Shown: positions 1 to 64,000 of the stretch, piece by piece
Layout of the letters: each line of letters begins with the position of its first letter
Numbering within the stretch: the first letter of the stretch is position 1
NCBI GenBank assembly: GCA_002418285.1
Contig: DIDT01000045.1
Coordinates: 41,250-105,249 of the forward strand
Source of the DNA: Phycisphaerales bacterium UBA5793
Lineage (GTDB): Bacteria; Planctomycetota; Phycisphaerae; Phycisphaerales; UBA5793
Length of the DNA: 64,000 nucleotides
Direction: 5' to 3'
Made by a program: the position numbers and the translations under genes
The notes under the pieces: generated by a model
Seen by the model: only the letters and a program-made list of their open reading frames with translations
Databases searched by the model: none
Told to the model about the DNA's origin: nothing

Positions 1-183
1 GACCAGGAGTACCAGGCGTTGTATGGCATGCGCCTGGCGCTCGGGCCGCGACTCGACGAGATTCTGGATCGGATTCACGCGCGCGTCGGATCGCATCGCC
101 ACACGACGCGCGAGTCAAATAACGATGTGCGGCCAGCGACGCTGACCGTCAACGCCCCGGGTCACCACAGGCGACCTGCTTGA
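1..183 (+). CDS. 3' end of an upstream ORF (last 60 codons); possibly the catalytic molybdopterin subunit preceding the Fe-S subunit
   Basis: Frame 1 is open from the window edge to TGA at 181-183, 10 nt before the NarH-like gene start. Identity is inferred from operon context only; the 60 residues show no diagnostic motif. Confidence 0.3.
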   Translation, partial: DQEYQALYGMRLALGPRLDEILDRIHARVGSHRHTTRESNNDVRPATLTVNAPGHHRRPA

Positions 184-193
184 GGAGCACGCC

Positions 194-1495
194 ATGCCAA
201 ACGTCTACAACTGGCAACTCGGTCGAGCGATGGCCTACCCCTACGAGGAGGCGCATCCGAAATCACAGTTTGCCTTCGTCTTCAATATCAATCGCTGCAT
301 CGCGTGCCAGACCTGCACGATGGCGTGCAAGAGCACGTGGACGTTCTCGCGCGGCCAGGAATACATGTACTGGAATAACGTCGAGACGAAGCCCTTCGGC
401 GGATACCCCCACAACTGGGATGTGAAGATCCTCGACATGCTCAACAAGGCCAACCCGGATGGCCAGCGCTGGGGCGCGGGTGGCGAGGTCGGACCTGAAT
501 CCCCCTACGGCCAGTTCAACGGCAAATCGATCTTCGAAGCCGCGGAAAAATACTACGGCGAGGCGGAGGGCGCCAAGCGCGTGCTCGGCTATCTGCCGAC
601 GCAGGAGGAATGGACCACCGCGCCCAACATACACGAAGAAACGGCCGTCGGTGATCTGTTCGAAGGCGGCAAGCAGTTCGGCGGCTCGGCCCAGTTACCG
701 ACGCACAAAGTCTGGTTCTTCTATCTTCAACGACTGTGCAATCACTGCACCTACCCCGGCTGCCTGGCCGCATGTCCGCGGGGAGCGATCTACAAGCGCC
801 CCGAAGACGGCATCGTGCTCATCGACCAGAATCGCTGCAACGGCTATCGCAAGTGCGTCGAGGCCTGCCCATACAAGAAGGCCATGTATCGCACGACCAC
901 CCGCACGAGTGAGAAGTGTGTGGGCTGTTACCCTCGCGTCGAAGGCAAGGATCCGGAGCTGAGTCCCAACGGCGAGCCGCTTGAAACCCGATGCATGGCG
1001 GTGTGCCCGGGCCGTATCCGCATGCAGGGACTCGTCGCGATTGATGAACAGGGACACTGGGTCGCCGACCGCTGGAACCCATTGTACTACATGATCCGCG
1101 AGCGCCAGATTGCCCTGCCGCTGTACCCGCAGTTCGGCACCGAGCCCAATGGCTATTACATCCCGCCGCGCTGGGTGCCGCGCGCCTACCTCAAGCAGAT
1201 GTTCGGGCCCGGCGTGGAGCATGCGATCGAGCAGTACTCCTGTCCGGACCGAGACCTGCTCGCGGTACTCCAGCTGTTCCGCACCACGCAGCAGATCATC
1301 TTCCGCTACGAAGTCGTCAAGGGTCCGAAGGTGGCTGAGATCGAGGTCACCATGCCCGACGGTTCAGGCAAGACGCAGGAAATCTACAACGACACGGTCA
1401 TCGGGTACAACAAGTTCAACATCGAGTGCGTCCGCGTGACCGTCGAGGAACCGACGTTTGAACGACCTGCGGAACTGCATGTCAACAGCATCTGA
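194..1495 (+). CDS. 4Fe-4S beta subunit of a NarH/NxrB-like (type II DMSO-reductase family) molybdoenzyme
   Basis: 433-aa ORF with four ferredoxin-type Cys groups: CIACQTCTMAC, CNHCTYPGCLAACP, CNGYRKCVEACPYK, CVGCYPRVE. The N-terminus MPNVYNWQLGR...FAFVFNINRC is typical of nitrate reductase / nitrite oxidoreductase beta subunits. A TorD/NarJ-type chaperone gene starts 12 nt downstream. Confidence 0.9.
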   Translation: MPNVYNWQLGRAMAYPYEEAHPKSQFAFVFNINRCIACQTCTMACKSTWTFSRGQEYMYWNNVETKPFGGYPHNWDVKILDMLNKANPDGQRWGAGGEVGPESPYGQFNGKSIFEAAEKYYGEAEGAKRVLGYLPTQEEWTTAPNIHEETAVGDLFEGGKQFGGSAQLPTHKVWFFYLQRLCNHCTYPGCLAACPRGAIYKRPEDGIVLIDQNRCNGYRKCVEACPYKKAMYRTTTRTSEKCVGCYPRVEGKDPELSPNGEPLETRCMAVCPGRIRMQGLVAIDEQGHWVADRWNPLYYMIRERQIALPLYPQFGTEPNGYYIPPRWVPRAYLKQMFGPGVEHAIEQYSCPDRDLLAVLQLFRTTQQIIFRYEVVKGPKVAEIEVTMPDGSGKTQEIYNDTVIGYNKFNIECVRVTVEEPTFERPAELHVNSI

Positions 1496-1507
1496 GAGGA
1501 GCCGGCG

Positions 1508-2380
1508 ATGACCCGGGACGAAACAGGTCGATGTCTCACTGTTGAGGAGCTTGCCGCGCGCGCCGTGATTGGCCTCACCCTCTCTCACGCGTGGCGCGAT
1601 CCGATGCTTCAATCGTGCGAGTCGCCAATCGCTTCAGAAGACGACCTCAAGGCACTGCGCCGCGCGTGGCAGACAGTCGCAGAGAGCTGCGCTGAACTGG
1701 AGATGTCGGATCTCAGCCTCGGCGAACTCACCCCAGAGCGAGCATCGGTCGAACCTCTCATCGATTGGATTAGCGCGCCGCGCGCCGAACGGGTCTCTGC
1801 GTTCGACCGGACGTTCGGCATGGTGGCATCCAAAGACTGCCCGCCGTACGAAACGGACTATTGCCACTGGGAAGACCCCACGTACCGCGCGAGCCAGATG
1901 GCCGACGTGGCGGGCTTCTACCGCGCCTTTGGTGTCGAGCCCGGCGGCGAGAGCGCGGAGCGGCCGGACCACGTCGTGATCGAGCTCGAATTCATTGCAC
2001 TGCTGCACCAGAAAGCCCTGATTGCCCGCTCGGCCGATGAGCCGGAACACGCGCAGGTCTGCCTCGAAGCCATGCAGTCGTTCGTGCGCGATCACGCCGG
2101 CTGGTGGATGCCGACATTTGCGCGCTGCGTGCAGCGCCGCATCGAGCGGCACGCTGATTCGCCGGAACATACGCCTTTATCCGTCGTCACCAGCCTGGTG
2201 GGGGTCGGTGATCTGCTTCGCGCCTGGGCTGCGATCTTGCGCACCGACGCCGGGCTTCCCGCTTCGCGGGAAATCATCGCGCCCAAACCGCCCGTGTATC
2301 GCCCGGAGGAGGAGGACGACACCTGCGCATCGTGCGGGTCGCACATCGAAGCCCCCGACAATCCTGCTGCAGCACGATAG
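1508..2380 (+). CDS. TorD/NarJ-family redox-enzyme maturation chaperone (delta subunit)
   Basis: 290-aa ORF directly after the beta subunit. It contains the family core PPYETDY...ADVAGFYRAFG...PDHVVIELEFIALL. The beta-delta gene order matches type II DMSO-reductase operons. Confidence 0.7.
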   Translation: MTRDETGRCLTVEELAARAVIGLTLSHAWRDPMLQSCESPIASEDDLKALRRAWQTVAESCAELEMSDLSLGELTPERASVEPLIDWISAPRAERVSAFDRTFGMVASKDCPPYETDYCHWEDPTYRASQMADVAGFYRAFGVEPGGESAERPDHVVIELEFIALLHQKALIARSADEPEHAQVCLEAMQSFVRDHAGWWMPTFARCVQRRIERHADSPEHTPLSVVTSLVGVGDLLRAWAAILRTDAGLPASREIIAPKPPVYRPEEEDDTCASCGSHIEAPDNPAAAR

Positions 2381-2406
2381 TGTTGCGCGAAGACGATGCG
2401 GAAAGA

Positions 2407-2643
2407 ATGGTGGCATTGCTCGACGCTGCGCGATTCGGGATTTCTGACATCTTCCTAGGCGGGAGCACCGAGGGCGGAAACGCCGGGCCCCAGAGCAACA
2501 TCGATCTCATGGTGGTTTGCACAGAGTCCAAATCCCAACGAGACCAGCCGAGTCATTGGTTCGAGGGCTGCGGCCTCTGTCTGGCGGAATTCGCCTTTCG
2601 GCAGACTGGATATACCTTCCCCGGTGGGATATTCAAGATCTGA
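2407..2643 (+). CDS. small nucleotidyltransferase-fold protein, probably degenerate
   Basis: ATG at 2407 lies inside ORF 2332..2643. GGSTEGGNAGPQSNIDLMVV resembles the pol-beta NTase G-S-x(9-13)-D-x-[DE] signature, but the second acidic position is Met. No HEPN-like partner follows. Confidence 0.3.
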   Translation: MVALLDAARFGISDIFLGGSTEGGNAGPQSNIDLMVVCTESKSQRDQPSHWFEGCGLCLAEFAFRQTGYTFPGGIFKI

Positions 2644-2794
2644 TGGGTGACTGAATCCCTCGATCTGAGCCACCGCCCGATCTGCGCGCGCTCCAACTTG
2701 GAGTCGGCATTTCGGCGCTTGATGCAGCGACGTGAGACGACCAGTGTCCGCTCAACCAGATGGCCTGGTATTAAGAGAAAGGACTCCAACGCGG

Positions 2795-4066
2795 CTACGG
2801 CACCAACTGCGCTTCCGCCGGCTGCAGGTGATAGATCGACCCTTCGGTCCTCGACTGCTTGTTTTCAATCAAAACGATTCCCTGACCCGCCAAAAACCCA
2901 ACGACGCTTGCCAGAAACACCGGCACAGGTTCGCCGCAGCCGGTCAACGCCAGGACAATCAATGCAGATGCAAGCGGTGTTTGTGTCGCAGCAGAGTTGA
3001 ACGCCGCCATGCTGCAAACCATGATGAGTGTCGGATCCATCCCAGGCACAGCCATCGCAATGATCTTCCCCAGCACCGCGCCCATGAATATGTGCGGAAT
3101 GATCAGACCTCCCTGCCAGTGGCCGCGAATCGTCACCGACGCGGCGCACATCTTCGCAAGCAGCAGCACCACCAGCGCAATCGCCGTCGCCTCCTGCAGC
3201 TGAATCACCTGTGGAATCTGGGTGCTGCCATAGAAGTAACTTAGTGGGACGAAGTAGCCCAACAGCCCGATCATCAATCCAGCCAGAGTCGTCTGTGCCA
3301 CCAGGGGCAGTCTCGAGCGCTTGACCAGTCTGCCCAGCGCGCCAAACAGCAGCGAGTACACCTTGGCCACCGGGCCGCAGGCCAACCCGACCCCCGCAGC
3401 CGCCAGCGGCGTCCACCACAACGATGCGCCCGCTGTTGTGATCGTCACGTGCCATGGTTGAACGATGCCGTGTCCGATGGTGACCGTCATCGTCAGGAAC
3501 GCCACGCAACTGCACACCAGCGTCGGAACAATCGCCTCGTAATACTCCAGGCCCCGGGTATGCAGCATCTCCAGCCACAACAGCGCGCCGCCCATCGGCG
3601 CACCCAGAAAGGCTCCAAAGCCCGCGCCCATTCCTGCTAGTGTGAGCACCCGTTTGAGCGCAGGCAACTTGATGCGTTTTGCAAACCATGCACCGAGCGA
3701 ACCTCCTGCTTGTGTAAGCGCCCCCTCCGGGCCCGCGCTTTGCCCCGCGACGAGCCCGATGATCGATACGGGCTGGATCGGCAGATTGTCCTTCATGGGC
3801 AACTCGCCTGACTTGTGAAAGTGATAGATGATCGTCGCCATGCTTCCCGGATCGGAAAACAACTTGAGAATCAGCCCGACCATCAACCCCACAAGCGTGC
3901 TGAACCAGATGCGATCGACACCGCTCGAAAGCCATTGCTCCCAGATTAATCGATCCAGCCCGTGCCAGATCACGAGAAACCCCGAACAGAACAGTCCAAC
4001 CACTGCGCCCAGAGCTGCCGACCATAATACCATTTGCCAGAACGTCTTCTGCGCCATGGAAAGCAT
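2795..4066 (-). CDS. ClC-family voltage-gated chloride channel / H+-Cl- antiporter
   Basis: Polytopic membrane protein. VAGQSAGPEGALTQAGGSLG and GGLIIPHIFMGAVLG correspond to the conserved G(K/R)EGP and GxFxP ClC segments, and GAPMGGALLWLE is also present. The start is set at ATG 4064-4066 (MLSMAQK), just after GGAGGAG. The ORF stays open to 4273, but those 69 extra codons show weak third-position GC bias. Confidence 0.8.
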   Translation of the reverse strand: MLSMAQKTFWQMVLWSAALGAVVGLFCSGFLVIWHGLDRLIWEQWLSSGVDRIWFSTLVGLMVGLILKLFSDPGSMATIIYHFHKSGELPMKDNLPIQPVSIIGLVAGQSAGPEGALTQAGGSLGAWFAKRIKLPALKRVLTLAGMGAGFGAFLGAPMGGALLWLEMLHTRGLEYYEAIVPTLVCSCVAFLTMTVTIGHGIVQPWHVTITTAGASLWWTPLAAAGVGLACGPVAKVYSLLFGALGRLVKRSRLPLVAQTTLAGLMIGLLGYFVPLSYFYGSTQIPQVIQLQEATAIALVVLLLAKMCAASVTIRGHWQGGLIIPHIFMGAVLGKIIAMAVPGMDPTLIMVCSMAAFNSAATQTPLASALIVLALTGCGEPVPVFLASVVGFLAGQGIVLIENKQSRTEGSIYHLQPAEAQLVP

Positions 4067-4420
4067 CACTCCTCCAGCCATCCAAGCAACTGCATCATGG
4101 TAGGCTAACGAGCCCCCGCCCAGACTGTGATCGCCGGCGGCGGCAGAACGGGCCTGAGCTATTACCAGATGCCTGCCGCCTAGCGAGCCGTCTGTCGATT
4201 TGCGCCGAGGCCGAGGCTCTGTCGATTCGCGAAGTACGATATCTTGAGTCGCGACGATGGTTTCCCTCTGCAATTTGCAACTGTAGAAACCACGCCATCG
4301 CTCGCGTATCTCTGTTCCCTCTCACGCTGATGCGAACACTGTTGCGCCCCCACTACTTTCGTAAGATGATGAAGGCCAGTCACTTAGGGCTGGCCTTTGT
4401 CTTGCGCGGAAACGGGGCTG

Positions 4421-4460
4421 GGCGTGTTTGGGCTTGTCTGGGCTTGTCTGGGCGTGCCGA
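4421..4460. repeat. four tandem 10-bp units GGCGTGTTTG/GGCTTGTCTG/GGCTTGTCTG/GGCGTGCCGA
   Basis: Read directly from the sequence. It lies in the divergent intergenic region between the ClC gene and ORF 4695. The same 10-mer vocabulary recurs at 23655-23674 and, inverted, at 23888-23917. Confidence 0.8.
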
Positions 4461-4694
4461 GTCTGGTCTCGATCCTGGAGCACGAGCGTGCAACGTGGCG
4501 AGCCGGAAGGCGGAGCTGACCGGGGTGGCACCGCTGGGAGACTGGGACTCGATTTGGGCCAAGCGGGGCATCCGTGTCGCGCCGTCAATGCCGCCGCGTG
4601 AATTGCCAAGAGGAGGGCGACCTCAGACGATCCGGTCTCAAGGGCGGTCGTCAGAGGCCTTGCGAGCCGATCGGCCAGAAGAATACCCTTCCCC

Positions 4695-5861
4695 ATGCAA
4701 GTCTGCTTTCACTTTGATGAAAACGCTCTGGGTAGCGGCGCCCGCGCAATTGAGTTCTTGCTTAAGCACGGAAGACGCCGCGACCTCAAGATCCGGTCCA
4801 GACTCTACGGCGGATCGCTTCTCATTCACACGGGTGCCGAAGCGCTAGTCCACCGGGGCCGCACCACCACGAGCAAAACGAACCTGGAAACACTGGAATC
4901 GCTTACTCGCGAGTGGCTAACGCCACAGCCCTTCTGCTGGTTCGGTCTCTTGCCGCGAGCTGTCGAAGTTGTCTCTTCCAGCCACGTCTACTGCACGCTC
5001 TTCGAGACGATCGAGCCTCGCCAAGCCCTGCAACTTCACAGCGCTGCATCGAAAGCGTTGCCGGACTTGTACCTGGGCGCACTTCAAGTCGACGAATGCC
5101 TGCCCTCTCATCTTGCTGGATACCAGCTCATGGCTATGCTCCGAGTTGATGGCAAGGCTGCGTACGTAACTTGGGACGGACTTTCTCCGGACTCAAAGCA
5201 GCCGTGGCTCCTTGAACTGCTTCACCGGGTAGGCTTTGATCCAGTCGATTACGAGGATGTGTCTGCCAAGTTCACGATCTTTGATCGCCACGGCGGCTGC
5301 GACTCAAGGCTCAGATCCGCCCAGTGCCGACGCTCCATGGTCGAACTATTTGATGGGGTAGTTGACTCCTCTCTTGTTCGCATTAGAGACGCCATGCCCG
5401 ACGTCCACGAACGCTTGTGGGCAACACTTCGTGGATTTGAAACAGCGAGCGTCGATGAACAGTTCACCAGCGTCGCACTGGGCTGTCGGCGGCTGATCGA
5501 GTACGCCGCAGACTGCCTCTTTCCTCCCAAAGCGTCGGCTCCAAATGAGCGGAAGCTCGACAAGGCCTCATTCAAAAACCGATTGCTGAAGTACCTGGAG
5601 GAGTGCCAAGTCGAACGGACAGATGTGCGAATGATTGAAGCGAATCTTGAACATGCTGCAGCGTGCGTTGATCGGCTGCTCGAACTCGCAAATCGGGGCG
5701 TGCATTCCAGTTCGACGCGCGATCAGGCGAGGCGGTGTATTCTCGGTACGGTGATTCTCTTGGATGATCTCTGCAATGTCAATCGCAAAGGGTTTGCCGT
5801 GCGCATCTCGCTCAACACGGAGGCAATTGAAGGCATTACAGGGAAACACTCGTCGCCGTAA
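4695..5861 (+). CDS. hypothetical protein; the C-terminal helical region is reminiscent of DUF4145
   Basis: 388-aa ORF convergent with the ATPase-HNH operon. The C-terminal segment ALGCRRLIEYAADCLF...KNRLLKYL...VDRLLELANRGVHSS resembles, from memory, the DUF4145 pattern (CRRxLE ... R..GN..H) seen in restriction- and Abi-associated proteins. The N-terminal 230 aa are unassignable. Confidence 0.5.
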   Translation: MQVCFHFDENALGSGARAIEFLLKHGRRRDLKIRSRLYGGSLLIHTGAEALVHRGRTTTSKTNLETLESLTREWLTPQPFCWFGLLPRAVEVVSSSHVYCTLFETIEPRQALQLHSAASKALPDLYLGALQVDECLPSHLAGYQLMAMLRVDGKAAYVTWDGLSPDSKQPWLLELLHRVGFDPVDYEDVSAKFTIFDRHGGCDSRLRSAQCRRSMVELFDGVVDSSLVRIRDAMPDVHERLWATLRGFETASVDEQFTSVALGCRRLIEYAADCLFPPKASAPNERKLDKASFKNRLLKYLEECQVERTDVRMIEANLEHAAACVDRLLELANRGVHSSSTRDQARRCILGTVILLDDLCNVNRKGFAVRISLNTEAIEGITGKHSSP

Positions 5862-5956
5862 CGATCGTGGCAGTCTGATCCGGGGGCCAGTTGGGACTGT
5901 CCGTCGCCTGTCACGGGGTCGTCCGGCCAGTCCTCTAGCTCTGACTTGAAATGTAA

Positions 5957-5976
5957 AGTCGAGTAGCGTCTCGACT
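5957..5976. terminator. hairpin between convergent genes (AGTCGAG-tagcgt-CTCGACT)
   Basis: Perfect 7-bp stem with a 6-nt loop. It abuts the HNH gene stop codon (5976-5978) and lies about 95 nt after the stop of ORF 4695..5861. There is no strong U-tract. Confidence 0.3.
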
Positions 5977-7097
5977 CAGTTTATCGCGGGAGGTAAGGCA
6001 GGCTCGATCCCCAAGCGCCTCCGGTCTTCTTCGAGTTGCAACAGCGTGTCCTCGATTATCGCCCCGGTTGCAGCTGCAAATCTGTACAGTTCGCAGCAGT
6101 AAATTGCGCGAGCGCGCTTGCCGATCCACGCGGATTCCAGATGGGCCAGGAGCTCGAACTTCTCGACAACGGTTTGCGCATCTACTGGCTGCGTTTCATT
6201 CTTGAGGCAGTCGACCACGCTCCGCTGAATTGTCTGAATGTCGTCCATGATGGCAGCGCCCCAGTATTCAGACAAACGGAACAACCCGTCCAGATTCTCG
6301 ACGCGCTTTGCGTCGGCTACCTCAATAGCCGAAAGCTCTATGCCCAGCGTGCGATCGGGCTTCTCCACGAAGTCGACCGTAAACCGGTTCCTCGCCGTTC
6401 GTAGCCGCGGATGGAACCACTGCGATGCTTGATCTGCTTCATCCCAATCGAGGGGTACCTTGTCCCCCTTGCGATCTCCTTTGTTGGACTCATGGCAGGA
6501 CGGAATCAGATTGTCGGGGTGAACGGACAGAAATGGAAAGGCACTCTTGGGCAGGAAATGATCTACCTCGACGCTCTGTAGTTCACCATCGCAATAGGGA
6601 CAAATTCTCGCACGTGGCGCACGTACGTACAACTCCTTGGTGAGTTTCTCTGGCGCGCCTTGAATCGACACTGGATATCCGAGCGACTTGTTGAGCCATG
6701 GATCGTCGAAAGCGAGCAACAGTCGCCTCATAGCTTCGTGGACGGGCGATTGAGTCCAGTAGTCCCGGTCCGTCTTGCGGAGACGTACCGCCCCGTTCTG
6801 GGCATAACAGTGCCGAAATGCATGCTGCTCCCGCATTACGGCAATGAACTCCTGCTTTGGTCCCTGGTTGGCGCTCGCAATGGTGGACAGCAGCGATTGT
6901 CGTTCGCCGCCACTGTTCGTCCAGAATCTCTGAATCCACTCCCGATCCACTCTCGGCCACGCAACGTCCGACAACCACTGAAGATCAACGGTTGCGCCCT
7001 CGGGTAGCGCGCACAATCGTCGGACGAGACGCCGCTGAAGCACGACAATTCGCAGCATGTTTTGACGAACGGCGGAATCAGGCACCGGGTGTATCAT
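5976..7097 (-). CDS. HNH endonuclease-domain protein (PtuB / TIGR02646-like)
   Basis: 373-aa ORF with an HNH core: ICPYCDGELQSVEVDHFLPKSAFPFLSVHPDNLIPSCHESNKGDRKGDK. Its start (ATG 7097, or alternatively ATG 7058) overlaps or closely follows the ATPase stop at 7078-7080. Confidence 0.8.
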   Translation of the reverse strand: MIHPVPDSAVRQNMLRIVVLQRRLVRRLCALPEGATVDLQWLSDVAWPRVDREWIQRFWTNSGGERQSLLSTIASANQGPKQEFIAVMREQHAFRHCYAQNGAVRLRKTDRDYWTQSPVHEAMRRLLLAFDDPWLNKSLGYPVSIQGAPEKLTKELYVRAPRARICPYCDGELQSVEVDHFLPKSAFPFLSVHPDNLIPSCHESNKGDRKGDKVPLDWDEADQASQWFHPRLRTARNRFTVDFVEKPDRTLGIELSAIEVADAKRVENLDGLFRLSEYWGAAIMDDIQTIQRSVVDCLKNETQPVDAQTVVEKFELLAHLESAWIGKRARAIYCCELYRFAAATGAIIEDTLLQLEEDRRRLGIEPALPPAIN

Positions 7098-8964
7098 CAG
7101 TTATTCCGTCAAGAATCTGCTGCAGCCTGGCTCGCGGCCACCCACCGCCAATCGCCGAAACAAGTGTCTCCAATTCTTCTCGGCTCTTGCCGTCCCATGT
7201 CCGTGCCAAATACCTGCGCAATGCTTGCTCCGCCCGCGAACCTATTGATGCCTGCATTCCGAAGACATGCAGCATCACGCGACCTGGCTCAGCGCCGAAC
7301 GTTGAAAAGGAAACGGGATGAAGTACGGCTTGGCCATACTCACGAGTCAGCCGGACTATCTCACTCGCGAATGCGTCGGTCAGCGCAATGCTCGTATGCG
7401 TAGCAACCATCACTTGAGCCGCGGTCGTCTTCAGCACATTGTCATCGATGATGTCGATGATCTCGCGCTTCCAGGAGTCATTGAAATGAGTCTCCGGCTC
7501 GTCAAGCAAAAGCAGGCTCCCATCCCGCTCTCTCAGCAGCAGCAACAGCGCCATTCGGCCCAGGAGCATGCGCTCTCCGTCGCTGAAGTCGTCCAACGTC
7601 AGGACCACATCATCCAGTTTGCCGTCGTGCGCGGCCATCTGGGTAGTGCGCTTCACGGTGACGGTCACATCTTCGATCAGTCCGGCCGCCCACCATGCGT
7701 GTAGGGCACGGAACACATCCCACAACGCACGATCAGTCCAGTCGGCCGCCTGCTTCCGAACCGTACTCAGCGCGCGTACTACGGCCTCTGCCCCTGAGGG
7801 CGAGCCATCCACGCGATCAACGATCTCCCGCAATGGCTCAGGCACTCGATTGCCAACCGAGACTCCTCGAATGTCTGGCTCGATTCGCCGCTCGAAGCGC
7901 CCAAGATCTATCACCATCTGCAATCGCCCCAACGGCTGTCGAATGACTTCATCTGCGAGTGCCGTCAGGGCCATCCACTGTGCCAGCCACTCCGAGTTGA
8001 GCTCCTGGGAGGGCGGGCGATAGGTGATGCTCAAGTGCGTTGGCCACCACCAATCGATCTCATTCAAAAGCGTGCGCGCATCTTTCTCGGCCGGGCGCTC
8101 TCCTTTCTGCTGCTGAGCCACGGCCGTCCGCAATGCGCTTCGCCATGTGTCCAGTTGCGAGAACGCGGCGCCATCGGTTAACTCTCGTGCCGCCACAATC
8201 AGCCCAACTGAAATGGCTGCCAGTTTTAGATCGTGCGGCCCCAACAGAAGACACTTGGCGTCGGCACCACGATCGGTAGGGTTTATTCGTGCCTGAATCG
8301 CCGCTCGCTCAGACTTATCGATTGCGACCTCTGGGGAATTCAGTTCGCGTTCGACGGTCCACCCTCGCGGCCGGTCTTGATCGTCACTCAACCCGTGATA
8401 GGTGGCATGAGACAAATCGACATCTGACAAATCTGCTTGGCGCACCTTCTCCCATGCGTCCAAGTCACCGGATGTGTATGCCACAACTGACGAGGGAAGA
8501 TACCGACTCACCAATTGGTTGCCGGACATTCGATCGCCCGTGACCGTCTGCGCCCAAAACTCTGCATGCGCCACTTCCTTATCATCAACTGCAGACAGCA
8601 CTTCTACCCAATCAACCTCGTCCTTGCCGGCAATACATGCCTCCCACAAGTGCCAACTCTCCGGAATGACGGCGAACACGGCTTCGCTCGCGGTCTTTCC
8701 CATGTGCCGGAATACCACCATGGCTCGCTCATCGTCTCGATTCATTTCGTAAACGAGCGCTACTGGAAACGGTGGAACGCGTTCGGCTTCCAGCCAGCGA
8801 AATGTCTCATAGACCGCTCGCAACAGACTGCTCTTTCCAGTTCCGTTCAGACCGACGACGAACTGCAATGAGCCTTTGCGATCGAGGATCGTCTCTTCAC
8901 GAAACTCCACCTTGAGATCTCGCAGCACGCCGTAGTCGGGCAGGTGAAGATATCGCAGCCTCAT
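7078..8964 (-). CDS. ABC/SMC-like AAA ATPase (AAA_15/AAA_21 type; PtuA-like, restriction-system-associated)
   Basis: 628 aa with Walker A VGLNGTGKSS, a signature-like FSDGERMLLGRMALL, Walker B LLLLDEPETHF and H-loop VATHTS. The ATG shares ATGA with the hsdS stop at 8961-8964. Confidence 0.85.
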   Translation of the reverse strand: MRLRYLHLPDYGVLRDLKVEFREETILDRKGSLQFVVGLNGTGKSSLLRAVYETFRWLEAERVPPFPVALVYEMNRDDERAMVVFRHMGKTASEAVFAVIPESWHLWEACIAGKDEVDWVEVLSAVDDKEVAHAEFWAQTVTGDRMSGNQLVSRYLPSSVVAYTSGDLDAWEKVRQADLSDVDLSHATYHGLSDDQDRPRGWTVERELNSPEVAIDKSERAAIQARINPTDRGADAKCLLLGPHDLKLAAISVGLIVAARELTDGAAFSQLDTWRSALRTAVAQQQKGERPAEKDARTLLNEIDWWWPTHLSITYRPPSQELNSEWLAQWMALTALADEVIRQPLGRLQMVIDLGRFERRIEPDIRGVSVGNRVPEPLREIVDRVDGSPSGAEAVVRALSTVRKQAADWTDRALWDVFRALHAWWAAGLIEDVTVTVKRTTQMAAHDGKLDDVVLTLDDFSDGERMLLGRMALLLLLRERDGSLLLLDEPETHFNDSWKREIIDIIDDNVLKTTAAQVMVATHTSIALTDAFASEIVRLTREYGQAVLHPVSFSTFGAEPGRVMLHVFGMQASIGSRAEQALRRYLARTWDGKSREELETLVSAIGGGWPRARLQQILDGITDDTPGA

Positions 8965-10745
8965 TCCCCGGGCTCCTTACCTTCATCGCTCCAAGAACCA
9001 GTCTGATCGGCCCAGCTCCCTGCCGCTTGTGTCCACGATTCCGTGACTCGCGCCAAACGAGCCAGCTCCTCCATTCGAGCAAGGTCCGATTGCTGCTCAT
9101 CTGTCGAATTCTCCCGGACCAGGTAGTACATGTTGCCGAACCCGGTTCCGTGGTACTCTTCAATCGGACTACCAGTCACCTCCCCGGCCGGTCGGCTGAC
9201 GAGTTTCACTAGTCCTCGGGCCACGAGAACATCCAAATGGCGCCGCAGCGCATCATCGGCCAGTTCGTGCAGGGGCGATTCCAACCATTCGCGCATTGAA
9301 TGGACGGTAAATGTTGAAAAGACCGCCTCCCGATGCCCCTGGTAGGCGACTTGGTCGAACAATTGCCGCTGTTCGCGCGAGAGATCGGCGAATCTCCCAG
9401 ACCGTGTTAGACTCCCCACGGTCGGCGGTGTCGTTGGTTTCACGAGCTTGACCCCCGCAGACTTGAGGATTGCGTCTCGTTCCATTGCTTCGTGTTCCAG
9501 ACTCTCGCGGTTCGCCACTCGCCACTCGGCAGTAAGCTCGCCACTGAATGCATGTGCGAGTAGAGAGTCATTCAGATCTTTGAGCAGCGCATAGCCGCGC
9601 ATGTGTTCGTCGATTCCACGGACAGCGGACAATCTACTAGTAAAGTGCTTCTGCTGATTCGGCGGCAGAATCGGCACGGGAACGCTCTTGAGCCCGTCAA
9701 TATTGATGTTGTATTGCCCCGCTGAGGTTTTTGCCCTTCGCAGGATATCCATTCGACCACGGACAGTGCGAAGATACGCCAACAATACGTCGGGATGCAT
9801 GATGTCCGGTTTGAGGCGCCCGCGGATCAAGTACGATGCAAAGACGATCGCGTGTCCATCCTGCCCCGCTCTGATCGCGCGGTTCGAAGAAAACGTGGCA
9901 CTACGCCCGATGAACTCCGGATTACCGTTTGTTCGCACGAATAGCAAGTCACCATCGTGCAAAACGAGCTTCTCGAACTCCTGTTGTGTCAGCGACACCT
10001 TGACAAGGTCGTCGTACGACACATCGTTTCCGATCACGTTTGGGATTCGCAGAGTGGTGTATCCATCGTCTCCCGAAGCCGTAGAGGTACCGTATCGGAA
10101 CTCCTCCACAACCTCTCCGAGCGTGGTAGTCGGAAAGTCCACTATGGGATCACCAAACATCTCGTGGAAGATGGCGGGGGTGAGTCTAGCGGTGAGTTCA
10201 TCGGCTCGTCGTCGAAGGCGACGCACGGCGCGAGCCTCTTCGAGTATCGCAACGATGCGGCGCTGCTCACTCAACGGAGGAACGGGGATTGGAGCAACCT
10301 TCAAGAACTCAGCGGGCACTCGCTGCTGACCCGCAGAGCCCGAAAACGCAGCCTCAGCACGAGCGAGGAAGAATGGAGCGCGGATATACAGGAACAACCA
10401 CTCCGGTAAGATACTTGGTCCGGCACGAAGTACATGGAACTCCGTTGACCCGAAACCACGACCGCCCAGGAGGCCACGCGCAATCGCGGCCTTGCCATTC
10501 TGCATGCACGGCGTGATCTTCGCAAACAGGACATCGTTCTCAAGGAACGATGTGTATCCGGTTCGGACCTCGGCGATCTCCCGAATCTCCGGCTCGGCGA
10601 TTTCGCCCATGACCTCGTCGACTGCGGACATCGGCACAAAAGTCACCTCGCCCTCCTCGCCTCTCTCGATATGATCGCGAGGGTTGATCTCACAGACTTG
10701 AGCGAGACGAGCTAGGTACCACGTATTTGGTAATACCGACTTCAA
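8961..10745 (-). CDS. hsdS: type I restriction-modification specificity subunit HsdS with an extra C-terminal extension of about 190 aa
   Basis: There are two target-recognition regions (LPNTWYLARLAQVCEI...; FPTTTLGEVVEEFRYGTS...). They are separated and followed by the conserved helical regions PPLSEQRRIVAILEEARAVRRLRRRADELTARL and LPPNQQKHFTSRLSAVRGIDEHM...LLAHAFSGELT. The start is TTG at 10743-10745, sharing TTGA with the stop of the upstream remnant. The C-terminal tail contains LRRHLDVLVARGLVKLV (winged-helix-like). Confidence 0.85.
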   Translation of the reverse strand: MKSVLPNTWYLARLAQVCEINPRDHIERGEEGEVTFVPMSAVDEVMGEIAEPEIREIAEVRTGYTSFLENDVLFAKITPCMQNGKAAIARGLLGGRGFGSTEFHVLRAGPSILPEWLFLYIRAPFFLARAEAAFSGSAGQQRVPAEFLKVAPIPVPPLSEQRRIVAILEEARAVRRLRRRADELTARLTPAIFHEMFGDPIVDFPTTTLGEVVEEFRYGTSTASGDDGYTTLRIPNVIGNDVSYDDLVKVSLTQQEFEKLVLHDGDLLFVRTNGNPEFIGRSATFSSNRAIRAGQDGHAIVFASYLIRGRLKPDIMHPDVLLAYLRTVRGRMDILRRAKTSAGQYNINIDGLKSVPVPILPPNQQKHFTSRLSAVRGIDEHMRGYALLKDLNDSLLAHAFSGELTAEWRVANRESLEHEAMERDAILKSAGVKLVKPTTPPTVGSLTRSGRFADLSREQRQLFDQVAYQGHREAVFSTFTVHSMREWLESPLHELADDALRRHLDVLVARGLVKLVSRPAGEVTGSPIEEYHGTGFGNMYYLVRENSTDEQQSDLARMEELARLARVTESWTQAAGSWADQTGSWSDEGKEPGE

Positions 10746-11898
10746 ACCCTTTCCTCCACTCGCTGCAGCAGCCCGGCAAGATGGGCGCGAATCTCAGAGT
10801 GGATGCCGTCGAGCTTGCGGATTAGGGCGGCGGGCCTCTCGTGGTCGCCTGGGGCAAAGACAAAGGGTTTATGCCGACCGGCGGAGAGCATCAGATCGGC
10901 TGCCTCGATGCAGTCGGGATCGAGCCGATCGTGGAACTCTTCCTTTACTGTGCCGTCGTCGGAAAAGACATTCAGCCGACTAACAAGAAACTGGAGGTAT
11001 GCGGGATCGACATTGCCCTCCGCGTCGTGGGTCGGCTTGGTGATCTCCTGCTGGGTGTCGGGATCGTTGCCCCATGAGTCAAGGCGTGCCCAGGTGCGGA
11101 CAGGGGTGACCCACGCGAGCGTCTGATCATCCGGCTTCGGATTATCTTCGCTCACCACGCGCTTCTGTTCGCGTTGCTTTGTCTCAACGCCACGGAGCAC
11201 AAGGTCGTATCCGTCAAGCCGGGCGAAGCACTTGAGAATGGCGAGCTGCTCTTCCTCAGTAACTGCGTACTCCTTCGGCTTGGTCCGTTTCGTGCCGCTC
11301 CCGAAGCGACCATTGAGCGCCGTCCGCGCTTCGACTCTCGCCTTTTCGTAGGAGTCCTTCAGTACGGTAAAGGCATACTGGTCGTATTCGCGATCGAGGA
11401 TTCCTTGGTCGCGGTTGAGTTTCACGAGTTCGTTCCACAGCTTCCTGAGTCGGGAGTCGAGTTCCTTGTCGGCCTTGGCGACCTGTTTGGGTTTGGACTT
11501 CTCGTTGCAACCAATTGCGTGGGCGTCATTGACGAACTGCGTGGTGAGACCGTCAATGAGTGCCTCACCCTCCTCGGCCACGCAATCTGTGGCCTCGCCG
11601 GGATCACGGGGAAGGGTGGTGAAAACCTCGTGGATGCCTAACGCGTGACCGCTTTGTGATTGTTCTTCTGGAAAGGCTCGGAGAAAGTCCTCGTCAAGGA
11701 CTCGCCACCGCTCCGGCCAATACTCGGGCTGGTGGTATGCCTTGGTGATGGCCGCAGCACGAAGGCCAGGAGCGTCGGATCCCTAAAGGACCTCGTGCCA
11801 CGCGCGGAACTTCTCGACGGCGTCATACAGATCGTTGTCCTGGCCTTGGCGTTCCCTGCGCTTCTGGTCGAGGGTGAAAGCCTCCTCGGTGACCTCGT
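10742..11898 (-). pseudogene. 5'-truncated ORF of unknown function (possibly the C-terminal part of a large R-M / methyltransferase-associated protein), cut by the IS and carrying an in-frame TAG
   Basis: My translation of the minus frame continues upstream of the listed 279-aa ORF (10742..11581): ...GGKVNEVTEEAFTLDQKRRERQGQDNDLYDAVEKFRAWHEVL*GSDAPGLRAAAITKAYHQPEYWPERWRVLDEDFLRAF...CVAEEGEALIDG.... There is an in-frame TAG at 11783-11785. An upstream in-frame TGA at 11913-11915 lies already inside the IS left end. I recognised no methylase motifs. Confidence 0.6.
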
Positions 11899-11910
11899 TG
11901 ACCTTTCCCC
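11899..11910. repeat. IS3 left terminal inverted repeat
   Basis: TGACCTTTCCCC is the exact reverse complement of 13154-13165. Confidence 0.85.
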
Positions 11911-11952
11911 CTCAAACTGATCCAGATCTAGAGTGGTACTCTGGCGTGGATC

Positions 11953-12246
11953 ATGGAGGACAAGGTCATGAGCAGGAAGCGTTTCTCGGCTGAAGAGATC
12001 GTGAATAAGTTGCGTCAGGCGGATGTGCTGATCTCCCAGGGCCAGACCGTCGCGCAGGTGTGCAAACAGATCGCCGTCACCGATCAGACGTACTACCGAT
12101 GGCGCAAGGAATACGGCGGCCTGAAGACCGACCAGGCGAAGCGTCTGAAGGAACTCGAGCGGGAGAATGCTCGCTTGAAGCGTCTGCTGGCTGATGCGGA
12201 GTTGGACAAAGCGATTCTTCGGGAGGCCGCCAACCCAAACTTCTGA
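11953..12246 (+). CDS. IS3-family transposase OrfA
   Basis: RKRFSAEEIVNKLRQADVLISQGQTVAQVCKQIAVTDQTYYRWRKEYGGLKTDQAKRLKELERENARLKRLLADAELDKAIL is the typical IS3/IS407-group HTH plus coiled-coil OrfA. Confidence 0.9.
   Translation: MEDKVMSRKRFSAEEIVNKLRQADVLISQGQTVAQVCKQIAVTDQTYYRWRKEYGGLKTDQAKRLKELERENARLKRLLADAELDKAILREAANPNF
12234..12240 (+). promoter_or_regulatory. candidate -1 programmed ribosomal frameshift heptamer C CCA AAC
   Basis: In the orfA frame the codons are aaC CCA AAC ttc tga. The orfB frame is -1 and reads ...QPKLLSPQRKRAAVIHVMEQ... through the same site. The heptamer fits the X XXY YYZ pattern, 4 nt before the orfA stop. Confidence 0.6.
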
Positions 12247-12269
12247 GCCCGCAGCGGAAGCGTGCAGCG

Positions 12270-13136
12270 GTGATCCACGTGATGGAGCAGCTGCAGGTCT
12301 CCGAACGGCGGGCGTGTCAGGTATTGCGTCAGTCACGGATGACGCAGCGGTATCTTCCACAGGTTCGCGACGATGAAGAACCACTGACTCAACGGATCAT
12401 CGAGCTGGCGTGCGTGTACGGTCGGTACGGAACACCGAGGATCACGGCGATGCTGAGACGCGAGGACTGGCGTGTGAATCACAAACGGGTGGAACGCCTC
12501 TGGCGTGAGCAGGGACTGCGGATGCCGCGCCGGCAGCCCAAACGCGGTCGATTGTGGCTGAACGATGGATCATGCGTTCGACTTCGGCCGCAGCATCCGG
12601 ACCACGTGTTGGCGTATGACTTCGTGACGGCGCGGACGCACGAGGGCCGACCGTTCCGGATGCTCACGCTGGTGGACGAGTTCACCCGCGAGTGCCTGGC
12701 GATCGATGTGGCGAGGTCGTTGAAGGCGGATGATGTGCTGGAACGTCTGTCCTGGCTGTTCGCGATCCGCAGCGTGCCGGACTACATCCGATCGGACAAC
12801 GGCCCGGAGTTCACTTCGAAGGTGGTGCGGGACTGGCTGAATCGTGTCGGAGTGAAGACCTTGTTCATCGAGCCGGGCAGCCCGTGGGAGAACGGGTACG
12901 TGGAGAGCTTCAATGGCAAGCTGCGCGATGAACTGCTCAACGGGGAAATCTTCTATACTCTGAGGGAGGCAAAGGTGCTGACCGAACGATGGCGTGTGCA
13001 CTACAACAGAATCAGGCCGCACTCATCACTGGGCTACCGGGCGCCGGCCCCCGAGACGTTGGCTCCGATGGAGTCGTGCTCCGCTGCGCTGCGCACGTCT
13101 CCATCGGGTGTGCATTGCACCGAAGGACTAACATAA
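12270..13136 (+). CDS. IS3-family transposase OrfB (integrase/DDE core), normally made as an OrfAB fusion
   Basis: The translation contains VSERRACQVL...YGRYGTPRITAMLRREDWRVNHKRVERLWREQGL...AYDFV...LVDEFTRECL...IRSDNGPEFTS...FIEPGSPWENGYVESFNGKLRDELL...YNRIRPHSSLGY. The frame is open upstream to about 12222, consistent with frameshift fusion. Confidence 0.9.
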   Translation: MIHVMEQLQVSERRACQVLRQSRMTQRYLPQVRDDEEPLTQRIIELACVYGRYGTPRITAMLRREDWRVNHKRVERLWREQGLRMPRRQPKRGRLWLNDGSCVRLRPQHPDHVLAYDFVTARTHEGRPFRMLTLVDEFTRECLAIDVARSLKADDVLERLSWLFAIRSVPDYIRSDNGPEFTSKVVRDWLNRVGVKTLFIEPGSPWENGYVESFNGKLRDELLNGEIFYTLREAKVLTERWRVHYNRIRPHSSLGYRAPAPETLAPMESCSAALRTSPSGVHCTEGLT

Positions 13137-13153
13137 ACACTGGTACGAAACCC

Positions 13154-13165
13154 GGGGAAAGGTCA
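13154..13165. repeat. IS3 right terminal inverted repeat
   Basis: GGGGAAAGGTCA. Its last three bases supply the TGA stop (minus strand) of the neighbouring gene 13163..14299. Confidence 0.85.
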
Positions 13166-14299
13166 CGATCCAGAGATCGTCACATCCATCATGGCTCCGG
13201 CGAACATGGTGTTCGGAAATACGTCGTCGACATTCACTTCGCCAGGTGGCGGCGGAGCGATCTCGGCGCGCCACATTATCGCTTCATTGCGCTGGCGTTT
13301 GGTGTTGTAGCCATAACCAACGGCGTACACATAGGTGTCATCGTGCCAGACTCCACCCGCCATGGAGCTCTCGTACCTGCTGGGCAGGAACGCGTGCAGG
13401 TCCACGTAGGACTCGGGCGTGCCGCTCCACAGGGCGGCGCGATAGAGGTCGGGGGCGTAGACAAAGCCCACCTGGTACTCGCCGTCTCCACCCAGGCCCT
13501 CCGAGCTCCTGTTTACCCCGGGAGGATGCAGGTCCACCCAGGACTCGGCGGTTCCGTTCCACAAGCAGGCGTGAAAGCGCAGGGGTGAGCCCACCTTTGC
13601 GTAGCCCACCTGCTGGCCGCCACCCACGCCGAGGGCAAACGAAAGATCCGCGCCTGCGGGGTGCAGGTCAACCCATGACTCGGGCGTGCCGGTCCACAGG
13701 CCGGCGTGAGGACCGTCGCCCATGCCCGCCACGCCCACCTGCTGCCCTCCGTCCGCGTCACTGGCCTGAGCATTGGTCGCCCCGGCCCAGTAGGGAGTCA
13801 GGTCCACATACGACTCGGGTGTACCGTTCCACAAGCAGGCATATGGAGTTCCGGCGATGTAGAACCGGCCTACCTGTTGTCCACCATCGACACCGGTGGC
13901 GAACGATTGATCCGCGCCGGCGGGATGCAGGTCGACCCACGACTCGGGCGTGCCGGTCCACAGGCTGGCGTGATTGACGCCGTCCAGGGTGGCGTAGCCC
14001 ACCTGCTGGTAGCCGTTCATGCTGGATGCACTCGAGTTGCTCATCCCGGGGGGGTGCAGATCCACCCACGAGTTGGCGCTGCCGTCCCACAGGATGGCGC
14101 GTACGAAGCCACCCACATTGGCCCTGCCGACCTGCTGGCCGCCGTAGACGTCTGAAGCGCTCGAGCCGGCCGCCCCGCCGGGGTGCAGATAGATCACGTC
14201 CCACTGGGCATTCGCGCCCACCGGCGTTGCGAATGCGACGGCGCTAAGAGCGAGAATCTGCCAGGCGATCTGGCGTCCTTTTGTATTAACACATCCCAT
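13163..14299 (-). CDS. secreted repeat protein (about seven 45-aa GGQQVG...LW.GT.ESWVDLHP repeats, HAF-like), probably 3'-truncated by the IS
   Basis: The start is set at ATG 14297-14299 (MGCVNTKGRQIAWQILALSAVAFA signal-like), preceded by AAAGGA. The repeats are readable in the translation. The stop codon lies inside the IS inverted repeat. Confidence 0.7.
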   Translation of the reverse strand: MGCVNTKGRQIAWQILALSAVAFATPVGANAQWDVIYLHPGGAAGSSASDVYGGQQVGRANVGGFVRAILWDGSANSWVDLHPPGMSNSSASSMNGYQQVGYATLDGVNHASLWTGTPESWVDLHPAGADQSFATGVDGGQQVGRFYIAGTPYACLWNGTPESYVDLTPYWAGATNAQASDADGGQQVGVAGMGDGPHAGLWTGTPESWVDLHPAGADLSFALGVGGGQQVGYAKVGSPLRFHACLWNGTAESWVDLHPPGVNRSSEGLGGDGEYQVGFVYAPDLYRAALWSGTPESYVDLHAFLPSRYESSMAGGVWHDDTYVYAVGYGYNTKRQRNEAIMWRAEIAPPPPGEVNVDDVFPNTMFAGAMMDVTISGS

Positions 14300-14468
14300 G
14301 ATCCTGTCCTTTCTGGGCTGCAAATATGGACAATTGCTATCTTCTGACGTGCTTCGTGTGGCCTACGTCGATCGAGGCACAGGGCTCGAACGGCGCTCGC
14401 AACGACTGCGTGAACACCGCATGGCCGTGTCCCCTTCATGCGGAGTCGCTCAACTGAACTCCCGACCG

Positions 14469-16277
14469 TCATTGCACTTCATGGGTCACGACGTTGCTCT
14501 TCTTCGATTGCTGGGCGGCCTGCACCCAGACATGCCTGCCCTGCAGCCCGTTGGACACGAACCCGGATACACCGGCAATCCCGTATCTGTCTGCCGTTTT
14601 CGAAGCGATCAGTTGAGGTTGAGCCAGGTCCAGCGTCACGTTCAGTTGGCGGACATAGGTGCTGCCCAGACCATGCAGCGAAGCGACAAAGTAGACCCGC
14701 TCGCGCGGATTGCAATTCGACGCATCGATCCGGGCCAATTCGCCGGCGTGCAGTGATTCGACTCCAATGTAGATCTCGCCTGCCGTGTTCATCGCCGCGA
14801 CCACGGCTTCGTACGCATCGACGCGCCCGGCGCCGTATTCGTTGTCCGGCCCCGGATCGCCCAGGTCCACGCTCGTACTCATGAGCAGCTGCCTCACTTG
14901 CGCGTGGGTCAGCTCAGGATTCGCGCTGAGCATCAGCGCGATCGTTCCGGCCACGTGCGGCGTGGCGCTCGGCGACTGGTTGAAGTAGCCCGTGCAGTTA
15001 CTCGACGTGCTCCTGGTATTGTTGCCCGGTGCCGTGACCGTCGGCTTCATCTTCCCGGGCGGGTACGGCCAGTCGTTGTACGGGTCGATCCCTTCCCACG
15101 ACACCGGACCGCGGCTCGACCAAATCATCAGGTTGTCACTGCAGTCCGTATTGCCCACGGTGATCACCAGCGGCACGTCGCCCGGAGTCTCGACCGAGTC
15201 GATCCCGTATGCAGTGCCATTAACGGCTGCGGTAAACGTCACGACCACCCCGGCCGCCATGGCGTTTTCACACAACGCACGCCACACCGAGCGCTGCGGG
15301 TTCGCACCGTGCCGAAAGCCCAGGACCCCTACCATCACGTCCGCACCGTTGTCCACACAGTATTGCATCGAGTCCCAGACCGACTGCTCGCCCCTTGACC
15401 CCACATGGTTATAGATCCTGACGATCATCGCTTTCGCCGTCGGCGCCATGCCCGTTTGCGTGCCGTTGGTCCCGTCGCCTACGACGGTACCGGTCACGTG
15501 CGTTCCGTGTCCGCCCCTGTCCCCATCCGATACATCGTTGTTGTTGAACTCGAAGTTCCAGCCGTGGATGTCATCGATGTATCCGTTGTTGTCATCATCG
15601 ATTCCGTTGTTGGGGGTCTCGTTGGGATTGGTCCAGATCTGGTTCACCAGGTCCGGGTGCGTGATGCAGCAGCCGGTGTCGATCACACCGACCACCACGC
15701 CGGTTCCGGTGTTGCCGAAGTCGTTCCACACCTCAGGCGCCCGCATCAGGCTCACACCGCACTCGATCTCCGCGGTCGTCCCGCCATGGCCACCCTGATC
15801 GGGAAACATCTCCTTGCCGATTCGATGATCGAGGTACAGGTGCGCGACGTCACTGCGCTGCGCGACGTGCATCGCCACGTCGCGCGTCATTTCGGCCCCG
15901 ACCATGTTGTGAATCCAGAACGAGCGGATGTTGCCGCCGACGCTTCCCAGCGATTGCTCGTTGTGCAGGTATGCCAGCAACTCCGTCTGCGTGCGCTGTG
16001 CAATGGGCTTGAGAAAAGACTTCATCGCTTCGCGCTGCCCCGATCGCCGTTCAAAGTTGAAGATGGTCTGAACCGCCTCCCGCGGCGCCTGCTCGGTCAT
16101 CACAATCGTGATCGGCACGAGTTCGCTCGCCGCCGAGCCGCGCAGCACCTCCTGCAGATCCGGCGCAACTCGCTGCTGAAGCTGCACGGCATCGCCGAAC
16201 ACCTCCTGTGCAAAGCTGCCCGATTGGGCCGCCAGCACTATGCCTGCAACCATCATTCCTAGTACTCTGTGTCGCAT
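14469..16277 (-). CDS. secreted subtilisin-like serine protease (peptidase S8)
   Basis: The catalytic triad contexts are VGVIDTGC, GGHGTHVTGTV and SPSATPHVAGTIALM. The start is set at ATG 16275-16277 (MRHRVLGMMVAGIVLAAQSGSFAQE signal), preceded by AGGAGA. The ORF extends to 16439. Confidence 0.9.
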   Translation of the reverse strand: MRHRVLGMMVAGIVLAAQSGSFAQEVFGDAVQLQQRVAPDLQEVLRGSAASELVPITIVMTEQAPREAVQTIFNFERRSGQREAMKSFLKPIAQRTQTELLAYLHNEQSLGSVGGNIRSFWIHNMVGAEMTRDVAMHVAQRSDVAHLYLDHRIGKEMFPDQGGHGGTTAEIECGVSLMRAPEVWNDFGNTGTGVVVGVIDTGCCITHPDLVNQIWTNPNETPNNGIDDDNNGYIDDIHGWNFEFNNNDVSDGDRGGHGTHVTGTVVGDGTNGTQTGMAPTAKAMIVRIYNHVGSRGEQSVWDSMQYCVDNGADVMVGVLGFRHGANPQRSVWRALCENAMAAGVVVTFTAAVNGTAYGIDSVETPGDVPLVITVGNTDCSDNLMIWSSRGPVSWEGIDPYNDWPYPPGKMKPTVTAPGNNTRSTSSNCTGYFNQSPSATPHVAGTIALMLSANPELTHAQVRQLLMSTSVDLGDPGPDNEYGAGRVDAYEAVVAAMNTAGEIYIGVESLHAGELARIDASNCNPRERVYFVASLHGLGSTYVRQLNVTLDLAQPQLIASKTADRYGIAGVSGFVSNGLQGRHVWVQAAQQSKKSNVVTHEVQ

Positions 16278-16407
16278 GTGATTCTCTCCTTGATTTGATT
16301 CAGATAGCCCAAACTGAGTCGCCCACGCCCTTTCGATCGTTGACGCGATGAGCGTCACACAGACGAAGTCTGGATTCGGTGCACCTTTCCTGCACGGGTC
16401 TCTTTCG

Positions 16408-17919
16408 CTACTGCACAAGCAAAACGTCTGTGGTGGCACATGTGGTCAGGTCAATCGCCTGGACGAAGACGTGTCCGCAGGCGGCATTGGGGACGTTGGG
16501 GATGTCGAGGTTGGCCGTGCCGTTCGCATTAGCGCGGACGACGTCGGCGAGTTGCGCGGTGTTGTTCAAGCCCAGTGTCGTGCCGGCGCAGGGGTTGCCC
16601 TCGGGAATGCGCAGTCTCCCTTCGCCGCGCGCGTAGAGATAGGCCACACGCTCATTCGGCGTGGCGCCTTGGACACTAAATCGCATTGCGCCCGGGCAGG
16701 AACCCAGAACACTGAGTGTCGGTCCGTCTCCACAGTTGAGATCGAAGACGTACGCTGAGCCGGAGTTCGTGCCGCGGTCATCGTCGCCGTACGATCCCAC
16801 GAAGATCGTGCTGCCACTGATCGAGACGGACCGGCCGAACCAGTCGCCGGCCCAGCCGTCGGAGGCGAGGAGTTTGGCCGACTCTGTCCATACACTGCCG
16901 ACCTTCTCGAAGATGTACGCGGATCCGGAGTTATCGCCGACGTCATCGTCCAGGTCGGCGCCAACGACGATGACGTCCCCGCTCAGGACGGCGGAGCAGC
17001 CGAAGTGGTCGCCTGCCTGCCCGACAGAGGCGATGAGTTTCTGCTCGTCGACCCACGATGAGCCATCGAAGCGGAAGACGTACGCCGAGCCCGAGTCTGC
17101 GCCGAGGTCGTCGTCTTCTTTTGCACCGACCACCGCGTTGTCTCCGCTCACGGCAACGGAGCAGCCGAAATAGTCTGACATCTCGCCATCGGAGGCGAGT
17201 AGTTTTTGTTCCTCGATCCACGAAGAGCCAATGAAGCGGTAGATGTACGCTGAGCCGGAGTCTGTACCGCGGTCATCATCGCCGTACGCTCCCACGACGA
17301 TCGTGTTACCGCTGATGGAGACGGACTGGCCGAACCAGTCGCCGGCCGAGCCATCGGACGCCCGCAGTATCTGTTCCTCGACCCACTCGGAGCCGGCGTA
17401 GCGGAAGACGTATGCCGAGCTGATTTTGCCGTTGTGGGCTCTCGTCGCTCCGACGACCGCAATATCTTCTTTCACCGCGACGGAGTGTCCGAAATGGTCG
17501 CCCTGTTCACGATCTGAGGAAACCAGAATCTGTTCCTCGACCCATTCGGAGCCATCGAAGCGGAAGACGTACGCTAAGCCGCCGTTACTGTCCCAGTTCG
17601 CACCGATGATGGCGATATCGCCATCCAAGGCGACGGACCACCCGAACCGGATGCCGGAGACGAAGGACCTCTGCTCCTCGATCCACGAGGTGCCGTTCCA
17701 TCGAAAGAAATACACCGAGCCGACAGCCCACGCACCGACAACGGCAACGTCCCCGTCCACGGCGAGGGAGCTACCGAACAAATCGTACTGTTCGCCGTCG
17801 GAGGCGAGCAGCTTGGCCGTCTCTTCCGGATCGCATTGCGCGCGGGCTACCGAATCAACGAAAGGGAAGCACAGCGCTGCGGCGATCATGATGGAACCTG
17901 AAATTCTCGTCGATTTCAT
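16408..17919 (-). CDS. secreted FG-GAP-like beta-propeller repeat protein with a shared Cys-containing C-terminal domain
   Basis: It has a signal peptide (MKSTRISGSIMIAAALCFPFVDSVARA) and about seven repeats of the form KLLASDG..D.FG.SV.ISG...VVGA..DD..G..SGSAYVF. The C-terminal 105 aa are nearly identical to the C-terminus of the next gene. Confidence 0.8.
   Translation of the reverse strand: MKSTRISGSIMIAAALCFPFVDSVARAQCDPEETAKLLASDGEQYDLFGSSLAVDGDVAVVGAWAVGSVYFFRWNGTSWIEEQRSFVSGIRFGWSVALDGDIAIIGANWDSNGGLAYVFRFDGSEWVEEQILVSSDREQGDHFGHSVAVKEDIAVVGATRAHNGKISSAYVFRYAGSEWVEEQILRASDGSAGDWFGQSVSISGNTIVVGAYGDDDRGTDSGSAYIYRFIGSSWIEEQKLLASDGEMSDYFGCSVAVSGDNAVVGAKEDDDLGADSGSAYVFRFDGSSWVDEQKLIASVGQAGDHFGCSAVLSGDVIVVGADLDDDVGDNSGSAYIFEKVGSVWTESAKLLASDGWAGDWFGRSVSISGSTIFVGSYGDDDRGTNSGSAYVFDLNCGDGPTLSVLGSCPGAMRFSVQGATPNERVAYLYARGEGRLRIPEGNPCAGTTLGLNNTAQLADVVRANANGTANLDIPNVPNAACGHVFVQAIDLTTCATTDVLLVQ
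16471..16704. repeat. 234-bp near-identical copy A (encodes the shared C-terminal domain)
   Basis: Hand alignment against 17997..18230 gives about 9 mismatches in 234 positions. Confidence 0.8.
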
Positions 17920-17933
17920 GTTGATAGTCCTTT

Positions 17934-19589
17934 TCAGTCGACGATTGCCACGTTGCTCGTCGCGCAGGCGCTCAGATCGATCGCCTGGATGTAGATGTGT
18001 CCGCAGGCGGCGTTGGGGACGTTGGGGATGTCGAGGTTGGCCGTGCCGTTCGCATCAGCGCGGACGACGTCGGCGAGTTGCGCGGTGTTGTTCAGACCCA
18101 GTGTCGTGCCGGCGCAGGGGCTGCCGTCGGGAATGCGCAGTCTCCCTTCGCCGCGCGCGTAGAGATAGGCCACGCGCTCAAGCGGCGTGGCGCCTTGGAC
18201 ACTAAATCGCATTGCGCCCGGGCAGGAACCGAGGATGGAGAGATCGGGACCCGCAGGAACGCCGTCGAGGAACAGCACCCACACCGCGCCGCGGTCCCTG
18301 CCCCCGTCGTCATCACCCCCCGCCCCCACGGCGAGGTCTTCCACACCGTCGCCGTCGAAATCGCCCAGGGCGGCCACAGATTGGCCGAACCAATCGGCAT
18401 CATCCAGGGCACCTTCGAAGCCGCCTTCCGTGTCGCTGACCTTCTGGTGAGACTTGACCGTGCCGTTGCTGTTGAGGAACAGCACCCACACCGCGCCGCG
18501 GTCGTTGCCCCCGTCGTCGTCTACCTGTGCGCCTACGGCCAAGTCGCCCACGCCGTCACGGTCGAGATCACCCGGCGCGGCCACCGACGTGCCGAACCGA
18601 TCGTTATCATCCAAGATGCCGGTGAAGCCGCCATATGTGTCGCTGATCTTCTGGTGCGACTTCACCGTCCCATCCGTGTTGAGGAACAGCACCCACACCG
18701 CGCCGCGGTTATCACCCCCGTCGCTGTCCAAGTTTGCGCCGACGGTCAGATCGCTTACATCGTTGCCGTCGAGATCACTCAGCCAGGCGATTGACCGGCC
18801 GAACCAATCTTCGTCAGTCAGGAGACCGGTGAAGCCGCCATCGGTGTCGCTGATCTTCTGGTACGACTTCACCGTCCCATCCGTGTTGAGGAACAGCACC
18901 CACACCGCGCCGCGGTTGTTCCCCCCGTCATCGTCTTGGATGGCCCCCACTGCCAAGTCGGTCACGCCGTCACGGTCGAGATCACCCAGCGCGGCCACCG
19001 ATGTGCCGAACCGATCGTTGTCATCCAGGAAGCCGGTGAAGCCGCCTTCGGTGTCGCTGATCTTCCGGTAAGCCTTCACTGTGCCGTCGGTGTTGAGGAA
19101 CAGCACCCACACCGCGCCGCGCTTGTTCCCCCCGTCATCATCCAAGTTCGCCCCCACGGCCAGGTCACACACGCCATCGCCGTCGAGATCGCCAAGTGAG
19201 GCTGCAGAGACGCCGAATTCATCCCCATCCCTCAGGACGCCGGTGAAGCCGCCTTCGGTGTCGCTGATCTTCTGGTGCGCCCTGACGGTCCCGTTGGGGT
19301 TGAGAAACAGCACCCATACCGCGCCGCGGTCAGTTCCCCCGTCATCGTCTTGGCTTGCCCCAACGGCGAGGTCGCCCACGTCGTCGCCATCGAGATCGCC
19401 CAGCGCGGCAACCGTCCAACCGAACCAATCGTTGTTGTCCAGGAGGCCACTGAAGCCGCCGTCGGTGTCGCTGATCTTCTGCTGCGACAGGACCCAGCCG
19501 GGCTGAGCCAGCGCGGCACTGGCTAATGCGAGGTTGGCGGCCACGACCGGAACTATGCTGTTTCTATTCCTGAATGCCCGCGGTAACAC
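17934..19589 (-). CDS. secreted FG-GAP/VCBS-type beta-propeller repeat protein with a shared C-terminal domain
   Basis: The start is GTG at 19587-19589, preceded by AAGGAGA. It has eight repeats of about 70 aa: QKISDT.GGF.G.L...D.FG.SVA.LGDLDGDGV.DLAVGA..DDDGG..RGAVWVLFLN.DGTV. The repeat period of about 207-216 bp is visible at nucleotide level. Confidence 0.85.
   Translation of the reverse strand: MLPRAFRNRNSIVPVVAANLALASAALAQPGWVLSQQKISDTDGGFSGLLDNNDWFGWTVAALGDLDGDDVGDLAVGASQDDDGGTDRGAVWVLFLNPNGTVRAHQKISDTEGGFTGVLRDGDEFGVSAASLGDLDGDGVCDLAVGANLDDDGGNKRGAVWVLFLNTDGTVKAYRKISDTEGGFTGFLDDNDRFGTSVAALGDLDRDGVTDLAVGAIQDDDGGNNRGAVWVLFLNTDGTVKSYQKISDTDGGFTGLLTDEDWFGRSIAWLSDLDGNDVSDLTVGANLDSDGGDNRGAVWVLFLNTDGTVKSHQKISDTYGGFTGILDDNDRFGTSVAAPGDLDRDGVGDLAVGAQVDDDGGNDRGAVWVLFLNSNGTVKSHQKVSDTEGGFEGALDDADWFGQSVAALGDFDGDGVEDLAVGAGGDDDGGRDRGAVWVLFLDGVPAGPDLSILGSCPGAMRFSVQGATPLERVAYLYARGEGRLRIPDGSPCAGTTLGLNNTAQLADVVRADANGTANLDIPNVPNAACGHIYIQAIDLSACATSNVAIVD
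17997..18230. repeat. 234-bp near-identical copy B
   Basis: See 16471..16704. Confidence 0.8.
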
Positions 19590-19864
19590 TGTTGTTTCTC
19601 CTTCACTTGCAGATCTCAGCTTTGCAGTTTCATCTCTGCCATGACATGGACGGTGAAGTCACTGAAGGGCCTCTGTGCACCGCCCCTGCACTGCGCACCT
19701 CTGCGGGTCTCTGCGGTCGTCGCGCCACTTCGATCAAGTCACAGGACTCGGACGGCGCGCAATGGGACTGTGCAGGCAGAGCATCCTGTCTCTCCTATCT
19801 AATAAGGACGTGTTGTCTCACAACAGTCGGACTTCGCCACGGGAAGCGGTTCGGTACCGACTCG

Positions 19865-22711
19865 CTACGGTTCCTGAAGTTGTTCCAATGTCGCGCGCCA
19901 CTGGGCAGCCTTTACGTCCCAACCAGCGTCTGGCGCAACATCGTGCCAGAATTCGTAGACTTCGACCAGCCGTTCCATCAACCAGGGCCGGCGCTCGGGA
20001 GGGAGGCAGCGCGGCTCGTGCAACATCCCGATGGCGCCAGCAGACCTGTACGGCTCGGCTTCCTCGCACAGCGCCAGGGCGCGCTGGCGATCCGTTGAAA
20101 GCAGCTGCTTCGCCCGCTTGTTCAGCGCGGCTCCGAGATCGGCCATGGCTGTGATCCGCCGAAACGCCTCTTTGTGCCCTTCCGGATAGGCCCGCTCAAC
20201 GATCGCCAGAATCTCGCGTCGCAACGTGATGGCTTCCTCAAAGTCGCTGTCCGCCTCGCGCGAGCCGGCCAGCCACCGAAGTGTCTGTTGCACCGCCCGG
20301 CTGTCCTCGCCCAGCAGTATGCGTTGCTGGTCAAGCGCCTGTCGACAGTACTGCTCGCCTTCATGTCGCCGCCCCTGATGAACGATTTGCGTGCCGATGT
20401 TGAACAAGTCCGTTGCAACGAGGGGATGCTCCTGGCCGTACACGGCGAGGTGGATGGCCATCGCTTCGCGGAAGAGTTCTTCCGCCTCGTCCGGCCGTCC
20501 TTGAGAGCCAACCTCCCAAGCCAGGTTGAAAAGGACATGCGCGACCTTCGGGTGCTGGTCACCGTAATACTCGCGCCGCCACTCGAGGACTCGAAGGTCG
20601 GCGGACTCGGCCTCTTTGTGTCGGTTCTGCTTCGAATACAAGACGGCGAGCGAGGCCAGGTTGCCCATGAAACGTGGATCGTCTTCGCCGTAGAGTTCAC
20701 GGTTGATCTGCAGCGCTTCGTTAAGCCGCGTTTCAGCCTCCGCACCGGCCCGCCTGTCCATAGCGGCGCCTCCCAGATACTCCAGTGCTCTGGCCTCGGC
20801 GCTTCGATTCCCAAGTACGCGCGACATGTCCAACACTTCGAGGCTGATCTCCTCCACTTCGCCGCTGCGTCCCAGGTTCTCCTTGACAAACGCAAGTTGG
20901 AGCAGAGACTCGAGGACAGCAGGGTGGGTTGTCCCGGGTCCATAGTGCGCCCGGCGGAGTTCCAGTGCGGCGCTCAGATGCTGGTCGGCGGCCGCGTAGA
21001 TTCCCAGCTCGCGATAGGTCCGTCCGATGGCTTCGTGAAGTTGCGCCCGCACGAGCGGCTGATCGGCAAACTGCTCCTCAAGAGTGTCCGCAGCCGGGGT
21101 CAGCACGAATTCGTCCATTACCTGTCGGGCAACGTCCACTGCCTGGGCCGCGTCAGCGCGCCTGTCATACTCCGCCAGTTCCTCCTCAATTTCGTCCGGC
21201 GTGAGCTTGCGGCGGTTCGAACCCTCACCGACGTACTGGCGTTGCAGCGCCGCCCCCACCTGTTCGCGGAAGCGCTCCTTGATGCGGAGTCCCATCTCAT
21301 TGGCGTCGATCCCGCGGAGCATTGCGGCCTGGAATTCGGAGACCTGTTGCATTTGCTCCCGCGCCGAATCCGCCTCAGCCCGGCGCTTCTCGGCCCGCAG
21401 CAAGCCAAACGTCGTCCCGGCCGTTCCAGCGAGTAGCGCGACCACCACCATCATCGCTGCGGTAACCATCGTGCGGTTGCGCCGAACGAACTTGCGGAAG
21501 CGGTAGATCCTGCTCGGCGGCGCCGCATCCACTGGCTCGCCGGAGAGGAAGTGCTGCACGTCTGTGGCGAGTTCATGGGCCGTCTCGTAGCGCCGCGCGC
21601 GGTCCTTCTCGAGGCACTTCATCACGATCCAGTCCAACTCACCTTTGACCTGGCGCTGAAGTGCTGCAAACTCGGTGTCACGTCGGCCGGCAATCTCCTG
21701 CGGCGTGGCGCCGTTTCGCTGGTTGACCGGTTCGGCGCCGAGCGTCGACAGGCGGCAGCTGGGTGTCGCCGGCTCCATTTCGCGGATGATCTTCACCAAG
21801 CGGGGGTAATCAGCCTTACGGAGCGCATCAGGCTCGAAGGGCAGCGTGCCGGTCAGGAGTTGATAAAGGATCACACCGAGTGAGTACACGTCGCTGCGCG
21901 TGTCCACGTCCGTGCCGCCGCTGCCAGCCTGTTCGGGGCTCATGTACTCGGGCGTTCCCATCAGCCGGCCAATCTCGGTGTGCAGTGTGCGATCAGTCAG
22001 CGGAACAGCTGTGGCCTTGGCGATGCCGAAGTCGATCACCTTCGGAACTGGCTTGCCGTCTGTGAGGGTGAGGAGGACATTCGAGGGCTTCAGATCACGG
22101 TGGATGATGCCCTTGGTGTGAGCGTGCTGGACGGCCTCGCAAACCCGAACGAACAACTCGAGTCGCTGACGAACTCGTAGTCGACCGGTGTCGCAGTAGT
22201 CGGTGATCGGCAGCCCGGCCGCGTGCTCCATCACAAAGTACGGTCGGCCCTGGTCGGTCGCGCCGGCGTCGTAGATTCGGGCCACATTGGGATGGTCCAT
22301 CAGCGCCAGGGCCTGGCGTTCCATCTCGAAGCGTGCCAGCACTTCCTTGGAGTCCACGCCCAGTTTGAGGATCTTTACTGCGACGGTTCGGTGCATCGGC
22401 TCGGTCTGCTCGGCCGTCCAGACCTCGCCAAAGCCGCCTTCGCCGAGGCGTTCCAAGAGTCGGTAGGGACCAATCTTCCCGCTCGGGTTGGGCCATGATG
22501 GTGCGGGCCGATCGTCAGAGCCGGATGTTGGGCTGGTCAGGAAACCATCGCGCCCTGCGTGGTCGAGCGCATGAAGCAGGCCCTCCACAGAAGAACGCAA
22601 CTCCGGCTGGTCGGTGCAGACCCGGCTCAGGAAAGCCGCACGGCGGTCGGGCGAGAGCTGCATCGCTTCAGCGAAAATCTCCTGGATGCGATCTTGTTCG
22701 CCGCTTTTCAT
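19865..22711 (-). CDS. Ser/Thr protein kinase with a transmembrane segment and C-terminal TPR repeats
   Basis: Kinase motifs present: GEGGFGEVW, VAVKIL, HRDLKPSNVLL, DFGIAK, GTPEYMSPEQ. A long TPR-like C-terminal half follows. The start is set at ATG 22709-22711 (MKSGEQDRIQEIFAEAMQLSPDRRAAFL); the ORF extends to 22834. Confidence 0.9.
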   Translation of the reverse strand: MKSGEQDRIQEIFAEAMQLSPDRRAAFLSRVCTDQPELRSSVEGLLHALDHAGRDGFLTSPTSGSDDRPAPSWPNPSGKIGPYRLLERLGEGGFGEVWTAEQTEPMHRTVAVKILKLGVDSKEVLARFEMERQALALMDHPNVARIYDAGATDQGRPYFVMEHAAGLPITDYCDTGRLRVRQRLELFVRVCEAVQHAHTKGIIHRDLKPSNVLLTLTDGKPVPKVIDFGIAKATAVPLTDRTLHTEIGRLMGTPEYMSPEQAGSGGTDVDTRSDVYSLGVILYQLLTGTLPFEPDALRKADYPRLVKIIREMEPATPSCRLSTLGAEPVNQRNGATPQEIAGRRDTEFAALQRQVKGELDWIVMKCLEKDRARRYETAHELATDVQHFLSGEPVDAAPPSRIYRFRKFVRRNRTMVTAAMMVVVALLAGTAGTTFGLLRAEKRRAEADSAREQMQQVSEFQAAMLRGIDANEMGLRIKERFREQVGAALQRQYVGEGSNRRKLTPDEIEEELAEYDRRADAAQAVDVARQVMDEFVLTPAADTLEEQFADQPLVRAQLHEAIGRTYRELGIYAAADQHLSAALELRRAHYGPGTTHPAVLESLLQLAFVKENLGRSGEVEEISLEVLDMSRVLGNRSAEARALEYLGGAAMDRRAGAEAETRLNEALQINRELYGEDDPRFMGNLASLAVLYSKQNRHKEAESADLRVLEWRREYYGDQHPKVAHVLFNLAWEVGSQGRPDEAEELFREAMAIHLAVYGQEHPLVATDLFNIGTQIVHQGRRHEGEQYCRQALDQQRILLGEDSRAVQQTLRWLAGSREADSDFEEAITLRREILAIVERAYPEGHKEAFRRITAMADLGAALNKRAKQLLSTDRQRALALCEEAEPYRSAGAIGMLHEPRCLPPERRPWLMERLVEVYEFWHDVAPDAGWDVKAAQWRATLEQLQEP

Positions 22712-23315
22712 CTTCCTTACCTGGTGCATGGGTCGGATCGGCCAGTTCCTTATAAAGCCAGGCTCGCGCAAAGGCCCAGTCCAAGTCCACCGTGCGGGCC
22801 GAAACACCCAGTATGCGGGCGGTCTCGTCCACACTCAATCCGGCATAGAACCGCAGGTGAACCACTTGAGCAACGCGCGGCCTCTGACTCTCAAGGCGAC
22901 GCAGAGCGTCATCGAGCGCAATGATCTGCTCAGAATTTTCTTCCCGGGCCAGGTCGGCAACGTCACCAATGTCCAGTGTCAGGCGCCGCTGCGCAGGTCC
23001 CCCCCGCTTCTGGCGTGCGCGGGCGCGTGCGTGCTCGATGAGGATCCGCCGCATCGCTTCGGCGGCGGCGGTGAAGAAGTGGCCGCGGCTGTCCCAGGTG
23101 AGTTCGGCGTTTGCAACAAGCCGGGCGTAGGCCTCATGAACAAGCGCGGTCGCCTGCAGCGTGTGCCCGACTCGCTCTTCGTTCATGCGCTGCTGTGCGA
23201 TCTTGCGCAGTTGATCGTAAACGAGTGTCAGAAGTTGACCCGCATTTTCCGGGCCGACACTGTCCGCGGACTGCAGGAGGCGTGTGACTTCGTGCTCCGG
23301 CACTTCGTCGGGCAT
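22668..23315 (-). CDS. ECF-type RNA polymerase sigma factor (kinase-associated Planctomycete-type family)
   Basis: The translation reads LLTLVYDQLRKIAQQRMNEERVGHTLQATALVHEAYARLV...WDSRGHFFTAAAEAMRRILIEHARAR...VHLRFYAGLSVDETARILGVSARTVDLDWAFARAWL. It overlaps the downstream kinase start by about 44 nt. Confidence 0.85.
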   Translation of the reverse strand: MPDEVPEHEVTRLLQSADSVGPENAGQLLTLVYDQLRKIAQQRMNEERVGHTLQATALVHEAYARLVANAELTWDSRGHFFTAAAEAMRRILIEHARARARQKRGGPAQRRLTLDIGDVADLAREENSEQIIALDDALRRLESQRPRVAQVVHLRFYAGLSVDETARILGVSARTVDLDWAFARAWLYKELADPTHAPGKEDEKRRTRSHPGDFR

Positions 23316-23654
23316 AGTGGGTCACCCCAGTTCCCGGTCCACCCCCAACGCGAGAGATCGACATTTCGTCAGACAGTCATTGTAGCGTGGCTTGGATTGA
23401 TTGTTGAGGAACCGTGGTACCAGAGTGTCGGGTGGTCAGAGCCACCAGAGGACAGTCCTTCATCGCGATTACGGCGCCAGCACATAATTTCGCCGCGCCT
23501 CTCGCAATGGACCTGAACCAATGTTCCATCGCCCACTCGGCACTTAATCAGCAGTTGACTGCCTCAATGAGCCTGACCTCCGTCGGCTCGCCTCGGCGAG
23601 CTGTCAGTTTGCGGTGGCGCCCGGGTGGCAATTCTGTTGGAGGCCCCAAATCCG

Positions 23655-23674
23655 GGCTTGTCTGGGCTTGCCGG
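23655..23674. repeat. two tandem 10-bp units GGCTTGTCTG/GGCTTGCCGG
   Basis: Same vocabulary as 4421-4460. It forms an inverted pair with 23888-23917. It is followed by the tandem GCGCTTTTCC x2 at 23681-23700. Confidence 0.7.
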
Positions 23675-23887
23675 CATGTCGCGCTTTTCCGCGCTTTTCC
23701 TCATTCTGCCGCGCCGGCGGAAGTCGTAAGTCCATAAGTACAATCGTGATAACGACTTGCAGCCGAAACGGGGACCCGCTCATAACCTGGAGGTAGTCGC
23801 TTGCAAGCGCCACAACTGCAAGCACTTACAATTACCTTCCAGGACTAACCCTGGACTGCGGCTTTCCTACCTTAATATGTGCGGTCT

Positions 23888-23917
23888 CGACAAGCCCAAA
23901 CAAGCCCCGGCACGCCC
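23888..23917. repeat. three tandem 10-bp units on the minus strand: GGCGTGCCGG/GGCTTGTTTG/GGCTTGTCGA
   Basis: Read from the reverse complement of caagcccaaacaagccccggcacgcc. Confidence 0.7.
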
Positions 23918-24167
23918 AAGCACAACTGGGGACCCCCATCCGGCCGTTACCACGCGACGTGTCGAGTCTGCAATCACATGCCGAGATCGACCGCGATCGG
24001 TTCCGCGCGGTAGTGAGTGAATTGCGGCGCGATAGCGCGATCCCGCCTATGCATGGCGTCTGGACGCATGCGGTCTCGGCCGGCTCCAAACCAAGCATGC
24101 CAGTGTTCGTTTGCTTCGTTTTTGGAACGATCGTTTGCCACGTCCATGCTCGTCGTGTCTTTCCATC

Positions 24168-27100
24168 TTACCGCACATCGCGCCCGCCGAACAGCGAGTA
24201 GAGTGCTGGGAGGATGAACAGCGTGAGCAGATTGTCCGACAGGATGCCGCCGATGACGACCGTCGCCAGGGGTCGCTGCACCTCGGCGCCGACGCCAGTG
24301 TTGAAGGCCATGGGCACAAAGCCCAGCGCGGCCACCAATCCCGTCATAAGAATCGGCCTCAGGCGAATGAGGCGCGTCTGCTCGATCGCCTCATTGATCG
24401 AAATCCCGGCTGCGAGACGCTGGCGGATCGTCGACACGAGCACCAGTCCCGAGAGCATTGACACACCTGAGACCGCGATGAACCCCACCGCTGCGGAGAT
24501 CGTGAAGTCGAGGTCGCAGATGAGCAGCGCCACGATTCCTCCGAGTATCGCGAAGGGGGCACCTGTCAGCACGAGCAGAGAGTCGACGATACTGCCGATG
24601 CTGAAGTACAGCAGCAGCGCGATGGAAGCAATGACGATCGGGATGATGATGAACAGTCGGCGCGTGGCTCGATCGTAGTGTTCGAACTGCCCGCCGAAGG
24701 ACACGTAGTAGCCGGGCGGCATCGGCACATCAGCGGCAATTCTTTCGCGCGCCTCGGCGACGAAGCCGCCAAGATCGCGGTCGCGCACGTTGGCCTGCAC
24801 GATGGTGCGACGTTTGCCCCACTCTCGATTGATCACGGTCGGGCCATCCACAATGGAAATGCGTGCGAGCCTGGCGAGCGGAAGTCGTCCGCCATCGGAT
24901 GTCGGTACGAGGACTTCGCCGACTGCGTCGGGATCATTGCGGTAACGGTCGGGCAGTTCGAGTGTCAGATCGAATCGGCGCTGCCCGTCGCGCACATGGC
25001 CGATATGTACTTCGCCCAGTGCCGCGACGATTTCCAACACATGCCGTGCTGGTATGCCGTAGCGGGCGATGGCGTCCTGATCGACGCGCACTTCAAGTAC
25101 GGGCGCGCCGGTGATCTGTTCGACTGAAACCGAATCGGCTCCGGGGATCGAATCGACGATCGACTGAACCTGCGAAGCGATCGTCGCGACCTGCTCCAGT
25201 TCATCGCCGAAAACCAGAATGCCGACATCGGCGCGGATCCCCGCGATCATCTCGTTCATGCGCATCTCAATCGGCTGCATCATGATCGCCTTGATGCCGG
25301 GCAGCGACTGCAGATCGGTTGAGATCAGTTCCGACAGTTCGGCCTGCGACGATGCCCGGGTCCATGCTTGGCGCGGCTTGAGCGTGATGAAGATGTCGTT
25401 CTGTTCCAGCCCCATCGGGTCGGTCGCCACGGCCGGCGTTCCGAGACGGGTCCAGATGCGGTCGATCTCGTCGGAGTAGCGGTCGAGCAGGAACCGCTCG
25501 ATTCGAGCGTTGTACTCGACAGACTGGTCAATGGAGACCCCGGCCAGCCGCACGATGTTGGCGACGATCGCTTCTTCGTAAAGGCGTGGAATGAACGCCG
25601 TGCCCAGCCGCGTCGCAAGCGTGGCACCAAAGACGACGGTCAGCACACCGAACCCGGCAACGAGCCAGCGGAAGCGAAGGGCAGCGTGGACAAAGGGCCG
25701 GTAAACCCACTGCATCGCGCGCACAATCCAGTTCTCGCGTTCGTGCACGCGCCGACTGATGATGAGGCTGCACAATACGGGTGTGAGTGTGAGCGAGAAG
25801 ATCAGCGAACTGAGCAGCGCGAATACCACGGTGAGCGCCATGGGGCGAAAGAGTTTCCCTTCGACGCCTTCGAGCAGCAGAATCGGCAGGAAGACGACCA
25901 TGATGATCAATTCACCGAACATCGTCGGCTTGCGCACTTCGATCGAGGCGTCGCGCACGATGTCGAGCACCGGCGTTTTCGCTCCCGCGTCATTGTCGTG
26001 GCCGATCCGGCGGACGCAGTTCTCGACGATGATGACCGAACTGTCCACGACCAGGCCGAAGTCGATGGCGCCAAGGCTGAGCAGACTCGCGGCGACTCCG
26101 AACTGCATCATCATCGAAAACGAAAAGAGCATGGCCAGCGGAATCGCCAGCGCCACGATCAGCCCCGCGCGGAGATTGCCCAGGAACATGAACAGCACGG
26201 CGACGACAAACAGCGCGCCCAGCAGCAGATTCTCGGATACGGTGTAAATGACGTGATCGACGAGATAGGTCCGCCGATAGACGACCTCCACGTCGACGTT
26301 GTCGGGCAGGGATGGCCGAATCTGCTCAAGTCGTTCCGCGAGGCGATTGGTGACTTCATGACTGTTCTCGCCCATGAGCATAAAGCCCAGGCCGAGCACC
26401 ACCTCACCGCGACCCTGTGCGGTCACCGCGCCGCGCCGGATCTCGTGCCCCTCTCGCACCTCTGCCACGTCGGCGACGCGAACGGGCGTGCCGGACTCGG
26501 ATTTGATCACCGCGTTGGCGATCTGCTCCAGCGTCGTGGTCAGCGCCAGACCGTGCACCATCATCGACTCGCCGCCGCGCGTCACCTGTCCGCCGCCCAC
26601 ACTCGCGTTGTTTTTCTCGAGCGCCGCGGCGATCTCATCGAGCGTGAGGTTGAACTTGATTAGTTGGGCCGGTTCGACGATCACTTCGAACTGCTTGACC
26701 AAACCGCCCCACGTATTGACTTCGGCTACGCCGGGCACCTGGCGAAGTTGCGGCGCGATGATCCAATCTTGAGCGGTGGTGAGTTCTGTGAGCGAGGCGG
26801 GGTGTTCACCCTTGCCCACGACGAGATAGTGGAACACCTCGCCAAGTCCCGTCGCCACGGGTCCCATCTCAGGTCGACCGATGCCTTCGGGCAATTCGAT
26901 GCCGCCGAGCCGCTCGTTGATCAACTGTCGAGCGAAGTAAATGTCCGTGCCGTCCTCGAAGGTGACCGTCACCTGCGAGAGGCCGAACTTCGATATCGAT
27001 CGAACGCCGGACAGACCGGGCAGGCCGGAGATGGCGACTTCAACGGGAAAGGTGATCTGCTGCTCAATCTCTTCGGGCGAGAGCGCCGGCGCCACGGTGT

Positions 27101-27254
27101 TGATCTGCACCTGCACCGGCGTCGTGTCAGGAAAAGCGTCGATGGGCAGATGGGCCATCGAATACACGCCCCACGCCACGAACACGAGAGTGCCGAGGAT
27201 GACGAGGAACCGGTGGCGGAGTGACCAGTCGATGATCCAGTTGAGCATGAACAA
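24168..27254 (-). CDS. czcA: heavy-metal-efflux RND transporter, CzcA/CusA family
   Basis: 1028 aa. The N-terminus MLNWIIDWSLRHRFLVILGTLVFVAWGVYSMAHLPIDAFPDTTPVQVQINT is typical of HME-RND pumps. It has 12-TM architecture with two large periplasmic loops and is the last gene of an OMF-adaptor-pump operon. The substrate is not determinable from sequence. Confidence 0.9.
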   Translation of the reverse strand: MFMLNWIIDWSLRHRFLVILGTLVFVAWGVYSMAHLPIDAFPDTTPVQVQINTVAPALSPEEIEQQITFPVEVAISGLPGLSGVRSISKFGLSQVTVTFEDGTDIYFARQLINERLGGIELPEGIGRPEMGPVATGLGEVFHYLVVGKGEHPASLTELTTAQDWIIAPQLRQVPGVAEVNTWGGLVKQFEVIVEPAQLIKFNLTLDEIAAALEKNNASVGGGQVTRGGESMMVHGLALTTTLEQIANAVIKSESGTPVRVADVAEVREGHEIRRGAVTAQGRGEVVLGLGFMLMGENSHEVTNRLAERLEQIRPSLPDNVDVEVVYRRTYLVDHVIYTVSENLLLGALFVVAVLFMFLGNLRAGLIVALAIPLAMLFSFSMMMQFGVAASLLSLGAIDFGLVVDSSVIIVENCVRRIGHDNDAGAKTPVLDIVRDASIEVRKPTMFGELIIMVVFLPILLLEGVEGKLFRPMALTVVFALLSSLIFSLTLTPVLCSLIISRRVHERENWIVRAMQWVYRPFVHAALRFRWLVAGFGVLTVVFGATLATRLGTAFIPRLYEEAIVANIVRLAGVSIDQSVEYNARIERFLLDRYSDEIDRIWTRLGTPAVATDPMGLEQNDIFITLKPRQAWTRASSQAELSELISTDLQSLPGIKAIMMQPIEMRMNEMIAGIRADVGILVFGDELEQVATIASQVQSIVDSIPGADSVSVEQITGAPVLEVRVDQDAIARYGIPARHVLEIVAALGEVHIGHVRDGQRRFDLTLELPDRYRNDPDAVGEVLVPTSDGGRLPLARLARISIVDGPTVINREWGKRRTIVQANVRDRDLGGFVAEARERIAADVPMPPGYYVSFGGQFEHYDRATRRLFIIIPIVIASIALLLYFSIGSIVDSLLVLTGAPFAILGGIVALLICDLDFTISAAVGFIAVSGVSMLSGLVLVSTIRQRLAAGISINEAIEQTRLIRLRPILMTGLVAALGFVPMAFNTGVGAEVQRPLATVVIGGILSDNLLTLFILPALYSLFGGRDVR

Positions 27255-27296
27255 GCTCCGGGCGAAGGCGAGATTCCGGCCTGTTGCAGCAGCGCG

Positions 27297-28799
27297 TTAC
27301 TTCTTGAGGTGGTCAACTTCACAGCAGCCGGCGCCGACTGAGTTCTTGAGGATTTCGTTCTTGAGGATGAAACTGCCGCGGGACACAACCGTGTCGCCGG
27401 CCTCAAGCCCCTGGAGCACCTCATAGTGATCGCCGGCGTCGAACCCCAGCATGAGTCGCACCGGTTGGAACGTCAGCGCATCCGACGCCGATCGTCGAAA
27501 CGCCACGTTGCAGCACCCTTCCCACTGCACCGCTTCCTTTGGAAGCAACAGCGCCGCCCGATCCTCGCCCGCGTTGATGCGGGCGCGACCGAACATGTGC
27601 GCTCGAAGCAACCCACGCGCATTCTCGACCTCGACGCGCGCCCGTAGGGCCCGTGTTCCGGGATCAACGGCCGTGCTGATCCACGTCAGCCGTCCGGGAA
27701 AGACCATGCCCTTCAGTCCATCGAGCATGAGCGTGACCGGCTGGTCAAGGCGCACGGTCGTCAAGTCCAATTCGGCGAGATCCACCATTGCCCACATGGT
27801 GCTCGTATCGGCGATGGTCATGATCGCCTGACCCGACTCGACCACGTCGCCAGCGACCGCCGATCGCTCAATCACCAAGCCATCGAACGCTGCGAGCAGC
27901 TGCAACAAGGGAGACGTGTCACCCTCCGTTTCGACCGCCGCGACCTGCTCGCCGCTCAGGCCGAGGTTGCGCAGCCGCTGCCTGGCTTTGCTCGCCGTGA
28001 TGCGCGCTTCCGCGAGGCGTGTGTTGGCTTCGAGCACTTCGCGTTCGATGCCAACACCCTTGGCGAGCAGGTCCTGCTCGCGCTTCGCATTGGCTTTCCA
28101 CAGTCCCATCAACTCGATCGACTGGAGCAGATCCGATTTAGCGGATCCAAGTTCGGTGGATTCCACGATTGCGAGGGTGTCCCCGGCTCGAACGGTTTCG
28201 CCGAGGTCCCTGAGCACTTCGGTTACGACTCCGGCAGCCCTCGAGGAGACGCGGGCATAGCGGTTCGTGTTGTAAGTGACCTGCGCATTGCGTTCGATGA
28301 CGCGCACGAGCGGCCGAGGCGATACTTGAATGTACTCAAGACCGGCCGCAGCCAACGCCTCCGGTGAAGCGAGCGTTACCGGAGTCGATGACGTGATACA
28401 CCCCAGAGAAGGTTCACGCTGCCAGCGCAATTCCGCGCCGGCCGCAGTGGCGCGCCGTGAGGCGTCTTCACCCGCGTCTGGGTTGCACACCCTGCATTGC
28501 GACTCGGGCGTGTCGTGCTCCTCGCACCAGTCGCCGGCCGCGATGAACGCCGATTTCAGATAGGGCTTGCACTGCACGCACAGCGCCTCGGGCACTCCGT
28601 GCTCCTTGCACATTCCTAGCCTATCGATCCGCGTCGGGTCGCAGAAAGGACACTTGGCCCGATCGACGCCGTGCAGGCATGGTTGCCCATCGATCGCCGG
28701 CTGTTGAGCTGATGCTTGAGAGGTGACGCCAAGCGGGATCGGAGACGTCAGTGCGAGGCCGAGCGCGATGAGTACACACAGACGAAACATCGACATCAT
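27297..28799 (-). CDS. RND efflux periplasmic adaptor (CzcB/CusB, HlyD-fold) with an N-terminal 8-Cys/3-His module
   Basis: ATG 28797-28799 shares ATGA with the upstream stop and is preceded by AGGAGG. It has a signal-like N-terminus MMSMFRLCVLIALGLALT. The lipoyl/barrel regions are typical of adaptors (VSSRAAGVVTEVLRDLGETVRAGDTLAIVES...). Residues about 40-112 form a third copy of the Cys-rich module. Confidence 0.85.
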   Translation of the reverse strand: MMSMFRLCVLIALGLALTSPIPLGVTSQASAQQPAIDGQPCLHGVDRAKCPFCDPTRIDRLGMCKEHGVPEALCVQCKPYLKSAFIAAGDWCEEHDTPESQCRVCNPDAGEDASRRATAAGAELRWQREPSLGCITSSTPVTLASPEALAAAGLEYIQVSPRPLVRVIERNAQVTYNTNRYARVSSRAAGVVTEVLRDLGETVRAGDTLAIVESTELGSAKSDLLQSIELMGLWKANAKREQDLLAKGVGIEREVLEANTRLAEARITASKARQRLRNLGLSGEQVAAVETEGDTSPLLQLLAAFDGLVIERSAVAGDVVESGQAIMTIADTSTMWAMVDLAELDLTTVRLDQPVTLMLDGLKGMVFPGRLTWISTAVDPGTRALRARVEVENARGLLRAHMFGRARINAGEDRAALLLPKEAVQWEGCCNVAFRRSASDALTFQPVRLMLGFDAGDHYEVLQGLEAGDTVVSRGSFILKNEILKNSVGAGCCEVDHLKK

Positions 28800-29422
28800 C
28801 CACCTCCTTCGTTCGAGGAGCGATCGAGATCCGGATTGCACTCCAGGCACTGCGACTCGGGCGTCTCGTGTTCGGCGCACCAATCACCCTTGGCGATGAA
28901 CGCGGCCTTCAAGAAGGGCCGGCACTGCACGCACAGCGCCTCGGCGATCTCGTGTTCTTTGCAGTATCCCGCGGATTCAATCAGCCCCGGAGTGCAGAAC
29001 GGGCACTTCGCCTCCGCGATGCCATGCTCGCAGTCCGCCGCATCCGATCCAAGCGATGCGCCGGTGGGAGCAGCGCCACCGTGTTCGCCGGGCTTCACCT
29101 TCGCAGCCAGGTCGGGGTTGCAGTCGATGCACTGCGATTCCGGCGTGCCGTGTTCCGCACACCAGTCGTCGTTGGCGCGAAACGCGGCGTTGAGGTAGGG
29201 CCGGCACTTGGCGCACAACGCCTCCGCGACGCCATGCTCTCCGCAGAATCCTTCAGCGGCTACCATCGCCGGATTGCAGAACGGGCACTTCTCCTGCTTG
29301 ATCTCGTGTGGGCAGCGACCGTCGGCCGCCTGGTCCCCCGAACCGCCGGATTTCCCGCATCCGATCAGCGCGACCCAAGCGCAGACAGCCAGCAGTGCGA
29401 CACAAATCGAGTTGGTCTTCAT
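28796..29422 (-). CDS. lipoprotein made of two tandem 71-aa Cys/His-rich modules (putative periplasmic metal-binding protein)
   Basis: The signal plus lipobox is MKTNSICVALLAVCAWVALIGC. There are two repeats of C.H.....KCPFC.P.......G.C.EH...EALC..CRP.L.AAF.A..DWCAEH.TPESQC..CNPDL. It sits between the OMF and adaptor genes with 4-nt overlaps on both sides. Confidence 0.8.
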   Translation of the reverse strand: MKTNSICVALLAVCAWVALIGCGKSGGSGDQAADGRCPHEIKQEKCPFCNPAMVAAEGFCGEHGVAEALCAKCRPYLNAAFRANDDWCAEHGTPESQCIDCNPDLAAKVKPGEHGGAAPTGASLGSDAADCEHGIAEAKCPFCTPGLIESAGYCKEHEIAEALCVQCRPFLKAAFIAKGDWCAEHETPESQCLECNPDLDRSSNEGGG

Positions 29423-30930
29423 GGTCGATCCTCCGCCCCGGTCCGGGGCTTGTTGATGATGGGGTTTGATTCCTTCTGCAGTGACGCGCCGTTTCCGGGA
29501 GCGAACACGGTTTCTGGGCCGTCGATGAGTTGAGTGATCCTCGCGCGCGCGGCGGCCACTTCACCGCTGAGTTCCAACGCCGTCGTGCGCGCCTCCGTAA
29601 GTGTGCGCTGAGCATCCAATACGTCAAGAAAGGATGCGTGCCCGCCACGGTATGCCTCGGTGGTCTGCTCGAATGCGTGCGCCGCGGCAGGCAGGATCTG
29701 GTCGCGCACGGAATCCAACTGGGCGCGCGAAGCCTCGTATTCGCCGTGCACCGACGCCAGCGCGCTGAGCAGATCGATCTCCAGCGCCTGTCTCCGCTGC
29801 CGGGCCTGCATGAGCGCATAGCGGCCGGCGAGAATGTCGCCGCGCCGATCGTCCCACAGCGGCAGCGTCACGCCCACGCCGAGTTCATAGACGGCTTCGT
29901 TGCTTTCGCCCCGGTAGCCCACACCGGCGTGGAGGTCGAGGTCGAGAGTGCGTTCGGCTTTGATAGCCTCCAAGCGCGCTTGCGCCACTTCGATTTCTCG
30001 GTCCGCCACCTGCAGCGCCGGATGCTCGTCGCGCAGACGAGCATCGAGCCGGGCCAGATCAAGTGCTTGCGGCGTGGCAAGCAGTGACCCCTCCAGGCGG
30101 CTGACATCCACCGCCACGCCCACGAGTAGTGCCAGTTGCTTGCCCGCGGCCTCCTGTTCCCTGGCCAGGCGCGACCGTTGCAGTCGGATCTGGTACACCT
30201 CAATTTCGGCCTTGGTCACTTCCGTCTGCGGAGCCGCTCGTGCATCGAATCGCGCCTGCGCCGATGCGAGCGTCTGCTCGGCCAACGCGGACAACTCTGC
30301 ATTCAGGCGGTCCGTCTCTCGGATCGTGATCAGGCGGCTGTGCAAAACGTTGATCTCGCCGAATAGTTCTCGCTCCACGAGTTCTATCTGCGCCTCGCTG
30401 ACGGCCTGATCGGCGCGCGCTGCATTCCGCGCCGCATCCAGTCGATTGCCGATCACGATGGGCTGGGTGACGCCGACCATAGTGGAACCCTCGTTGAGCA
30501 CGCCCGGCCCGAACGGGACTTCCTCCGAAGACAGTTCGATCGTGGGGTTGGGGTAGAGCGATGACTGGAGCGCATGGCCCGCCGCGACCCCCACACCGCT
30601 GCGCGCGGCTGCCAGACGCGGATTGAGCCGTCTGGCCGAACTCCACAGATCAGCGAGTTGGATCGGACCCTCAGCCGGGAGTCCGACCTCGGCAGCCGCC
30701 GCAAGCGCGGAGTCCCGGCTCGCAACTTGGTCCGGGGCAGGCACACCGAGATGCGCCAAGTCTGCAACAGTTTGCCACTCAGACTCACTTGCGTCCAATT
30801 GAATTGCGGCACAGGAGCAGAGCGCTGCACTCACAGCCAGAGCCGCGACTGCACCGGCAAACGGCAAGTACCATACTGATTTCGACACACGCAACCTCCG
30901 GGTCTGGCACGTTGGACCGCCGCAGGCCAT
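29419..30930 (-). CDS. outer-membrane efflux protein (TolC/CzcC family)
   Basis: 503 aa with a two-fold repeated alpha-helical / beta-barrel OMF pattern (LNPRLAAARSGVGVAAGHALQSSLYPNPTIELS...; LEIDLLSALASVHGEYEASRAQL...). It is the first large gene of the efflux operon. The exact start is uncertain (ATG 30930 or an internal GTG before SKSVWYLPFAGAVAALAV). Confidence 0.8.
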   Translation of the reverse strand: MACGGPTCQTRRLRVSKSVWYLPFAGAVAALAVSAALCSCAAIQLDASESEWQTVADLAHLGVPAPDQVASRDSALAAAAEVGLPAEGPIQLADLWSSARRLNPRLAAARSGVGVAAGHALQSSLYPNPTIELSSEEVPFGPGVLNEGSTMVGVTQPIVIGNRLDAARNAARADQAVSEAQIELVERELFGEINVLHSRLITIRETDRLNAELSALAEQTLASAQARFDARAAPQTEVTKAEIEVYQIRLQRSRLAREQEAAGKQLALLVGVAVDVSRLEGSLLATPQALDLARLDARLRDEHPALQVADREIEVAQARLEAIKAERTLDLDLHAGVGYRGESNEAVYELGVGVTLPLWDDRRGDILAGRYALMQARQRRQALEIDLLSALASVHGEYEASRAQLDSVRDQILPAAAHAFEQTTEAYRGGHASFLDVLDAQRTLTEARTTALELSGEVAAARARITQLIDGPETVFAPGNGASLQKESNPIINKPRTGAEDRP

Positions 30931-31006
30931 AGCCGCCCGCGCACCGTGCAGGAATACTCGCGACTGCGGCGCGAGCGTTCGCGAACCTCTTGGAGTGTTG
31001 CGAGAA

Positions 31007-31471
31007 CTAGATGCGCAGCACCGTACGCATCATCAAAGGAGAGCGCTTGTGTGCCGCCACATGGCCGGCAGGACCGATCGCGGCGGGAGCGACCGGCGGA
31101 CTCTGGTCCTTCGACTGCACCTGCCAGAGTGTCGGCCCGCAATCCAGGTTTGCCGTCCGATGGATGTTGGACTTCGCCGAATGAAGCACAAAGTGCCGCC
31201 CGTGCGGAACCAGATTCAGATCGATGCAGCCACAATCAACGGGAGCATGCGCTGCACCGTAACTATTTTGCCGACCGTCCGAGTCGACGTTACTCTTTTG
31301 CTCGCCACAGCAATCTTCAACGGCGGAGCAAGCCGCAGAAGTCATGCGAATGCCAGCGCGAACATCCCGGCAGCCAATGCACAGAATGCCGCCCGAAGAC
31401 GCGGCCACGGTCTGCACAAGCACGCAGATCAGTGCGACCCAAGGAGCATGCTTTGACGCCGCGCGACTCAT
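31007..31471 (-). CDS. small Cys/His-rich membrane-anchored or secreted protein upstream of the efflux operon (hypothetical)
   Basis: Internal ATG at 31469-31471 of ORF 31007..31729 gives 154 aa: MSRAASKHAPWVALICVLVQTVAASSGGILCIGC...CSAVEDCCGE...HAPVDCGCIDL...H. It is co-directional with the OMF gene and ends 76 nt upstream of its start. The RBS is weak and I recognised no family. Confidence 0.35.
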   Translation of the reverse strand: MSRAASKHAPWVALICVLVQTVAASSGGILCIGCRDVRAGIRMTSAACSAVEDCCGEQKSNVDSDGRQNSYGAAHAPVDCGCIDLNLVPHGRHFVLHSAKSNIHRTANLDCGPTLWQVQSKDQSPPVAPAAIGPAGHVAAHKRSPLMMRTVLRI

Positions 31472-31723
31472 TTCAGGCAACCCACGTAGTTCGGTATCGT
31501 CGCACGAGTCTAGGGGCCAGGTGCCCAGATGGCCATGCGTCGGAGTCGCACGCAACACGAGGACTGCCCAACCTGGACGAAGAGAGTACGAAGCGCCAGT
31601 GTCCGAGTTGGCCTCCTTCTGGCCTCGGGTTCGAAATGAGCGGACCCCGCAAAAGGGACCGAGGATCGAATCCGAGCAGCGAGTAAGAGGCGTTCGGTTG
31701 ATCCCGAGAGCGTCAGTCGCTAT

Positions 31724-31924
31724 TTGCACGCCAAGTTCGGTGATGGACTTGCACGAGCGAAGCAGGCCATGGAGCAGCTGGCCAGGAGCATGCCCCCTTC
31801 ACAATTGGCAGACGAGGCATTTGGATTGTACGAGCAGTTCCGGCCGGAAACCCCCGGCGGAAAGAAGGGCTGGGGCGCCAAGGGGGCGCTCGACCCAAAG
31901 AAGATCCGCTCACTGGTGACGTGA
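31724..31924 (+). CDS. small conserved-looking ORF (hypothetical), start uncertain
   Basis: ...AFGLYEQFRPETPGGKKGWGAKGALDPKKIRSLVT looks like a conserved small-protein C-terminus. The frame is open only from 31688, and the listed start is TTG. It may be a truncated remnant. Confidence 0.3.
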   Translation: MHAKFGDGLARAKQAMEQLARSMPPSQLADEAFGLYEQFRPETPGGKKGWGAKGALDPKKIRSLVT

Positions 31925-32102
31925 ATCTACGAGAGTTGCAACCACTTCGTACGGTCTCCTTCCTTGACGGAATCGACCACCATCCATCGCGGAACCTCTG
32001 TGAGGCCGCGGCACTTCGCCGGGAAGCGAGTACAGTTCGGCACTGCATCGCAATGATGCAGACGCAGGCTGATTCCATTTCCCTATTCGAGAGGACTTCA
32101 CC

Positions 32103-32561
32103 ATGCCCAGTGGCGGAAACACGATTCGACTCTATCGCGTGCTGCGCTCTCCGGCTGAGCGCGTGTACCGCGCCTTTCTCGATCCGGATGCCAAGGTCAA
32201 GTGGCTCGCACCCCACGGCTTCACGGCGAAAGTCCACCACATCGATGCGCGGGTGGGCGGCGGTTACAAAATGTCATTCACCAACTTCTCCAACGGCAAG
32301 AGTCATTCCTTCGGCGGCACGTACACGGAACTCACGCCGAACAAGTGCATTCGATACACCGATACGTTTGATGATCCCAATCTGGCCGGCGAGATGGAAG
32401 TGACGATCACGCTGCGCGAAGTGATTTGCGGCACGGAGTTGCAGGTCGTGCAGGCCGGAATCCCGGAGATGATCCCCGTGGAGATGTGCCACCTCGGCTG
32501 GCAGGAGTCACTGGCTCTGCTGGCGCTGCTGGTGGAGGCGGAGATTCCCGACGGAGGGTAG
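32103..32561 (+). CDS. SRPBCC-superfamily protein, Aha1/AHSA1-domain type
   Basis: 152 aa. IRLYRVLRSPAERVYRAFLDPDAKVKWLAPHGFTAKVHHIDARVGGGYKMSFTNFSNGKSHSFGGTYTELTPNKCIRYTDTFDDP...HLGWQESLALLALLVE is the characteristic pattern of activator-of-Hsp90-ATPase-homolog-1-like (PF08327) proteins. Confidence 0.85.
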   Translation: MPSGGNTIRLYRVLRSPAERVYRAFLDPDAKVKWLAPHGFTAKVHHIDARVGGGYKMSFTNFSNGKSHSFGGTYTELTPNKCIRYTDTFDDPNLAGEMEVTITLREVICGTELQVVQAGIPEMIPVEMCHLGWQESLALLALLVEAEIPDGG

Positions 32562-32970
32562 TGGATCGCACCATCGGGCGGAGGTCGGCTAAGAGGGCGC
32601 TGGTGAGGCCGCATTCTGTTCATATGCACATTGTGCGAACAATCTGTTAATCCACATTCTGCCCACAAAGAAAAAACGCAGTTCTGAGTGCGAGATCGAA
32701 GAATCAGCGGAAAAGTGGTCTTGCGACCACCACTTTCTCGATCCATCGCGCTGGATTTGAGGTAGAGTTAATTGACGTCCGTTGGTACGCGATTTGGCAC
32801 ACACACGCGGAGGGCGGGAGGCGCAACGCCTCGCATACCTTGCTCCAAAACATCGTGACGGTCAATACACCCCACCTAAAGCAAGCCACGTCCTGAGGGA
32901 CACTGAGGCTGCACCACCTCCTGAAATCACCGCACGTACCCACGGCCGCGAAGCACAAAGGAGGATTCCC

Positions 32971-33315
32971 ATGAGACTCATCTGTATGACGACGACTGCA
33001 CTTGCCTTGGGCGCCGCGCCGGCGATTGCCGGTGTGTGCCCCGAGGCGGTCATGACCTCGGTGCGAGCCGCCATGGTGCAGTCCGCAGTGGACGAAGTTG
33101 AAGGGGCACTCACGCGGATTGCTCCGGATTTCACCAGCTTCTACATCCACCAGGCGGATGACGAGATCATGAAGCTCACGACCGACGGGAACACTGTCTT
33201 CACCCTCGACGGTGAAGAGGTGGGACGCGACCTGGCACTGGCGGAGGGTCGGCACGCGAAGGTGACCTCTGAAAAGGGGCTCGCTTCACGGGTCGAGGTG
33301 GTCACCGAGAAGTGA
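32971..33315 (+). CDS. small secreted hypothetical protein
   Basis: ATG at 32971 is preceded by AAAGGAGG at optimal spacing. The signal-like N-terminus is MRLICMTTTALALGAAPAIAG. 114 aa. Confidence 0.6.
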   Translation: MRLICMTTTALALGAAPAIAGVCPEAVMTSVRAAMVQSAVDEVEGALTRIAPDFTSFYIHQADDEIMKLTTDGNTVFTLDGEEVGRDLALAEGRHAKVTSEKGLASRVEVVTEK

Positions 33316-33578
33316 TCTGCTGGCGCATGGAGGAACGTGAATGAATACGGACCGCACCGGCGGTTCTGGTTACAACCGCTTGTGAGGGCCTCATTCACGC
33401 ACTGCTCCACCCACAACGCACCCAGCGACGAAAGTTGCTGGGTGCGTGTTACTGGAGCCCGAAGGGTCGCTCGCGACATTGGGAGTCCCGGGTTTGCGCT
33501 CGACACAAGTTGTGAAACTTGCGCGTGCCCCTTCACATCAGGCCATTGCAGCCAAGCACTGAATGGAGGAAATCCATC

Positions 33579-34826
33579 ATGAATACTGGAATCAAAACCG
33601 GTGGCAGGGAATGCAGAGCATCGCTGATCATGTCGATTGGTTTGCTCGCGCTGTATTCAGGAACAGCGACTGCCCAGGATGAAGTCAAGGCTCCGCCGCC
33701 ATGCTTTGCTCCGTGCAGTCAATTGACGGGAAGCCGCGCCATGATTGACTCACCGGCCGATGCCTCGGTGGGCATCGAGGACTTTGTTGTCGATACACGG
33801 GATGGGATGATCGCATATGCACTGGTCGACGCCCATGGCGTGCTGGGCGACACGCGGCGAAGTGTCGCTGTTCCCTATGAGGCATTGACCTGGAGCACTG
33901 AGAAGCACAGATACGAATTGCGTGTGAGCAAGTCGCAACTCAGCCAACTTCCCGAGTTCGATGAAGGCAATATGGCGTATCTCAATGACGCGAACTGGAT
34001 TTCTTCAGTTCGCGCGGCCTTCGGAGACCAGCAGGATCTGAACGATGAGCGCCGTAGGTTCGGAGATGAGTACACGCTCTTCTTCACGAAACGAGAGCCA
34101 GAGCGGATCAAGGGCACGATCACGTCCGTTGATGAGAATGCCAGAACCGCGATGGGTGACGAGTGCCTCTCGCTGACCGTCGAACCTGAGGAAGGCGATG
34201 AGCAGATCGTGTTCGTCGCGCCATCGGATTTCATGAAGAACCAGAAGATCGATCTCAGCCCCGGCAAAGAAGTGGAGGTGACGGCCGTCCGGGCCTTCGA
34301 CGGCAAGATGCAACCGGTCCATGTAGCGCAGTCGGTGCACTGTGACGGATGGCAACTCCGCCTGAGAGACGAACAAGGCATACCGGCCTGGACGACTCGA
34401 GATCGGCCTCACCACCAGACGTACTACGTTCTGGCCACCGACCTGAACAACGGCGAACTGTTCGCTGGTGATGTTGAATTCGGATCAGTGAAGCAGACGA
34501 TCATCGAGATGCACAGTGGGACTGTCGCGTTTTCCATCGTTTCGACAGGGGACATTCTCAACGTGAATGAGATCCTCTACCCGGTTCCTTTTCAGAAGTT
34601 GACGGTCGGTGCTGATGACCACCTGGTCATCGATCTGCCGGCTGATGAGTTGCAGGTGGCGCCAAAGCTCTCCCGCAAGGGGCTTGATGACTTAACGCAC
34701 GCCGGGTTCGTGTCCCGTGTGTTGGCGTACTACGGGATGGACGACAAGCGGGCTTTCGACACCAGCCGTGCGTCCAAGTGGCTCGCGGCTGCTCCTACAT
34801 CTGGAAAGGGAAGGCCAGGCCAGTGA
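33579..34826 (+). CDS. secreted PRC-barrel domain protein (two PRC-barrel-like regions)
   Basis: ATG at 33579 is preceded by GGAGGA. It has a signal peptide. IEDFVVDTRDGMIAYALVDAHGVLGDTRRSVAVPYEALTW...LRVSKSQLSQLPEF and a second similar segment (VKQTIIEMHSGTVAFSIVSTGDIL...YPVPFQKLTV...LQVAPKL) match the PRC-barrel pattern. Confidence 0.7.
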   Translation: MNTGIKTGGRECRASLIMSIGLLALYSGTATAQDEVKAPPPCFAPCSQLTGSRAMIDSPADASVGIEDFVVDTRDGMIAYALVDAHGVLGDTRRSVAVPYEALTWSTEKHRYELRVSKSQLSQLPEFDEGNMAYLNDANWISSVRAAFGDQQDLNDERRRFGDEYTLFFTKREPERIKGTITSVDENARTAMGDECLSLTVEPEEGDEQIVFVAPSDFMKNQKIDLSPGKEVEVTAVRAFDGKMQPVHVAQSVHCDGWQLRLRDEQGIPAWTTRDRPHHQTYYVLATDLNNGELFAGDVEFGSVKQTIIEMHSGTVAFSIVSTGDILNVNEILYPVPFQKLTVGADDHLVIDLPADELQVAPKLSRKGLDDLTHAGFVSRVLAYYGMDDKRAFDTSRASKWLAAAPTSGKGRPGQ

Positions 34827-34901
34827 CTTTTTTGGACTCCTGCTCTCCGCACGTCGATCGTCCACGTCCCTTCGGACGATTTCAGCGAGCAGAGAGCACA
34901 G

Positions 34902-34932
34902 GCGAGCCTGGAACCGAAAGGTCCAGGCTCGC
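34902..34932 (+). terminator. strong hairpin after the PRC-barrel gene (GCGAGCCTGGA-accgaaagg-TCCAGGCTCGC)
   Basis: Perfect 11-bp GC-rich stem with a 9-nt loop, starting 76 nt after the stop codon and followed by ATTTGTG. Confidence 0.55.
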
Positions 34933-35210
34933 ATTTGTGCGAAGAGAGAACGCAAACCAGGGCGTTCGCAGTTCCCTTTTTGGCGAGGAACGAGCATGGC
35001 ACAGAGAGAACTTCCAATGTCGTATCCGCTGCGACACACGCTGTTGCCGTGGCGGGCCCGGCGACCACTCGACGTCATTGCGGGACAACGCAATCTGCCT
35101 CCCGGCCACCGGTCCGCAGATTCGAGCTGCGGTTGCGCAGTTCAACACCACTCCATGCTCAGAGCCGACCCCATGGTGCGGGACGCTCGCATCGCTGAGA
35201 GGAAGCCGCG

Positions 35211-35348
35211 ATGAAGAAACTATCGAGATTCGTTGCCGCGATGATCCTTGGTCTGGATGTCATTCTGATCGCATCGTGCAACACCGTCGAAGGGGCGGGC
35301 AAGGACATTCAGAAGGTGGGGGAGGCTATTCAAGATGCAGCCGACTAA
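35211..35348 (+). CDS. entericidin A/B-family small lipoprotein (45 aa; not in the supplied ORF track)
   Basis: My translation is MKKLSRFVAAMILGLDVILIASCNTVEGAGKDIQKVGEAIQDAAD*. The lipobox is IASC, followed by the CNT.EG.GKD...G..I motif typical of EcnA/EcnB. A GAGAGGAAG RBS-like stretch lies upstream. Confidence 0.75.
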   Translation: MKKLSRFVAAMILGLDVILIASCNTVEGAGKDIQKVGEAIQDAAD

Positions 35349-35595
35349 CGACCAGCACGAGGAGGTTCAGCTCGTGAACATAATGACCTACAGATTCCCC
35401 GTGCTAGTCGTCCCCGACTTGCCTCCCTCCCAGCAATCCTGGGTCAAGCGTCCGGAAGGCAAGTGCGCGCCTCAGGGCCACAAGTCCAGCAGTCCGGCCT
35501 CAACGGTGATCGAAAACGCGGGGAATCCTGGCGAGGATCGCGCCGATCCAGACGCTGATCGCTAGCGGGGCTTCAGAATCGGAACGGGGGGCCGA

Positions 35596-36084
35596 ATGCT
35601 CGGTTGGGTTCTCACATTCGTGGTCATTACCGTCGCCACAGGCGTCTGCGGCCTCAGCGGAGTCGGAGGACCACTGGCGAGTGTCTTCAAGGCCATCTCA
35701 GTCGTGTTCCTGGTGCCTGTGGCGGATGTTCTGCTGCTGGTCACATTGAGGGCATTTGGCCGTGTGATGCGGGACCGCACACCCGTAAATCTCAGCAGCG
35801 CAGAACGCTCGTCCACCTTGAAAAGCCCAGGCAAGAGAGGATCTCCAAATCGAGGCTACGCGGCCCGCGCCCAGCAAAGCAAATGCGATCGCAAGACTAC
35901 TCTCATGCATGGCGTTTGCGGCACCCTCTACATCCTTCCTTGCGGTCCTCGCGAGCGTCCGCACGGTCGATTTCGGCGGCGTCCACGAGTCTGTGGGGTG
36001 AGATCCGCGGACCAGCCGCCTCCACCGACGCGAGCCCGGGCCCGGGCTCGAACCCACTGCAATCCGTGTCGCACGCCATCGTGA
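35596..36084 (+). CDS. DUF1328 (UPF0391/YtjA-like) small membrane protein; only the first 55 or so codons look genuine
   Basis: MLGWVLTFVVITVATGVCGLSGVGGPLASVFKAISVVFLVPVADVLLLV matches the DUF1328 pattern. The frame has no stop until 36082-36084, but the Arg/Pro-rich tail with poorer third-position GC bias looks non-coding and overlaps a better-looking antisense ORF. Confidence 0.6.
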   Translation: MLGWVLTFVVITVATGVCGLSGVGGPLASVFKAISVVFLVPVADVLLLVTLRAFGRVMRDRTPVNLSSAERSSTLKSPGKRGSPNRGYAARAQQSKCDRKTTLMHGVCGTLYILPCGPRERPHGRFRRRPRVCGVRSADQPPPPTRARARARTHCNPCRTPS

Positions 36085-36294
36085 TAGTCGCTGTGCCACC
36101 CGTCGCAGCGGGATGCATTGCGGTGCCAGAGCCGCCGCAGAGACAGGCGGTGCTGCTCAGGCCGTTCATGATTATGAGCGGCCAGGACGAGTAGTTGGTG
36201 CACTGACGGGCGTCGGACATAAAAACGGGACAGGTACGTTTACTTCAGGCGACGATTACATCGCTCACCGCGGCCAGCGCGCCCACAACTTGGC

Positions 36295-36480
36295 ATGCCT
36301 CGGACCGCTCGAACTACGCACGGCGGCTATGCCTGCCACGTGCTCAATCGTGGCGTCAAGCGCATGGCTATCTTCGAAGTCATGCAGGTCAGGTCGAGAC
36401 CTGACAACGCAGCGATGTCTGCAGCAACACGAATCGTCCCGTTCGGGCAGCCGCGCGAACGTCATGCTGTCAGGTCCTGA
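36295..36480 (+). pseudogene. N-terminal remnant of an IS200/RAYT-like (Y1 HUH) transposase
   Basis: MPRTARTTHGGYACHVLNRGVKRMAIFE matches the conserved N-terminus of REP-associated tyrosine transposases (..R.AR....GY.YHV.NRG......F). Similarity ends at about codon 28, where the palindromes GTCAGGT-cgag-ACCTGAC (36387-36404) and GTCAGGtCCTGAC (36468-36480) occur. The HUH/Tyr regions are absent. Confidence 0.55.
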
Positions 36481-37443
36481 CCTGACCTGCGCGAGACGTC
36501 CGGCCGCCGTGCCATCGCGTCCGGGCGTTAGCCGCTGCCCTCATCCTGATTCAATTGACTTCATTGTGCACCTTCGTGTCTTTCGAGACTTCGTGGTGAA
36601 TGCACTTCGCGCGCCATCTTCAACACCCTCCCTCACGGTCGCCGTTCGGTCCTGAGCTCACCGCCGAAGGGGGCTCGGATCCAACTCCAATCCGATGCTT
36701 CTCCCCGCCCTCCGGCGCTTTGCCGCCCTGAGCGAGGCTCCGCGAGTCGATGGGTCGCGATCTTCGCGGTAAGTTGCCTTTCTTCCGCGTTCCCGCCCAA
36801 TCCCGTGCCTTTCCTTGTGCCTTCTTTGTGTGGTGGTGACTTTGTGGTGAGAGACTTCGCCTCCCGCACGTTCGCGCACGATCGCAAGTGCATCCCGTGC
36901 GCTGTCTTCTCGAAAACACAAAAAAGTTGACCAGAACTCCAAATCACCCCCCTCAGAAAAATGAAATCGACGAAAATTCCTGATTCGGCCCGCACAGAGG
37001 CGCTCATTTACACAAACGCGCGCCGCAGCGCGCGCCGCAGCGCGCGCCAGCGCTCAAAAATCGCGCACAGGAGCGCTCTGAAGCGCATGAAAAATGCCCA
37101 ACATGGTGCATCTCCGTGTTGGCACGCATTTTGCGTCGCACATTTTCTGAAACCGCCACACACGCCGCGTCGCCCGCGAAAAAACTCGGCCCACCGGAGC
37201 GCTGCACATTGAAGCGAGTCGCGATTCTGATGCCCCAGTGATTGGCGTCGCGCACACCCGCGCACGCGAATCGCCATGGGTAGACATGCTTTTCAATCAC
37301 CCACAACTCGACATCGTCACTGACGACTCGACCAGACCGACGCGCCAGCGAGGAAGAACGACGTCCCGAAATCGGACTCTTCGCTCGCGCGTCAGTCTGA
37401 TTCACCCAATCACCCCACCGAGTGCCTGATGTCTGACTCTGCC

Positions 37444-38310
37444 TCAATCTTCCGGAGCGTTCTTCGCCACGCGGCTGCGGAACTCCTCGGTCAACCGGCG
37501 GCAGACCGGGCCGATGGCGCCGTTGCCGATCACCGTTTCATCGATCTGCGAGACCGCGATCATCTCCGCCGCCGTGCCCGTCAGGAAGACTTCATCCGCG
37601 GCCTTGAGTTCATCAAGGCGGAACAGCCGCTCTTCGCAGGCGATCTTCAGATCGCTGCACAGCGACTTGGCGAACGCGCGGGTTACGCCCTTGAGCAGGC
37701 CGGCCGAGTCGGGTGGCGTCGTCACTTTGCCGTCCTTGACCATGAAGATGTTGTCGCCGGTGCATTCGGCGACGTAGCCCTCGTGATTGAGCATGATCGC
37801 TTCGAGCACGCCCGCGTCGATTGCTTCGATCTTGGCGAGGATGTTGTTGAGGTAGTTGAGGCTCTTAATGCTCGGGTCCAGCGCCGCGGGCAGATTGCGC
37901 GGCCGCCTGGCCGTGATCACTTTCATCCCGCTCTCGTAGAGAGCTGGCGGATACAACTCGATCGAGTCGGTGATGATGAAGCAGCTTGGGTTGGGGCAGC
38001 GGAACGGATTGAGTCCGAGCGTGCCCACGCCGCGCGTCATCACCACGCGGATGTACCCGTTGGTCAACCCGTTGGCACCCAGTGTCTGACGCATCGCATC
38101 GATCCACTGCTCGTGGGTGTAGGGCGACTTGAGGCGAATGGACTCGGCGGAGGCGAAGAGGCGATCGATGTGCGACGCGGCTTTGAAGATGCGGCCGTTG
38201 TAGGCGCGAATGCCCTCGAAGCAGCCATCGCCGTACAGCAGGCCGTGGTCGAAGACACTGACCACCGCTTGAGCGCGCGGCACCAGGTTTCCATCCATCC
38301 AGATCTGCAA
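37444..38310 (-). CDS. ilvE: branched-chain amino acid aminotransferase (fold-type IV PLP enzyme)
   Basis: 288 aa. MQIWMDGNLVPRAQAVVSVFDHGLLYGDGCFEGIRAYNGRIF...HIDRL..SA..I...YIRVVMTRG.G.LGLNP...IKSLNYLNNILAK.EA...G..EAIMLN..G.V.E.TG.NIF.VK.G...TP......L.G.TR is the classic IlvE/DAAT pattern. Confidence 0.9.
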   Translation of the reverse strand: MQIWMDGNLVPRAQAVVSVFDHGLLYGDGCFEGIRAYNGRIFKAASHIDRLFASAESIRLKSPYTHEQWIDAMRQTLGANGLTNGYIRVVMTRGVGTLGLNPFRCPNPSCFIITDSIELYPPALYESGMKVITARRPRNLPAALDPSIKSLNYLNNILAKIEAIDAGVLEAIMLNHEGYVAECTGDNIFMVKDGKVTTPPDSAGLLKGVTRAFAKSLCSDLKIACEERLFRLDELKAADEVFLTGTAAEMIAVSQIDETVIGNGAIGPVCRRLTEEFRSRVAKNAPED

Positions 38311-38502
38311 GGCGCAACCCTTTCGTCGATCACGCGGTCATGGTCACTGGATCCGTCCACCGGATCGCAGCAGTATATGCCCGCCATCGCGTTTCACCGA
38401 TTCCCGGGGTCTTCAAACCACGCGCAATCGCCAGAAAGCAAAGACGCCCGCCACAGGAACGCGACGGGCGGGAAGAAACAAGGCATCGACCCCAAGGCAA
38501 TC

Positions 38503-40926
38503 TCACTGCTGCGAGGTGAGGTAGCCGAGGATTCTGTCGTCAACCGTAGAGTGCAGGCAATCGGGCGTCATGACCCAGGTGAGAATCTTGTTGCTCGATC
38601 CGCGTGCGAGCCACACGACGCAGCCGACATCGACCAGTTGTTCATCGCTGCCCAGCAGCGAGCCAATGACCTGCTCTGCGTCATCCACCTGGTTCTTCTC
38701 GATATCGACCGGACCAACGCGGCTGACTTCGGTGCGAATGCGGGCGTCGAGCGTGGCCTCCATCTCGCTGTCGGCGAGCGGCTCAAAGCCAAGGCTCGAG
38801 AGCAGTTGGCCGATCTGCGCCACTCGCTCGCGAACCGCGGCGCTGCGCAGATCAGGATGGTCATTGATGATGAGGTAATGGCTGGGCATGCTGGACACCG
38901 AGGCGATGAGATCAGGATCGATTGCGGGGGATGCGACAGCTGGCGGAGCGTCGGGGTGGCCGGCATGCGGCGGCAGACTGATGACGACACCGCTGCTCGG
39001 ATTAATGGAGATCGCCGCCCGGGCGTTGTCGATCGCGTTATCGATACTCCGCCGAATTGTTACGGACGGACTGTTTGCACGGCGGGCGCTGCCCCACGTC
39101 ACCAGCGAAGCCAACCCAACCACTCCGAGCACAGCAATCGCTGCGACGATCATGCCGCCGGTGACGCGCTCAGCGGGATGCTGGAACTGATAGCGCCTCG
39201 CACGAGCCGCTCGACGCCGCTCCTGGGCGCGGGCCCGAGCGTTGGAAATCTGCTCGAAGGCCGACTGGCGCGGACCATCGCCGAAGTTGATCCGAACACC
39301 TTGTGGACCGGGCGTTGCGGCTGCATCGCCGCCGCGCACTTCATGCAGGGCGCGCTTGACTTCGGAGCGGATGTTGGCTGCGGCCCGGCGGAACTCGTCC
39401 TTGGCCTGGTGCAACCCGGCCACACCCGCCACCGACGCGGCACGGGCATTGACGCCGCCGATGCGGCCGGTCCACCAGTTCGCGACTTTCACGTGCGGTC
39501 GCGAATACGAGCCGGTGCCGACTCCGGCGCCAACTGCCGCCGCACCAACCGCAGCGGCTGCGGCTGCGCCGGCCGCGGGTCCCCCGAAGGAAACGAACTC
39601 TGGTTGAGGCGTTGCAATGTCCTCGACACCGACGTCGTCCGCCTGCATGCTGGGCAGTTCGGCGGGCTTCATCGCCCACACATTCGGATGACGGCGCGCG
39701 GCTTCGAGATCGCGGAGCATCAGATCCGCCGAGGCGTAGCGCTGGTTGTACTCGGTCATGCCGCGGCGCACGATCCACTTGACCGCATCGGGGCAGCGCT
39801 TGGTGACCGTGCTCAATCCGCCGTGCGACGGGAATGTTCCTTCGAGGGCGAAGTAGAGCACGGCGGCGGCGCCGTAAATGTCAAACTTCGCGCCATCGAC
39901 CTCGTGAACCTTCACGCCGCGAAGCGCCATTCGGACCATTTCGGGATCGCGGAAGTACTCAGTGCCATGTGTGGTCAGGGTCATGGCGGAACGCAGCGAG
40001 GTGACCAGCCCCAGATCGACGACATGCGCCTGGCCGGCGTGGACAACGATGTTCTCCGGCTTGATGTCCTTGTGCCACAGTCCGCCGCGGTGGTACTGGT
40101 TGAGCGTGGCGACGACGTCGGACATGTAGCCGAGCATCTCCTGCATTTGCCGCTCGGAAAGCCCCTTGTCACCGCTGACGGCATGGTACTGCCGCGCCAC
40201 GGTGCCGAGGTTTTCGCCGGGCACATAGGGCATGATGTAGAAGAACCGATCTTCGGTCAGTTCGTGCTCGATGATCAAACCGATCTGGCGGGCTCCTTCC
40301 AGAGCGCGCGACTCGCGGACTATCTGAGGCAGGCTCGATCCATCGGCGATGGCGAACGACTTGATGACCACGCGGTCAGGACAGGCGCCCATCTGGCGAG
40401 TGATGCGCTCGCGCTTGGCAGGCGACGGCTCGGCCACGTAGAGCCGTCCGCCGCTCCCGCCGCCGGGCAGCGAGCCGACGATCGTGTAACCCTCGAATTG
40501 CCCCGCACGACGACTGGGCCGTTCGCGACCCGGCGCTTCGGCGACGGCCGCGGGGACGCGTTGCTCGATGCCCTCGAGCATCGAACCGAGGCCGATGAGG
40601 CGCAGCGGATGCGAGATGGCGACGCGGTAAAGGCACGAGGCCATGGTCTTGATCTCGTGCTGGACGTTGGCGCCGAAGTGGGCGCTCGCGGACCAGCGGC
40701 CGATGACCACGTTGAGAACGCTGAGCAGTGCAAAGACGACCGCCGCGGGAATCGCACCGACGAATCGGAAGATGTCGCGAAACATGCCGCCGATGAACTG
40801 GCCGATGTGCCCAAGCAGGAAGCCGATCGCTTTGAAGAGCGGCACGATGATGAACATGACCACACCCGTGAGGATGATGGCCCCGACCAGTGCCGCGATG
40901 ACTGCCACAATAGGTGCTACTGCCAT
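38503..40926 (-). CDS. membrane-bound Ser/Thr protein kinase
   Basis: 807 aa with N-terminal TM helices, a kinase core (VVIKSF, HKDIKPENIVV, VDLGLV, GTEYFRDPE), a second TM (GGMIVAAIAVLGVVGLASLV) and a C-terminal extracytoplasmic domain. It starts 26 nt downstream of an ECF sigma gene. Confidence 0.85.
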   Translation of the reverse strand: MAVAPIVAVIAALVGAIILTGVVMFIIVPLFKAIGFLLGHIGQFIGGMFRDIFRFVGAIPAAVVFALLSVLNVVIGRWSASAHFGANVQHEIKTMASCLYRVAISHPLRLIGLGSMLEGIEQRVPAAVAEAPGRERPSRRAGQFEGYTIVGSLPGGGSGGRLYVAEPSPAKRERITRQMGACPDRVVIKSFAIADGSSLPQIVRESRALEGARQIGLIIEHELTEDRFFYIMPYVPGENLGTVARQYHAVSGDKGLSERQMQEMLGYMSDVVATLNQYHRGGLWHKDIKPENIVVHAGQAHVVDLGLVTSLRSAMTLTTHGTEYFRDPEMVRMALRGVKVHEVDGAKFDIYGAAAVLYFALEGTFPSHGGLSTVTKRCPDAVKWIVRRGMTEYNQRYASADLMLRDLEAARRHPNVWAMKPAELPSMQADDVGVEDIATPQPEFVSFGGPAAGAAAAAAVGAAAVGAGVGTGSYSRPHVKVANWWTGRIGGVNARAASVAGVAGLHQAKDEFRRAAANIRSEVKRALHEVRGGDAAATPGPQGVRINFGDGPRQSAFEQISNARARAQERRRAARARRYQFQHPAERVTGGMIVAAIAVLGVVGLASLVTWGSARRANSPSVTIRRSIDNAIDNARAAISINPSSGVVISLPPHAGHPDAPPAVASPAIDPDLIASVSSMPSHYLIINDHPDLRSAAVRERVAQIGQLLSSLGFEPLADSEMEATLDARIRTEVSRVGPVDIEKNQVDDAEQVIGSLLGSDEQLVDVGCVVWLARGSSNKILTWVMTPDCLHSTVDDRILGYLTSQQ

Positions 40927-40952
40927 GACTCCGGCCTCCGCACAATAAGCCG

Positions 40953-41684
40953 TCAGAACCGATCGGTGGTCTGGTTTGTCGGCGACTGCAACTGCTGGTG
41001 ATAGATCTCGCTGAGCGAGTTGTCGAAGAGTTCGTCGTCCTGGTACAGGCCGGCCTCTTCCGCCTCGCGTGCTTCTTCATCGGTAAAACTGAATGTCGCC
41101 ACGGTTTCAGCGAGCCGGCGCCGCAGACTCTGGCGCACCTTGGCCAGATGTCGGCTCACGGTCGGTTCGGAGATGCCCAACTGCGAGGAGACGTCCTTGC
41201 CGCTCATGCCGTCGAACACCCGCATGCGATACACCTGAAAACTGACAAAATCGGAATCCTTCTCGACCTTGCGAACGGCGGCCTCGACCTTGGCGCGGAA
41301 GACGCCGCGCTCGTAGGTCTCGTCGGCTTCAAGTGCAGCCGAGGCGCCCATGAAGGTTTCGTCGAGGGTGATGCCGCGATGGCCGCCGCCGCGCTTGAGC
41401 GCCCCGCGTCGGTCCATTTCATCGCCCAGCGTGTGCCGCGCGATGCTCAGCAGCCAGGTGCTGAATCGGGCGCCGCGCGCGGGGTCGTATCGGTCGATCG
41501 ACTTGGAAAGAGCGGCGAGCGTCTCCTGGCTGAGGTCGCGCACGGTTTCGGCACCGACCTTGCCGCGCCCCCACTTGGCGAGTTGAGCCTGCAGGACAGG
41601 TCCGAAGACTTCCCAGAGTTCGAACCAGGCGGAGTCATCCCCTTCGCGGAGGCGGCGGACGAAGTTGGTCGTTAGCGCATTCAT
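40953..41684 (-). CDS. ECF/sigma-70 family RNA polymerase sigma factor with an acidic C-terminal extension
   Basis: Region 2-like: FELWEVFGPVLQAQL...SQETLAALSKSIDRYDPARGARFSTWLLSIARHTLGDE. Region 4-like: FQVYRMRVFDGMSGKDVSSQLGISEPTVSRHLAKVRQSLRRRL. Confidence 0.8.
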   Translation of the reverse strand: MNALTTNFVRRLREGDDSAWFELWEVFGPVLQAQLAKWGRGKVGAETVRDLSQETLAALSKSIDRYDPARGARFSTWLLSIARHTLGDEMDRRGALKRGGGHRGITLDETFMGASAALEADETYERGVFRAKVEAAVRKVEKDSDFVSFQVYRMRVFDGMSGKDVSSQLGISEPTVSRHLAKVRQSLRRRLAETVATFSFTDEEAREAEEAGLYQDDELFDNSLSEIYHQQLQSPTNQTTDRF

Positions 41685-41886
41685 GTCGTCACTGTCCTTG
41701 TTCCGCTTTGGGAGTCCGCAGTTTCACGAGGCGAAGCCACCCGAACATCGCCCTATCATGGAATGAAGCCCCCCACGACACCACATTATAAGGTGCCACC
41801 AATCTCTGCGGGGTCAAGTTCAGGGGAGTCAATGCGGACAAGACGGGCGCCCGAGCGGCGTGTTGGTCGAGGAGTACGATTGAGCA

Positions 41887-44304
41887 ATGCCAGAATCCGC
41901 CTCCGCCCCACCAACCTCCTCCTACAACTCGCACCATGATTCGCTTCTCGAAGGGCTGACCGAGCCGCAGACCCGGGCGGTCCTTCATACCGAGGGTCCG
42001 CTGCTGGTGCTGGCGGCTGCCGGATCGGGTAAGACGCTGACGATCACCCGCCGCGTGGCTCACCTGATTGCGCAGGGCAATCCGCCGTGGTCGATTCTGG
42101 CGCTGACATTTACGAACAAGGCTGCGACTGAGATGCGCGAGCGAATCGAACGGCTCGTTCCTCCGAGCACCGGTACCGCGCGCGGCTTGGTCATCAGCAC
42201 GTTTCACGCCTTCTGCGCCCGGCTTTTGAGACGATACGCCGAGCGAGTGGGTCTCAACGGCAACTACACGATCTATGACGCCGGCGATCAGAAGGCAGCG
42301 ATCAAGGATGCGCTCGAGCGGCTCGATCTGTCGAAGCAGAACTTTCCGCCGGACGCGATGTCGGCGCGGATCAGCAACGCCAAGAACGCGATGGAGCGGG
42401 TCGAAGATGTTCGCGCCAACGGCGGCGACTTCTGGTCGAAGCAGTTTGCCCGCGTCTACGAGGAGTATGAGAAGACGCTGCGGCAGAACAACGCCGTAGA
42501 CTTTGATGATCTGCTGCTGCATATCGCTACACTGCTGCGCGATGATGTCGAGGTGCGCGAAGAGCTCCGCAGCCGGTTCCGACATGTCTTAATCGATGAG
42601 TACCAGGACACGAACCACGCCCAGTTTCTGATCGCAGACGGGCTGGCCGCGGGGCATCGGCGCATTTGCGTCGTCGGTGATCCTGATCAGTCGATTTACG
42701 GCTGGCGCGGGGCGGACATCAGCAATATTCTGGAGTTCCAGGAGCACTATCCCGAAGCGGAGGTCGTCAAACTCGGGGAGAACTTCCGATCGACGGCGCC
42801 AATCCTGGCCGTGGCCGATCACCTGATCAAGCACAACGTCAAACGCAAGGACAAGCCGCTGTTCACGAACCGTCCGGGCGGCGACAAGCCGATCGTGATG
42901 ACGTGCGTGGATGAGCATTACGAGGCGGAATTCGTCGCCAACTACCTCGACTCAATGAATCGCGAACACGGCCTGGCGTGGAAGGACATGGCCGTGTTCT
43001 ACCGCACCAACTCGCTGAGCCGCAACATCGAAGCGGCGCTCCGCGACAGGCAGATTCCGCACGTGCTGGTACGAGGCACTGCGTTCTACGATCGCAAGGA
43101 GATCCGCGATGCGCTGGCGTACCTTCGCGTGGTGCTGAATCCGGGCGATGCGGTCTCGCTCAAGCGGATCATCAACGAACCATCGCGCGGCATCGGCAAG
43201 ACGACGATCAATCGGGTGGAGCAGTTCGCGGCGGAGCATCGGATCACACTCTTCGAGGCCGTTTGCCGCTGCCGGGAAGTGACTGAGCTCAATGCCCGGG
43301 CCATCGCCGCCTTGGAGCGATTTGCGCGACTGGTGCAGTCCTGGACCGGCGAGAGTTCGTTCATGGGCGTCGAGACCATCGGTGAGTTGGCGGAACTGGT
43401 CCGTCGCATCGTCACGGAGTCAGGCATGGAAGCCGCGCTCAACGTCGGCAAGAGCGAGGAAGACGCCCAGCGCCTCGACAACCTCAATGAACTCGTGTCG
43501 GCCGTGATGGAATTTGAAGAGAAGTTCGCGGCGCAGCAGGCGGCGGGCGTCGATGCGATGACCGATCCGTTTGGCTTTGATGTTGACGCGTTACCCGAGG
43601 AGACCGAAGAGCCCCCGTTGATGGCGCGACTGCGGGCGTACCTCGAGCAGGTCGCGCTGGTGTCGGACGTGGAAGCTTTCGATCCTGACGCCGGGGCGGT
43701 CATGCTGATGACCTTGCACGCGGCCAAGGGACTGGAGTTCCCGGTTGTGGTCATGATCGGCCTGGAGGAGAACCTGCTCCCCCATTCGCGCTCGCGCGAA
43801 AGCGATGCGGAACTGGAGGAGGAGCGCCGGCTGGCGTTCGTGGGGATCACCAGGGCTAAGCAGCGGCTCGTGCTCACGCACGCCACCGTCCGGACGTGGC
43901 GCGGCATGCGGGAGCCGACGATCACCAGCCGGTTCCTCGGCGAGCTGCCCGAAGACGGTATTGAGTGGCACGGCCGCGAAGAGGTGGCTCGATTTCACAG
44001 CGGATACGACGCCGAAGTGGAGACGAACTGGGGCTCACGGCGGGGCGGCGCCGGCCGACGCGAGCGCGGTGAGTTCGAAGACGCCGAGGAGATTCGCAAC
44101 GTTCAGCAGTGGACCCGGAATCGCGCGGCCGATGACTCTTCGGAATACCCCGTGGGGTGCCGCGTTCGCCATCCGCAGTTCGGTGACGGCTCGGTTGAAT
44201 CAGTCACGCGCACCGGCCGGCATACGCGGGTTCGCGTGAAGTTCCGCGATGTGGGCACCAAGACGCTGATTGCCGAGTACGCGCGGCTGGAGCGGCTCGG
44301 GTAG
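41887..44304 (+). CDS. uvrD: UvrD/PcrA/Rep-family ATP-dependent DNA helicase
   Basis: 805 aa with Walker A LAAAGSGKT and motifs TFTNKAATEMRER, LIDEYQDTN, VGDPDQSIYGWRGA, TLHAAKGLEFPVV and AFVGITRAK. It has a C-terminal Tudor-like tail (VRHPQFGDGSV...VKFRDVGTKTLIAEYARLERL). Confidence 0.95.
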   Translation: MPESASAPPTSSYNSHHDSLLEGLTEPQTRAVLHTEGPLLVLAAAGSGKTLTITRRVAHLIAQGNPPWSILALTFTNKAATEMRERIERLVPPSTGTARGLVISTFHAFCARLLRRYAERVGLNGNYTIYDAGDQKAAIKDALERLDLSKQNFPPDAMSARISNAKNAMERVEDVRANGGDFWSKQFARVYEEYEKTLRQNNAVDFDDLLLHIATLLRDDVEVREELRSRFRHVLIDEYQDTNHAQFLIADGLAAGHRRICVVGDPDQSIYGWRGADISNILEFQEHYPEAEVVKLGENFRSTAPILAVADHLIKHNVKRKDKPLFTNRPGGDKPIVMTCVDEHYEAEFVANYLDSMNREHGLAWKDMAVFYRTNSLSRNIEAALRDRQIPHVLVRGTAFYDRKEIRDALAYLRVVLNPGDAVSLKRIINEPSRGIGKTTINRVEQFAAEHRITLFEAVCRCREVTELNARAIAALERFARLVQSWTGESSFMGVETIGELAELVRRIVTESGMEAALNVGKSEEDAQRLDNLNELVSAVMEFEEKFAAQQAAGVDAMTDPFGFDVDALPEETEEPPLMARLRAYLEQVALVSDVEAFDPDAGAVMLMTLHAAKGLEFPVVVMIGLEENLLPHSRSRESDAELEEERRLAFVGITRAKQRLVLTHATVRTWRGMREPTITSRFLGELPEDGIEWHGREEVARFHSGYDAEVETNWGSRRGGAGRRERGEFEDAEEIRNVQQWTRNRAADDSSEYPVGCRVRHPQFGDGSVESVTRTGRHTRVRVKFRDVGTKTLIAEYARLERLG

Positions 44305-44443
44305 GCGCACGGGTGCGGCCGATTCCGCCGAGTGTGCGAACAAGATCTTCCGAACGATCAACGAGTTCGCTCGTGGTCATCCGTTGCAGGGCATCAATCT
44401 CGCGTTCAATGGCCATCGGCATGTGGTGGCTCCTTTCGGACAT
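44204..44443 (-). pseudogene. N-terminal fragment of a DUF2924-type gene (integrative-element associated)
   Basis: MAIEREIDALQRMTTSELVDR matches, from memory, the DUF2924 N-terminus (..EIAALQRMTV.ELR..Y...FGE). The sequence then degenerates and the ORF runs antisense into the 3' end of uvrD. Confidence 0.4.
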
Positions 44444-44455
44444 GGAGACTCAGCC

Positions 44456-44680
44456 CTAACCGCGGGGCCGGTTCACCACAGTGAGGCGCGAATGCTCGCC
44501 GAGTTCAAGTGTGATGTTGCCGGAATCTGCGGATTCCGCGGGAGGCGAAGATGTTCGCGCCCGGGCGGCCCGGGCGTACCTGACGAGGCCGCATGCGAGG
44601 ATGCGGGCGACTTCCGAGCGTCGCTCGGCAGCGGACAGGGTGGCGGGATCGATGGCGGCGGGCAAGGGAGGCTCCGGCAC
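44456..44680 (-). CDS. small hypothetical protein of the kind found upstream of DUF2924/serine-recombinase modules
   Basis: 74 aa. LSAAERRSEVARILACGLVRYARAARARTSSPPAES resembles small proteins I recall preceding DUF2924 genes. It may itself be a remnant. Confidence 0.35.
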   Translation of the reverse strand: MPEPPLPAAIDPATLSAAERRSEVARILACGLVRYARAARARTSSPPAESADSGNITLELGEHSRLTVVNRPRG

Positions 44681-44800
44681 AGGGCTCGATGCGGCGCGCG
44701 AAGAGCGCCGTCATGGGTTACCTATGCCGGGCGAGTGCGCGATGTCCGGCTACGGAGTCAATCCGCAATCCGGACACGCGATCGTCTGCTCGTTTCAAAC

Positions 44801-46159
44801 TCAGTCGAAGGTGTGCACCACCAACTGGCTGATGGCGCATTCGTTCTGGACGACGGCCTGGAAGAGGATGGTCTGGCCGCGTGCGATGAGGGGGACGTTG
44901 CGGGTGATGGTGGCGACGCCGTTGCCGTCGGCAATCGCGCTGCCAATCACCGTCGGCTGATCGAGTTGCAGCGCATTCTGCTGGAGGTCGCAGCCGGGGA
45001 TGCGCGTGCCGCCGCCGTGGCGGGAATAGCAGAAGTAGACTCGCGCGCCGGGGGTGGCGCCAGTCACTCGCAGGCGATTCGTTGTCCCCGCGCTGCCCGG
45101 AAGGGGACTCTGGAGTGTCATCGTTGGATTGACTGGGGTGAGCAATAGCGCCCAAGTGTCGCCATCGTAGTCGGCCGTCACTGGGATCTGACCCGCGTCA
45201 TTGAGGTGAGTGGCGCGCTCAATTCGCCACGGCAACCGTAGGCTAGGGGGGACTAAGTCATCGAGTATCAACCAGTCCTCGCCTAGATTAAGAATCATGG
45301 CCGCGGACACGATGTCGCCAACAATCTGTCCGAGGTTGTTGATGCCTCGGGCCGCACTGTACGACCCAACGGTCGGACTGTGGATATCGATGATTTGCTG
45401 ATTCACCCACTTCACGGCATGACGCTGGCCGGAAGGCGCGACCGAACTTCCGACAATGACGCTGGATTCGTTGATACCATAGGCTTGAGTTGAGCCTTCT
45501 CCGCCGAGTGATTCGAGTTCAATTACCTCGCCGTTGCGCCAGAAGAGGCCAACGATCTGAAGACTCTGGTCATAGCCCTTCCCCACGATCTCGCCGGAGT
45601 TGTTGATGCCGAATGCCACTCCACTGCCAAGTTCCGGGTGGATCCCAGGCAGTTCCAACATCTCGCCGTCCGTCCAGACGAACGCCCTGGATCTGCCACT
45701 GATGTCGTAGGCCGCTTCACCGACGACCTGCCCACTGTCATTGAGCGCGAATGCATAGCTGTCTTCCCCTCCGAGCGTTCCGAGGTCTGACATCTGGCCA
45801 TTGCGCCACAGGAATGCCCGTGTGTCGAAGATGCTTCCATTCGGATCAGCAACCGCCCAACCGCAAACATCACCATTTTCGTTGATCCCGATCGCACCGC
45901 TGTACTGGCCGCCAAGCGTTCCGAGGTCGATTACTCCGCCTTCACGCGGCCAGAGCGCTGCGTGGATACGGAAGTCCGCCGTGGACGTGAAGCCGACGGT
46001 GTCACCTTGGGAGTTCACATCCACTGCACCCGCCCACTGATATGTATCCGTAAGGCGAGGCAACTCAATCACCGCGTAGCGGTAGTCCTGCCCGATCGCG
46101 CTGGCAACGGTGATAAGCGACGCCAGAGCGGGAAGAGCCATGAGATTCGTGCGCGACAT
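44801..46159 (-). CDS. secreted HAF-family repeat protein with a shared C-terminal domain
   Basis: It has a signal peptide (MSRTNLMALPALASLITVASAIG) and repeats of the form G.S.A.GIN..G.VVG....RAFLW..G.M.DLGTLGG. The C-terminal 105 or so aa (NRLRVTGATPGARVYFCYSRHGGGTRIPGC...GNGVATITRNVPLIARGQTILFQAV..NECAIS) are homologous to the C-termini of 16408..17919 and 17934..19589. Confidence 0.8.
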   Translation of the reverse strand: MSRTNLMALPALASLITVASAIGQDYRYAVIELPRLTDTYQWAGAVDVNSQGDTVGFTSTADFRIHAALWPREGGVIDLGTLGGQYSGAIGINENGDVCGWAVADPNGSIFDTRAFLWRNGQMSDLGTLGGEDSYAFALNDSGQVVGEAAYDISGRSRAFVWTDGEMLELPGIHPELGSGVAFGINNSGEIVGKGYDQSLQIVGLFWRNGEVIELESLGGEGSTQAYGINESSVIVGSSVAPSGQRHAVKWVNQQIIDIHSPTVGSYSAARGINNLGQIVGDIVSAAMILNLGEDWLILDDLVPPSLRLPWRIERATHLNDAGQIPVTADYDGDTWALLLTPVNPTMTLQSPLPGSAGTTNRLRVTGATPGARVYFCYSRHGGGTRIPGCDLQQNALQLDQPTVIGSAIADGNGVATITRNVPLIARGQTILFQAVVQNECAISQLVVHTFD

Positions 46160-46191
46160 GTGTCACCTCGTATGCTTCTGAGGGAATTGGC

Positions 46192-46205
46192 GGGGGGGGA
46201 AAAAA
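46192..46205. repeat. homopolymer tract G8 followed by A6
   Basis: cGGGGGGGGAAAAAAc, 33-46 nt upstream of the HAF-protein start codon (46157-46159, minus strand). Confidence 0.9.
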
Positions 46206-46592
46206 CGGGACTGGTACGATTGTTTGCTCCATGGAGGCTGTATGCCATAGCGTCTCGTCCGCTTCAGCCGACTGGCGGCACCGGCCGTTCGCACCCGAAG
46301 AACCGGTCACGCGGCGGAGTCCGGGCGGCAGACCATGCCTCAAGATACCACCACCCAGTTCGCTGGCTGAGGCGGCGGAGTCGATTCAGTAGCAGATTTT
46401 GCAGATCAGGGAAGTTACAGCGCGATGCGCGAAGATTGTGTTGCCCCCTCAACGAGCGCAACCGTGGGGGTTGCGCTCCCTACTGGGGAGACAACCCCCT
46501 CATCACCCCGTACCCTGCGAAACAGAGACTCGGAGAGACTTTTGGCCCAAAGGGACGCCCTCGGCGACCCGGGCCGGCACTAGACTCACTGC

Positions 46593-48134
46593 ATGGCCGA
46601 GATCATCCTGACCACGCTCAATGCTCGCTTTGCGCATGCCTCGTTCGGCTTGCGCTATCTCATGGCGAACATGGGCGCGTTGTGGGACCGGACGATGCTG
46701 CTGGAGTTCGACATCAGTCAGCGCGTTTCGGATGTGCTCGAAGTGATCCTGGCTGAGCGGCCGCGAATCGTCGGGATCGGTGTGTACATCTGGAACGCGG
46801 CGGAGTCGCTGCAACTGGTTGCGGATCTCAAGCGGATCGCGCCGCAGATCACGGTCATTCTCGGCGGGCCGGAGGTTAGTCACGAAACAGATCAGCAACC
46901 GATTGTCGCGCTGGCGGATTACACGATCACGGGTGAGGCGGATCTGGCATTTGCCGCGTTGTGCCGACGACTGCTTGCGGGCGAGCGGCCTCTGATGAAG
47001 GTGATTGCCGCCGATCTGCCGGAGTTAGATCAGATCGAGTTGCCGTATGACGTGTACGACGATCGCGACATTGCGCATCGAGTCGTGTACGTGGAGGCGT
47101 CGCGCGGCTGCCCGTTCAAATGTGAGTTCTGCCTGTCCTCGCTTGATGTGCCGTTGCGGCAGGCGCCGCTTGATCGGTTCCTGGCGGCGATGCAGCGACT
47201 GTTCGAACGCGGGGTGCGGCAGTTCAAGTTTGTGGATCGCACGTTCAATCTGAATCTGAAGGTGAGCCGGGCGATTTTCGAGTTCTTTCGGGAGCGATAC
47301 GAGCCGGGGTTATTTCTGCACTTCGAGATGATTCCGGATCGACTGCCGGAGGCGCTGCGCGAGCCGATCCGGGCGTTTCCGCCGGGTGCACTGCAATTTG
47401 AGGTCGGGATTCAGACGCTCAATCCTGCGGTGGAGGAGTTGATCAGCCGGCAGCAGGAGCACGATCGCATTGTTGAGAACATGCGGTTTCTCCGCGAGGA
47501 GACGGGCGTGCATGTCCACGCTGATCTGATCGTTGGATTGCCGGGCGAGGATATTGCGAGTTTCGCGGCGGGGTTCGATCAACTGGTGGCGATGCGGCCG
47601 CAGGAGATCCAGGTCGGGATACTCAAGCGACCGCGCGGCACGCCGATTGTTCGGCACGACGAGGCGTGGCACATGGTGTACAGCGCGGCCCCGCCCTACG
47701 AGGTGCTTCAGACGAAACTTGTCGACTACACCGACATGCAGATGATGCGGCGCTTCGCGCGATACTGGGACATGATTGCCAACAGCGGCAATTTCATTGA
47801 GACGCTGCCGCTTGTCTGGGGTGCAGCAAGCGCGTTCGGTGAGTTCATGGAGTTGTGCAGGGCGCTGCATACAGCCGAGGGTCGGGCGCATGGCATCTCG
47901 CTGCACCGGCTCGTCGAGATCGTGTGGTTGTTCCTGATTGAAATACGCGGACTGGGTCCGTCTGAGGTCGCGCCGCGCCTGTGGCGGGATTACGCGCGGG
48001 GCGGGCGGTCGGATGTACCGCCCGTGCTGCGTGGGCATCTCAGCGAGAAAGATCGTCGGTCGGTGACGCGGCCGGCGACAACGGATCTTCCGGCGCGGCA
48101 GGCGCGGCAAGTTGCGGCGCGCGAAGTCGTTTAG
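46593..48134 (+). CDS. B12-binding domain radical SAM protein (DUF4080-type C-terminus)
   Basis: The N-terminus [26 protein letters not shown]...[10 protein letters not shown] is a B12-binding-like domain. The radical SAM motif is [12 protein letters not shown] (CxxxCxxC). 513 aa. Confidence 0.85.
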
Positions 48135-48297
48135 CAGCGACGCAAGCGTCGCGGCCAAGCGAGAAACGCGCGATTCCCAGAAAAACACACCGGCCCGGGA
48201 GCATGTCCCGGGCAGTGTGTTCGACGGAGACGGATCGGGTCAGGCGAAGGAGTCTCGCCAGATGATCGGCCGGAGGGGTATACCGGCCGGTTGCGGA

Positions 48298-49272
48298 TCA
48301 GTTGCCGCCCTGGGGCAGAGCCGCGACGGCTTCGCCGGAGTTGTCCTGAGGAGCCGGGTCGGGCGTCGATTCGTCGACCACGATGGGGGCGACGGGGAAG
48401 GCCTTCTGGGCCGTCGGCTGTCCGATCGAGAAGGGGTCATCCTTGATGTTCTCAAGGGCGATTCGGCCGAGTGCTTCCTTTTCGTAGTCCCGCTCAACGG
48501 CTCGCTTGCTCAGGGCTTCGAGCACGGCGGCCTGCTCAGACTGCACCGCGGAGAGGCGATTGACGATCTGATCGAGGTTGCTGACGCTCCAGCGGTCGTT
48601 GCTGTTGAGCATCTCTTCGCGGTTCTCAAGCGACTTGGTGATCGACTTGTTCCGCTCGATGGAGGCAATCTGACGCTCGATCTGGGCCGTCTTGGCCTGG
48701 AACTTGGCGTACTCGTTCTGGAGTTCTTCCAGCTGAGCGCCCATGCGATCGCGCTGGCTGATCAGGAGCTTGAGGTCACGATCGTTGACGGCGAGTCGTT
48801 CGCTGTAGTTCATGGCCGTCTGCTGGATCGTCGCAGCCTTGGAGTAGGCCTGATCGATGCTCAGGTGCTGGCCTTGGAACTTCACGAGGACGGGTCGATC
48901 GCCGTAGGACGCCTGCTGAACGTAGCCGGCCTTGTCAACCAGGCTGCGGAGCGAGGCAAGATCGGACTGCCCCGTGGAGATCATCTTGGCGGCGACGTCG
49001 CGGTCACGCTGAACGGCACCGATTTCGGCGTCAATCTCGGCGAGGTTACGAATGGTCTCGCGGATCTTCTCCGGGTAGTCCTTCTGCAGCTGCTTGAGCT
49101 GATAGCGGATCAGGGCCGGGTCTTCGACATTGGAGTCGAACCAGGAGATGAAGTGGGTTTGGATCTGGGCTGCCCCCGCCATGACGCGCTGAGGACCGAC
49201 CAGCAGAGTCAATCCGCCGACCGCCAGACCCCCGATGAGAGCCGTACGAAAGATTGTTTTGGTGATTTGCAT
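48298..49272 (-). CDS. membrane-anchored coiled-coil protein (PspA/IM30-like, tentative)
   Basis: ATG 49270-49272 is preceded by GGAAAGGA. It has an N-terminal TM (TIFRTALIGGLAVGGLTLLV) followed by long heptad-rich helices (EDPALIRYQLKQLQKDYPEKIRETIRNLAEIDAEIGAVQRDRD...). Confidence 0.6.
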   Translation of the reverse strand: MQITKTIFRTALIGGLAVGGLTLLVGPQRVMAGAAQIQTHFISWFDSNVEDPALIRYQLKQLQKDYPEKIRETIRNLAEIDAEIGAVQRDRDVAAKMISTGQSDLASLRSLVDKAGYVQQASYGDRPVLVKFQGQHLSIDQAYSKAATIQQTAMNYSERLAVNDRDLKLLISQRDRMGAQLEELQNEYAKFQAKTAQIERQIASIERNKSITKSLENREEMLNSNDRWSVSNLDQIVNRLSAVQSEQAAVLEALSKRAVERDYEKEALGRIALENIKDDPFSIGQPTAQKAFPVAPIVVDESTPDPAPQDNSGEAVAALPQGGN

Positions 49273-49521
49273 GGTCTTAATCCTTTCCAATTCGCTGACG
49301 AGGCGTGGATGTACTTGTGGTCGTCACCCAAGTTGTTGGGTGGTCGGGGGAAGGGATTTCAGGGCGGGGTCACGATTTTTGAGGTGGGGCGGATGGGCCG
49401 GGTAAATCGGCGGTTTTGGGGCTGGAATGGGGGTTGGCAGGTAAGGCGCGGCGGCCGGAGTCCGACCGGTTAGTGGACTTCCGGCGTGGCGCGTTGAATG
49501 CCGGCCAGATTCGGGCGGGAA

Positions 49522-50940
49522 CTAGCGATCCGCGCCTTCCACAGCGATGTCTTTGAATTCGTGCTGGCCGGCCCAATAGGACGTGGCGTCGAAATCCTGT
49601 AGGGCGATCTTGCCGTCGCCCCGGATGCGGATGGACCACTCATGGCTTTCATTCAACGTCGGTTGATCGAGACGGACCCCCGGCTGGAGTTGAATTGATA
49701 CGCGCCACCTGCCCTCCCCGTACATCTGGTACTCCCAGTAGGCATCGTGATCGAGCCAAATCCGGTGCGCCTGATCAGGATTGACCCAGATGCCCGCGCC
49801 GCGGCCGATTTCCCCTCCGTCTTCGTAGAGCGCCACTGCGATCGCAAATCGACCGGCGCCGAGCGCTTCGCGGAACGAGGCACTTGAAACGTCAAACGAA
49901 ACGACAGGGTTGGGATCGCCGTACAGGTTTGTGCCGACCATAGGACGGAGTGCTTCGAGCGCGGTGTTTTCGATTTGAATGGCGGCGAGCCCATCCGCAT
50001 CCGGCCGACCGACCGTCGTAATCACTCGGTTCTCCTGAAGTATCTGCTCTCGATTGTGCGTCGCAGCGTGGTACCTCGTGAGCACAAGCTCGTACTCCAC
50101 GGGTCCCGGCTCAATTGCGGTACCCAACGCCATTGGGTTGGACCAGAGAATCATCGAGTCGATGCTCCGGCGCTGGATCGAAAAGTCCGCGTAGCCTGGA
50201 GTGATCGAATGGGCGGTCAGTTCCCAACCATCACCGAGTACGAGAAGTCGCGGCTCCACGATGGCCGTGATCGATGCCCCGATGGGCCATTGATCGCGCG
50301 TGTCGGTGTCGATGAAACACATTCGCGAGACGCGGTCACGCTGCGCGGGGACGAGCAGGTCGCGCTCCCACGCTGCATTGAGTATTCGAATCGCCGGGAT
50401 CTGCCAATCGCGAAGCCGAAGTTGCGGCCCGTAGTCAATGTGCATTGCTTTGGCAATGAGCCACCGCTCCTGCCAGCGGGCGATTTTGTCCGTATCGACG
50501 CGCAGGGAAGAATCGCCGATGAAGTCCACGTCCTCCATTCGATATCCGAGTTCACGCCGAAGCGGTGAAACTGCCCAGCGCTTCGCGGGATACGGCTCCT
50601 CCGCCGAAAATCGCATGATGAGAAACGTCGTCGGGAGCGCCGCGATCCAGCCGCGCATCTGGATGGCTTCGAGGCGATAGAACAGGTGTGCGGCCACGAG
50701 CAGCTGAAGCACGATCACGACGTGCAGCAGCGTGTGCCTCGCGTGGATGAGCGGCGATCGGCTCGCCACGTCGTGGCCGCATTCAGGGCAGGTGTCGCTC
50801 ACGCGATGACTCAGGCTGTAGGCGCACAACTCGCAGTGCGACCGGCGGCGGGACCAGCGCCATGTCTGGCGCGCGACGAACCACAGCGCCCAGGCGAAGC
50901 CTGAGACGAAGAGGAACCAGGAAATGGCCAGCCAGAGCAT
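49522..50940 (-). CDS. hypothetical membrane protein with a juxtamembrane Arg-rich / zinc-ribbon motif
   Basis: 472 aa. N-terminal TM, then RQTWRWSRRRSHCELCAYSLSHRVSDTCPECGHDV. Confidence 0.6.
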   Translation of the reverse strand: MLWLAISWFLFVSGFAWALWFVARQTWRWSRRRSHCELCAYSLSHRVSDTCPECGHDVASRSPLIHARHTLLHVVIVLQLLVAAHLFYRLEAIQMRGWIAALPTTFLIMRFSAEEPYPAKRWAVSPLRRELGYRMEDVDFIGDSSLRVDTDKIARWQERWLIAKAMHIDYGPQLRLRDWQIPAIRILNAAWERDLLVPAQRDRVSRMCFIDTDTRDQWPIGASITAIVEPRLLVLGDGWELTAHSITPGYADFSIQRRSIDSMILWSNPMALGTAIEPGPVEYELVLTRYHAATHNREQILQENRVITTVGRPDADGLAAIQIENTALEALRPMVGTNLYGDPNPVVSFDVSSASFREALGAGRFAIAVALYEDGGEIGRGAGIWVNPDQAHRIWLDHDAYWEYQMYGEGRWRVSIQLQPGVRLDQPTLNESHEWSIRIRGDGKIALQDFDATSYWAGQHEFKDIAVEGADR

Positions 50941-51198
50941 TTTCCGATTGTGCCCGATCTGAGGCGCAAGTCAGCAACAAGGGTGTAACAAAGTTTGCGG
51001 CCGGCGCCAGTCGATCGGTGTCCCGGCGCCTCCGGTGCCGATCGCTCGCGCGGTCTTGGCCGGATCGATCTTCGTTCTCCAAAACTAGCCTGTGTGGTTT
51101 TTCGAATCTCCGGTTATCCGACTGGAATTGCCCTTCTTGCTCTGCCAGGCCACTTTTGTTCGCATCTCGGACCTGCTGAGACACGTGAATCCGACAAC

Positions 51199-51237
51199 TT
51201 GTAGGATTTTTTGCACTTTTGTGCTACTACACTGTGT
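51199..51237 (+). promoter_or_regulatory. AT-rich candidate promoter/operator upstream of the BlaI-like repressor
   Basis: TTGTAG-N17-TGCTAC resembles -35/-10 elements. It overlaps the palindromes GCAC-TTTT-GTGC (51213-51224) and ACAC-T-GTGT (51229-51237), 58-80 nt before ATG 51295. BlaI/MecI-family repressors bind TACA/TGTA-type dyads. Confidence 0.3.
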
Positions 51238-51294
51238 CGGACTCCGTATAACTTCACCGAACCGACGGCCTTGTGCATCTGGAGAACGGCCCAA

Positions 51295-51768
51295 ATGGTC
51301 GAACCCAATAAACCAATCAGCGATGCGGAACTCGATGTCCTCAAGCAATTGTGGGACAGCCCCGATGGTGCGACTGTCCGGTCGCTGCATGAACTGCTGC
51401 GCGACGCCGGACATGACTGGGCCTACACCACCGTCCAGACCCTGCTGCAGCGCCTGGAGGAAAAGGGCTACATCCGCAAGGACTCTTCTGAGCGGGCACA
51501 TGTCTTCAAAGCCACGATTTCGCGTGAGGACCTCGTGGGCAACCAGCTTGATGACCTCATGGAGCGGCTGTGCGAGGGCGAAGCCTCTCCCCTGCTTCTG
51601 TCGCTCGTACAGCGCCGTTCGTTCTCCACAGCGGACATCTCGGCGTTGCGTGAACTGCTCAAGCAGATGGAGCACCAGACGCCCGACACCGATGATCGCT
51701 CCAAAGCTCAGCCGTCATCGCCGCCGGGCCGAAAGCGGCGCGGCGGTCGCCACGAACCTCGCGACTGA
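51295..51768 (+). CDS. BlaI/MecI/CopY-family transcriptional repressor
   Basis: ISDAELDVLKQLWDSPDGATVRSLHELLRDAGHDWAYTTVQTLLQRLEEKGYIRKDSSERAHVFKATISREDL is the winged-helix penicillinase-repressor fold pattern. The ATG at 51295 is preceded by GGAGA. Confidence 0.85.
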   Translation: MVEPNKPISDAELDVLKQLWDSPDGATVRSLHELLRDAGHDWAYTTVQTLLQRLEEKGYIRKDSSERAHVFKATISREDLVGNQLDDLMERLCEGEASPLLLSLVQRRSFSTADISALRELLKQMEHQTPDTDDRSKAQPSSPPGRKRRGGRHEPRD

Positions 51769-51825
51769 ATTCAGCATCACCAACGACCCGGGGTGGGATT
51801 CACGAAGAGAGAGCGGAGTCTTCCC

Positions 51826-54800
51826 ATGTTGCAGTGGATTCTTGAAAACACGTTGATCGCGCTGGCGATGGCTGTAGGCGTCTGCATTGCCTGCCGATAC
51901 TTCAAGGCACGGCCGGCCGTATGCCATTTCCTCTGGGCTCTCGTGCTGGTGCGACTCGTCGCGCCGCCGATCTTCGTGACGCAGTGGCCGCCGGAGTCGG
52001 TTCGCACGCAAGTCGCAAGCTGGTTCAACGCGCAGGCCTCAGGTCTGTCTACCCAAATCTCACATTATCTGTCTCTTTCGGGAGGAGCTTCACGCGCTGA
52101 CAACCGCTCCGTCAGCGTAAGTTCCGCAGCGCCGGTTCAACCCAACCCCATTGAACCGGCGCTGCAACCCGAAGAGATGGCGTCACCCGCGCCGTATCCC
52201 GAGACTCCACCGGTCGAGGTGCGAGATGTGTCGGCGGAATCGGAGATGGCGGCTGATCAGAACACCAACCTGAGTAACTCATACGCGGTGCAGGATTCCA
52301 GGAAGCCTGCCCCACCCGCTGGCGAGACAGAGAACGCCGAAAGCGCCAAGGAGCCCGCCAAGCCAACCGCCTCGGAAATGACCATGTCGGAGATGAAGCG
52401 GCAGGAGGCCTCGTGGGAGAATCTGTACGCCGACAAAGAGGTGATCAACCAGGCTGCGAAGGAGTCGGGTGTCGCGCCCGGCGCGAATCCTGGAGTCTCG
52501 GCGGCGACGTTGGCTGCCTTGCGCGTGATCGGCTGGGCGCTGCTTGCAGTCTGGGCGCTGGGCGCTCTTGTCGCGCTGTTCGTTCATGGTCGCCGTATTG
52601 CGCGATTTCATGCAGCGGTGCGCCGGGCGCCGGAGGCCGGCGAATGGTTGACCGCCCGGGTGCGCCGCCTTGCGGATGATCTGCATACGTCGATGCCGAC
52701 CGTGCGCCTCATGCCGGGTCTGTCGTCTCCGGTGATCTGGGGTTTTGGCAAACCGACGCTGCTGTGGCCTGCAGAAGATGCAGCCCTGGCTCAGCGCGAC
52801 GGACAGCGTTGCGAAGGCATCATCGTACACGAACTGGCGCACCTGCGCCGGCGCGACCACTGGGTGGCATGGGTCGAGATCATGGCGATCTCGCTGCTTT
52901 GGTGGCATCCGCTGGCGCATCTGGCGTGTCGGCGTCTGCACGAGTTTGCCGATCTGGCGTGCGATTCGTGGGTGGTGTCGATGCTGCCGACGCATCGCGG
53001 GCTCTACGCCGCATCGATCGTGGACCTGATAGAACAACTTTCGACGGCTCCCCGGGCAGCATTGGCGCTGGGGGTGGGGACTTCGTCACGTCGCGCCCTG
53101 GTTGAAAGGAGACTGATCATGATTGTGAAAGAGCGAACTACGTGCCGGCTCTCGCCGGTTGTTGCCATGCTCGCGCTTGCCGGAGTGGCACTGCTCGTGC
53201 CTTCGTGGGCCGGCGGCGCGACAGGCTGGACGGCGCCGCCGGCGGAAGTCTCGGTTGATTCATCGATCGCCCCGGCGCACCAGAACGCCATCAAGCAGGC
53301 GATTCTCAAGCGCCGCGCCGAAGTCTATTTCAATTCCCACGAGTGGAAGGCAGCCGCAGCCGCCTACCAGGCGATCTACGAGGCGAACCCGCAAGACGCT
53401 CAGGCGGCCCATCGACTGTCGTACTCACTCATCGGGCTGGGTGAACTCGATCGAGCGCAGTCGATCATCGAGAAGCAGATTCAGAACGGCGAGGACCCGG
53501 CGGTTGGACATTACAACCTCGCCTGCATCCAGGCCAAGCGAGGCGACGCCGATCAAGCGTTCAAGGAACTCAATCAGGCCGTCACCTACGGCTTTGATCA
53601 ACTCGATCTGGTCAATTCGGATACGGATCTCGATCCGCTCCGCGATGATGATCGCTTCCGCGGATTCGCCGGCGACGTGAACTTCGTCATCTCCCTCCAG
53701 GAGCAGGGACAGAACGCGATCAACGGCGATGACGGGGCCGCCGCAGTGATCCACTTCGGCAAGCTCGTCAAGCTCGCGCCCAACTATGGGCAGGCGCAGC
53801 ACATGCTCAGCTATTCGAGCATTCTCGCCAGTCGCGACGCGGACAACCAGGCGGATCGCGATGAGTTGCTCAACGGCGCAAAGGCCGCAGAGGCCAAGCA
53901 GTTGGAACTCGGCTATCTCCCGGGTGTGGCTCGCTACAACATGGCGTGTGTGGATGCGATCCAGGGGAACATTGAGTCGGGTCTCGACAACCTCGCGGAA
54001 TCCATCGAGCTGGGATTCCGGGATCCGGACCTGATGCGCGATGATCCGGATCTCACTGCACTGCGCAGCGCGGATCGCTTCAAGGATCTGCAGACTTCCA
54101 TTGAGAACTCCAAGCGCCCCCGCGACCAAGTGCAGCAAGCACTTGACGAGGGCGAATTCGAGCTGGCCGCGGAACTCATCGCCAAATACGGCGAGGCAGT
54201 GGACCAGGCGGGTGGTATGTCATGGATGCTCGGTTATGCCCTGTTTGCCGACGGCCAGTACGACCAGGCCGAGAAGATCTTCCTGCGTTCGCTCCAGAAC
54301 GGTCACGATGCGGGCGACGCGGTGTACAACCTTGCCTGTTGCGAAGCACTGAAAGGCAACGCTCGCGCCGCGCTGGGCTACCTCGCGGCGGCGGTAGATG
54401 CCGGCTACACCGACGGCGATCACATGAAGGATGATAAAGATCTGAGTTCGATTCGTGATGAGAAGCGATTCGAAGACATCGTCAACGAGGCCAATGACGC
54501 CAGGGTGCTGCAGAACTTCGGCGCTGTCGATTGGGATCATCTTCTGCGTCAATCCGAAGCTGAGATTGCCAAGGACTCCACCAAGGGTGGGCAGCACCTC
54601 AGGCATGGCTGGGCGTTGCTTCGACTCGGTCGCTACAACGACGCCATGGCTGCTTTCGCGCAGCAGCGCGAACTCGGTTTCGCTCCCAGCGTGGCCTCCT
54701 ACAACATCGCGTGCTGCCAGACGGCGCTTGGTCAGACTGACGCCGCCATCGATATCCTCGCCAAACTGGCGCAGCAGGATCACAGCGGTCTGCTGAACTC

Positions 54801-54981
54801 CGACTTTGTCGCCAGTGACCCCGATCTCAAAGCGCTGCACGGCGACGCTCGCTTCAACGATGTCATCGCAGCGTTTGCGGAGCATGACGCGGATCTGAAA
54901 CAAGCTACGGATGAGCACGCCGAAAAGAAAGTCGGAAAGAAAGAAGAACTCGAACTCACCGAAGTGAAACCGACCCGGTAG
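51826..54981 (+). CDS. BlaR1/M56-type membrane metalloprotease sensor fused to a long TPR-repeat domain
   Basis: N-terminal TMs, an HELAHLRRRDHW (HExxH) M56 motif, a further TM, then about 550 aa of TPR-like repeats (Y.LAC..A..G....A...L..AV..G). It starts 57 nt after the BlaI-like gene. Confidence 0.8.
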   Translation: MLQWILENTLIALAMAVGVCIACRYFKARPAVCHFLWALVLVRLVAPPIFVTQWPPESVRTQVASWFNAQASGLSTQISHYLSLSGGASRADNRSVSVSSAAPVQPNPIEPALQPEEMASPAPYPETPPVEVRDVSAESEMAADQNTNLSNSYAVQDSRKPAPPAGETENAESAKEPAKPTASEMTMSEMKRQEASWENLYADKEVINQAAKESGVAPGANPGVSAATLAALRVIGWALLAVWALGALVALFVHGRRIARFHAAVRRAPEAGEWLTARVRRLADDLHTSMPTVRLMPGLSSPVIWGFGKPTLLWPAEDAALAQRDGQRCEGIIVHELAHLRRRDHWVAWVEIMAISLLWWHPLAHLACRRLHEFADLACDSWVVSMLPTHRGLYAASIVDLIEQLSTAPRAALALGVGTSSRRALVERRLIMIVKERTTCRLSPVVAMLALAGVALLVPSWAGGATGWTAPPAEVSVDSSIAPAHQNAIKQAILKRRAEVYFNSHEWKAAAAAYQAIYEANPQDAQAAHRLSYSLIGLGELDRAQSIIEKQIQNGEDPAVGHYNLACIQAKRGDADQAFKELNQAVTYGFDQLDLVNSDTDLDPLRDDDRFRGFAGDVNFVISLQEQGQNAINGDDGAAAVIHFGKLVKLAPNYGQAQHMLSYSSILASRDADNQADRDELLNGAKAAEAKQLELGYLPGVARYNMACVDAIQGNIESGLDNLAESIELGFRDPDLMRDDPDLTALRSADRFKDLQTSIENSKRPRDQVQQALDEGEFELAAELIAKYGEAVDQAGGMSWMLGYALFADGQYDQAEKIFLRSLQNGHDAGDAVYNLACCEALKGNARAALGYLAAAVDAGYTDGDHMKDDKDLSSIRDEKRFEDIVNEANDARVLQNFGAVDWDHLLRQSEAEIAKDSTKGGQHLRHGWALLRLGRYNDAMAAFAQQRELGFAPSVASYNIACCQTALGQTDAAIDILAKLAQQDHSGLLNSDFVASDPDLKALHGDARFNDVIAAFAEHDADLKQATDEHAEKKVGKKEELELTEVKPTR

Positions 54982-55143
54982 GAGTCGGTATCGGACATAC
55001 CCCGATCACGCATGGCTCGTTCCGCCCCCGGCCGAGCCTGCGGACACAGGAGGAGAGACGAGCCGGGCGCCCGATGCGGGCGCCCGGCTTCGTTTTGCGC
55101 CATCCACAGCCGCGGCAGGTTCACGATTGTGCGAGCGCAATCG

Positions 55144-55896
55144 TCATCGCGTCCGTCGATGCACTGCCAAACCGCACTCGGAGCAGACTTCACCCGCGCG
55201 ACCGCGCAAGTCGTATCCACAGCCGGCACACCGGCCGCGCCACCGTCTCCAGCGACCACGGGTCCACCGAAGTGACGAGGCCGACGTACTTACGACCGCG
55301 ATCCAGAAGGCCCAATACACAAGCTGGCCGGCCAGGATCGGGCGCAGCGGCGCGAGACCCTCAAACGAATCATCGATTGACATCTGTTCGTCGAGGGGAA
55401 TACCCGTCCATGCAATGAGCGAGTTGCCGGACGACTCACAATTGAGGCCAACCCACGTCACCCGTATCGGCCAGCCGACTGAGGCGAAACGATGCTCGGC
55501 GCGCCCGCCGTTGCTCGCATCGAGCACGGCATGATCCACAGCGCGACGTAGCCAGCCTGGCGCTACCGAGTTGAATGAGTCGGGGCCGGGGTACATCAAT
55601 TCGTAGGCCTGCGCACTTGGCCATTGATAGTCGTGGCGAATCGAGGCGTACATCGACCAGGTCGGCGATGTCCAGTGGTATGCGATGCGCGTATCCTGGC
55701 GGCCGTTGATCTCGCGCCGCGTGTGACCGATCGCGATGAGCTTCCCCATGTCCCGTTCATGGTGATCAATGCCCTTGACGAACCACCACGACCAGGCCGC
55801 ATCGGTGCAGAGAACCAGAACCACGGCGATCAGGATCGTCGACGCTGACGGACACCGACGCGCGATGGAGGACCAGCTCATCATCGTGTGGTTCAT
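55144..55896 (-). CDS. hypothetical membrane protein with a C-terminal Arg-rich / zinc-ribbon motif
   Basis: 250 aa. ...YWAFWIAVVSTSASSLRWTRGRWRRWRGRCAGCGYDLRGRAGEVCSECGLAV. Confidence 0.6.
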   Translation of the reverse strand: MNHTMMSWSSIARRCPSASTILIAVVLVLCTDAAWSWWFVKGIDHHERDMGKLIAIGHTRREINGRQDTRIAYHWTSPTWSMYASIRHDYQWPSAQAYELMYPGPDSFNSVAPGWLRRAVDHAVLDASNGGRAEHRFASVGWPIRVTWVGLNCESSGNSLIAWTGIPLDEQMSIDDSFEGLAPLRPILAGQLVYWAFWIAVVSTSASSLRWTRGRWRRWRGRCAGCGYDLRGRAGEVCSECGLAVHRRTR

Positions 55897-55906
55897 GCTG
55901 CCGCGA

Positions 55907-57928
55907 TCACTGCGAGAGCGAGTCTCGCAACTGCTTCATCCGGACGTTTAGTACGATCGATTCGAGGGAGTTCAAGGTAAACAGCCGGCCCCATGTCTCG
56001 TTTTTCGGCAAGCCGACATTGGCACGACGGATGGCCCGCGCGGTCTCCTCCAGGGCCGGTAGATCAGCGGGCCCGGCAACCCATGACAGGTAGTAATCGG
56101 CAGCTGGTTGCATGAGCTTGTCTGAATCGCGCAGGGCCGTCAGCATTGTGGGCAGAATGGATCGATCACCGATGATACCAAGCGCGACCACCGCGATTCC
56201 GGTGTTCACTTCGGAATCTGACCGGGCCCCGACGAGCGCGAGCAGCGCCTCGTGGGCTGTCGCGTCGCCCGCCGCCGCACGCACTGATGCCCCGATGACT
56301 TCCTGCGTTCGATTAACGGGCTGCAGGTCGTTGGTCAGCACCGCATCCCAGAGCTCGGGTCGTTTGTGAACAGCTCTGATGAGACTCCCGAGCCAGTATC
56401 CGCCCGAGTAGATGTACTGCACGTGCGATTCCGTCAAAGTCGGAATCCAGCGCAACGCCGTAGCCAGCGCCTCGGGACTCCCCTGTTCTTCGATGAGTCT
56501 GCCGAGCCCGGTCCACATCGCGCCGCTGGGATACTGCTCGATGGCGTACCAGTCAGGGATGCGCGGCACCCGAACTTCTTTTCCGACGGCGGAGGGATCA
56601 AGGCGACCGTCGTTTCCGAGCAACCCGACGAGTTCGTGGTGTACGAAGCCATACGCGTGGCCGGCGTCCACATCATCCTCTGTAATCATGCCCGTCTGGT
56701 AGAGCGGCGCAGCGAGCGCGTCACGAAGCGATCGCTGCTCGAGCACACGCAGTATTTCCTGCGGGGTCTGGCAGGTCCGGAGCAACTCATCATCGAGATA
56801 GGGAGCGACGACCTGCCGGCGCTGCAATCTCATCCCAGCCGCGTTGTATTCCGGCACGCCGTCGGCGCGTGACGGAACCATCGGCAGGGTACGGACGTAG
56901 TCCAGCAGCCGATGGTCGCTGATGATCATCCCGTGATCAATGATGTCGCGGCTCACGGCATCTTCGAAGCGTTCAGGTGACTGCATCGCCCACTGAACGA
57001 TGAATTCGATCTCCTCAGGATCGCCGCGGCGTTTCAGTTCTTCCAGTGCGGTCAAGGCTGCATACTGCGGGGTCGACGGGAATGACCCATCGTTGACATA
57101 CTGGTTCGCGTCTTCGTGCAGTCGCTCGATCGACCACTCGCCGATTCTCAATGCGTCGATTCGCTTCTCCAGGTTGGTTGGGATTCGGGCAACGCTGTCG
57201 GCCCAGTCGTCGTCCAGTCGTCCGTACGCCTGCTGCCACGCATCAACCTGCGCCCGCACCACCGGAACGAGACTCAAGCCTTCCTCGACCGCGCCGTTCT
57301 CGACGCGCAGGCAGGCGAGTTGAACGGTTCGGCTGATCTGCCGCGAGTCGGTTGAGGCCATCTGGTGACCGGGCTGCATGCGGCGATCGGCTTCATCACT
57401 CAGCGGCGATCGAGCCGGCTCGTTCTTGTGAAGTTCATAAACCTGCCAGCGACGGTGCCTGCAGTATTTCGCAATGGTTTCATTGGGGAAGTAAGACCCG
57501 ATCGCATCGACCACCTCAATGCAGTCGGGTGGAAGATCCCGGCGAGGTCCACAGCAGAAGACGACCAGAAGGTCCGTGAGGTAGTAGTCACTCCACTGCT
57601 CCTCGAGCAGATCTGACAGTTCGACGCCGTAAACCTCCTTGCAGAGCGCGGGTAATTTTGTTGCTGCGTAGCTCAGCGCGTCGCGAATCGGGCCGGCGTC
57701 TTGTGGATCCACCGAATCGAAGTAGGATGCCGTCGAGGTGTAAAGACACCAGGGGCAGGTCCGAGGATTGGGCCCGATGTCCCAACCGTCGCTGATATAG
57801 GTGAAGCGTTGGGAACAGACGGGGCATTCCGTTTCGACCGCCACGGGGGGCGAGGTCACCGTCGCGCTGGAGAGCCGCGCTGACGCGCCAACGACCGCCA
57901 GAATCGCAGCCACAAGTACTCGACGCAT
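55907..57928 (-). CDS. secreted hypothetical protein with a C-terminal HEAT/armadillo-like repeat region
   Basis: The start is set at ATG 57926-57928 (MRRVLVAAILAVVGASARLSSA signal). The C-terminus LLALVGARSDSEVNTGIAVVALGIIGDRSILPTMLTALRDSD is HEAT-like. The ORF extends to 58171. Confidence 0.6.
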   Translation of the reverse strand: MRRVLVAAILAVVGASARLSSATVTSPPVAVETECPVCSQRFTYISDGWDIGPNPRTCPWCLYTSTASYFDSVDPQDAGPIRDALSYAATKLPALCKEVYGVELSDLLEEQWSDYYLTDLLVVFCCGPRRDLPPDCIEVVDAIGSYFPNETIAKYCRHRRWQVYELHKNEPARSPLSDEADRRMQPGHQMASTDSRQISRTVQLACLRVENGAVEEGLSLVPVVRAQVDAWQQAYGRLDDDWADSVARIPTNLEKRIDALRIGEWSIERLHEDANQYVNDGSFPSTPQYAALTALEELKRRGDPEEIEFIVQWAMQSPERFEDAVSRDIIDHGMIISDHRLLDYVRTLPMVPSRADGVPEYNAAGMRLQRRQVVAPYLDDELLRTCQTPQEILRVLEQRSLRDALAAPLYQTGMITEDDVDAGHAYGFVHHELVGLLGNDGRLDPSAVGKEVRVPRIPDWYAIEQYPSGAMWTGLGRLIEEQGSPEALATALRWIPTLTESHVQYIYSGGYWLGSLIRAVHKRPELWDAVLTNDLQPVNRTQEVIGASVRAAAGDATAHEALLALVGARSDSEVNTGIAVVALGIIGDRSILPTMLTALRDSDKLMQPAADYYLSWVAGPADLPALEETARAIRRANVGLPKNETWGRLFTLNSLESIVLNVRMKQLRDSLSQ

Positions 57929-58070
57929 CTGACGCTCCGGTCGGTTCAAGGCTCCTGATTGACGTCCAGATCGTACCCGAAACCAACCTGTACCGTCAAC
58001 GGCGCCGCGGAAGTGTGGGGAATTCGGGTTGCCCGGCGGAATAACGGTCGAGTCCGGGCATCTCTGAAGC

Positions 58071-58766
58071 ATGAGGTGGACTCGAATCGCCGGCGAGTGG
58101 GCGCGGGGGCGGCCGGTCTGGTTGACCGTGCCCCTGTTGGTCTTGATGTTCCCAGGTGGCTGCACGACCACGGTGTGGGTTCCGCGGGTTGTGGCCGAGC
58201 ACGCCGAGACGGTGTACCTGGTCGACTACGGCCGGCACAGCAGTCTGGTACTGCCGCCGCAGCCGCTGGCGAGTCGATTGCGGACGGACGAGAGCAATGG
58301 CGTCTCACTGGCGGTGTTCGAGTCGGGCGAGTCGCTGGCGGGGCACGCGGTGGAGTACGCCTACGGCGAGTGGAAGTGGTTTGCGCTCAACGAAAACAAG
58401 TGGCCGGATCTGTTTCGAACGATGCTCGTGCCAACGCAAGGGGCGCTGGGGCGGCGCGATCTGGGGATGAGCACCTCGACCGACTCGTTGCGGTGGCAGA
58501 TCGTGTGCGAGGCGTTCTACCCGCTGGAGGTTGATGGGGCACTGCTGCGACAGTTGCGCGACCGGCTGGATGAGCGATTCGAGAGCCACGCGGAGACGCG
58601 CCATGACAATGAACTCTACTCTATGCAGTTCGTGCACGATGACAGCGCGTACTCGCTGGCGCACAACTGCAACCAGGTCGTCGTGCAGTGGCTGCGCGAA
58701 CTGGGTTGCAAGGTGAGCGGGGCCACGGTGGATGCGAAGTTCAGGATTGTGCGCGATACTGAGTGA
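58071..58766 (+). CDS. lipoprotein, DUF2459/TIGR02117-like (tentative)
   Basis: It has a signal plus lipobox-like LVLMFPGGC. VYLVDYGRHSSLVLP...EYAYGEWKWFALNE resembles the DUF2459 pattern as I remember it. Confidence 0.5.
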   Translation: MRWTRIAGEWARGRPVWLTVPLLVLMFPGGCTTTVWVPRVVAEHAETVYLVDYGRHSSLVLPPQPLASRLRTDESNGVSLAVFESGESLAGHAVEYAYGEWKWFALNENKWPDLFRTMLVPTQGALGRRDLGMSTSTDSLRWQIVCEAFYPLEVDGALLRQLRDRLDERFESHAETRHDNELYSMQFVHDDSAYSLAHNCNQVVVQWLRELGCKVSGATVDAKFRIVRDTE

Positions 58767-58795
58767 TTAGGTCGATGGCTCGAACAACAGCCAGA

Positions 58796-59914
58796 CTACT
58801 TCGCCGGATCTGTTGCGCGTGCCTCCTCGACGAGCGCCTTCATTCGTTTCAGATCCGCCTTGCCGCCCTCGACCTGAATGCTCTGCGTTGCAATGGTCGA
58901 CTTGAGCTGGGTGATTTCCTCTTCATCGCGCTCGCGGGGCGGCGCGGCCTCCAGTGCCTCAAGTTGCTGCTTGGCCTCGTCGAGAGCGGCTTCGATCTGC
59001 GGGAGCATGTCCTCCATCATCTGGACCTGCGCTTCGAATTCGGCAAGATTCTCGATGACTTCCTTGAGCACCCGCTTGTGCAAATGTGCCCGATACCGTT
59101 CGACCGTTTCGATCTTCTCCAGCCCGGCAAGGTCACGCTCCTGCGCCGGCGGCTCGTCGGATTTCGCTCGCACCACCGAAGTGGTCGCGCTGAAACGGGG
59201 GCCATTGAGGATTCCGCTGAGAAACGCCGGGGAACACTCGACCGTCCAGGTCTGGATCCGGTGCGTTCGCTCGTCAACCAGCGCCAGGACCGTTCGATCC
59301 TGCCCCGCGAATCGCAGAACGTGCGCGTGCTCGGCTTCAAGCGCCGGCGCGCCGAAGATGCCTGCCAGCGACCGGTTGGCGTCGAGCATTTCAGCAACCG
59401 CTGCATCATCCATTGCGAGCCGTTCCGGCTTGGCATTCACAATGGAGTCGATCGAACCGTCCAGCAGAAGCGCAAGTTCAATGTGCGTCGCAACCTCCCA
59501 TCGGACGGCATCGTCGAAGGCGCGGATCTGGTCGGACAGCCACTGATGCCGTTTTGATTCGGGGGCTGTCGTTTCCAGATAGGCCGAGTCGCCTTCCGCC
59601 CAAACCCGAAGGACGCCGCCATCGAACTCCATCCAGCCCCAACCGTGATCCGTGTCGAAGTGAATGGCTCCGGCCGGGGTTGCCACGAGCACGAAGGCTC
59701 CCGACGCGAACGTGCCAAACTCCAGATTCTCATCCGCCGCGTTCAGTGCCGTGGCCGCTCCCGAATAGATCGCGGCAGCGGGCTCGTAGGCCTCTCGCAC
59801 CAGTCGCCAGCACTCCTCGGCTGAATGGTCACCGGGCGCGGCGGCGGGAGGCTGGGGCAACCCCACGCTCATCGACAGCGCGACGACGATCACACCTAAC
59901 ACGCTTTGGAACAT
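58796..59914 (-). CDS. secreted hypothetical protein with a C-terminal coiled coil
   Basis: ATG 59912-59914 is preceded by AAGGAGA. The signal is MFQSVLGVIVVALSMSVGLPQPPAAA. The C-terminal part is helical and Glu/Lys-rich. Confidence 0.6.
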   Translation of the reverse strand: MFQSVLGVIVVALSMSVGLPQPPAAAPGDHSAEECWRLVREAYEPAAAIYSGAATALNAADENLEFGTFASGAFVLVATPAGAIHFDTDHGWGWMEFDGGVLRVWAEGDSAYLETTAPESKRHQWLSDQIRAFDDAVRWEVATHIELALLLDGSIDSIVNAKPERLAMDDAAVAEMLDANRSLAGIFGAPALEAEHAHVLRFAGQDRTVLALVDERTHRIQTWTVECSPAFLSGILNGPRFSATTSVVRAKSDEPPAQERDLAGLEKIETVERYRAHLHKRVLKEVIENLAEFEAQVQMMEDMLPQIEAALDEAKQQLEALEAAPPRERDEEEITQLKSTIATQSIQVEGGKADLKRMKALVEEARATDPAK

Positions 59915-60024
59915 GGGTTTGTCTCCTTCTGGTCTGTTGTGGCGCACCGCAGGCGCAACACTCGTGTCAAAATACGACGCGGACGCCGAGCAGTTATTCC
60001 CATCGTGCTCACCCACATCCACTG

Positions 60025-62028
60025 CTATTCTGACACTAGCGTCACCTCACCGCGCGGCACCACGTGTACGGCGCGGCTCGACTCGTCGAAGAGCCACGGC
60101 CCGACGAAGGCATCCATGTTGTAGAGCAGCAATGTGTCGGCATCACATGCCGGGCGACGCTGCGGGGTGAAGTGCTCGCCGGTGTATCGAGCCACGGTGG
60201 AGAGCCTCACGGCGTCGATCAATCCATCAAAGAACGAGGTTGGATTGCCATTGCCGTCCACATCGGCCCCGATCATGAGCGGGAATGCGTTGGTTCGACG
60301 CGAGCCGCTTCGAGCGACGGTCTTGATGAGTTGACCATCGAGGTACAGACGGACCTGTTTGCCGTCGAACACGCCGGCGATGTGATACCACTGCCATGGC
60401 CTGAGCAGCGCTTCATCCGACCTGGCCTCTGCGTAGCGGCCGTCGAGAAAGACGTCAAACTCGGGCTTCCCGTCGCTGACGAAGAAGCCGAATTCGGACA
60501 TCTCGGTCTTGCCGACGAGGCCGCGCCGCCCCCGAAGATCGTGGCTGTTGAACCAGCACTCGAGGGTAAAGGGCCCGTCGGGCAAGCCGACCTGCTCGCT
60601 GTCGATCGCCATGACGCTCCGACCGTCAAAGTCGGCCGCCATCTCTGTTGCCGGCACGGCGGGCGCTTTGAGCACGGGCTGCACCGGGAAGGGCGTCGAA
60701 GATCCGGGGATGGAGTAACGCAAGCCTTCGGCAAGCAGATCGACATTCAGATCCAGCATCGCCGGCCGATACGTCGCGTCAAGCGCATCATCAATGCGAC
60801 TGACATGAAACTCGAACACCCCGGCTTCCGCGACGTTCAGTACGCGATGCAGGTGGTCGGGCGTGAAGACCCACCGGCTGTCGGCGCTGGCCGGCGTAAG
60901 CGTCACTTCAAGCGGGTAGTCCACCATGTTCTCGATCGCCACTGAAACATCAGTCGAAACCGCGCCCGAGGCGTCGAGATCGATCGAACCGGGGATCTTC
61001 GGCCGCATGCGCGCCAGCGCCGCCGCCGCTTCGCTGACCTCGCCGGTGAGCCGCCGCACATCCATGACTTCGCCCACGGGGATCGACGCGAGCGCGATCT
61101 GATTTTTGCGGACCGTTACGAGATGAAACTGGTGCAGATAGCCGGCCTGTGGCGCGACCGCCGATTGCGCACCGCCGACCGTGGCCAGCGTGACGTATTC
61201 GATCCCATCGCGCACGCCGTCGTATCGCATCTGGTGGATATGGCCGGCGAACACCGCGGTCACGTTGCCGGCTTCGACGAGGACGTTGTGTACGCGATCC
61301 CAATCGTCGCCGTAGCCGCCGCCGAGCCAGCGCGGATGATGGAGAAACAGGAAGATGTGGTCGGCGTCCTTCGCCTTCGCGAGCGTGTCTCTGAGCCAGT
61401 CAAGTTGCTCATCACTCATGCGCTGGCGGTCGGGTTGGCCGAAACCCTTGTCGCCGGTGAGCGGATTGCCTTCGTCAGAGTAGAGCGCAATGAACCAGGA
61501 GTTCTTGTGTTCGAACGCGTACCAGAGCGGTCCGAAGTTGGTCTCGAAGAGTGACTCGTTTTCACCCTTTGGTTTAGGACCGTTGCCGCGCCAGTAGACA
61601 TCGTGATTGCCGGCCACCGGGAACCACGGCATCAGCAAGCCGTCCATCACGCCCTTGTATTCGTGCATCTGCACAAGCCACTGCGGCTTGTCGTTGTAAC
61701 CTTCGACGAGATCGCCGACGGTCATGACGAGATCGGGCTCGATGAGATTCGTGTCCTTGACCGCCTGCTTGAGCACTTCGATCCCCTCAGCGGGTCCCCC
61801 AGTGCGGTCGCCGAACACAGCGAAGGTGAAGGCATCGGCCTCGGCGGGAAGGTAGAGAAGATTGCCGACGCGGTTGGTGGTGAAGCGCGATTCGTCTGCG
61901 GGCAGGTGCGGGTGAGGCTGGCCGATGGTGTTGTGATCGTGATCCTGGGCGAAGGCGCGCTGACTCGCGATGGACGCTGAAAGGGCGACGCTCAGGAGCG
62001 AGATCAGCAGCAAGCGGGCGCGGTTCAT
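60025..62028 (-). CDS. secreted calcineurin-like metallophosphoesterase fused to a LamG/concanavalin-A-like lectin domain
   Basis: It has a signal peptide. Phosphoesterase motifs: FAVFGDRTGG, MTVGDLVEG, VAGNHD, LHHP, AGHIHQ. The C-terminal LECWFNSHDLRGRRGLVGKTE...WYHIAGVFDGKQVRLYLDGQLI...LMIGAD is LamG-like. Confidence 0.85.
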   Translation of the reverse strand: MNRARLLLISLLSVALSASIASQRAFAQDHDHNTIGQPHPHLPADESRFTTNRVGNLLYLPAEADAFTFAVFGDRTGGPAEGIEVLKQAVKDTNLIEPDLVMTVGDLVEGYNDKPQWLVQMHEYKGVMDGLLMPWFPVAGNHDVYWRGNGPKPKGENESLFETNFGPLWYAFEHKNSWFIALYSDEGNPLTGDKGFGQPDRQRMSDEQLDWLRDTLAKAKDADHIFLFLHHPRWLGGGYGDDWDRVHNVLVEAGNVTAVFAGHIHQMRYDGVRDGIEYVTLATVGGAQSAVAPQAGYLHQFHLVTVRKNQIALASIPVGEVMDVRRLTGEVSEAAAALARMRPKIPGSIDLDASGAVSTDVSVAIENMVDYPLEVTLTPASADSRWVFTPDHLHRVLNVAEAGVFEFHVSRIDDALDATYRPAMLDLNVDLLAEGLRYSIPGSSTPFPVQPVLKAPAVPATEMAADFDGRSVMAIDSEQVGLPDGPFTLECWFNSHDLRGRRGLVGKTEMSEFGFFVSDGKPEFDVFLDGRYAEARSDEALLRPWQWYHIAGVFDGKQVRLYLDGQLIKTVARSGSRRTNAFPLMIGADVDGNGNPTSFFDGLIDAVRLSTVARYTGEHFTPQRRPACDADTLLLYNMDAFVGPWLFDESSRAVHVVPRGEVTLVSE

Positions 62029-62259
62029 GTGCGATTCTCCGATATTCCGTCATTCCCGCGCAGGCGGGAAACCACCGGGTCTGTCAACGCTCATCGGACT
62101 GGATGCCCGCCTGCGCGGGCATGAAGATCTGCGGCCCGCCCGATGGGCTCGGCATCGTGCATCATAACATGCACAGACGCCCGGTTTCATGTAGAATCTG
62201 TGAGTCGGGCACGATCTCCGAATGATCGCAGAGGGCAGATCGACTTCGAGGGACGGCTC

Positions 62260-62439
62260 ATGACACTTCGCCAGATTGCCATCCAGATCGGGTTGCTCGC
62301 CGTGGTGTTTCTGGTCCTGGCGAACGTACTCAGATACGCATTCGATGAAGAGTCGCCGTACCTCGCCGCCGGGGCCTGCGTGCTGCTGGCTCTTGCCTGG
62401 GCTATCAGGTTGGGGTGGTTTCGGCGGTATTTCGATTGA
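62260..62439 (+). CDS. small two-TM hypothetical membrane protein
   Basis: ATG 62260 lies within ORF 62143..62439. The translation is MTLRQIAIQIGLLAVVFLVLANVLRYAFDEESPYLAAGACVLLALAWAIRLGWFRRYFD, and GAGGGA lies upstream. Confidence 0.4.
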   Translation: MTLRQIAIQIGLLAVVFLVLANVLRYAFDEESPYLAAGACVLLALAWAIRLGWFRRYFD

Positions 62440-62531
62440 GATCTCAGAAAGTGGGCATCAGAAAGCGTGGGCGAAAGTGCGCGCTGCGCCAACTTCGATG
62501 GGTTTGCCGGGAACGTGCTGAGCTTCCTGAC

Positions 62532-63767
62532 TCAACTCTGCGGCGCGTAGAAGCGCGAGCCAATGAGGCGGACTTTCTCGTTGCTGCTGCGAGTCTTGGG
62601 GAGCATCGGCTGGGCGAAGTAGACGATGCCGCCCAAGGCGATATTCATCGCCAGCATCCACCACCACTGCGTCAGGCCCATGTAAACAAGCACTGACGTA
62701 CCGACGAGCAGGACCGCTGAGAGTGGAATGAGCATCCGCCACGCGAGGTTCATGAGCTGGTCATAGCGGAATCGCGGCAGGGTCCAGCGAATGACGATCA
62801 TGAACGTGATGAGCAGGCCGACCTTGATGGCGAAGGCGATGATCTTGATGAGCACTGCGATCACGCCGCCGGCGGCGGGTTGAGGCACGAACGGGAAGAG
62901 GTGCCAGCCGCCGAGAAAGAGAATCGTGAAGATGGCGCTGCTGGTGATCATGTGGCCGTATTCGGCGAAGAAGAACAGGGCCCACTTCATGGCGGAGTAT
63001 TCGGTGTGGTAGCCGCCGACGAGTTCCTGCTCTGCTTCGGCGAGGTCGAAGGGCGAGCGATTTGCCTCGGCGAGCATGGCGGTAAAACAGATAACCGCTG
63101 CGAGCGGTTGGGCGATGAGGAACCACGCGCCGGCCGTCTGCGATTCGACAATCGCGTCGGGTCGCAGCGAACCGGAACAAAGCAGGACGATGAGGATCGC
63201 CACACCCAGCGGAATCTCATAACTGATCATCTGGGCGCCAGCGCGGAGGCCGCCGAGGAAGGCGTACTTGCTGTTGGACGCCCAGCCGCCGAGGACCACG
63301 CCGTAGACGCCGATGCTCGCCGTAGCGATGACGTAGACGATTCCGACGCTGACGCTGCCCGCCGCGGCGACGTGGACGCGCGCCGGCTCGACGACGGCAC
63401 CGCCGATGATCGGAATCCAATTCCACAGCGTCATCCCCGGGAAGTTCCAGTCTCCGCCCCAGGGTACGATCGCCCAGCCGATCAAAGCCGGGATGATGAT
63501 GAATGCCGGCGCGAGGATGAACAGGCGCTTGTCCACCTGCTGCGGGTTGTAGTCTTCCTTGAAGAAGAGCTTCAGGCCGTCGGCCAGCGGCTGAAAGAGC
63601 CCAGCGGGACCGACGCGATTGGGACCGATGCGATCCTGGATGAACGAGACGACCTTGCGCTCCCAGAGGATAAGCCATGCGACAACGCCCAGCACGGCTC
63701 CGAAGACGACGAAGCTGACGACGACGCTGACGAGCACTTGAGCGGGAATCGAATCGATGTGCGGCAT
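62532..63767 (-). CDS. nuoH: NADH-quinone oxidoreductase subunit H
   Basis: ERKVVSFIQDRIGPNRVGPAGLFQPLADGLKLFFKEDYNP..., AEANRSPFDLAEAEQELVGGYHTEYSAMKWALFFFAEY, and an 8-TM pattern. The start is set at ATG 63765-63767. Confidence 0.9.
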   Translation of the reverse strand: MPHIDSIPAQVLVSVVVSFVVFGAVLGVVAWLILWERKVVSFIQDRIGPNRVGPAGLFQPLADGLKLFFKEDYNPQQVDKRLFILAPAFIIIPALIGWAIVPWGGDWNFPGMTLWNWIPIIGGAVVEPARVHVAAAGSVSVGIVYVIATASIGVYGVVLGGWASNSKYAFLGGLRAGAQMISYEIPLGVAILIVLLCSGSLRPDAIVESQTAGAWFLIAQPLAAVICFTAMLAEANRSPFDLAEAEQELVGGYHTEYSAMKWALFFFAEYGHMITSSAIFTILFLGGWHLFPFVPQPAAGGVIAVLIKIIAFAIKVGLLITFMIVIRWTLPRFRYDQLMNLAWRMLIPLSAVLLVGTSVLVYMGLTQWWWMLAMNIALGGIVYFAQPMLPKTRSSNEKVRLIGSRFYAPQS

Positions 63768-63847
63768 GACGGATGCAATCCTAACCGGCGGTCGGCCCCG
63801 CTCCACCGCCCGCCGACCGATGCGGGAAACGACCGGGTGTGGCCCCT

Positions 63848-64000
63848 ACTGCAGTCGCCGCTCGACCATGGCGGCGATCGCCTTGACCTTTTCCGCCTGC
63901 GACGCGTGTACGACCAGCGTGGCGTCGGCGGTGCGAACGATGATGAGATCCTCGCAGCCGACTACGGCGATCGTGTGGGTCGGATCGTCGGCGATGGCGG
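63848..64000 (-). CDS. 3' end of an NTP-transferase gene, probably mannose-1-phosphate guanylyltransferase (partial, runs off the window)
   Basis: The minus-strand translation ...AIADDPTHTIAVVGCEDLIIVRTADATLVVHASQAEKVKAIAAMVERRLQ* resembles the C-terminus of short ManC-type enzymes (..VG..DL.VV.T.DA.LV.....Q.VK). Confidence 0.45.

What the first reader, a model, noticed from the sequence alone, without database searches (positions are those of the whole stretch)
5976..10745. HsdS specificity subunit translationally coupled to an ABC-type ATPase and an HNH nuclease, with no HsdR or HsdM in the operon as it stands
Consecutive minus-strand ORFs are chained by overlapping stop/start codons. The upstream remnant and hsdS share TTGA at 10742-10745. 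hsdS and the ATPase share ATGA at 8961-8964. The ATPase stop at 7078-7080 lies inside or 20 nt before the HNH ORF start (7097 or 7058). The ATPase has Walker A GLNGTGKSS, FSDGERMLLG and LLLLDEPETHF. The HNH protein has CPYCDG..VDHFLPKS..NLIPSCHESNKGD. This pair has the architecture known for Septu (PtuA/PtuB) and for restriction-associated AAA ATPase plus TIGR02646-type genes. Here it sits directly behind, and is coupled to, a DNA specificity subunit. The operon ends at a hairpin and a convergent gene. I recognised no HsdR-type helicase-nuclease or N6-methylase motifs (NPPY/F, FxGxG) anywhere in the window. Bold reading: an HsdS-guided ATPase-HNH effector module. Conservative reading: a Septu-like pair nested in a type I R-M locus whose hsdM/hsdR were removed by the adjacent IS-associated deletion.
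Basis: partly seen in the sequence, partly recalled or inferred. Interest (0 to 1): 0.7.

Follow-up and report, generated by a model that had tools for sequence, protein, structure and literature searches.

The report
Decayed type I restriction locus with Septu-like pair
The three coupled genes are real, but they are what is left of a widespread five-gene cassette (hsdR-hsdM-hsdS plus an ATPase and an HNH nuclease) after an insertion-sequence-associated deletion removed hsdR and the catalytic half of hsdM, so this is an ordinary broken copy of an uncharacterised family rather than a new HsdS-guided nuclease.

Summary
On the minus strand, hsdS (8961-10745), a PtuA-like ABC ATPase (7078-8964) and an HNH protein (5976-7097) are chained by TTGA, ATGA and a 20-nt overlap. 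All quoted motifs are present.

The "upstream remnant" (10745-11898, one in-frame TAG) is the C-terminal extension of an ~820-aa HsdM. An IS3 element (11899-13165) cuts it off, and that element also truncates the unrelated gene on its other side. Family HMMs find no hsdR and no methylase domain anywhere in the 64 kb.

Of 59 homologous loci with at least 8 kb of upstream flank, 53 carry co-directional hsdR-hsdM-hsdS-ATPase-HNH. They span Planctomycetota to Pseudomonas, Nostoc and Ktedonobacter. ATPase distances track HsdR and HsdM distances (Mantel r = 0.91-0.92). Bona fide TIGR04435 "restriction system-associated" ATPases sit in the same gene order.

The conservative reading is therefore right, with one correction. 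The pair is not a chance nested insertion; it is an integral, co-inherited part of this type I lineage.

The bold reading is not supported. A syntenic sister genome has lost the HsdS DNA-recognition domains yet keeps the ATPase and HNH genes intact.

The most likely role of the pair is a Septu/PARIS/PrrC-style second-layer effector coupled to the restriction-modification complex. That role is inferred, not shown.

The parts
5976..7097 (-). HNH nuclease gene (373 aa), PtuB-like. It has a CxxC...DH...N...C..N zinc-finger HNH core at residues 166-210, flanked by family-specific N- and C-terminal domains.
   Evidence: PADLOC PDC-M01B 1e-18 and PtuB 4.5e-7. TIGR02646 28.6 bits, below its 52.15 cutoff. 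PDB PtuB chains match only residues 162-207. Family invariants are C166 C169 D179 H180 N196 C201 N205 K210. S204 replaces a Cys found in 86% of the family, but this is a trait of the whole clade. dN/dS against the sister genome is 0.165.
7078..8964 (-). PtuA-like ABC/SMC-type ATPase gene (628 aa). Walker A is G38-S46, the ABC signature is S461-E464, Walker B is D488-E489, and the H-loop is H523.
   Evidence: Pfam AAA_21 and AAA_15. PADLOC PtuA 9e-36. TIGR04435 103 bits, below its cutoff of 300. Catalytic motifs are invariant across 20 homologues. The AF2 model has pLDDT 80 and pTM 0.80. Top Foldseek PDB hits are PtuA of retron Eco7/Ec78/Ec83 and of Septu, then AriA and Rad50. dN/dS is 0.10.
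8961..10745 (-). hsdS (594 aa). A two-TRD specificity core (residues ~1-405) is followed by a ~190-aa family-specific C-terminal extension with a winged-helix-like sequence pattern.
   Evidence: PF01420. PADLOC Specificity_I 1e-89, and a 392-aa HsdS profile is fully covered by residues 8-404. The family HMM is covered 3-577 of 603 positions. The extension alignment is A2. It gives only sub-threshold ArsR, LexA and HTH_20 hints.
10745..11898 (-). hsdM pseudogene remnant. It holds only the ~380-aa C-terminal extension of a long (~820 aa) HsdM, with an in-frame TAG at 11783-11785. The methylase domain is missing.
   Evidence: Frame translation. Homologues are the C-terminal halves of N6_Mtase proteins. 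hsdMc HMM 5.6e-90, covering HMM positions 157-467. In the intact L009 HsdM (828 aa) the N6_Mtase domain ends at residue 450.
11899..13165 (+). IS3-family insertion sequence (1267 bp) at the deletion junction. orfA is 11953-12246 and orfB is 12270-13136, in the -1 frame. The terminal inverted repeats are TGACCTTTCCCC and GGGGAAAGGTCA.
   Evidence: NF033516 transpos_IS3 225 bits, above its cutoff of 160. Inverted repeats. No matching target-site duplication was found. The right end supplies the stop codon of the unrelated gene 13163-14323(-), so both neighbours are truncated. This is the only copy in the window.
5955..5973 (-). Short hairpin (GTCGAG-N6-CTCGAC) directly after the HNH stop, before the convergent gene 4695-5861(+).
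   Evidence: Read from the sequence. It is not scored as an intrinsic terminator.

Best explanation
The locus is a decayed copy of a conserved five-gene cassette, ordered hsdR, hsdM, hsdS, PtuA-like ABC ATPase, PtuB-like HNH nuclease.

Shown:
- A deletion ending at an IS3 element removed hsdR and the methyltransferase domain of hsdM.
- What is left is a stop-containing hsdM tail and three intact, translationally coupled genes.
- Without HsdM and HsdR the locus can neither methylate nor restrict as a type I enzyme.

Inferred for the intact family:
- HsdR, HsdM and HsdS act as a type IB-like restriction enzyme.
- The ATPase and the HNH protein form a Septu-like complex, by analogy with the solved PtuA-PtuB assemblies.
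- This complex serves as a second-layer effector controlled by the R-M complex. It may dock through the family-specific C-terminal extensions of HsdS and HsdM.
- It would be released when restriction is disabled or overwhelmed, as in the PrrC/EcoprrI, PARIS and retron-Ec78/PtuAB precedents.

Inferred for this window: the surviving ATPase-HNH pair may still act as an autonomous Septu-like defence, or it may simply not have decayed yet.
For: The remnant is the HsdM C-terminus. Its homologues are N6_Mtase proteins, including one from Stieleria magnilauensis.

Intact neighbourhoods show the gene order.
- Stieleria locus L001 and Logan locus L002 both read hsdR-hsdM-hsdS-ATPase-HNH.
- The genome scan found 524 relatives, and the best 80 loci were fetched.
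- Of the 59 loci with at least 8 kb upstream, 53 have R+M+S+HNH in the same order and on the same strand.
- Pfam confirms ResIII plus EcoEI_R_C for HsdR, HsdM_N plus N6_Mtase for HsdM, and Methylase_S for HsdS in three distant loci.
- A Pantoea plasmid carries the same five genes under generic PGAP names.

The five genes co-diverge. Mantel r is 0.91 for ATPase against HsdR, 0.92 for ATPase against HsdM, and 0.95 for HsdR against HsdM.

Bona fide TIGR04435 ATPases (805 and 740 bits) lie in the same five-gene order.

The IS3 element sits at the junction, both neighbours are truncated, and no hsdR or methylase domain exists elsewhere in the window.

The ATPase fold is closest to PtuA, then AriA. 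The ATPase and HNH catalytic residues are conserved.

Precedents come from the literature. PMC12707154 describes R-M 'guardian' systems (PrrC, PARIS). PMC12819146 describes a retron sequestering a co-opted PtuAB pair.
Against: No experiment or structure links the pair physically to the R-M complex.
- The winged-helix reading of the HsdS extension rests on a sequence pattern and sub-threshold hits.
- The AF2 model of that extension was unusable, with pLDDT 40.
- The HsdM extension matches nothing known.

The pair persists intact without R-M in several lineages: this window, L083-L085, L018 and L062. That fits autonomy as well as it fits coupling.

Mantel correlations would also arise from simple long-term linkage.

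Only the best 80 of 524 genome hits were inspected.

No sigma-70-like promoter was found for the relic, so its expression is unknown.
Confidence: 0.75

Rival explanations
1. HsdS-guided effector. HsdS would deliver sequence specificity directly to the ATPase-HNH complex, forming a three-gene system that needs neither HsdR nor HsdM.
For: The three genes are intact and translationally coupled. HsdS in this family carries a conserved extra C-terminal domain next to the ATPase gene. A few loci lack hsdR: L004, L028 and L035.
Against: R and M accompany the trio in 53 of 59 loci. The window itself still carries an hsdM stump and an IS junction, so the three-gene state is secondary. In the syntenic sister genome both recognition domains of HsdS are deleted, yet the ATPase and HNH genes are retained intact. 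The R-less loci look like decay or rearrangement. From established knowledge of EcoKI and EcoR124I, HsdS binds DNA only as part of M2S.
Confidence: 0.04
2. Independent Septu-like system that merely sits beside a type I R-M system. There would be no functional coupling, and the pair would defend on its own both before and after the deletion.
For: Stand-alone PtuAB works on its own (PMC12819146). The pair is intact without R-M in this window, in L083-L085, in L018 and in L062. Distant ATPase-HNH pairs occur alone in L090-L092. Purifying selection acts on both genes, with dN/dS 0.10 and 0.165.
Against: Position, strand and tight spacing are fixed across phyla. Co-divergence with HsdR and HsdM is almost as strong as that between HsdR and HsdM. 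The sister family TIGR04435 shows the same arrangement. HsdM and HsdS are both unusually long in every intact locus of this family sampled (medians 820 and 590 aa), and HsdM is shorter in the two TIGR04435 loci. Most of the dN/dS signal predates the deletions, so it does not prove selection after R-M loss.
Confidence: 0.17
3. Dead relic. After the deletion removed the operon promoter, the three genes are silent and only look intact because the event is recent.
For: The hsdM stump has just one stop codon and no frameshift in 384 codons, which suggests a recent event. The original promoter upstream of hsdR is gone and no sigma-70-like promoter precedes hsdS. Other relatives show stepwise decay: L016, L022, L034, L055, L064.
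Against: A second, independent truncation in the sister lineage also spares exactly the ATPase and HNH genes. Planctomycete promoters need not fit the sigma-70 scan. IS3 ends often carry outward promoters; this last point is general knowledge and was not tested.
Confidence: 0.3

Closest known systems
TIGR04435 'restriction system-associated AAA family ATPase' loci (type I R-M operons with an added ATPase and HNH gene)
   Same: The five-gene order hsdR-hsdM-hsdS-ATPase-HNH is identical in L088 and L089, whose ATPases score 805 and 740 bits on TIGR04435. The ABC ATPase C-terminal region is homologous.
   Different: The window ATPase and every family member tested score only 90-126 bits against a cutoff of 300, and match only the last third of the model. 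This family has a much longer HsdM (~820 aa against ~555-573 aa) and an HsdS with a distinct C-terminal extension. The window copy lacks hsdR and the methylase domain.
Septu (PtuA ATPase plus PtuB HNH), including retron Ec78/Eco7-associated PtuAB
   Same: It is an ABC ATPase followed by an overlapping HNH gene. The best PADLOC hit of the ATPase is PtuA (9e-36). The best structural matches are PtuA chains 9kjy, 9n6b, 8eea and 8ee4. The HNH core aligns to PtuB. The retron case is a precedent for a sensor module co-opting PtuAB (PMC12819146).
   Different: Sequence similarity is remote, and the NCBIfam PtuA and PtuB equivalogs fall far below cutoff. The proteins are larger (628 against ~550 aa, and 373 against ~216 aa). 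The family is not a two-gene system; it is fixed behind hsdRMS. No activity has been tested.
R-M 'guardian' modules: PrrC in the EcoprrI type IC locus, and PARIS (AriA/AriB)
   Same: An effector is encoded inside or next to a type I hsd operon. AriA is a related ABC ATPase (PADLOC AriA 1.9e-15; structural hits 8v45 and 8v46). The concept is reviewed in PMC12707154.
   Different: The nuclease here is an HNH protein, not a PrrC anticodon nuclease or a TOPRIM AriB. Nothing shows that anti-restriction proteins or R-M inhibition trigger it.
PADLOC candidate system PDC-M01
   Same: The HNH protein's best PADLOC hits are PDC-M01B models (1e-18), and the ATPase also hits PDC-M01A (1e-12).
   Different: It is a candidate system with no described mechanism, and it appears only in survey papers. 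The ATPase scores better on PtuA models.

Membership tests
Type I restriction-modification system (complete) | HsdS specificity subunit with two target-recognition domains | tested here: met
   PF01420 at 46.6 bits against a cutoff of 22. PADLOC Specificity_I 1e-89. A 392-aa HsdS profile is covered end to end by residues 8-404.
Type I restriction-modification system (complete) | HsdM N6-adenine methyltransferase domain (HsdM_N plus N6_Mtase) | tested here: not met
   Only the C-terminal extension survives (10745-11898), and it contains a stop codon. It gives no Pfam hit even at E<=10. The family HMM for the N-terminal part hits only its last ~130 positions.
Type I restriction-modification system (complete) | HsdR helicase-nuclease subunit | tested here: not met
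   The family hsdR HMM gives no hit on any ORF of the 64-kb window. Other large ORFs are RND efflux, UvrD, BlaR1-like and similar.
Five-gene hsdR-hsdM-hsdS-ATPase-HNH cassette (this family) | Homology of S, ATPase, HNH and the HsdM tail to the cassette genes, in the same order and on the same strand | tested here: met
   HMM E-values are 1e-164 (S), 2e-186 (ATPase), 1e-94 (HNH) and 6e-90 (HsdM C-part), all colinear. The same order is found in 53 of 59 loci.
Septu (PtuA/PtuB) | PtuA-type ABC ATPase | tested here: inconclusive
   PADLOC PtuA model 9e-36, and PtuA chains are the top structural hits. However, NCBIfam PtuA NF041760 scores 37.9 bits against a cutoff of 500, and TM-scores are only ~0.3.
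Septu (PtuA/PtuB) | PtuB / TIGR02646-type HNH nuclease | tested here: not met
   TIGR02646 scores 28.6 bits against a cutoff of 52.15, and PtuB NF041761 scores 21 against 150. Only the ~45-residue HNH core aligns to PtuB structures.
Septu (PtuA/PtuB) | Autonomous two-gene operon | tested here: not met
   In this family the pair follows hsdRMS in 53 of 59 loci.
TIGR04435 restriction system-associated AAA ATPase | Score at or above the curated cutoff (300 bits) | tested here: not met
   103 bits, matching only the C-terminal third of the model. Other family members score 90-126 bits.
TIGR04435 restriction system-associated AAA ATPase | Location inside a type I R-M operon, followed by an HNH gene | tested here: met
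   The true members L088 and L089 and this family share the R-M-S-ATPase-HNH order.
PARIS (AriA/AriB) | TOPRIM nuclease AriB partner | tested here: not met
   The partner is an HNH protein, and no AriB hit appears among its PADLOC matches.
IS3 family insertion sequence | orfA/orfB transposase with a -1 frame offset, and TG...CA terminal inverted repeats | tested here: met
   NF033516 at 225 bits against a cutoff of 160. orfA is 11953-12246 and orfB is 12270-13136. The inverted repeats lie at 11899 and 13165.
IS3 family insertion sequence | 3-4 bp target-site duplication, the mark of a simple insertion | tested here: not met
   The flanks are ..CGT and CGA.. and do not match. This fits a deletion or rearrangement junction.

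The most novel reading that the evidence does not exclude
The five-gene family may be a truly integrated defence machine. The family-specific C-terminal extensions of HsdS (winged-helix-like) and HsdM would tether a PtuAB-like ATPase-HNH complex to the type I methyltransferase core. The effector would fire when restriction is blocked or saturated. This would be a third way, after retrons and stand-alone Septu, of controlling a PtuAB-type effector. On this reading the window's relic would be a naturally 'unleashed' or orphaned effector.
Probability: 0.3. Interest if true: 0.6.

Novelty: new member of a known kind. Interest (0 to 1): 0.33.

Why it matters
For this window it matters little. The locus is a broken copy and should be annotated as a type I R-M remnant plus a Septu-like pair, not as a new HsdS-guided nuclease.

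The comparative work does bring out something useful.
- There is a widespread five-gene cassette: 524 relatives among 185,579 species genomes.
- It spans many phyla and is co-inherited as a unit.
- It is a sister of the TIGR04435 type.
- RefSeq annotates it only as "AAA family ATPase" plus "hypothetical protein".
- I found no paper describing it.

It is a ready-made test case for how type I restriction enzymes are wired to abortive or second-layer effectors. Culturable sources exist (Pantoea, Pseudomonas, Citrobacter, Serratia, Acinetobacter).

Tried and rejected
- Pfam and PDB sequence searches on the hsdM remnant found nothing. Only the large protein search identified it.
- A literature search for TIGR04435 returned nothing. 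PDC-M01 appears only in two survey papers. No paper on a type I plus Septu-like five-gene cassette was found.
- E. coli complete genomes have no DNA match to the Citrobacter cassette.
- The last homologous-protein search, on the HsdS extension, returned only the sister-genome ORF. As a result the AF2 model of the extension had a two-sequence alignment and pLDDT 40, which is unusable.
- Profile searches of the extension gave only sub-threshold ArsR, LexA and HTH_20 hits.
- The HsdM extension profile gave only coiled-coil-like noise.
- I considered that the HsdS extension plus the ATPase and HNH genes form an autonomous three-gene module, as L083-L085 and L062 might suggest. An exhaustive search shows the extension is normally the C-terminus of 550-690-aa HsdS proteins. 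Shorter hits look like fragments, and only P0130 is clearly stand-alone. I rate this idea weak.
- I considered R-less loci (L004, L028, L035) as a distinct M-S-ATPase-HNH type. Their upstream regions look like decay or rearrangement.
- The S204-for-Cys change in the HNH zinc site looked like possible decay, but it is shared by the whole clade.
- The sigma-70 promoter scan upstream of hsdS found nothing. The terminator scan downstream of the HNH gene found nothing.
- One Python run timed out, and one Pfam call failed on bad coordinates.


Full report
**1. Observation**

The ORF table and the minus-strand sequence confirm the chain.
- hsdS is 8961-10745 (594 aa, TTG start). Its start overlaps the stop of the upstream frame as TTGA.
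- The ATPase is 7078-8964 (628 aa). Its ATG overlaps the hsdS stop as ATGA.
- The HNH ORF is 5976-7097 (373 aa) and overlaps the ATPase end by 20 nt.
- The 7097 start is the right one. The family HMM aligns from residue 2, and the gene called in the closest relative has the same length and overlap.

All quoted motifs are present. Database support is strong.
- HsdS: PF01420 and PADLOC Specificity_I at 1e-89.
- ATPase: AAA_21 and AAA_15, PADLOC PtuA at 9e-36, and TIGR04435 at 103 bits against a cutoff of 300.
- HNH protein: PADLOC PDC-M01B at 1e-18. TIGR02646 and PtuB score only below their cutoffs.

A convergent 388-aa gene follows the operon. A 6-bp hairpin sits after the stop but does not qualify as an intrinsic terminator in the scan.

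**2. What lies upstream**

The frame upstream of hsdS stays open, apart from one TAG at 11783-11785, up to position 11898. It matches no Pfam model or PDB chain.

The large protein search shows what it is. It is the C-terminal half of N-6 DNA methylases (PF02384), including one from the planctomycete Stieleria magnilauensis. In intact relatives HsdM is about 820 aa and the N6_Mtase domain ends near residue 450. The window therefore retains only a family-specific C-terminal extension of about 380 aa.

At 11899-13165 lies an IS3-family element.
- Its transposase scores 225 bits against a cutoff of 160.
- orfB lies in the -1 frame relative to orfA.
- The terminal repeats are TGACCTTTCCCC and GGGGAAAGGTCA.
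- No target-site duplication is present.

Its far end supplies the stop codon of an unrelated secreted repeat protein gene (13163-14323). Both neighbours are therefore truncated. That is the signature of a deletion or rearrangement junction rather than a simple insertion.

Family-specific HMMs find no hsdR and no methylase domain anywhere in the 64 kb. The other large ORFs are ordinary chromosomal genes.

**3. Relatives**

The contexts of two HsdM homologues read hsdR-hsdM-hsdS-ATPase-HNH.

The ATPase belongs to a large full-length family of 600-660 aa found in many phyla. A profile scan of one genome per species found 524 relatives, and the best 80 loci were fetched with 10-kb flanks.

I searched all six-frame ORFs with iterated HMMs seeded from the Stieleria genes. 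Of the 59 loci with at least 8 kb upstream:
- 53 have hsdR, hsdM (with the same extension), hsdS and the HNH gene in the same order and on the same strand;
- 3 lack hsdR;
- 2 are visibly pseudogenised;
- 1 keeps only a short S-like ORF.

Pfam confirms a type IB-like HsdR (ResIII plus EcoEI_R_C), a long HsdM and HsdS in Syntrophobacter, Pseudomonas and Nostoc loci. A Pantoea plasmid carries the same five genes, annotated only as "AAA family ATPase" and "hypothetical protein".

Median sizes are R 913, M 820, S 590, ATPase 623 and HNH 367 aa.

Pairwise distances of the ATPase correlate with those of HsdR (r = 0.91) and HsdM (r = 0.92). That is nearly as strong as HsdR against HsdM (r = 0.95). The five genes have travelled together.

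A scan of viral contigs added two loci whose ATPases are bona fide TIGR04435 (805 and 740 bits). They lie in the same five-gene order but with a shorter HsdM. The scan also found three distant ATPase-HNH pairs standing alone.

The window's family is therefore a sister of the annotated "restriction system-associated AAA ATPase" type. It is not a member of it.

**4. The sister genome**

The closest ATPase (84% identity, from a Phycisphaerales MAG) is syntenic with the window downstream: HNH gene, the 388-aa gene, and a ClC channel gene. Upstream, homology stops at window position ~9483. That is codon ~420 of hsdS, the boundary between the two-TRD core and the extension.

In that genome only a 182-aa ORF remains, holding the extension behind a new start codon, followed by intact ATPase and HNH genes.

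| Gene | dN/dS |
|---|---|
| ATPase | 0.10 |
| HNH | 0.165 |
| HsdS extension | 0.26 |

The cassette is far more diverged than its flanks. dS is 0.5-0.9 in the cassette against 0.10 in the flanking genes. Nucleotide identity is 73-89% against 94-98%, with the step at the 3' end of the HNH gene. Cassette GC is 56-59% against 60-65% in the flanks.

I read this as divergent alleles of a horizontally exchanged cassette occupying the same chromosomal site, each then losing its R-M part independently. Because most of the divergence predates the deletions, the dN/dS values do not prove selection after R-M loss.

The key point is that the HsdS recognition domains are dispensable for retention of the pair. 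This argues against an HsdS-guided nuclease.

**5. The proteins**

- *ATPase.* Walker A, ABC signature, Walker B and H-loop residues are invariant in 20 homologues. An AF2 model (pLDDT 80, pTM 0.80) finds PtuA chains of retron Eco7/Ec78/Ec83 and of Septu as its best PDB matches (E about 1e-11 to 1e-9), then AriA of PARIS and Rad50. TM-scores are low (~0.3), as expected for a flexible multi-domain protein. By sequence alone only the C-terminal ABC part matches.
- *HNH protein.* It shares only its ~45-residue core with PtuB. The family invariants C166, C169, D179, H180, N196, C201, N205 and K210 are all present. The Ser at position 204 is a clade trait.
- *HsdS extension.* It shows a helix-helix-helix-wing pattern (L.REQ..L / YFTA..L / AIE.HLAVLAARGL..PVSRE...FGNAYRL). 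Profile searches give only sub-threshold ArsR, LexA and HTH_20 hints, and the AF2 model failed. An exhaustive search shows the extension is normally the C-terminus of 550-690-aa HsdS proteins.
- *HsdM extension.* It has no detectable relatives of known fold.

**6. Mechanism**

Shown:
- The locus cannot be a working type I enzyme, because it has no HsdR and no methylase domain.
- It derives from a five-gene cassette.

Inferred:
- In the intact cassette the PtuA-like ATPase and the HNH nuclease form a Septu-like complex. This complex acts as a second layer coupled to the R-M enzyme.
- The precedents are PrrC held in check by EcoprrI, PARIS sensing anti-restriction proteins (PMC12707154), and retron Ec78 sequestering a co-opted PtuAB pair (PMC12819146).
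- The long HsdM and HsdS seen in every intact locus of this family sampled are the obvious candidates for a physical link. This is untested.

The rival views are that the pair is functionally independent, or that the window's relic is silent. Neither is excluded. No sigma-70-like promoter precedes hsdS, and the pair survives alone in several lineages.

**7. Verdict**

The conservative interpretation is essentially right, with one correction. The pair is an integral, co-inherited part of this type I lineage rather than a nested insertion.

The bold interpretation is not supported.

The locus is a new, decayed member of a known kind: type I R-M operons carrying a restriction-associated ABC ATPase and an HNH nuclease. 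Interest in the window locus is low to moderate. The uncharacterised five-gene family behind it is the part worth following up.

Noticed in passing
window 11899-13165, and 13163-14323(-): An IS3-family element sits at a deletion junction. Its right terminal repeat supplies the stop codon of a secreted repeat-protein gene, which has a signal peptide and WVDLHP-type repeats. That gene is therefore also truncated. No target-site duplication is present, and this is the only copy of the element in the window.
   Followed up: partly
window 2778-9483 against L083 9482-16203: Against the syntenic Phycisphaerales MAG, the defence cassette is far more diverged than the flanking genes. Nucleotide identity is 73-89% against 94-98%, and dS is 0.5-0.9 against 0.10, with the step at the 3' end of the HNH gene. 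This suggests divergent cassette alleles exchanged at one chromosomal site.
   Followed up: partly
L084 9456-10004 (also L083 and L085): A 182-aa ORF (P0130, seen on 8 contigs) consists only of the HsdS C-terminal extension behind a new start codon. It lies directly upstream of intact ATPase and HNH genes. The breakpoint falls at the boundary between the HsdS core and the extension.
   Followed up: yes
window 10745-11898; alignment A4: HsdM of this family has a ~380-aa C-terminal extension with no Pfam or PDB relative. It ends in a strongly conserved motif, DRLDPDCIEA..NLSAGRHKPF. The Nostoc clade has a shorter version (HsdM about 626 aa).
   Followed up: partly
L001 8747-9898: In Stieleria magnilauensis the orthologous hsdM is also split, here by a DDE transposase gene on the opposite strand. 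This is a second, independent IS hit in the same gene of this cassette.
   Followed up: no
L035 736-3764, and L062 8166-9209: CBASS-type genes (SMODS, SAVED-Cap4 nuclease) lie next to the cassette in a Nostoc and an Acidobacteriaceae locus. A YgjP-like metallopeptidase gene precedes hsdM in L035. This is a defence-island context.
   Followed up: no
L078 6846-9968: The Herpetosiphon locus has an HsdS of about 1050 aa, nearly twice the family median. It may be a duplicated or fused specificity subunit.
   Followed up: no
L088 and L089 (IMG/VR contigs): Bona fide TIGR04435 ATPases, in full hsdR-hsdM-hsdS-ATPase-HNH cassettes, occur on contigs classed as viral. The cassette may ride on prophages or other mobile elements.
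   Followed up: partly
window 37429-41001(+): A 1190-aa ORF has no Pfam match and carries an 807-aa ORF on the opposite strand (38503-40926).
   Followed up: no
window 14469-22834(-): A run of minus-strand genes encodes a subtilase (S8), two FG-GAP repeat proteins and a 989-aa Ser/Thr kinase with TPR repeats. This is typical Planctomycetota content and is unrelated to the finding.
   Followed up: no

Follow-up and report, generated by a model that had tools for sequence, protein, structure and literature searches.

A predicted winged-helix tail on type I restriction specificity subunits: a candidate coupling module for Septu-like ATPase-HNH pairs

Type I restriction systems and Septu-like pairs of an ATPase and an HNH nuclease are usually viewed as distinct defence systems that have no tie beyond their clustering in islands. 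Some described systems do, of course, place an effector based on an ABC ATPase inside or beside a type I restriction-modification operon. PrrC-EcoprrI, in which a type IC hsd locus encloses an anticodon nuclease, and PARIS are guardians of restriction systems; the restriction-modification complex keeps PrrC latent for as long as the complex itself is not inhibited (PMC12707154). Septu itself has a gene for an ABC/SMC-like ATPase, PtuA, and after it one for an HNH nuclease, PtuB; the same two components recur in type I-A retrons, in "Septu type II" (RT-msDNA plus PtuAB) and in the PADLOC candidate PDC-M01. In the type I-A retron, RT-msDNA, which is encoded upstream, forms an assembly with both the PtuA-like ATPase and its HNH partner (PMC12475279). 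Operons of the "restriction system-associated AAA family ATPase" (TIGR04435) run from an extended hsdS to an ATPase gene and then to a gene for an HNH protein of about 360 aa. In BREX, the protein BrxX carries a winged helix-turn-helix (wHTH) domain after an HsdS-like spacer, which in its authors' words "extends the DNA binding interface" (PMC12839542).

Here, we analyse a locus for which these are among the closest known systems. It lies in a 64-kb window, by which we mean the whole stretch of DNA that was analysed (64,000 nucleotides). Its features are these.

5976-7097, minus strand: 373-aa HNH protein, motif CPYC...DH...N...CH..N at 6483-6602 (PADLOC PDC-M01B 1e-18, PtuB 4.5e-7)
7078-8964, minus strand: 628-aa ABC/SMC-type ATPase, PtuA-like (Pfam AAA_21 and AAA_15; PADLOC PtuA1 9e-36)
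8961-10745, minus strand: HsdS open reading frame, 594 aa, TTG start
8964-9515, minus strand: C-terminal tail of HsdS, residues 411-594, beyond the canonical core; the feature under study
9516-10745, minus strand: canonical core of HsdS (TRD1-CR1-TRD2-CR2), residues 1-410 (Pfam Methylase_S, PADLOC Specificity_I, NCBIfam PRK09737)
10745-11896, minus strand: what is left of a long hsdM, its 3' part (counterpart of residues 440-826), interrupted by an in-frame stop at 11783-11785 (tblastn, phmmer)
11953-13136, plus strand: IS3-family transposase ORFs adjoining the truncated hsdM (Pfam rve, rve_3 and HTH_21 on 12270-13136)

Through residue 410, the specificity subunit is laid out as in canonical HsdS of the EcoKI/EcoR124I type (PF01420, Methylase_S), with two TRDs parted by two conserved helical regions in the Pfam and PADLOC matches, and the operons of related genomes have the expected hsdR (ResIII plus EcoEI_R_C) and hsdM. 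Three things differ from the canonical operon. A tail of about 185 aa, made of a linker, a wHTH domain and a helix, follows CR2; the partner HsdM, at about 820 aa, has a C-terminal extension of its own of about 300 aa; and translation of hsdS is coupled to that of two added genes, for the ATPase and the HNH protein.

The ATPase carries the motifs of its class (Walker A GLNGTGKSS at 8827-8853, signature SDGE at 7573-7584, Walker B LLLLDEPETHF at 7483-7515). Both it and the HNH protein nevertheless fall far below the NCBIfam equivalog cut-offs for Septu, with 37.9 bits against a PtuA cut-off of 500 and 21 bits against a PtuB cut-off of 150. The HNH protein also matches TIGR02646 (1.2e-6) at 28.6 bits, below the cut-off of 52. 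Against TIGR04435 the ATPase scores 103 bits over its C-terminal third alone, the part that it has in common with that family. Because this is below the cut-off of 300 (the ATPase of locus L067, as a control, scores 809 bits), it is a member of a sister family. The two operon types also have distinct HsdS extensions. That of the TIGR04435 operons is covered by PADLOC PDLC03117, whereas the tail in the window is not, and hhalign detected no homology between them (probability 0.2). Where retron-Septu systems have RT-msDNA as their third component, the window has a wHTH tail on a specificity subunit. PrrC is one polypeptide that includes an RNase domain, with no described appendage on HsdS; the effector here is a two-protein ATPase and HNH pair, for which the fused wHTH is the proposed link.

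Pfam Methylase_S covers HsdS residues 6-170 (5.9e-12). The PADLOC Specificity_I profiles (375-392 positions) align over their full length and stop at residue 404, as with PDLC03107 (residues 8-404, profile positions 2-392 of 392) and PDLC03069 (residues 9-404, positions 1-387 of 387); NCBIfam PRK09737 aligns residues 204-415 and ends there. Since the core profiles end at residues 404-415, residues 411-594 are an extension past canonical HsdS. The preliminary description, made from the sequence, had placed about 190 extra residues after the second conserved helical region and had ended them at an ATGA junction with the ATPase gene. Both statements agree with what was found, the HsdS stop codon lying at 8961-8963 and the ATPase ATG at 8962-8964.

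A tail of this kind might arise from a frameshift or an artefactual fusion with a downstream gene. That explanation was rejected: the frame is continuous, residues 1-555 share 39% identity with the HsdS of L005 across the junction of core and tail, and long HsdS proteins are standard in dozens of loci. An exhaustive HMMER search gave about 30 representative homologs, with the tail at roughly residues 410-570 of proteins of 560-640 aa. The tail is genuine coding sequence, as these comparisons and the dN/dS of 0.21 given below show. No family covered it in Pfam, in PADLOC or, in a scan of the whole HsdS, in NCBIfam, so that it is an unannotated domain in these three collections; a description of it, or of its operon, was not found in the literature searched.

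The tail divides into these parts, all on the minus strand.

9459-9509, minus strand: conserved linker helix after CR2, "E(A)xxRDxxL", residues 413-429 (AlphaFold2 helix, conserved alignment columns)
9483-9485, minus strand: in-frame ATG, Met-421, start of the stretch homologous to the free-standing 182-aa ORF of L001 (blastn breakpoint, junction alignment)
9408-9458, minus strand: variable low-confidence linker, residues 430-446 (pLDDT, length variation across the alignment)
9120-9407, minus strand: winged helix-turn-helix domain, "LSREQ...RRHLDVLVARGL...YYL", residues about 447-542 (AlphaFold2 and Foldseek)
9003-9104, minus strand: C-terminal helix, "D..R..EL.RLA" (AlphaFold2 helix, conserved motif)
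8964-9041, minus strand: W/S/G-rich acidic end, lineage-specific, common to the window and P0001 only

AlphaFold of the full HsdS from a single sequence was unusable (pLDDT 35). A model of the tail built from a 13-sequence alignment reached a mean pLDDT of 70, which is moderate. In that model, the linker helix (fragment residues 14-30, pLDDT about 85) leads into a linker with pLDDT below 50 at fragment residues 38-47, and then into a block of topology H1-b1-H2-H3-b2-b3 with pLDDT of 84-90 (fragment residues 51-70 and 81-120) that drops to 56-66 at the loop of the wing. The C-terminal helix (fragment residues 149-182) has pLDDT of 50-70, and its motif is kept in the planctomycete and the deltaproteobacterial-type tails of the alignment. 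The top Foldseek matches in the PDB are all winged helices, led by that of Cdc6 (1.3e-3) and followed by MarR, ArsR, PadR, RPC34 and TFE, with E-values that are weak, 1e-3 or worse; the sequence profile of the tail likewise matches ArsR (0.0097), Fur and LexA weakly. The predicted fold therefore supports the presence of a generic winged helix, as the preliminary description had proposed. The acidic W/S/G-rich end that it had also pointed to is present in the window and is confined to this lineage; tails other than those of the window and P0001 end differently. A candidate "GSW" C-terminal motif was rejected, as the ends past the wHTH domain vary.

A winged helix is, of course, the classic DNA-binding fold, and the tail could simply give the methyltransferase or restriction complex one more element for binding DNA, one that widens the HsdS footprint or touches flanking DNA, with operon history as the only link to the ATPase and HNH genes. 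The structural neighbours are all nucleic-acid-binding winged helices, a wing arginine ("YR") is nearly invariant among tails, and "RR" opens helix 3 in many of them. BrxX/PglX offers the same order of elements (TRD, coiled-coil spacer, three-stranded wHTH, C-terminal helices; PMC12839542), although it is of a different protein family and system and the likeness is in that order. By analogy, the similar placement of its wHTH would count against a coupling role for the tail. Against this reading, the basic pair is not conserved, "RR" being swapped for "EG" in one clade; the charge of the domain is close to neutral, or acidic, in many tails (median net charge +1, -2 in the window); and the invariant positions are hydrophobic residues or glycine. 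Such a pattern fits a protein-protein interface better than a conserved contact with DNA. With the evidence on gene content and divergence that follows, we regard the DNA-binding reading as unlikely.

The first such evidence is the company that the tail keeps. Of the loci in the close ATPase family, 37 extend far enough upstream to be judged; in about 35 of them the ATPase gene is preceded, in this order, by hsdR, a long hsdM and a long hsdS with the tail. The tail-bearing HsdS stands directly 5' of the ATPase, its stop codon overlapping the ATPase start, in L005-L008, L011, L014, L015, L017-L039, L041, L042 and L090, and these loci span at least eight phyla, including Planctomycetota, Proteobacteria, Verrucomicrobiota, Chloroflexota and Cyanobacteria. 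The sole exceptions, L012 and L013, count against coupling, since there the ATPase-HNH pair exists without HsdS or tail. The reverse search, starting from the tail (a metagenome scan, plasmid tblastn and exact-protein look-ups), found the ATPase immediately downstream in every locus with downstream sequence (L085-87, L089, L093-96). No tail was found in an hsdRMS operon that lacks the pair, which argues against the DNA-binding reading. Other searches were narrower in yield: a word-indexed homolog search returned one match with the tail alone and 12 proteins, mostly fragments, with a 36-sequence profile; a locus search with a narrower tail alignment gave four loci; and the hsdS-ATPase region of Serratia had no blastn match in complete E. 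coli genomes.

Thus, the tail co-occurs with this ATPase-HNH family almost without exception, in both directions, which bears out the partnership that had been suggested at the outset. The tail had also been called unusual. It is indeed extra to canonical HsdS; within the widespread class of hsdR-long hsdM-long hsdS-ATPase-HNH operons it is the norm.

The second piece of evidence comes from a natural deletion. In the sister lineage represented by L001-L004, blastn homology to the window begins exactly at the tail (window 9483), and a free-standing 182-aa tail ORF is followed by orthologous ATPase and HNH genes; the HsdS core, hsdM and hsdR are all absent from the locus. The converse history, with this ORF ancestral and the window a secondary fusion, was rejected, as L005, L006, L085, L090 and distant phyla have the fused form. 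Measured for the tail against its closest relative, dN/dS is 0.21, beside 0.10 for the ATPase and 0.17 for the HNH gene; the value for the tail averages the periods before and after the loss of HsdS in the L001 lineage. The tail thus appears to be kept under purifying selection with the rest of HsdS deleted, as far as a ratio that mixes both periods can tell. Persistence beside the ATPase and HNH genes alone, with no TRDs, HsdM or HsdR, is not what an accessory to DNA recognition by the restriction complex would predict.

The third is divergence. In a comparison of 20 operons, distances between tails track those between ATPases (r = 0.94) far more closely than those between the HsdS cores of the same proteins (r = 0.38). 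The partial correlation of tail and ATPase given HsdM is 0.69, against 0.18 for tail and HsdM given the ATPase. The divergence of the tail goes with the ATPase rather than with HsdM, HsdR or the core of the same protein, which counts against a DNA-binding element of the complex. The two genes are adjacent, of course, and recombination inside the TRDs could give such covariation without any contact between the proteins.

These data bear also on the idea that the tail serves the restriction complex itself, perhaps by docking on the HsdM extension of about 300 aa or on HsdR, and that the ATPase and HNH genes merely lie next to it as an independent unit. In these operons, neither the long HsdM extension nor the HsdS tail occurs without the other, and the window retains precisely the C-terminal part of HsdM. 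Yet L001 has the tail without any HsdM, and once the ATPase is accounted for, the tail correlates with the C-terminal extension of HsdM at a partial r of only 0.09, so that we hold such docking to be distinctly improbable. Least probable of all is a C-protein-like autoregulator of the ATPase-HNH genes or the whole operon, fused to HsdS merely for co-expression: the MarR/ArsR/PadR-type fold and the small ORF directly 5' of both genes in L001, a layout typical of small regulators, would suit it, but essentially all other loci have the HsdS fusion and ATGA coupling with no intergenic operator region, a conserved basic recognition helix is absent, and it would be strange to tie a regulator to an M2S complex that sits on DNA.

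We lean, on balance, towards the tail as a dedicated coupling module of the ATPase-HNH pair, an adaptor that tethers and restrains it at the restriction complex, because of the co-occurrence, the covariation in divergence and the one deletion derivative. Its parts would be the linker helix, the flexible linker, the winged-helix domain and the terminal helix, and it would serve the downstream Septu/PtuAB-like ABC-ATPase and HNH pair rather than recognition of DNA sequence by HsdS. In an intact operon, it would tether this effector to the M2S or R2M2S complex and would also hold it in check, with the restriction complex as sensor and the pair as second-line nuclease. Parallels would be the masking of PrrC by EcoprrI and the hold of RT-msDNA on PtuAB in type I-A retrons. 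Contact of the tail with the ATPase or HNH protein, the restraint and its trigger are steps that we infer. That the TIGR04435 operons have an HsdS appendage of their own suggests that such pairs may generally need one.

The window itself is not an intact operon. Its hsdM remnant (55-58% identity to HsdM of L005 and L006 by tblastn; phmmer 4e-93), within which a 279-aa ORF sits at 10742-11581, has lost its 5' part beside the IS3 element, the point where same-strain contigs also break, and no hsdR was found anywhere in the 64 kb. The HsdM and HsdR partners that are present in the orthologous operons L005-L008, L089 and L090 are lacking here, while the tailed HsdS, the ATPase and the HNH gene remain intact, a loss separate from that in L001 that we also count in favour of coupling. 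To judge from these genes, the restriction system in the window is broken; only the tail-ATPase-HNH part could therefore still work, and in this genome that module alone looks functional.

A bolder form of the coupling proposal, which we offer tentatively as a possibility short of even likelihood, would make the tail and the TIGR04435 extension the switch of an undescribed, widespread two-layer class of type I restriction, with restraint of the antitoxin kind. Here, the M2S or R2M2S complex would hold the Septu-like nuclease through the wHTH on the specificity subunit, and the nuclease would be freed or activated when the complex is blocked by anti-restriction proteins or stalled on foreign DNA. 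Both independent truncations, the IS3-associated one in the window and the deletion in L001, would then spare the tail because it is antitoxin-like.

In many bacterial phyla, then, this tail directly precedes a Septu-like pair, and so it probably couples that pair to the restriction complex. It accounts for the existence of hsdS genes that encode 560-650 aa, and it could act as a marker for finding these operons. If the coupling is real, a conserved domain fused to HsdS would be a concrete physical link between a classical restriction-modification enzyme and an abortive or second-line nuclease, and the guardian principle of PrrC and PARIS would extend to a large and phylogenetically broad class of operons.

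A complete type I specificity subunit is contained in the N-terminal 404-415 residues of the window HsdS. Here, the Pfam Methylase_S match covers residues 6-170, several of PADLOC's full-length Specificity_I profiles (375-392 positions) start at residue 8 or 9 and stop at residue 404, and the alignment of NCBIfam PRK09737 reaches residue 415. The polypeptide then continues to a junction where the hsdS stop codon (8961-8963) overlaps the ATG of the ATPase gene (8962-8964). The preliminary description had proposed just such an extra C-terminal region running up to the ATPase junction; it was accurate, because the profile ends, the position of residues 411-594 beyond them, the stop/ATG overlap and the downstream genes all agree. 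The features concerned are:

8961..10745, minus strand: hsdS, ORF for a 594-aa protein
8964..9515, minus strand: the tail, HsdS residues 411-594, past every canonical HsdS profile
5976..7097, minus strand: HNH protein, 373 aa, after the ATPase (PADLOC PDC-M01B 1e-18, PtuB 4.5e-7)
10745-11896, minus strand: 3' remnant of hsdM, equivalent of residues 440-826, interrupted by an in-frame stop (11783-11785)
11953..13136, plus strand: IS3-family transposase ORFs, adjoining the hsdM break

In the window, the genes for the tailed HsdS, the ATPase and the HNH protein are intact beside a defunct restriction half. The ATPase (628 aa) is of the ABC/SMC type, with Pfam AAA_21 and AAA_15 matches and with Walker A, signature and Walker B motifs all intact. 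Its top PADLOC model is PtuA1 (9e-36); against TIGR04435 ("restriction system-associated AAA family ATPase") it reaches 103 bits, below the 300-bit cut-off. The HNH protein keeps the CxxC...DH...N...H motif. Both score under the curated PtuA, PtuB and TIGR04435 equivalog cut-offs, and are therefore relatives, not members, of these families. P0003, the closest relative of the ATPase, carries the NCBI label Phycisphaerales (Planctomycetota).

Upstream of hsdS, a 279-aa ORF (10742..11581) without a family match is a remnant, the C-terminal part of a long HsdM and no gene of its own; residues 440-826 of HsdM from two other loci (L005/L006, 826/827 aa) match window 11896..10745 at 55-58% identity (tblastn). 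Because hsdM is reduced and carries an in-frame stop, and because hsdR was not found within the 64-kb window, the restriction half is defunct in this genome; the window copy of the operon is a decayed instance. This hsdM/IS3 site is also where other assemblies of the strain break. Further along (13163-19589 and 19865-22834, both minus) lie several large secreted repeat proteins, with FG-GAP/VCBS-like repeats "GGxQVG" and "DLDGDGxxDL", and a Ser/Thr kinase with TPR-like repeats, a gene content in keeping with a Phycisphaerales (Planctomycetota) origin.

The tail was modeled with AlphaFold2 on a 13-sequence alignment (mean pLDDT 70). A linker helix predicted with confidence (413-429) and then a disordered linker precede a unit at HsdS ~447-542, most of which has block values of 84-90 and a predicted helix-strand-helix-helix-hairpin topology, with confidence falling in the wing loop; a long helix of lower confidence follows. 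All Foldseek neighbors in the PDB are winged-helix domains (Cdc6 WH, then MarR, ArsR, PadR, RPC34 and TFE-alpha), with weak E-values of 1.3e-3 or worse, and a profile search of PDB sequences gave weak wHTH matches only (ArsR, 0.0097). Pfam (E up to 10) and PADLOC gave no match in tails from three lineages, nor did NCBIfam match the whole HsdS past its core. The winged-helix-like segment suggested from the sequence is thus borne out by topology and structural neighbors, weak as the E-values are. The acidic, W/S/G-rich end noted with it is present in the window's lineage but confined there, tails of other clades ending differently. In beta- and gammaproteobacterial members (L015, L018, L022, L027, L031, L032, L037, L089), the wHTH is followed by one more conserved domain, of ~86 aa (for example, L027:6740-7001), with the pattern "YYFEVQLDYETS...GMFQV...ASLxELKxDIAxALKV".

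With 24 aligned ATPase homologs as query, 80 loci were retrieved from contigs sampled at one genome per species. Nearly all loci of the close ATPase family share the order hsdR, hsdM, hsdS, ATPase, HNH protein, and the stop and start of hsdS and the ATPase gene overlap. Besides the ATPase gene, the operon class comprises:

hsdR: ~900 aa, ResIII + EcoEI_R_C
hsdM: ~820-850 aa, HsdM_N + N6_Mtase + a conserved C-terminal extension of ~300 aa
hsdS: 540-712 aa
HNH protein: ~365 aa

The HsdM extension (L005:2758-5238, L007:2767-5283, L090:3638-6109) has no Pfam match, and the 279-aa ORF of the window corresponds to it. Taxa with the operon include Planctomycetota (also Gimesia panareensis, L090), Desulfobacterota, Verrucomicrobiota, Beta- and Gammaproteobacteria (Citrobacter, Serratia, Pseudomonas and a Pantoea plasmid, L089), Nostoc, Chloroflexota, Deinococcales and Acidobacteriota. 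Intact examples are found on the Pantoea agglomerans plasmid NZ_CP134740.1 and in Gimesia panareensis CP036317.1. An iterated profile places the tail domain at HsdS residues ~410-560 in loci L005-L008, L011, L014, L015, L017-L039, L041 and L042; with filters off, it also matches the HsdS of L020, L029 and L046. Just two loci, L012 and L013, carry the ATPase-HNH pair but no HsdS.

Searches that start from the tail give the same picture. HMMER, run exhaustively against 1.84 billion representatives, returned 31 matches, almost all at ~410-570 of 560-640-aa proteins. A metagenome scan found L085-L088, with the ATPase next in each of the three whose sequence extends downstream; the ATPase is likewise immediately downstream in the plasmid locus found by tblastn (L089) and in each of four loci from exact-protein look-ups (L093-L096). 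No hsdRMS operon in this small census has the tail without the pair, which argues against a common variant of standard hsdMSR operons, and the tail lies within a long HsdS in dozens of loci, which argues against a frameshifted fusion. Co-occurrence of the tail with this ATPase-HNH family, which had been proposed as a check, is near-obligate.

Some loci depart from the common form. The Herpetosiphon HsdS (L025:3882-7004) has 1040 aa, with ~520 extra residues between the tail domain and the ATPase gene. In others (L085:5745-7531, L095:5916-7876, L019:6462-6873, L022:5065-7001), hsdS is split or has half its usual size, and the stretch encoding the tail, beside the ATPase gene, stays open; the TRD region appears, on these sequences, more prone than the tail to decay or recombination. 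The operon adjoins integrase, DUF3987 or D5-primase-like genes in G. panareensis (L090:13084-17102) and a metagenomic contig (L095:11154-14876), and a GmrSD type IV enzyme at L005:9919-11760, neighbors that point to a mobile defence-island setting.

A search with the tail by itself returned one protein, P0001 (182 aa, 79% identity to the tail), which is free-standing. On contigs L001-L004, it lies directly upstream of an orthologous ATPase (84% aa), the HNH gene and a 388-aa neighbor; an unrelated opposite-strand gene ends 10 bp from it, and these contigs have no HsdS core, hsdM or hsdR there. DNA homology between the window and L001 spans window 9483 to 2778, and its start coincides with the linker's in-frame ATG in "EAMERD". 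For the same pair, dN/dS is 0.21 (tail), 0.10 (ATPase) and 0.17 (HNH gene). A secondary fusion of HsdS and tail in the window was considered and rejected, as wider sampling shows the fused form across phyla. Because the HsdS-fused tail is found across sampled loci and representatives, the fused form is ancestral and L001 is a deletion derivative. The operon was truncated independently in the window and in L001, and both truncations spared the tail. The 388-aa ORF (4695-5861, plus) is 96% identical to its L001 ortholog (dS 0.11); the adjoining tail, ATPase and HNH genes (5976-9483, minus) have dS of 0.5-0.9, a disparity that suggests either recombinational exchange or much faster evolution of the defence module.

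Pairwise distances over 20 complete operons indicate what the tail diverges with. Tail distances follow those of the ATPase (r = 0.94) and follow those of its own HsdS core, whose TRDs are shuffled, poorly (r = 0.38). Partial correlations, r(tail, ATPase | HsdM) of 0.69 versus r(tail, HsdM | ATPase) of 0.18, rank the ATPase over HsdM or HsdR as co-divergence partner, with gene adjacency a confounder.

The wHTH might, of course, be an extra DNA-binding element, as has been proposed for the wHTH that stands behind an HsdS-like spacer in BrxX (PMC12839542). However, its charge is near neutral (median net +1; window -2), one clade has "EG" in place of a basic "RR", and Leu and Gly make up the invariant positions, a pattern less typical of a conserved DNA-contact surface; the L001 derivative and the covariation are the main points against this reading. 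The same two observations weaken the proposals that the tail is a C-protein-like regulator or a dock for the long HsdM extension.

The preferred reading is that the tail would tether the ATPase-HNH effector to the M2S or R2M2S complex, and probably also restrain it there. The restriction enzyme would then serve as sensor, and the pair as a second-line nuclease. Parallels exist in EcoprrI, which masks PrrC (PMC12707154), and in type I-A retrons, where RT-msDNA assembles with a PtuA-like ATPase and an HNH protein (PMC12475279). An antitoxin-like restraint would explain why truncations stop short of the tail.

The component kinds are already known: a type I HsdS, a Septu/PDC-M01-like ATPase-HNH pair and a wHTH. 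RefSeq labels on an intact example are generic ("restriction endonuclease subunit S", "AAA family ATPase", "hypothetical protein"). The literature searched, with partial coverage, contains no description of the tail or of the five-gene operon class.

True TIGR04435 ATPases (for example, that of L067, 809 bits) are also preceded by an extended HsdS. Their appendage (~110-150 aa; L058-L084, for example L067:4182-5762) ends "...YExIKxWVFExLxxGxLxQxFDDxxNxIELKA" and has no detectable homology to the window tail (hhalign probability 0.2); it is covered by PADLOC PDLC03117, whereas the window tail has no PADLOC match. Because this sister family also has an extended HsdS, the comparison suggests that an HsdS appendage is a general requirement of such ATPase-HNH partners.

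Follow-up and report, generated by a model that had tools for sequence, protein, structure and literature searches.

An insertion sequence at the junction of two truncated genes: evidence for a probable IS-associated deletion in a type I restriction-modification operon

How does a single insertion sequence (IS) come to lie between the broken ends of two different genes? The question is raised by a 64,000-nucleotide stretch of DNA (the window) from Phycisphaerales bacterium UBA5793, in which an IS3-family element has part of a restriction-modification (R-M) gene on its left and a shortened repeat-protein gene on its right. The original prediction for this locus was a rearrangement, either recombination between two IS copies or an adjacent deletion, in which the repeat gene lost its 3' end and the R-M gene its 5' end. 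The two truncations, and the recurrence of the junctions in other assemblies, fit the rearrangement. That it was specifically a deletion is the best explanation rather than a proven one; we put its probability at roughly 0.65.

The element itself is intact (Table 1). Its boundaries and perfect 12-bp terminal inverted repeats are as first described, and a relic of the element and its relatives give the boundaries independent support. With one mismatch allowed, the repeats match at only these two places in the 64-kb window, which holds no second copy of the IS. The TG...CA termini and the length fall within the IS3-family pattern (TG...CA repeats, 1.2-1.55 kb). Pfam recognizes the domains HTH_Tnp_1, HTH_21, rve and rve_3, and the score for NCBIfam model NF033516 (transpos_IS3), 225.4 bits, is well above the cutoff of 160, identifying an IS3-family DDE transposase. 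The two open reading frames are arranged as is usual for the family: the orfB frame, open from 12195, is -1 relative to orfA, for which the JGI start call is 11968. The slippery heptamer in orfA is the predicted site of a programmed -1 frameshift into orfB.

Table 1. Features of the insertion sequence and its surroundings, in window coordinates
Feature	Position	Strand	Evidence or remark
HNH-like partner (PtuB / PDC-M01B-like), intact	5976..7097	-	PADLOC PDC-M01B, E = 1e-18; PtuB, E = 4.5e-7
Restriction-system-associated AAA ATPase (PtuA-like), intact	7078..8964	-	PADLOC PtuA, E = 9e-36
hsdS, full length, two target-recognition domains	8961..10745	-	PADLOC Specificity_I, E = 1e-89; Pfam Methylase_S
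hsdM pseudogene remnant, last 385 codons	10742..11898	-	tblastn and homologue alignments
In-frame TAG in hsdM remnant	11783..11785	-	closest homologues have Gln
IS3-family insertion sequence, intact	11899..13165	+	1,267 bp; terminal repeats, Pfam and NCBIfam
IRL TGACCTTTCCCC	11899..11910	+	exact reverse complement at 13154-13165
orfA, HTH transposase N-terminal protein	11953..12246	+	Pfam HTH_Tnp_1, E = 2.7e-17
CCCAAAC slippery heptamer	12234..12240	+	read from sequence; C CCA AAC in orfA frame
orfB, DDE (rve) transposase catalytic part	12270..13136	+	Pfam rve and rve_3; NCBIfam IS3 family
IRR GGGGAAAGGTCA	13154..13165	+	terminal TCA = TGA stop of truncated minus-strand gene
Secreted repeat-protein gene, 3'-truncated	13163..14299	-	homologue alignment

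Within the IS3 family, the element probably belongs to the IS407 subgroup, an assignment based on what we take to be a resemblance of its inverted repeats to those of IS407. Like members of that subgroup, it is ~1.27 kb long, has TG...CA ends of the form TGRCCT..CCCC, and carries orfA and orfB in 0/-1 frames with a slippery heptamer and an rve DDE domain. The nearest named relatives are ISMdi16 and ISMex5, with OrfB identity of 63-65%. By nucleotide comparison it is an unnamed IS: apart from the relic, no other element found is more than 81% identical.

What did the left end of the IS interrupt? The original prediction saw a minus-strand, R-M-linked ORF, coupled to hsdS and deprived of its 5' part at the IS, and placed hsdM possibly in the lost segment. 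The truncation and the coupling are as described; the TGA of the ORF overlaps the TTG start of hsdS (TTGA, 10742-10745). The homology search proposed at the time identifies the full-length parent as hsdM, encoding a type I methylase of ~770-830 amino acids (best match 50% identical). The ORF is the C-terminal extension of hsdM, and what has gone is the 5' part of that same gene. Homology to full-length proteins starts at the first codon of the flank: tblastn places residues 446-648 of P0017, a homologue with a complete N-terminus, onto 11896..11291. The N6_Mtase domain of P0017 occupies residues 165-481, and PF02384 lies upstream of the aligned part in the hsdM homologues; the remnant retains nothing of HsdM_N and next to nothing of the N6_Mtase domain. 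It has no Pfam, NCBIfam or PADLOC match, no HsdM with a catalytic N6_Mtase domain was recognized, and the N-terminal part of HsdM is absent from the 64-kb window. The in-frame TAG, also noticed earlier, is the only interruption between the IS boundary and 10742. At this position the closest homologues have Gln (VLQGTD or VIQGSD), which fits one CAG>TAG nonsense mutation.

The rest of the operon can be compared with its orthologue in Stieleria magnilauensis (CP036432), where the order is hsdR-hsdM-hsdS-ATPase-HNH. The window hsdS, with the two target-recognition domains of a type I R-M specificity gene, aligns collinearly with its Stieleria counterpart over residues 1-577 of 594. The AAA ATPase aligns to its orthologue over residues 1-623 of 628 and the HNH-like protein over residues 1-355 of 373. 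PADLOC points to a Septu-like pair, although the NCBIfam scores for PtuA, PtuB and TIGR04435 are all under their cutoffs (for TIGR04435, the ATPase scores 103 bits against 300). Searching with Stieleria HsdR (tblastn, E <= 0.01) gave no match in the 64-kb window. By analogy with Stieleria, the window operon has probably lost hsdR together with the 5' portion of hsdM.

In Stieleria, too, an IS has inactivated hsdM within this unusual operon of long-tailed HsdM, HsdS, AAA ATPase and HNH-like protein. There, however, an IS4-like element with 29-bp inverted repeats has simply inserted, with a ~10-bp duplication, and hsdR and both halves of hsdM are retained; the window lacks half of hsdM and all of hsdR. 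Stieleria thus shows what a simple insertion into hsdM looks like, and the arrangement in the window is unlike it. Judged by its gene content, the type I system of the window is dead; hsdS survives as an orphan, and the PtuA/PtuB-like ATPase-HNH pair embedded in the operon remains intact.

On the right of the IS, the repeat protein retains its signal peptide and its tandem '..LW.G...SWVDLHP.G' repeats. The ORF ends in ...TISGS and a TGA that, as had been proposed, is supplied by the IS: it is the reverse complement of the terminal TCA at 13163-13165. Homologues (P0021, P0023, P0024, P0027 and P0028) run on for ~70 amino acids after ...TI(T/S)GS. A C-terminal IPT/TIG-like domain is cut after its first ~25 residues, with the loss of ~70 codons; the TIG matches of the homologues are weak (21.3 bits for P0027 against a cutoff of 20.9). 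The remainder of this domain is found nowhere in the 64-kb window. A tentative alignment in the original prediction, in which the gene stops about where its paralogues begin a CPGAMRFSVQGATP domain, was wrong. That domain is found in FG-GAP paralogues, which form a separate family whose C-terminus differs, and we rejected it as the end of the repeat protein.

Both genes are broken at the ends of the IS. Does the IS also lack a target duplication? The mismatch of the bordering triplets (CGT on the left, CGA on the right) had been noted at the outset, and the 4-bp (TCGT / CGAT) and 5-bp (CTCGT / CGATC) flanks differ as well; at none of these IS3-family lengths is there a duplication. The IS407 subgroup is reported to make 4-bp duplications (PMC10045372), and these are missing both here and in four related elements. 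The relatives, which are 75-81% identical to the window IS and come from different metagenome or MAG assemblies, have the same TGACC...GGTCA start and end, and the starting base of IRL is also that of three of them (L027, L032 and L009). Since all four lack a duplication, its absence is weaker evidence for a rearrangement than the original prediction assumed, and it may not be diagnostic for this IS lineage. On comparison of the flanks we would still attribute the missing duplication of the window IS to later rearrangement, though the four relatives also have none.

It had been suggested that other copies of the IS be mapped and their duplications inspected. This yielded the relic and the four relatives; it yielded no source-genome copies in which an exchange of duplications could be traced. 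A degenerate 25-mer for both IS ends, run against metagenome_contigs and genome_contigs, neither of which contains the source genome, returned only relatives at <=81% identity or solo ends. The relic is a 370-bp sequence on a different contig from this metagenome, 96.5% identical to the window IS up to ...GGTCA and divergent beyond; the right boundary of the IS is supported because homology ends there. Neither hsdM nor repeat-gene sequence occurs in the flanks of the relic. The hsdM flank contains a TGACCT motif 3 bp from IRL, as an insertion targeted to an inverted repeat might leave. Nothing similar is seen in the flanks of the relatives, and we treat it as a coincidence.

Both junctions recur in other assemblies. 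The one between hsdM and IRL is found at 100% identity in two Logan contigs, assembled from two other runs, and the one between IRR and the repeat gene at 100% identity in one Logan contig from another run. These contigs end inside the IS, 71 bp in on the left and 45 bp in on the right. The right-hand break, at 13120, coincides with the first mismatch to the relic and therefore needs no second full IS copy. Together, the Logan breaks and the relic mean that IS-like sequence beyond the window copy is present in the community. The proteins of both flanks, OrfA and OrfB lie on a 202,086-bp NCBI contig with the same linkage as on the 181,054-bp source contig; linkage across the IS rests on these two assemblies, which may not be independent. 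A cross-genome chimera was rejected: GC is similar on the two sides, and the tetranucleotide correlation between them (0.92-0.96) is no different from that inside the right flank. Protein databases contained no close relative lacking the IS, the best matches being 50% (hsdM) and 62-64% (repeat gene) identical.

An IS without a duplication, flanked by non-contiguous parts of different genes, has the form of an IS-associated deletion junction. In the explanation we prefer, an IS3-family element would have entered either hsdM or the repeat-protein gene, and the DNA between that end of the IS and the other gene would then have been lost. The loss could have come about through a transposase-driven adjacent deletion, or because the IS recombined homologously with another copy in direct orientation. 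Either route would leave a single IS with unrelated flanks and no duplication, and a repeat protein ending at a stop supplied by the IS. The lost DNA would include at least ~1.3 kb of 5' hsdM sequence (HsdM_N and the catalytic domain) and ~0.2 kb from the 3' end of the repeat gene. If, by analogy with the orthologous operon, hsdR went too, the minimum would be ~4.4 kb. Deletion presupposes that hsdM and the repeat gene were neighbours in the ancestor, an arrangement we infer. Because both broken genes lie on the same strand, a simple interstitial deletion is favoured.

Recombination need not have cost any DNA. Had IS copies in hsdM and in the repeat gene recombined by inversion or translocation, hybrid flanks without a duplication would be expected equally, and the missing parts would lie beside a reciprocal copy elsewhere. 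Other IS-like sequence is indeed present in the community, and our inspection covered 64 kb of the genome only. We nevertheless consider this unlikely. The exact OrfA and OrfB sequences occur at one place only in the collection searched, and their 90% clusters contain the full copy, the 370-bp relic and nothing else. When the HsdM N-terminus was used as query, no reciprocal 5' fragment stopped at the VWFY breakpoint; all matches were contig-end fragments continuing past it. Moreover, deletion yields co-oriented broken genes directly, whereas inversion needs a particular starting arrangement. The HsdM N-terminus search also bears on an assembly error, in which two ordinary insertions, each with its duplication, were spliced so that one contributed the left flank and the other the right: complementary halves turned up on no contig. 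In favour of such an error, the sequence comes from a metagenome contig, k-mer assemblies of two runs stop within the IS at either end, and the mismatched flanks of all four relatives are what a general artefact would give. Yet unresolved repeats usually break assemblies and are seldom joined, the linkage is the same in two assemblies, the right-hand break falls where the relic first differs, and one mismatched relative (L032) sits on a 129-kb MAG contig. A mis-join is, in our judgement, decidedly unlikely. We also rejected joint insertion of a low-GC defence island and the IS into the repeat gene; the TIG remainder is absent from the island's other edge and from the rest of the window.

Could the deletion and the arrival of the IS have been one event? 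The IS might have entered a double-strand break, or transposed along with a deletion, with no staggered cut and no earlier simple insertion, as Ngan et al. propose for IS5 and IS481 events without duplications (PMC11708052). All five full-length members of the lineage examined, the window copy and its four relatives, lack a 3-5-bp duplication. A single end-state sequence in no way separates one step from two, but each of the 14 IS150 deletions could be followed back to an earlier insertion and a subsequent adjacent deletion (PMC11708052), and we regard a single step as very improbable. The same five of five would underlie a broader suggestion, that this lineage habitually integrates without a duplication, often losing adjacent DNA, so that the absence is its normal signature and no secondary scar. 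Such integration might proceed through entry into DNA breaks or through one-ended, deletion-coupled transposition. We give this suggestion very little credence.

IS-associated deletion, our preferred reading, has a close parallel in another IS3-family element, IS150: of its 83 events in the long-term evolution experiment with E. coli, 14 were adjacent deletions, none with a duplication (PMC11708052). As in the window, the element is left at the deletion junction with a different truncated sequence on each side; there, however, the ancestor is known and each deletion was traced stepwise (PMC11708052), whereas a distant orthologous operon serves as guide to the ancestral arrangement of the window. 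The two elements also differ in subgroup and in host phylum. Genome reduction in Burkholderia mallei offers another parallel: recombination among IS407A copies leaves, at the sites of deletions and inversions, elements whose flanking duplications do not match. B. mallei has many identical IS407A copies; for the window IS, a single full copy and a single relic came to light.

An IS-associated deletion that disables a phage-defence system is an ordinary, well-known phenomenon, and the understanding of IS biology is unchanged by it. This locus would be one further example of IS-driven erosion of defence islands, in which a planctomycete-like genome appears to have lost a type I R-M system through an IS while retaining hsdS and an intact pair of ATPase/HNH defence genes. 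For annotation, hsdM becomes a pseudogene, hsdS an orphan and the repeat protein truncated. The remaining thread is that a duplication is lacking in every relative of the IS examined. One ISMdi16 copy, on a finished plasmid, is likewise without one, and at least one of the related elements also adjoins a truncated gene.

Two different genes, each lacking one end, flank a complete insertion sequence (IS) that is a new, unnamed member of the IS3 family. The best explanation of this locus is an IS-associated deletion, to which we assign a probability of about 0.65. The element itself looks functional because its ends are complete, orfA and orfB are present, and the two are arranged in a -1 frame with a slippery heptamer. 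The inverted repeats read TGACCTTTCCCC at one end and GGGGAAAGGTCA at the other, a motif with no further match in the 64-kb window even when one mismatch is tolerated. orfB can be read from 12195 in the -1 frame relative to orfA, and the transposase scores 225 bits against the NCBIfam model transpos_IS3 (cutoff 160). The limits of the element are backed independently. A 5'-truncated relic of 370 bp (L021:10038-10407), found on a different contig of the same metagenome (JGI contig Ga0119857_1000043), covers IS positions 898-1267 at 96.5% identity; its match runs to ...GGTCA and diverges beyond. Four relatives in other assemblies, all metagenome or MAG copies with 75-81% nucleotide identity to the IS, share the same first and last bases. 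The exact OrfA and OrfB pair occurs at a single place among the gene positions indexed.

Features of the IS and its flanks (window coordinates)
Feature	Position	Strand	Remarks
HNH-like gene	5976-7097		full length versus Stieleria orthologue
PtuA-like AAA ATPase	7078-8964		full length versus Stieleria orthologue
hsdS	8961-10745		full length versus Stieleria orthologue
Complete insertion sequence	11899-13165		1,267 bp; perfect 12-bp inverted repeat at ends
orfA	11953-12246		HTH_Tnp_1 match
Slippery heptamer C CCA AAC	12234-12240		in orfA/orfB overlap; canonical X XXY YYZ form
orfB	12270-13136		HTH_21, rve and rve_3 matches
Repeat-protein gene	13163-14299	minus	signal peptide and tandem repeats, motif LW.G...SWVDLHP.G

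What was broken on the left? The remnant is hsdM itself, with only the long C-terminal extension kept, since tblastn aligns it with P0017, an HsdM homologue with a complete N-terminus. Residues 446-648 of P0017 map to 11896..11291, beginning at the first codon beyond the IS, and its HsdM_N and N6_Mtase domains occupy residues 6-151 and 165-481; the gene lacks about 445 codons (about 1.3 kb). The remnant has 18 relatives in a database search, the only 18 among 5.8 billion proteins, most of them annotated as type I M proteins in which an N6_Mtase domain precedes the aligned region. Neither the remnant nor the ~385-aa C-terminal extension of this HsdM subfamily (the remnant and homologues P0002-P0018) has a match in Pfam, NCBIfam or PADLOC. 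From the IS boundary to 10742 the minus-strand frame is open but for one TAG at 11783-11785, where the closest homologues have Gln (VLQGTD, VIQGSD), a pattern that a single CAG>TAG change would explain. The remnant is free of frameshifts, so its decay looks recent. Its stop overlaps a TTG start of hsdS (TTGA at 10742-10745).

On the right, the repeat protein terminates in ...GEVNVDDVFPNTMFAGAMMDVTISGS, and the next codon, TGA, is the IS-terminal TCA read on the minus strand. The five closest homologues of the same architecture continue for ~70 residues beyond ...TI(T/S)GS in the pattern GF.PGA.VTF.NG...VRVTNPD.STG....FTV, a region with weak IPT/TIG matches (one homologue narrowly above the Pfam threshold); the gene therefore breaks off about 25 residues into its final domain. 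The original prediction had correctly described the loss of the 5' part of the left reading frame at the IS, its internal TAG and the borrowed TGA on the right. Its tentative alignment of the right-hand end with the start of the CPGAMRFSVQGATP domain of neighbouring paralogues is rejected: these FG-GAP proteins belong to a different family, and their C-terminal domain is unrelated to the C-terminus of the truncated gene. The two adjacent FG-GAP paralogues (16408-19589; 503 and 551 aa) share a near-identical C-terminal domain of ~95 aa, SVLGSCPGAMRFSVQGATP..., which has no family match.

The missing HsdM N-terminal part, HsdR and the TIG remainder were found nowhere in the 64-kb window by tblastn. 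Their absence rules out the co-insertion of a slightly low-GC defence module and the IS into the repeat gene. Stieleria magnilauensis (CP036432) has an orthologous operon in the order hsdR-hsdM-hsdS-AAA-HNH-like, and its hsdM (L020:7663-11506) is likewise split, but by an IS4-like element with 29-bp inverted repeats. That element is bordered by a direct duplication of ~10 bp, TAACCGCGAG, whereas the window IS has none; both hsdM halves abut it (P0017 residues 1-331 and 328-645), whereas the window keeps the 3' part only. The Stieleria locus is thus a positive control for simple insertion, and the window is unlike it. Because the Stieleria IS is a different element and lies ~115 codons upstream of the point at which hsdM is broken in the window, this rare operon type has been struck by an IS independently in the two genomes. 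By analogy with this operon, the segment lost from the window would have spanned hsdR (~2.8 kb) plus 1.3 kb from the 5' end of hsdM. Adding the ~0.2 kb missing from the 3' end of the repeat gene would put the loss at no less than about 4.4 kb.

The flanks carry no target duplication of 3, 4 or 5 bp (CGT left and CGA right; TCGT and CGAT; CTCGT and CGATC); the differing triplets and the perfect repeats had been reported originally. Duplications in the IS3 family are reported to be 3 bp in most subgroups, 4 bp in the IS407 subgroup and 5 bp in the IS2 subgroup (PMC10045372). None of the four full-length relatives recovered (L009, L015, L027:4736-6008 and L032:2787-4079) carries a 3-5-bp duplication either, nor does a copy of ISMdi16 on the finished plasmid of M. 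extorquens DM4 (L035:528-1798). In the L032 relative, the right flank is an ATPase-like ORF truncated at its N-terminus. Such duplication-free copies may result from frequent rearrangement, from artefacts of assembly or from an unusual mode of integration. Since the relatives lack duplications too, the strong evidence here lies in the truncation of both genes rather than in the lack of a duplication. The hsdM flank also carries a TGACCT 3 bp from the terminal TGACCT of the IS, in the same orientation (11890-11904). It could be a coincidence or a hint of insertion beside a sequence resembling the inverted repeat; the flanks of the relatives hold nothing like it.

In an IS-associated deletion, the original junction would be retained at one end of the IS and the DNA past the opposite end lost, either by transposase-mediated adjacent deletion or by recombination with a second copy in the same orientation. 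Such events are well precedented in the family: of the 83 IS events in three populations of the E. coli long-term experiment, 14 were deletions associated with IS150. No duplication accompanied any of the 14, and each was traced to a prior insertion followed by adjacent deletion (PMC11708052). A one-step insertion without duplication, coupled to deletion, is the least probable reading of our locus. Inversion or translocation through a second IS copy is unlikely: no second copy or fragment was found in the 64-kb window, and a search with the HsdM N-terminal part gave no reciprocal hsdM fragment. The relic shows that this IS lineage has undergone other deletions within the same community; it adjoins an ORF resembling the YD/RHS-repeat type.

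Could the locus be a mis-join across a repeated IS? We think this less likely still, as two assemblies give the same linkage. The arrangement is contained in a contig of 181,054 bp from JGI metagenome 3300029304 (Ga0119857_1000012), and the proteins of both flanks are recorded with OrfA and OrfB on an NCBI contig of 202,086 bp, a second assembly that may not be independent of the first. The left junction (hsdM and left inverted repeat) is present in Logan assemblies of two other runs, with 100% identity over 11.2 kb and 8.2 kb, and the right junction (repeat gene and right inverted repeat) in a third Logan contig, with 100% identity over 3.4 kb. The two flanks are alike in tetranucleotide composition. 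Logan contigs from two SRA runs (L037, L038, L040) end inside the IS, 71 bp from the left (11969) and 45 bp from the right (13121), so variant or partial IS sequence is also present in the samples. The right-hand end falls where the relic first differs from the IS (13120) and needs no other full copy; the left-hand end implies that the samples hold a further variant or partial version of the IS 5' region, which was not located.

The core of the original prediction thus stands, with details corrected: both genes are truncated and their missing parts are absent from the window, while deletion as against inversion or mis-join is unproven. Of its suggestion that hsdM and hsdR were removed, the 5' part of hsdM is indeed gone and the loss of hsdR is probable by analogy, but the 3' part of hsdM remains. 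The phenomenon is an ordinary one, in which a new IS3-family element has disabled a type I restriction-modification system. The defence module (~5000-12000; HNH-like gene, AAA ATPase, hsdS and hsdM remnant) has a GC content of 0.56-0.59, compared with 0.60-0.65 in the DNA around it, which would fit an island acquired by horizontal transfer, with the IS now at its right edge. In both loci inspected, the long-tailed hsdM is followed by hsdS, then the AAA ATPase, then the HNH-like gene.
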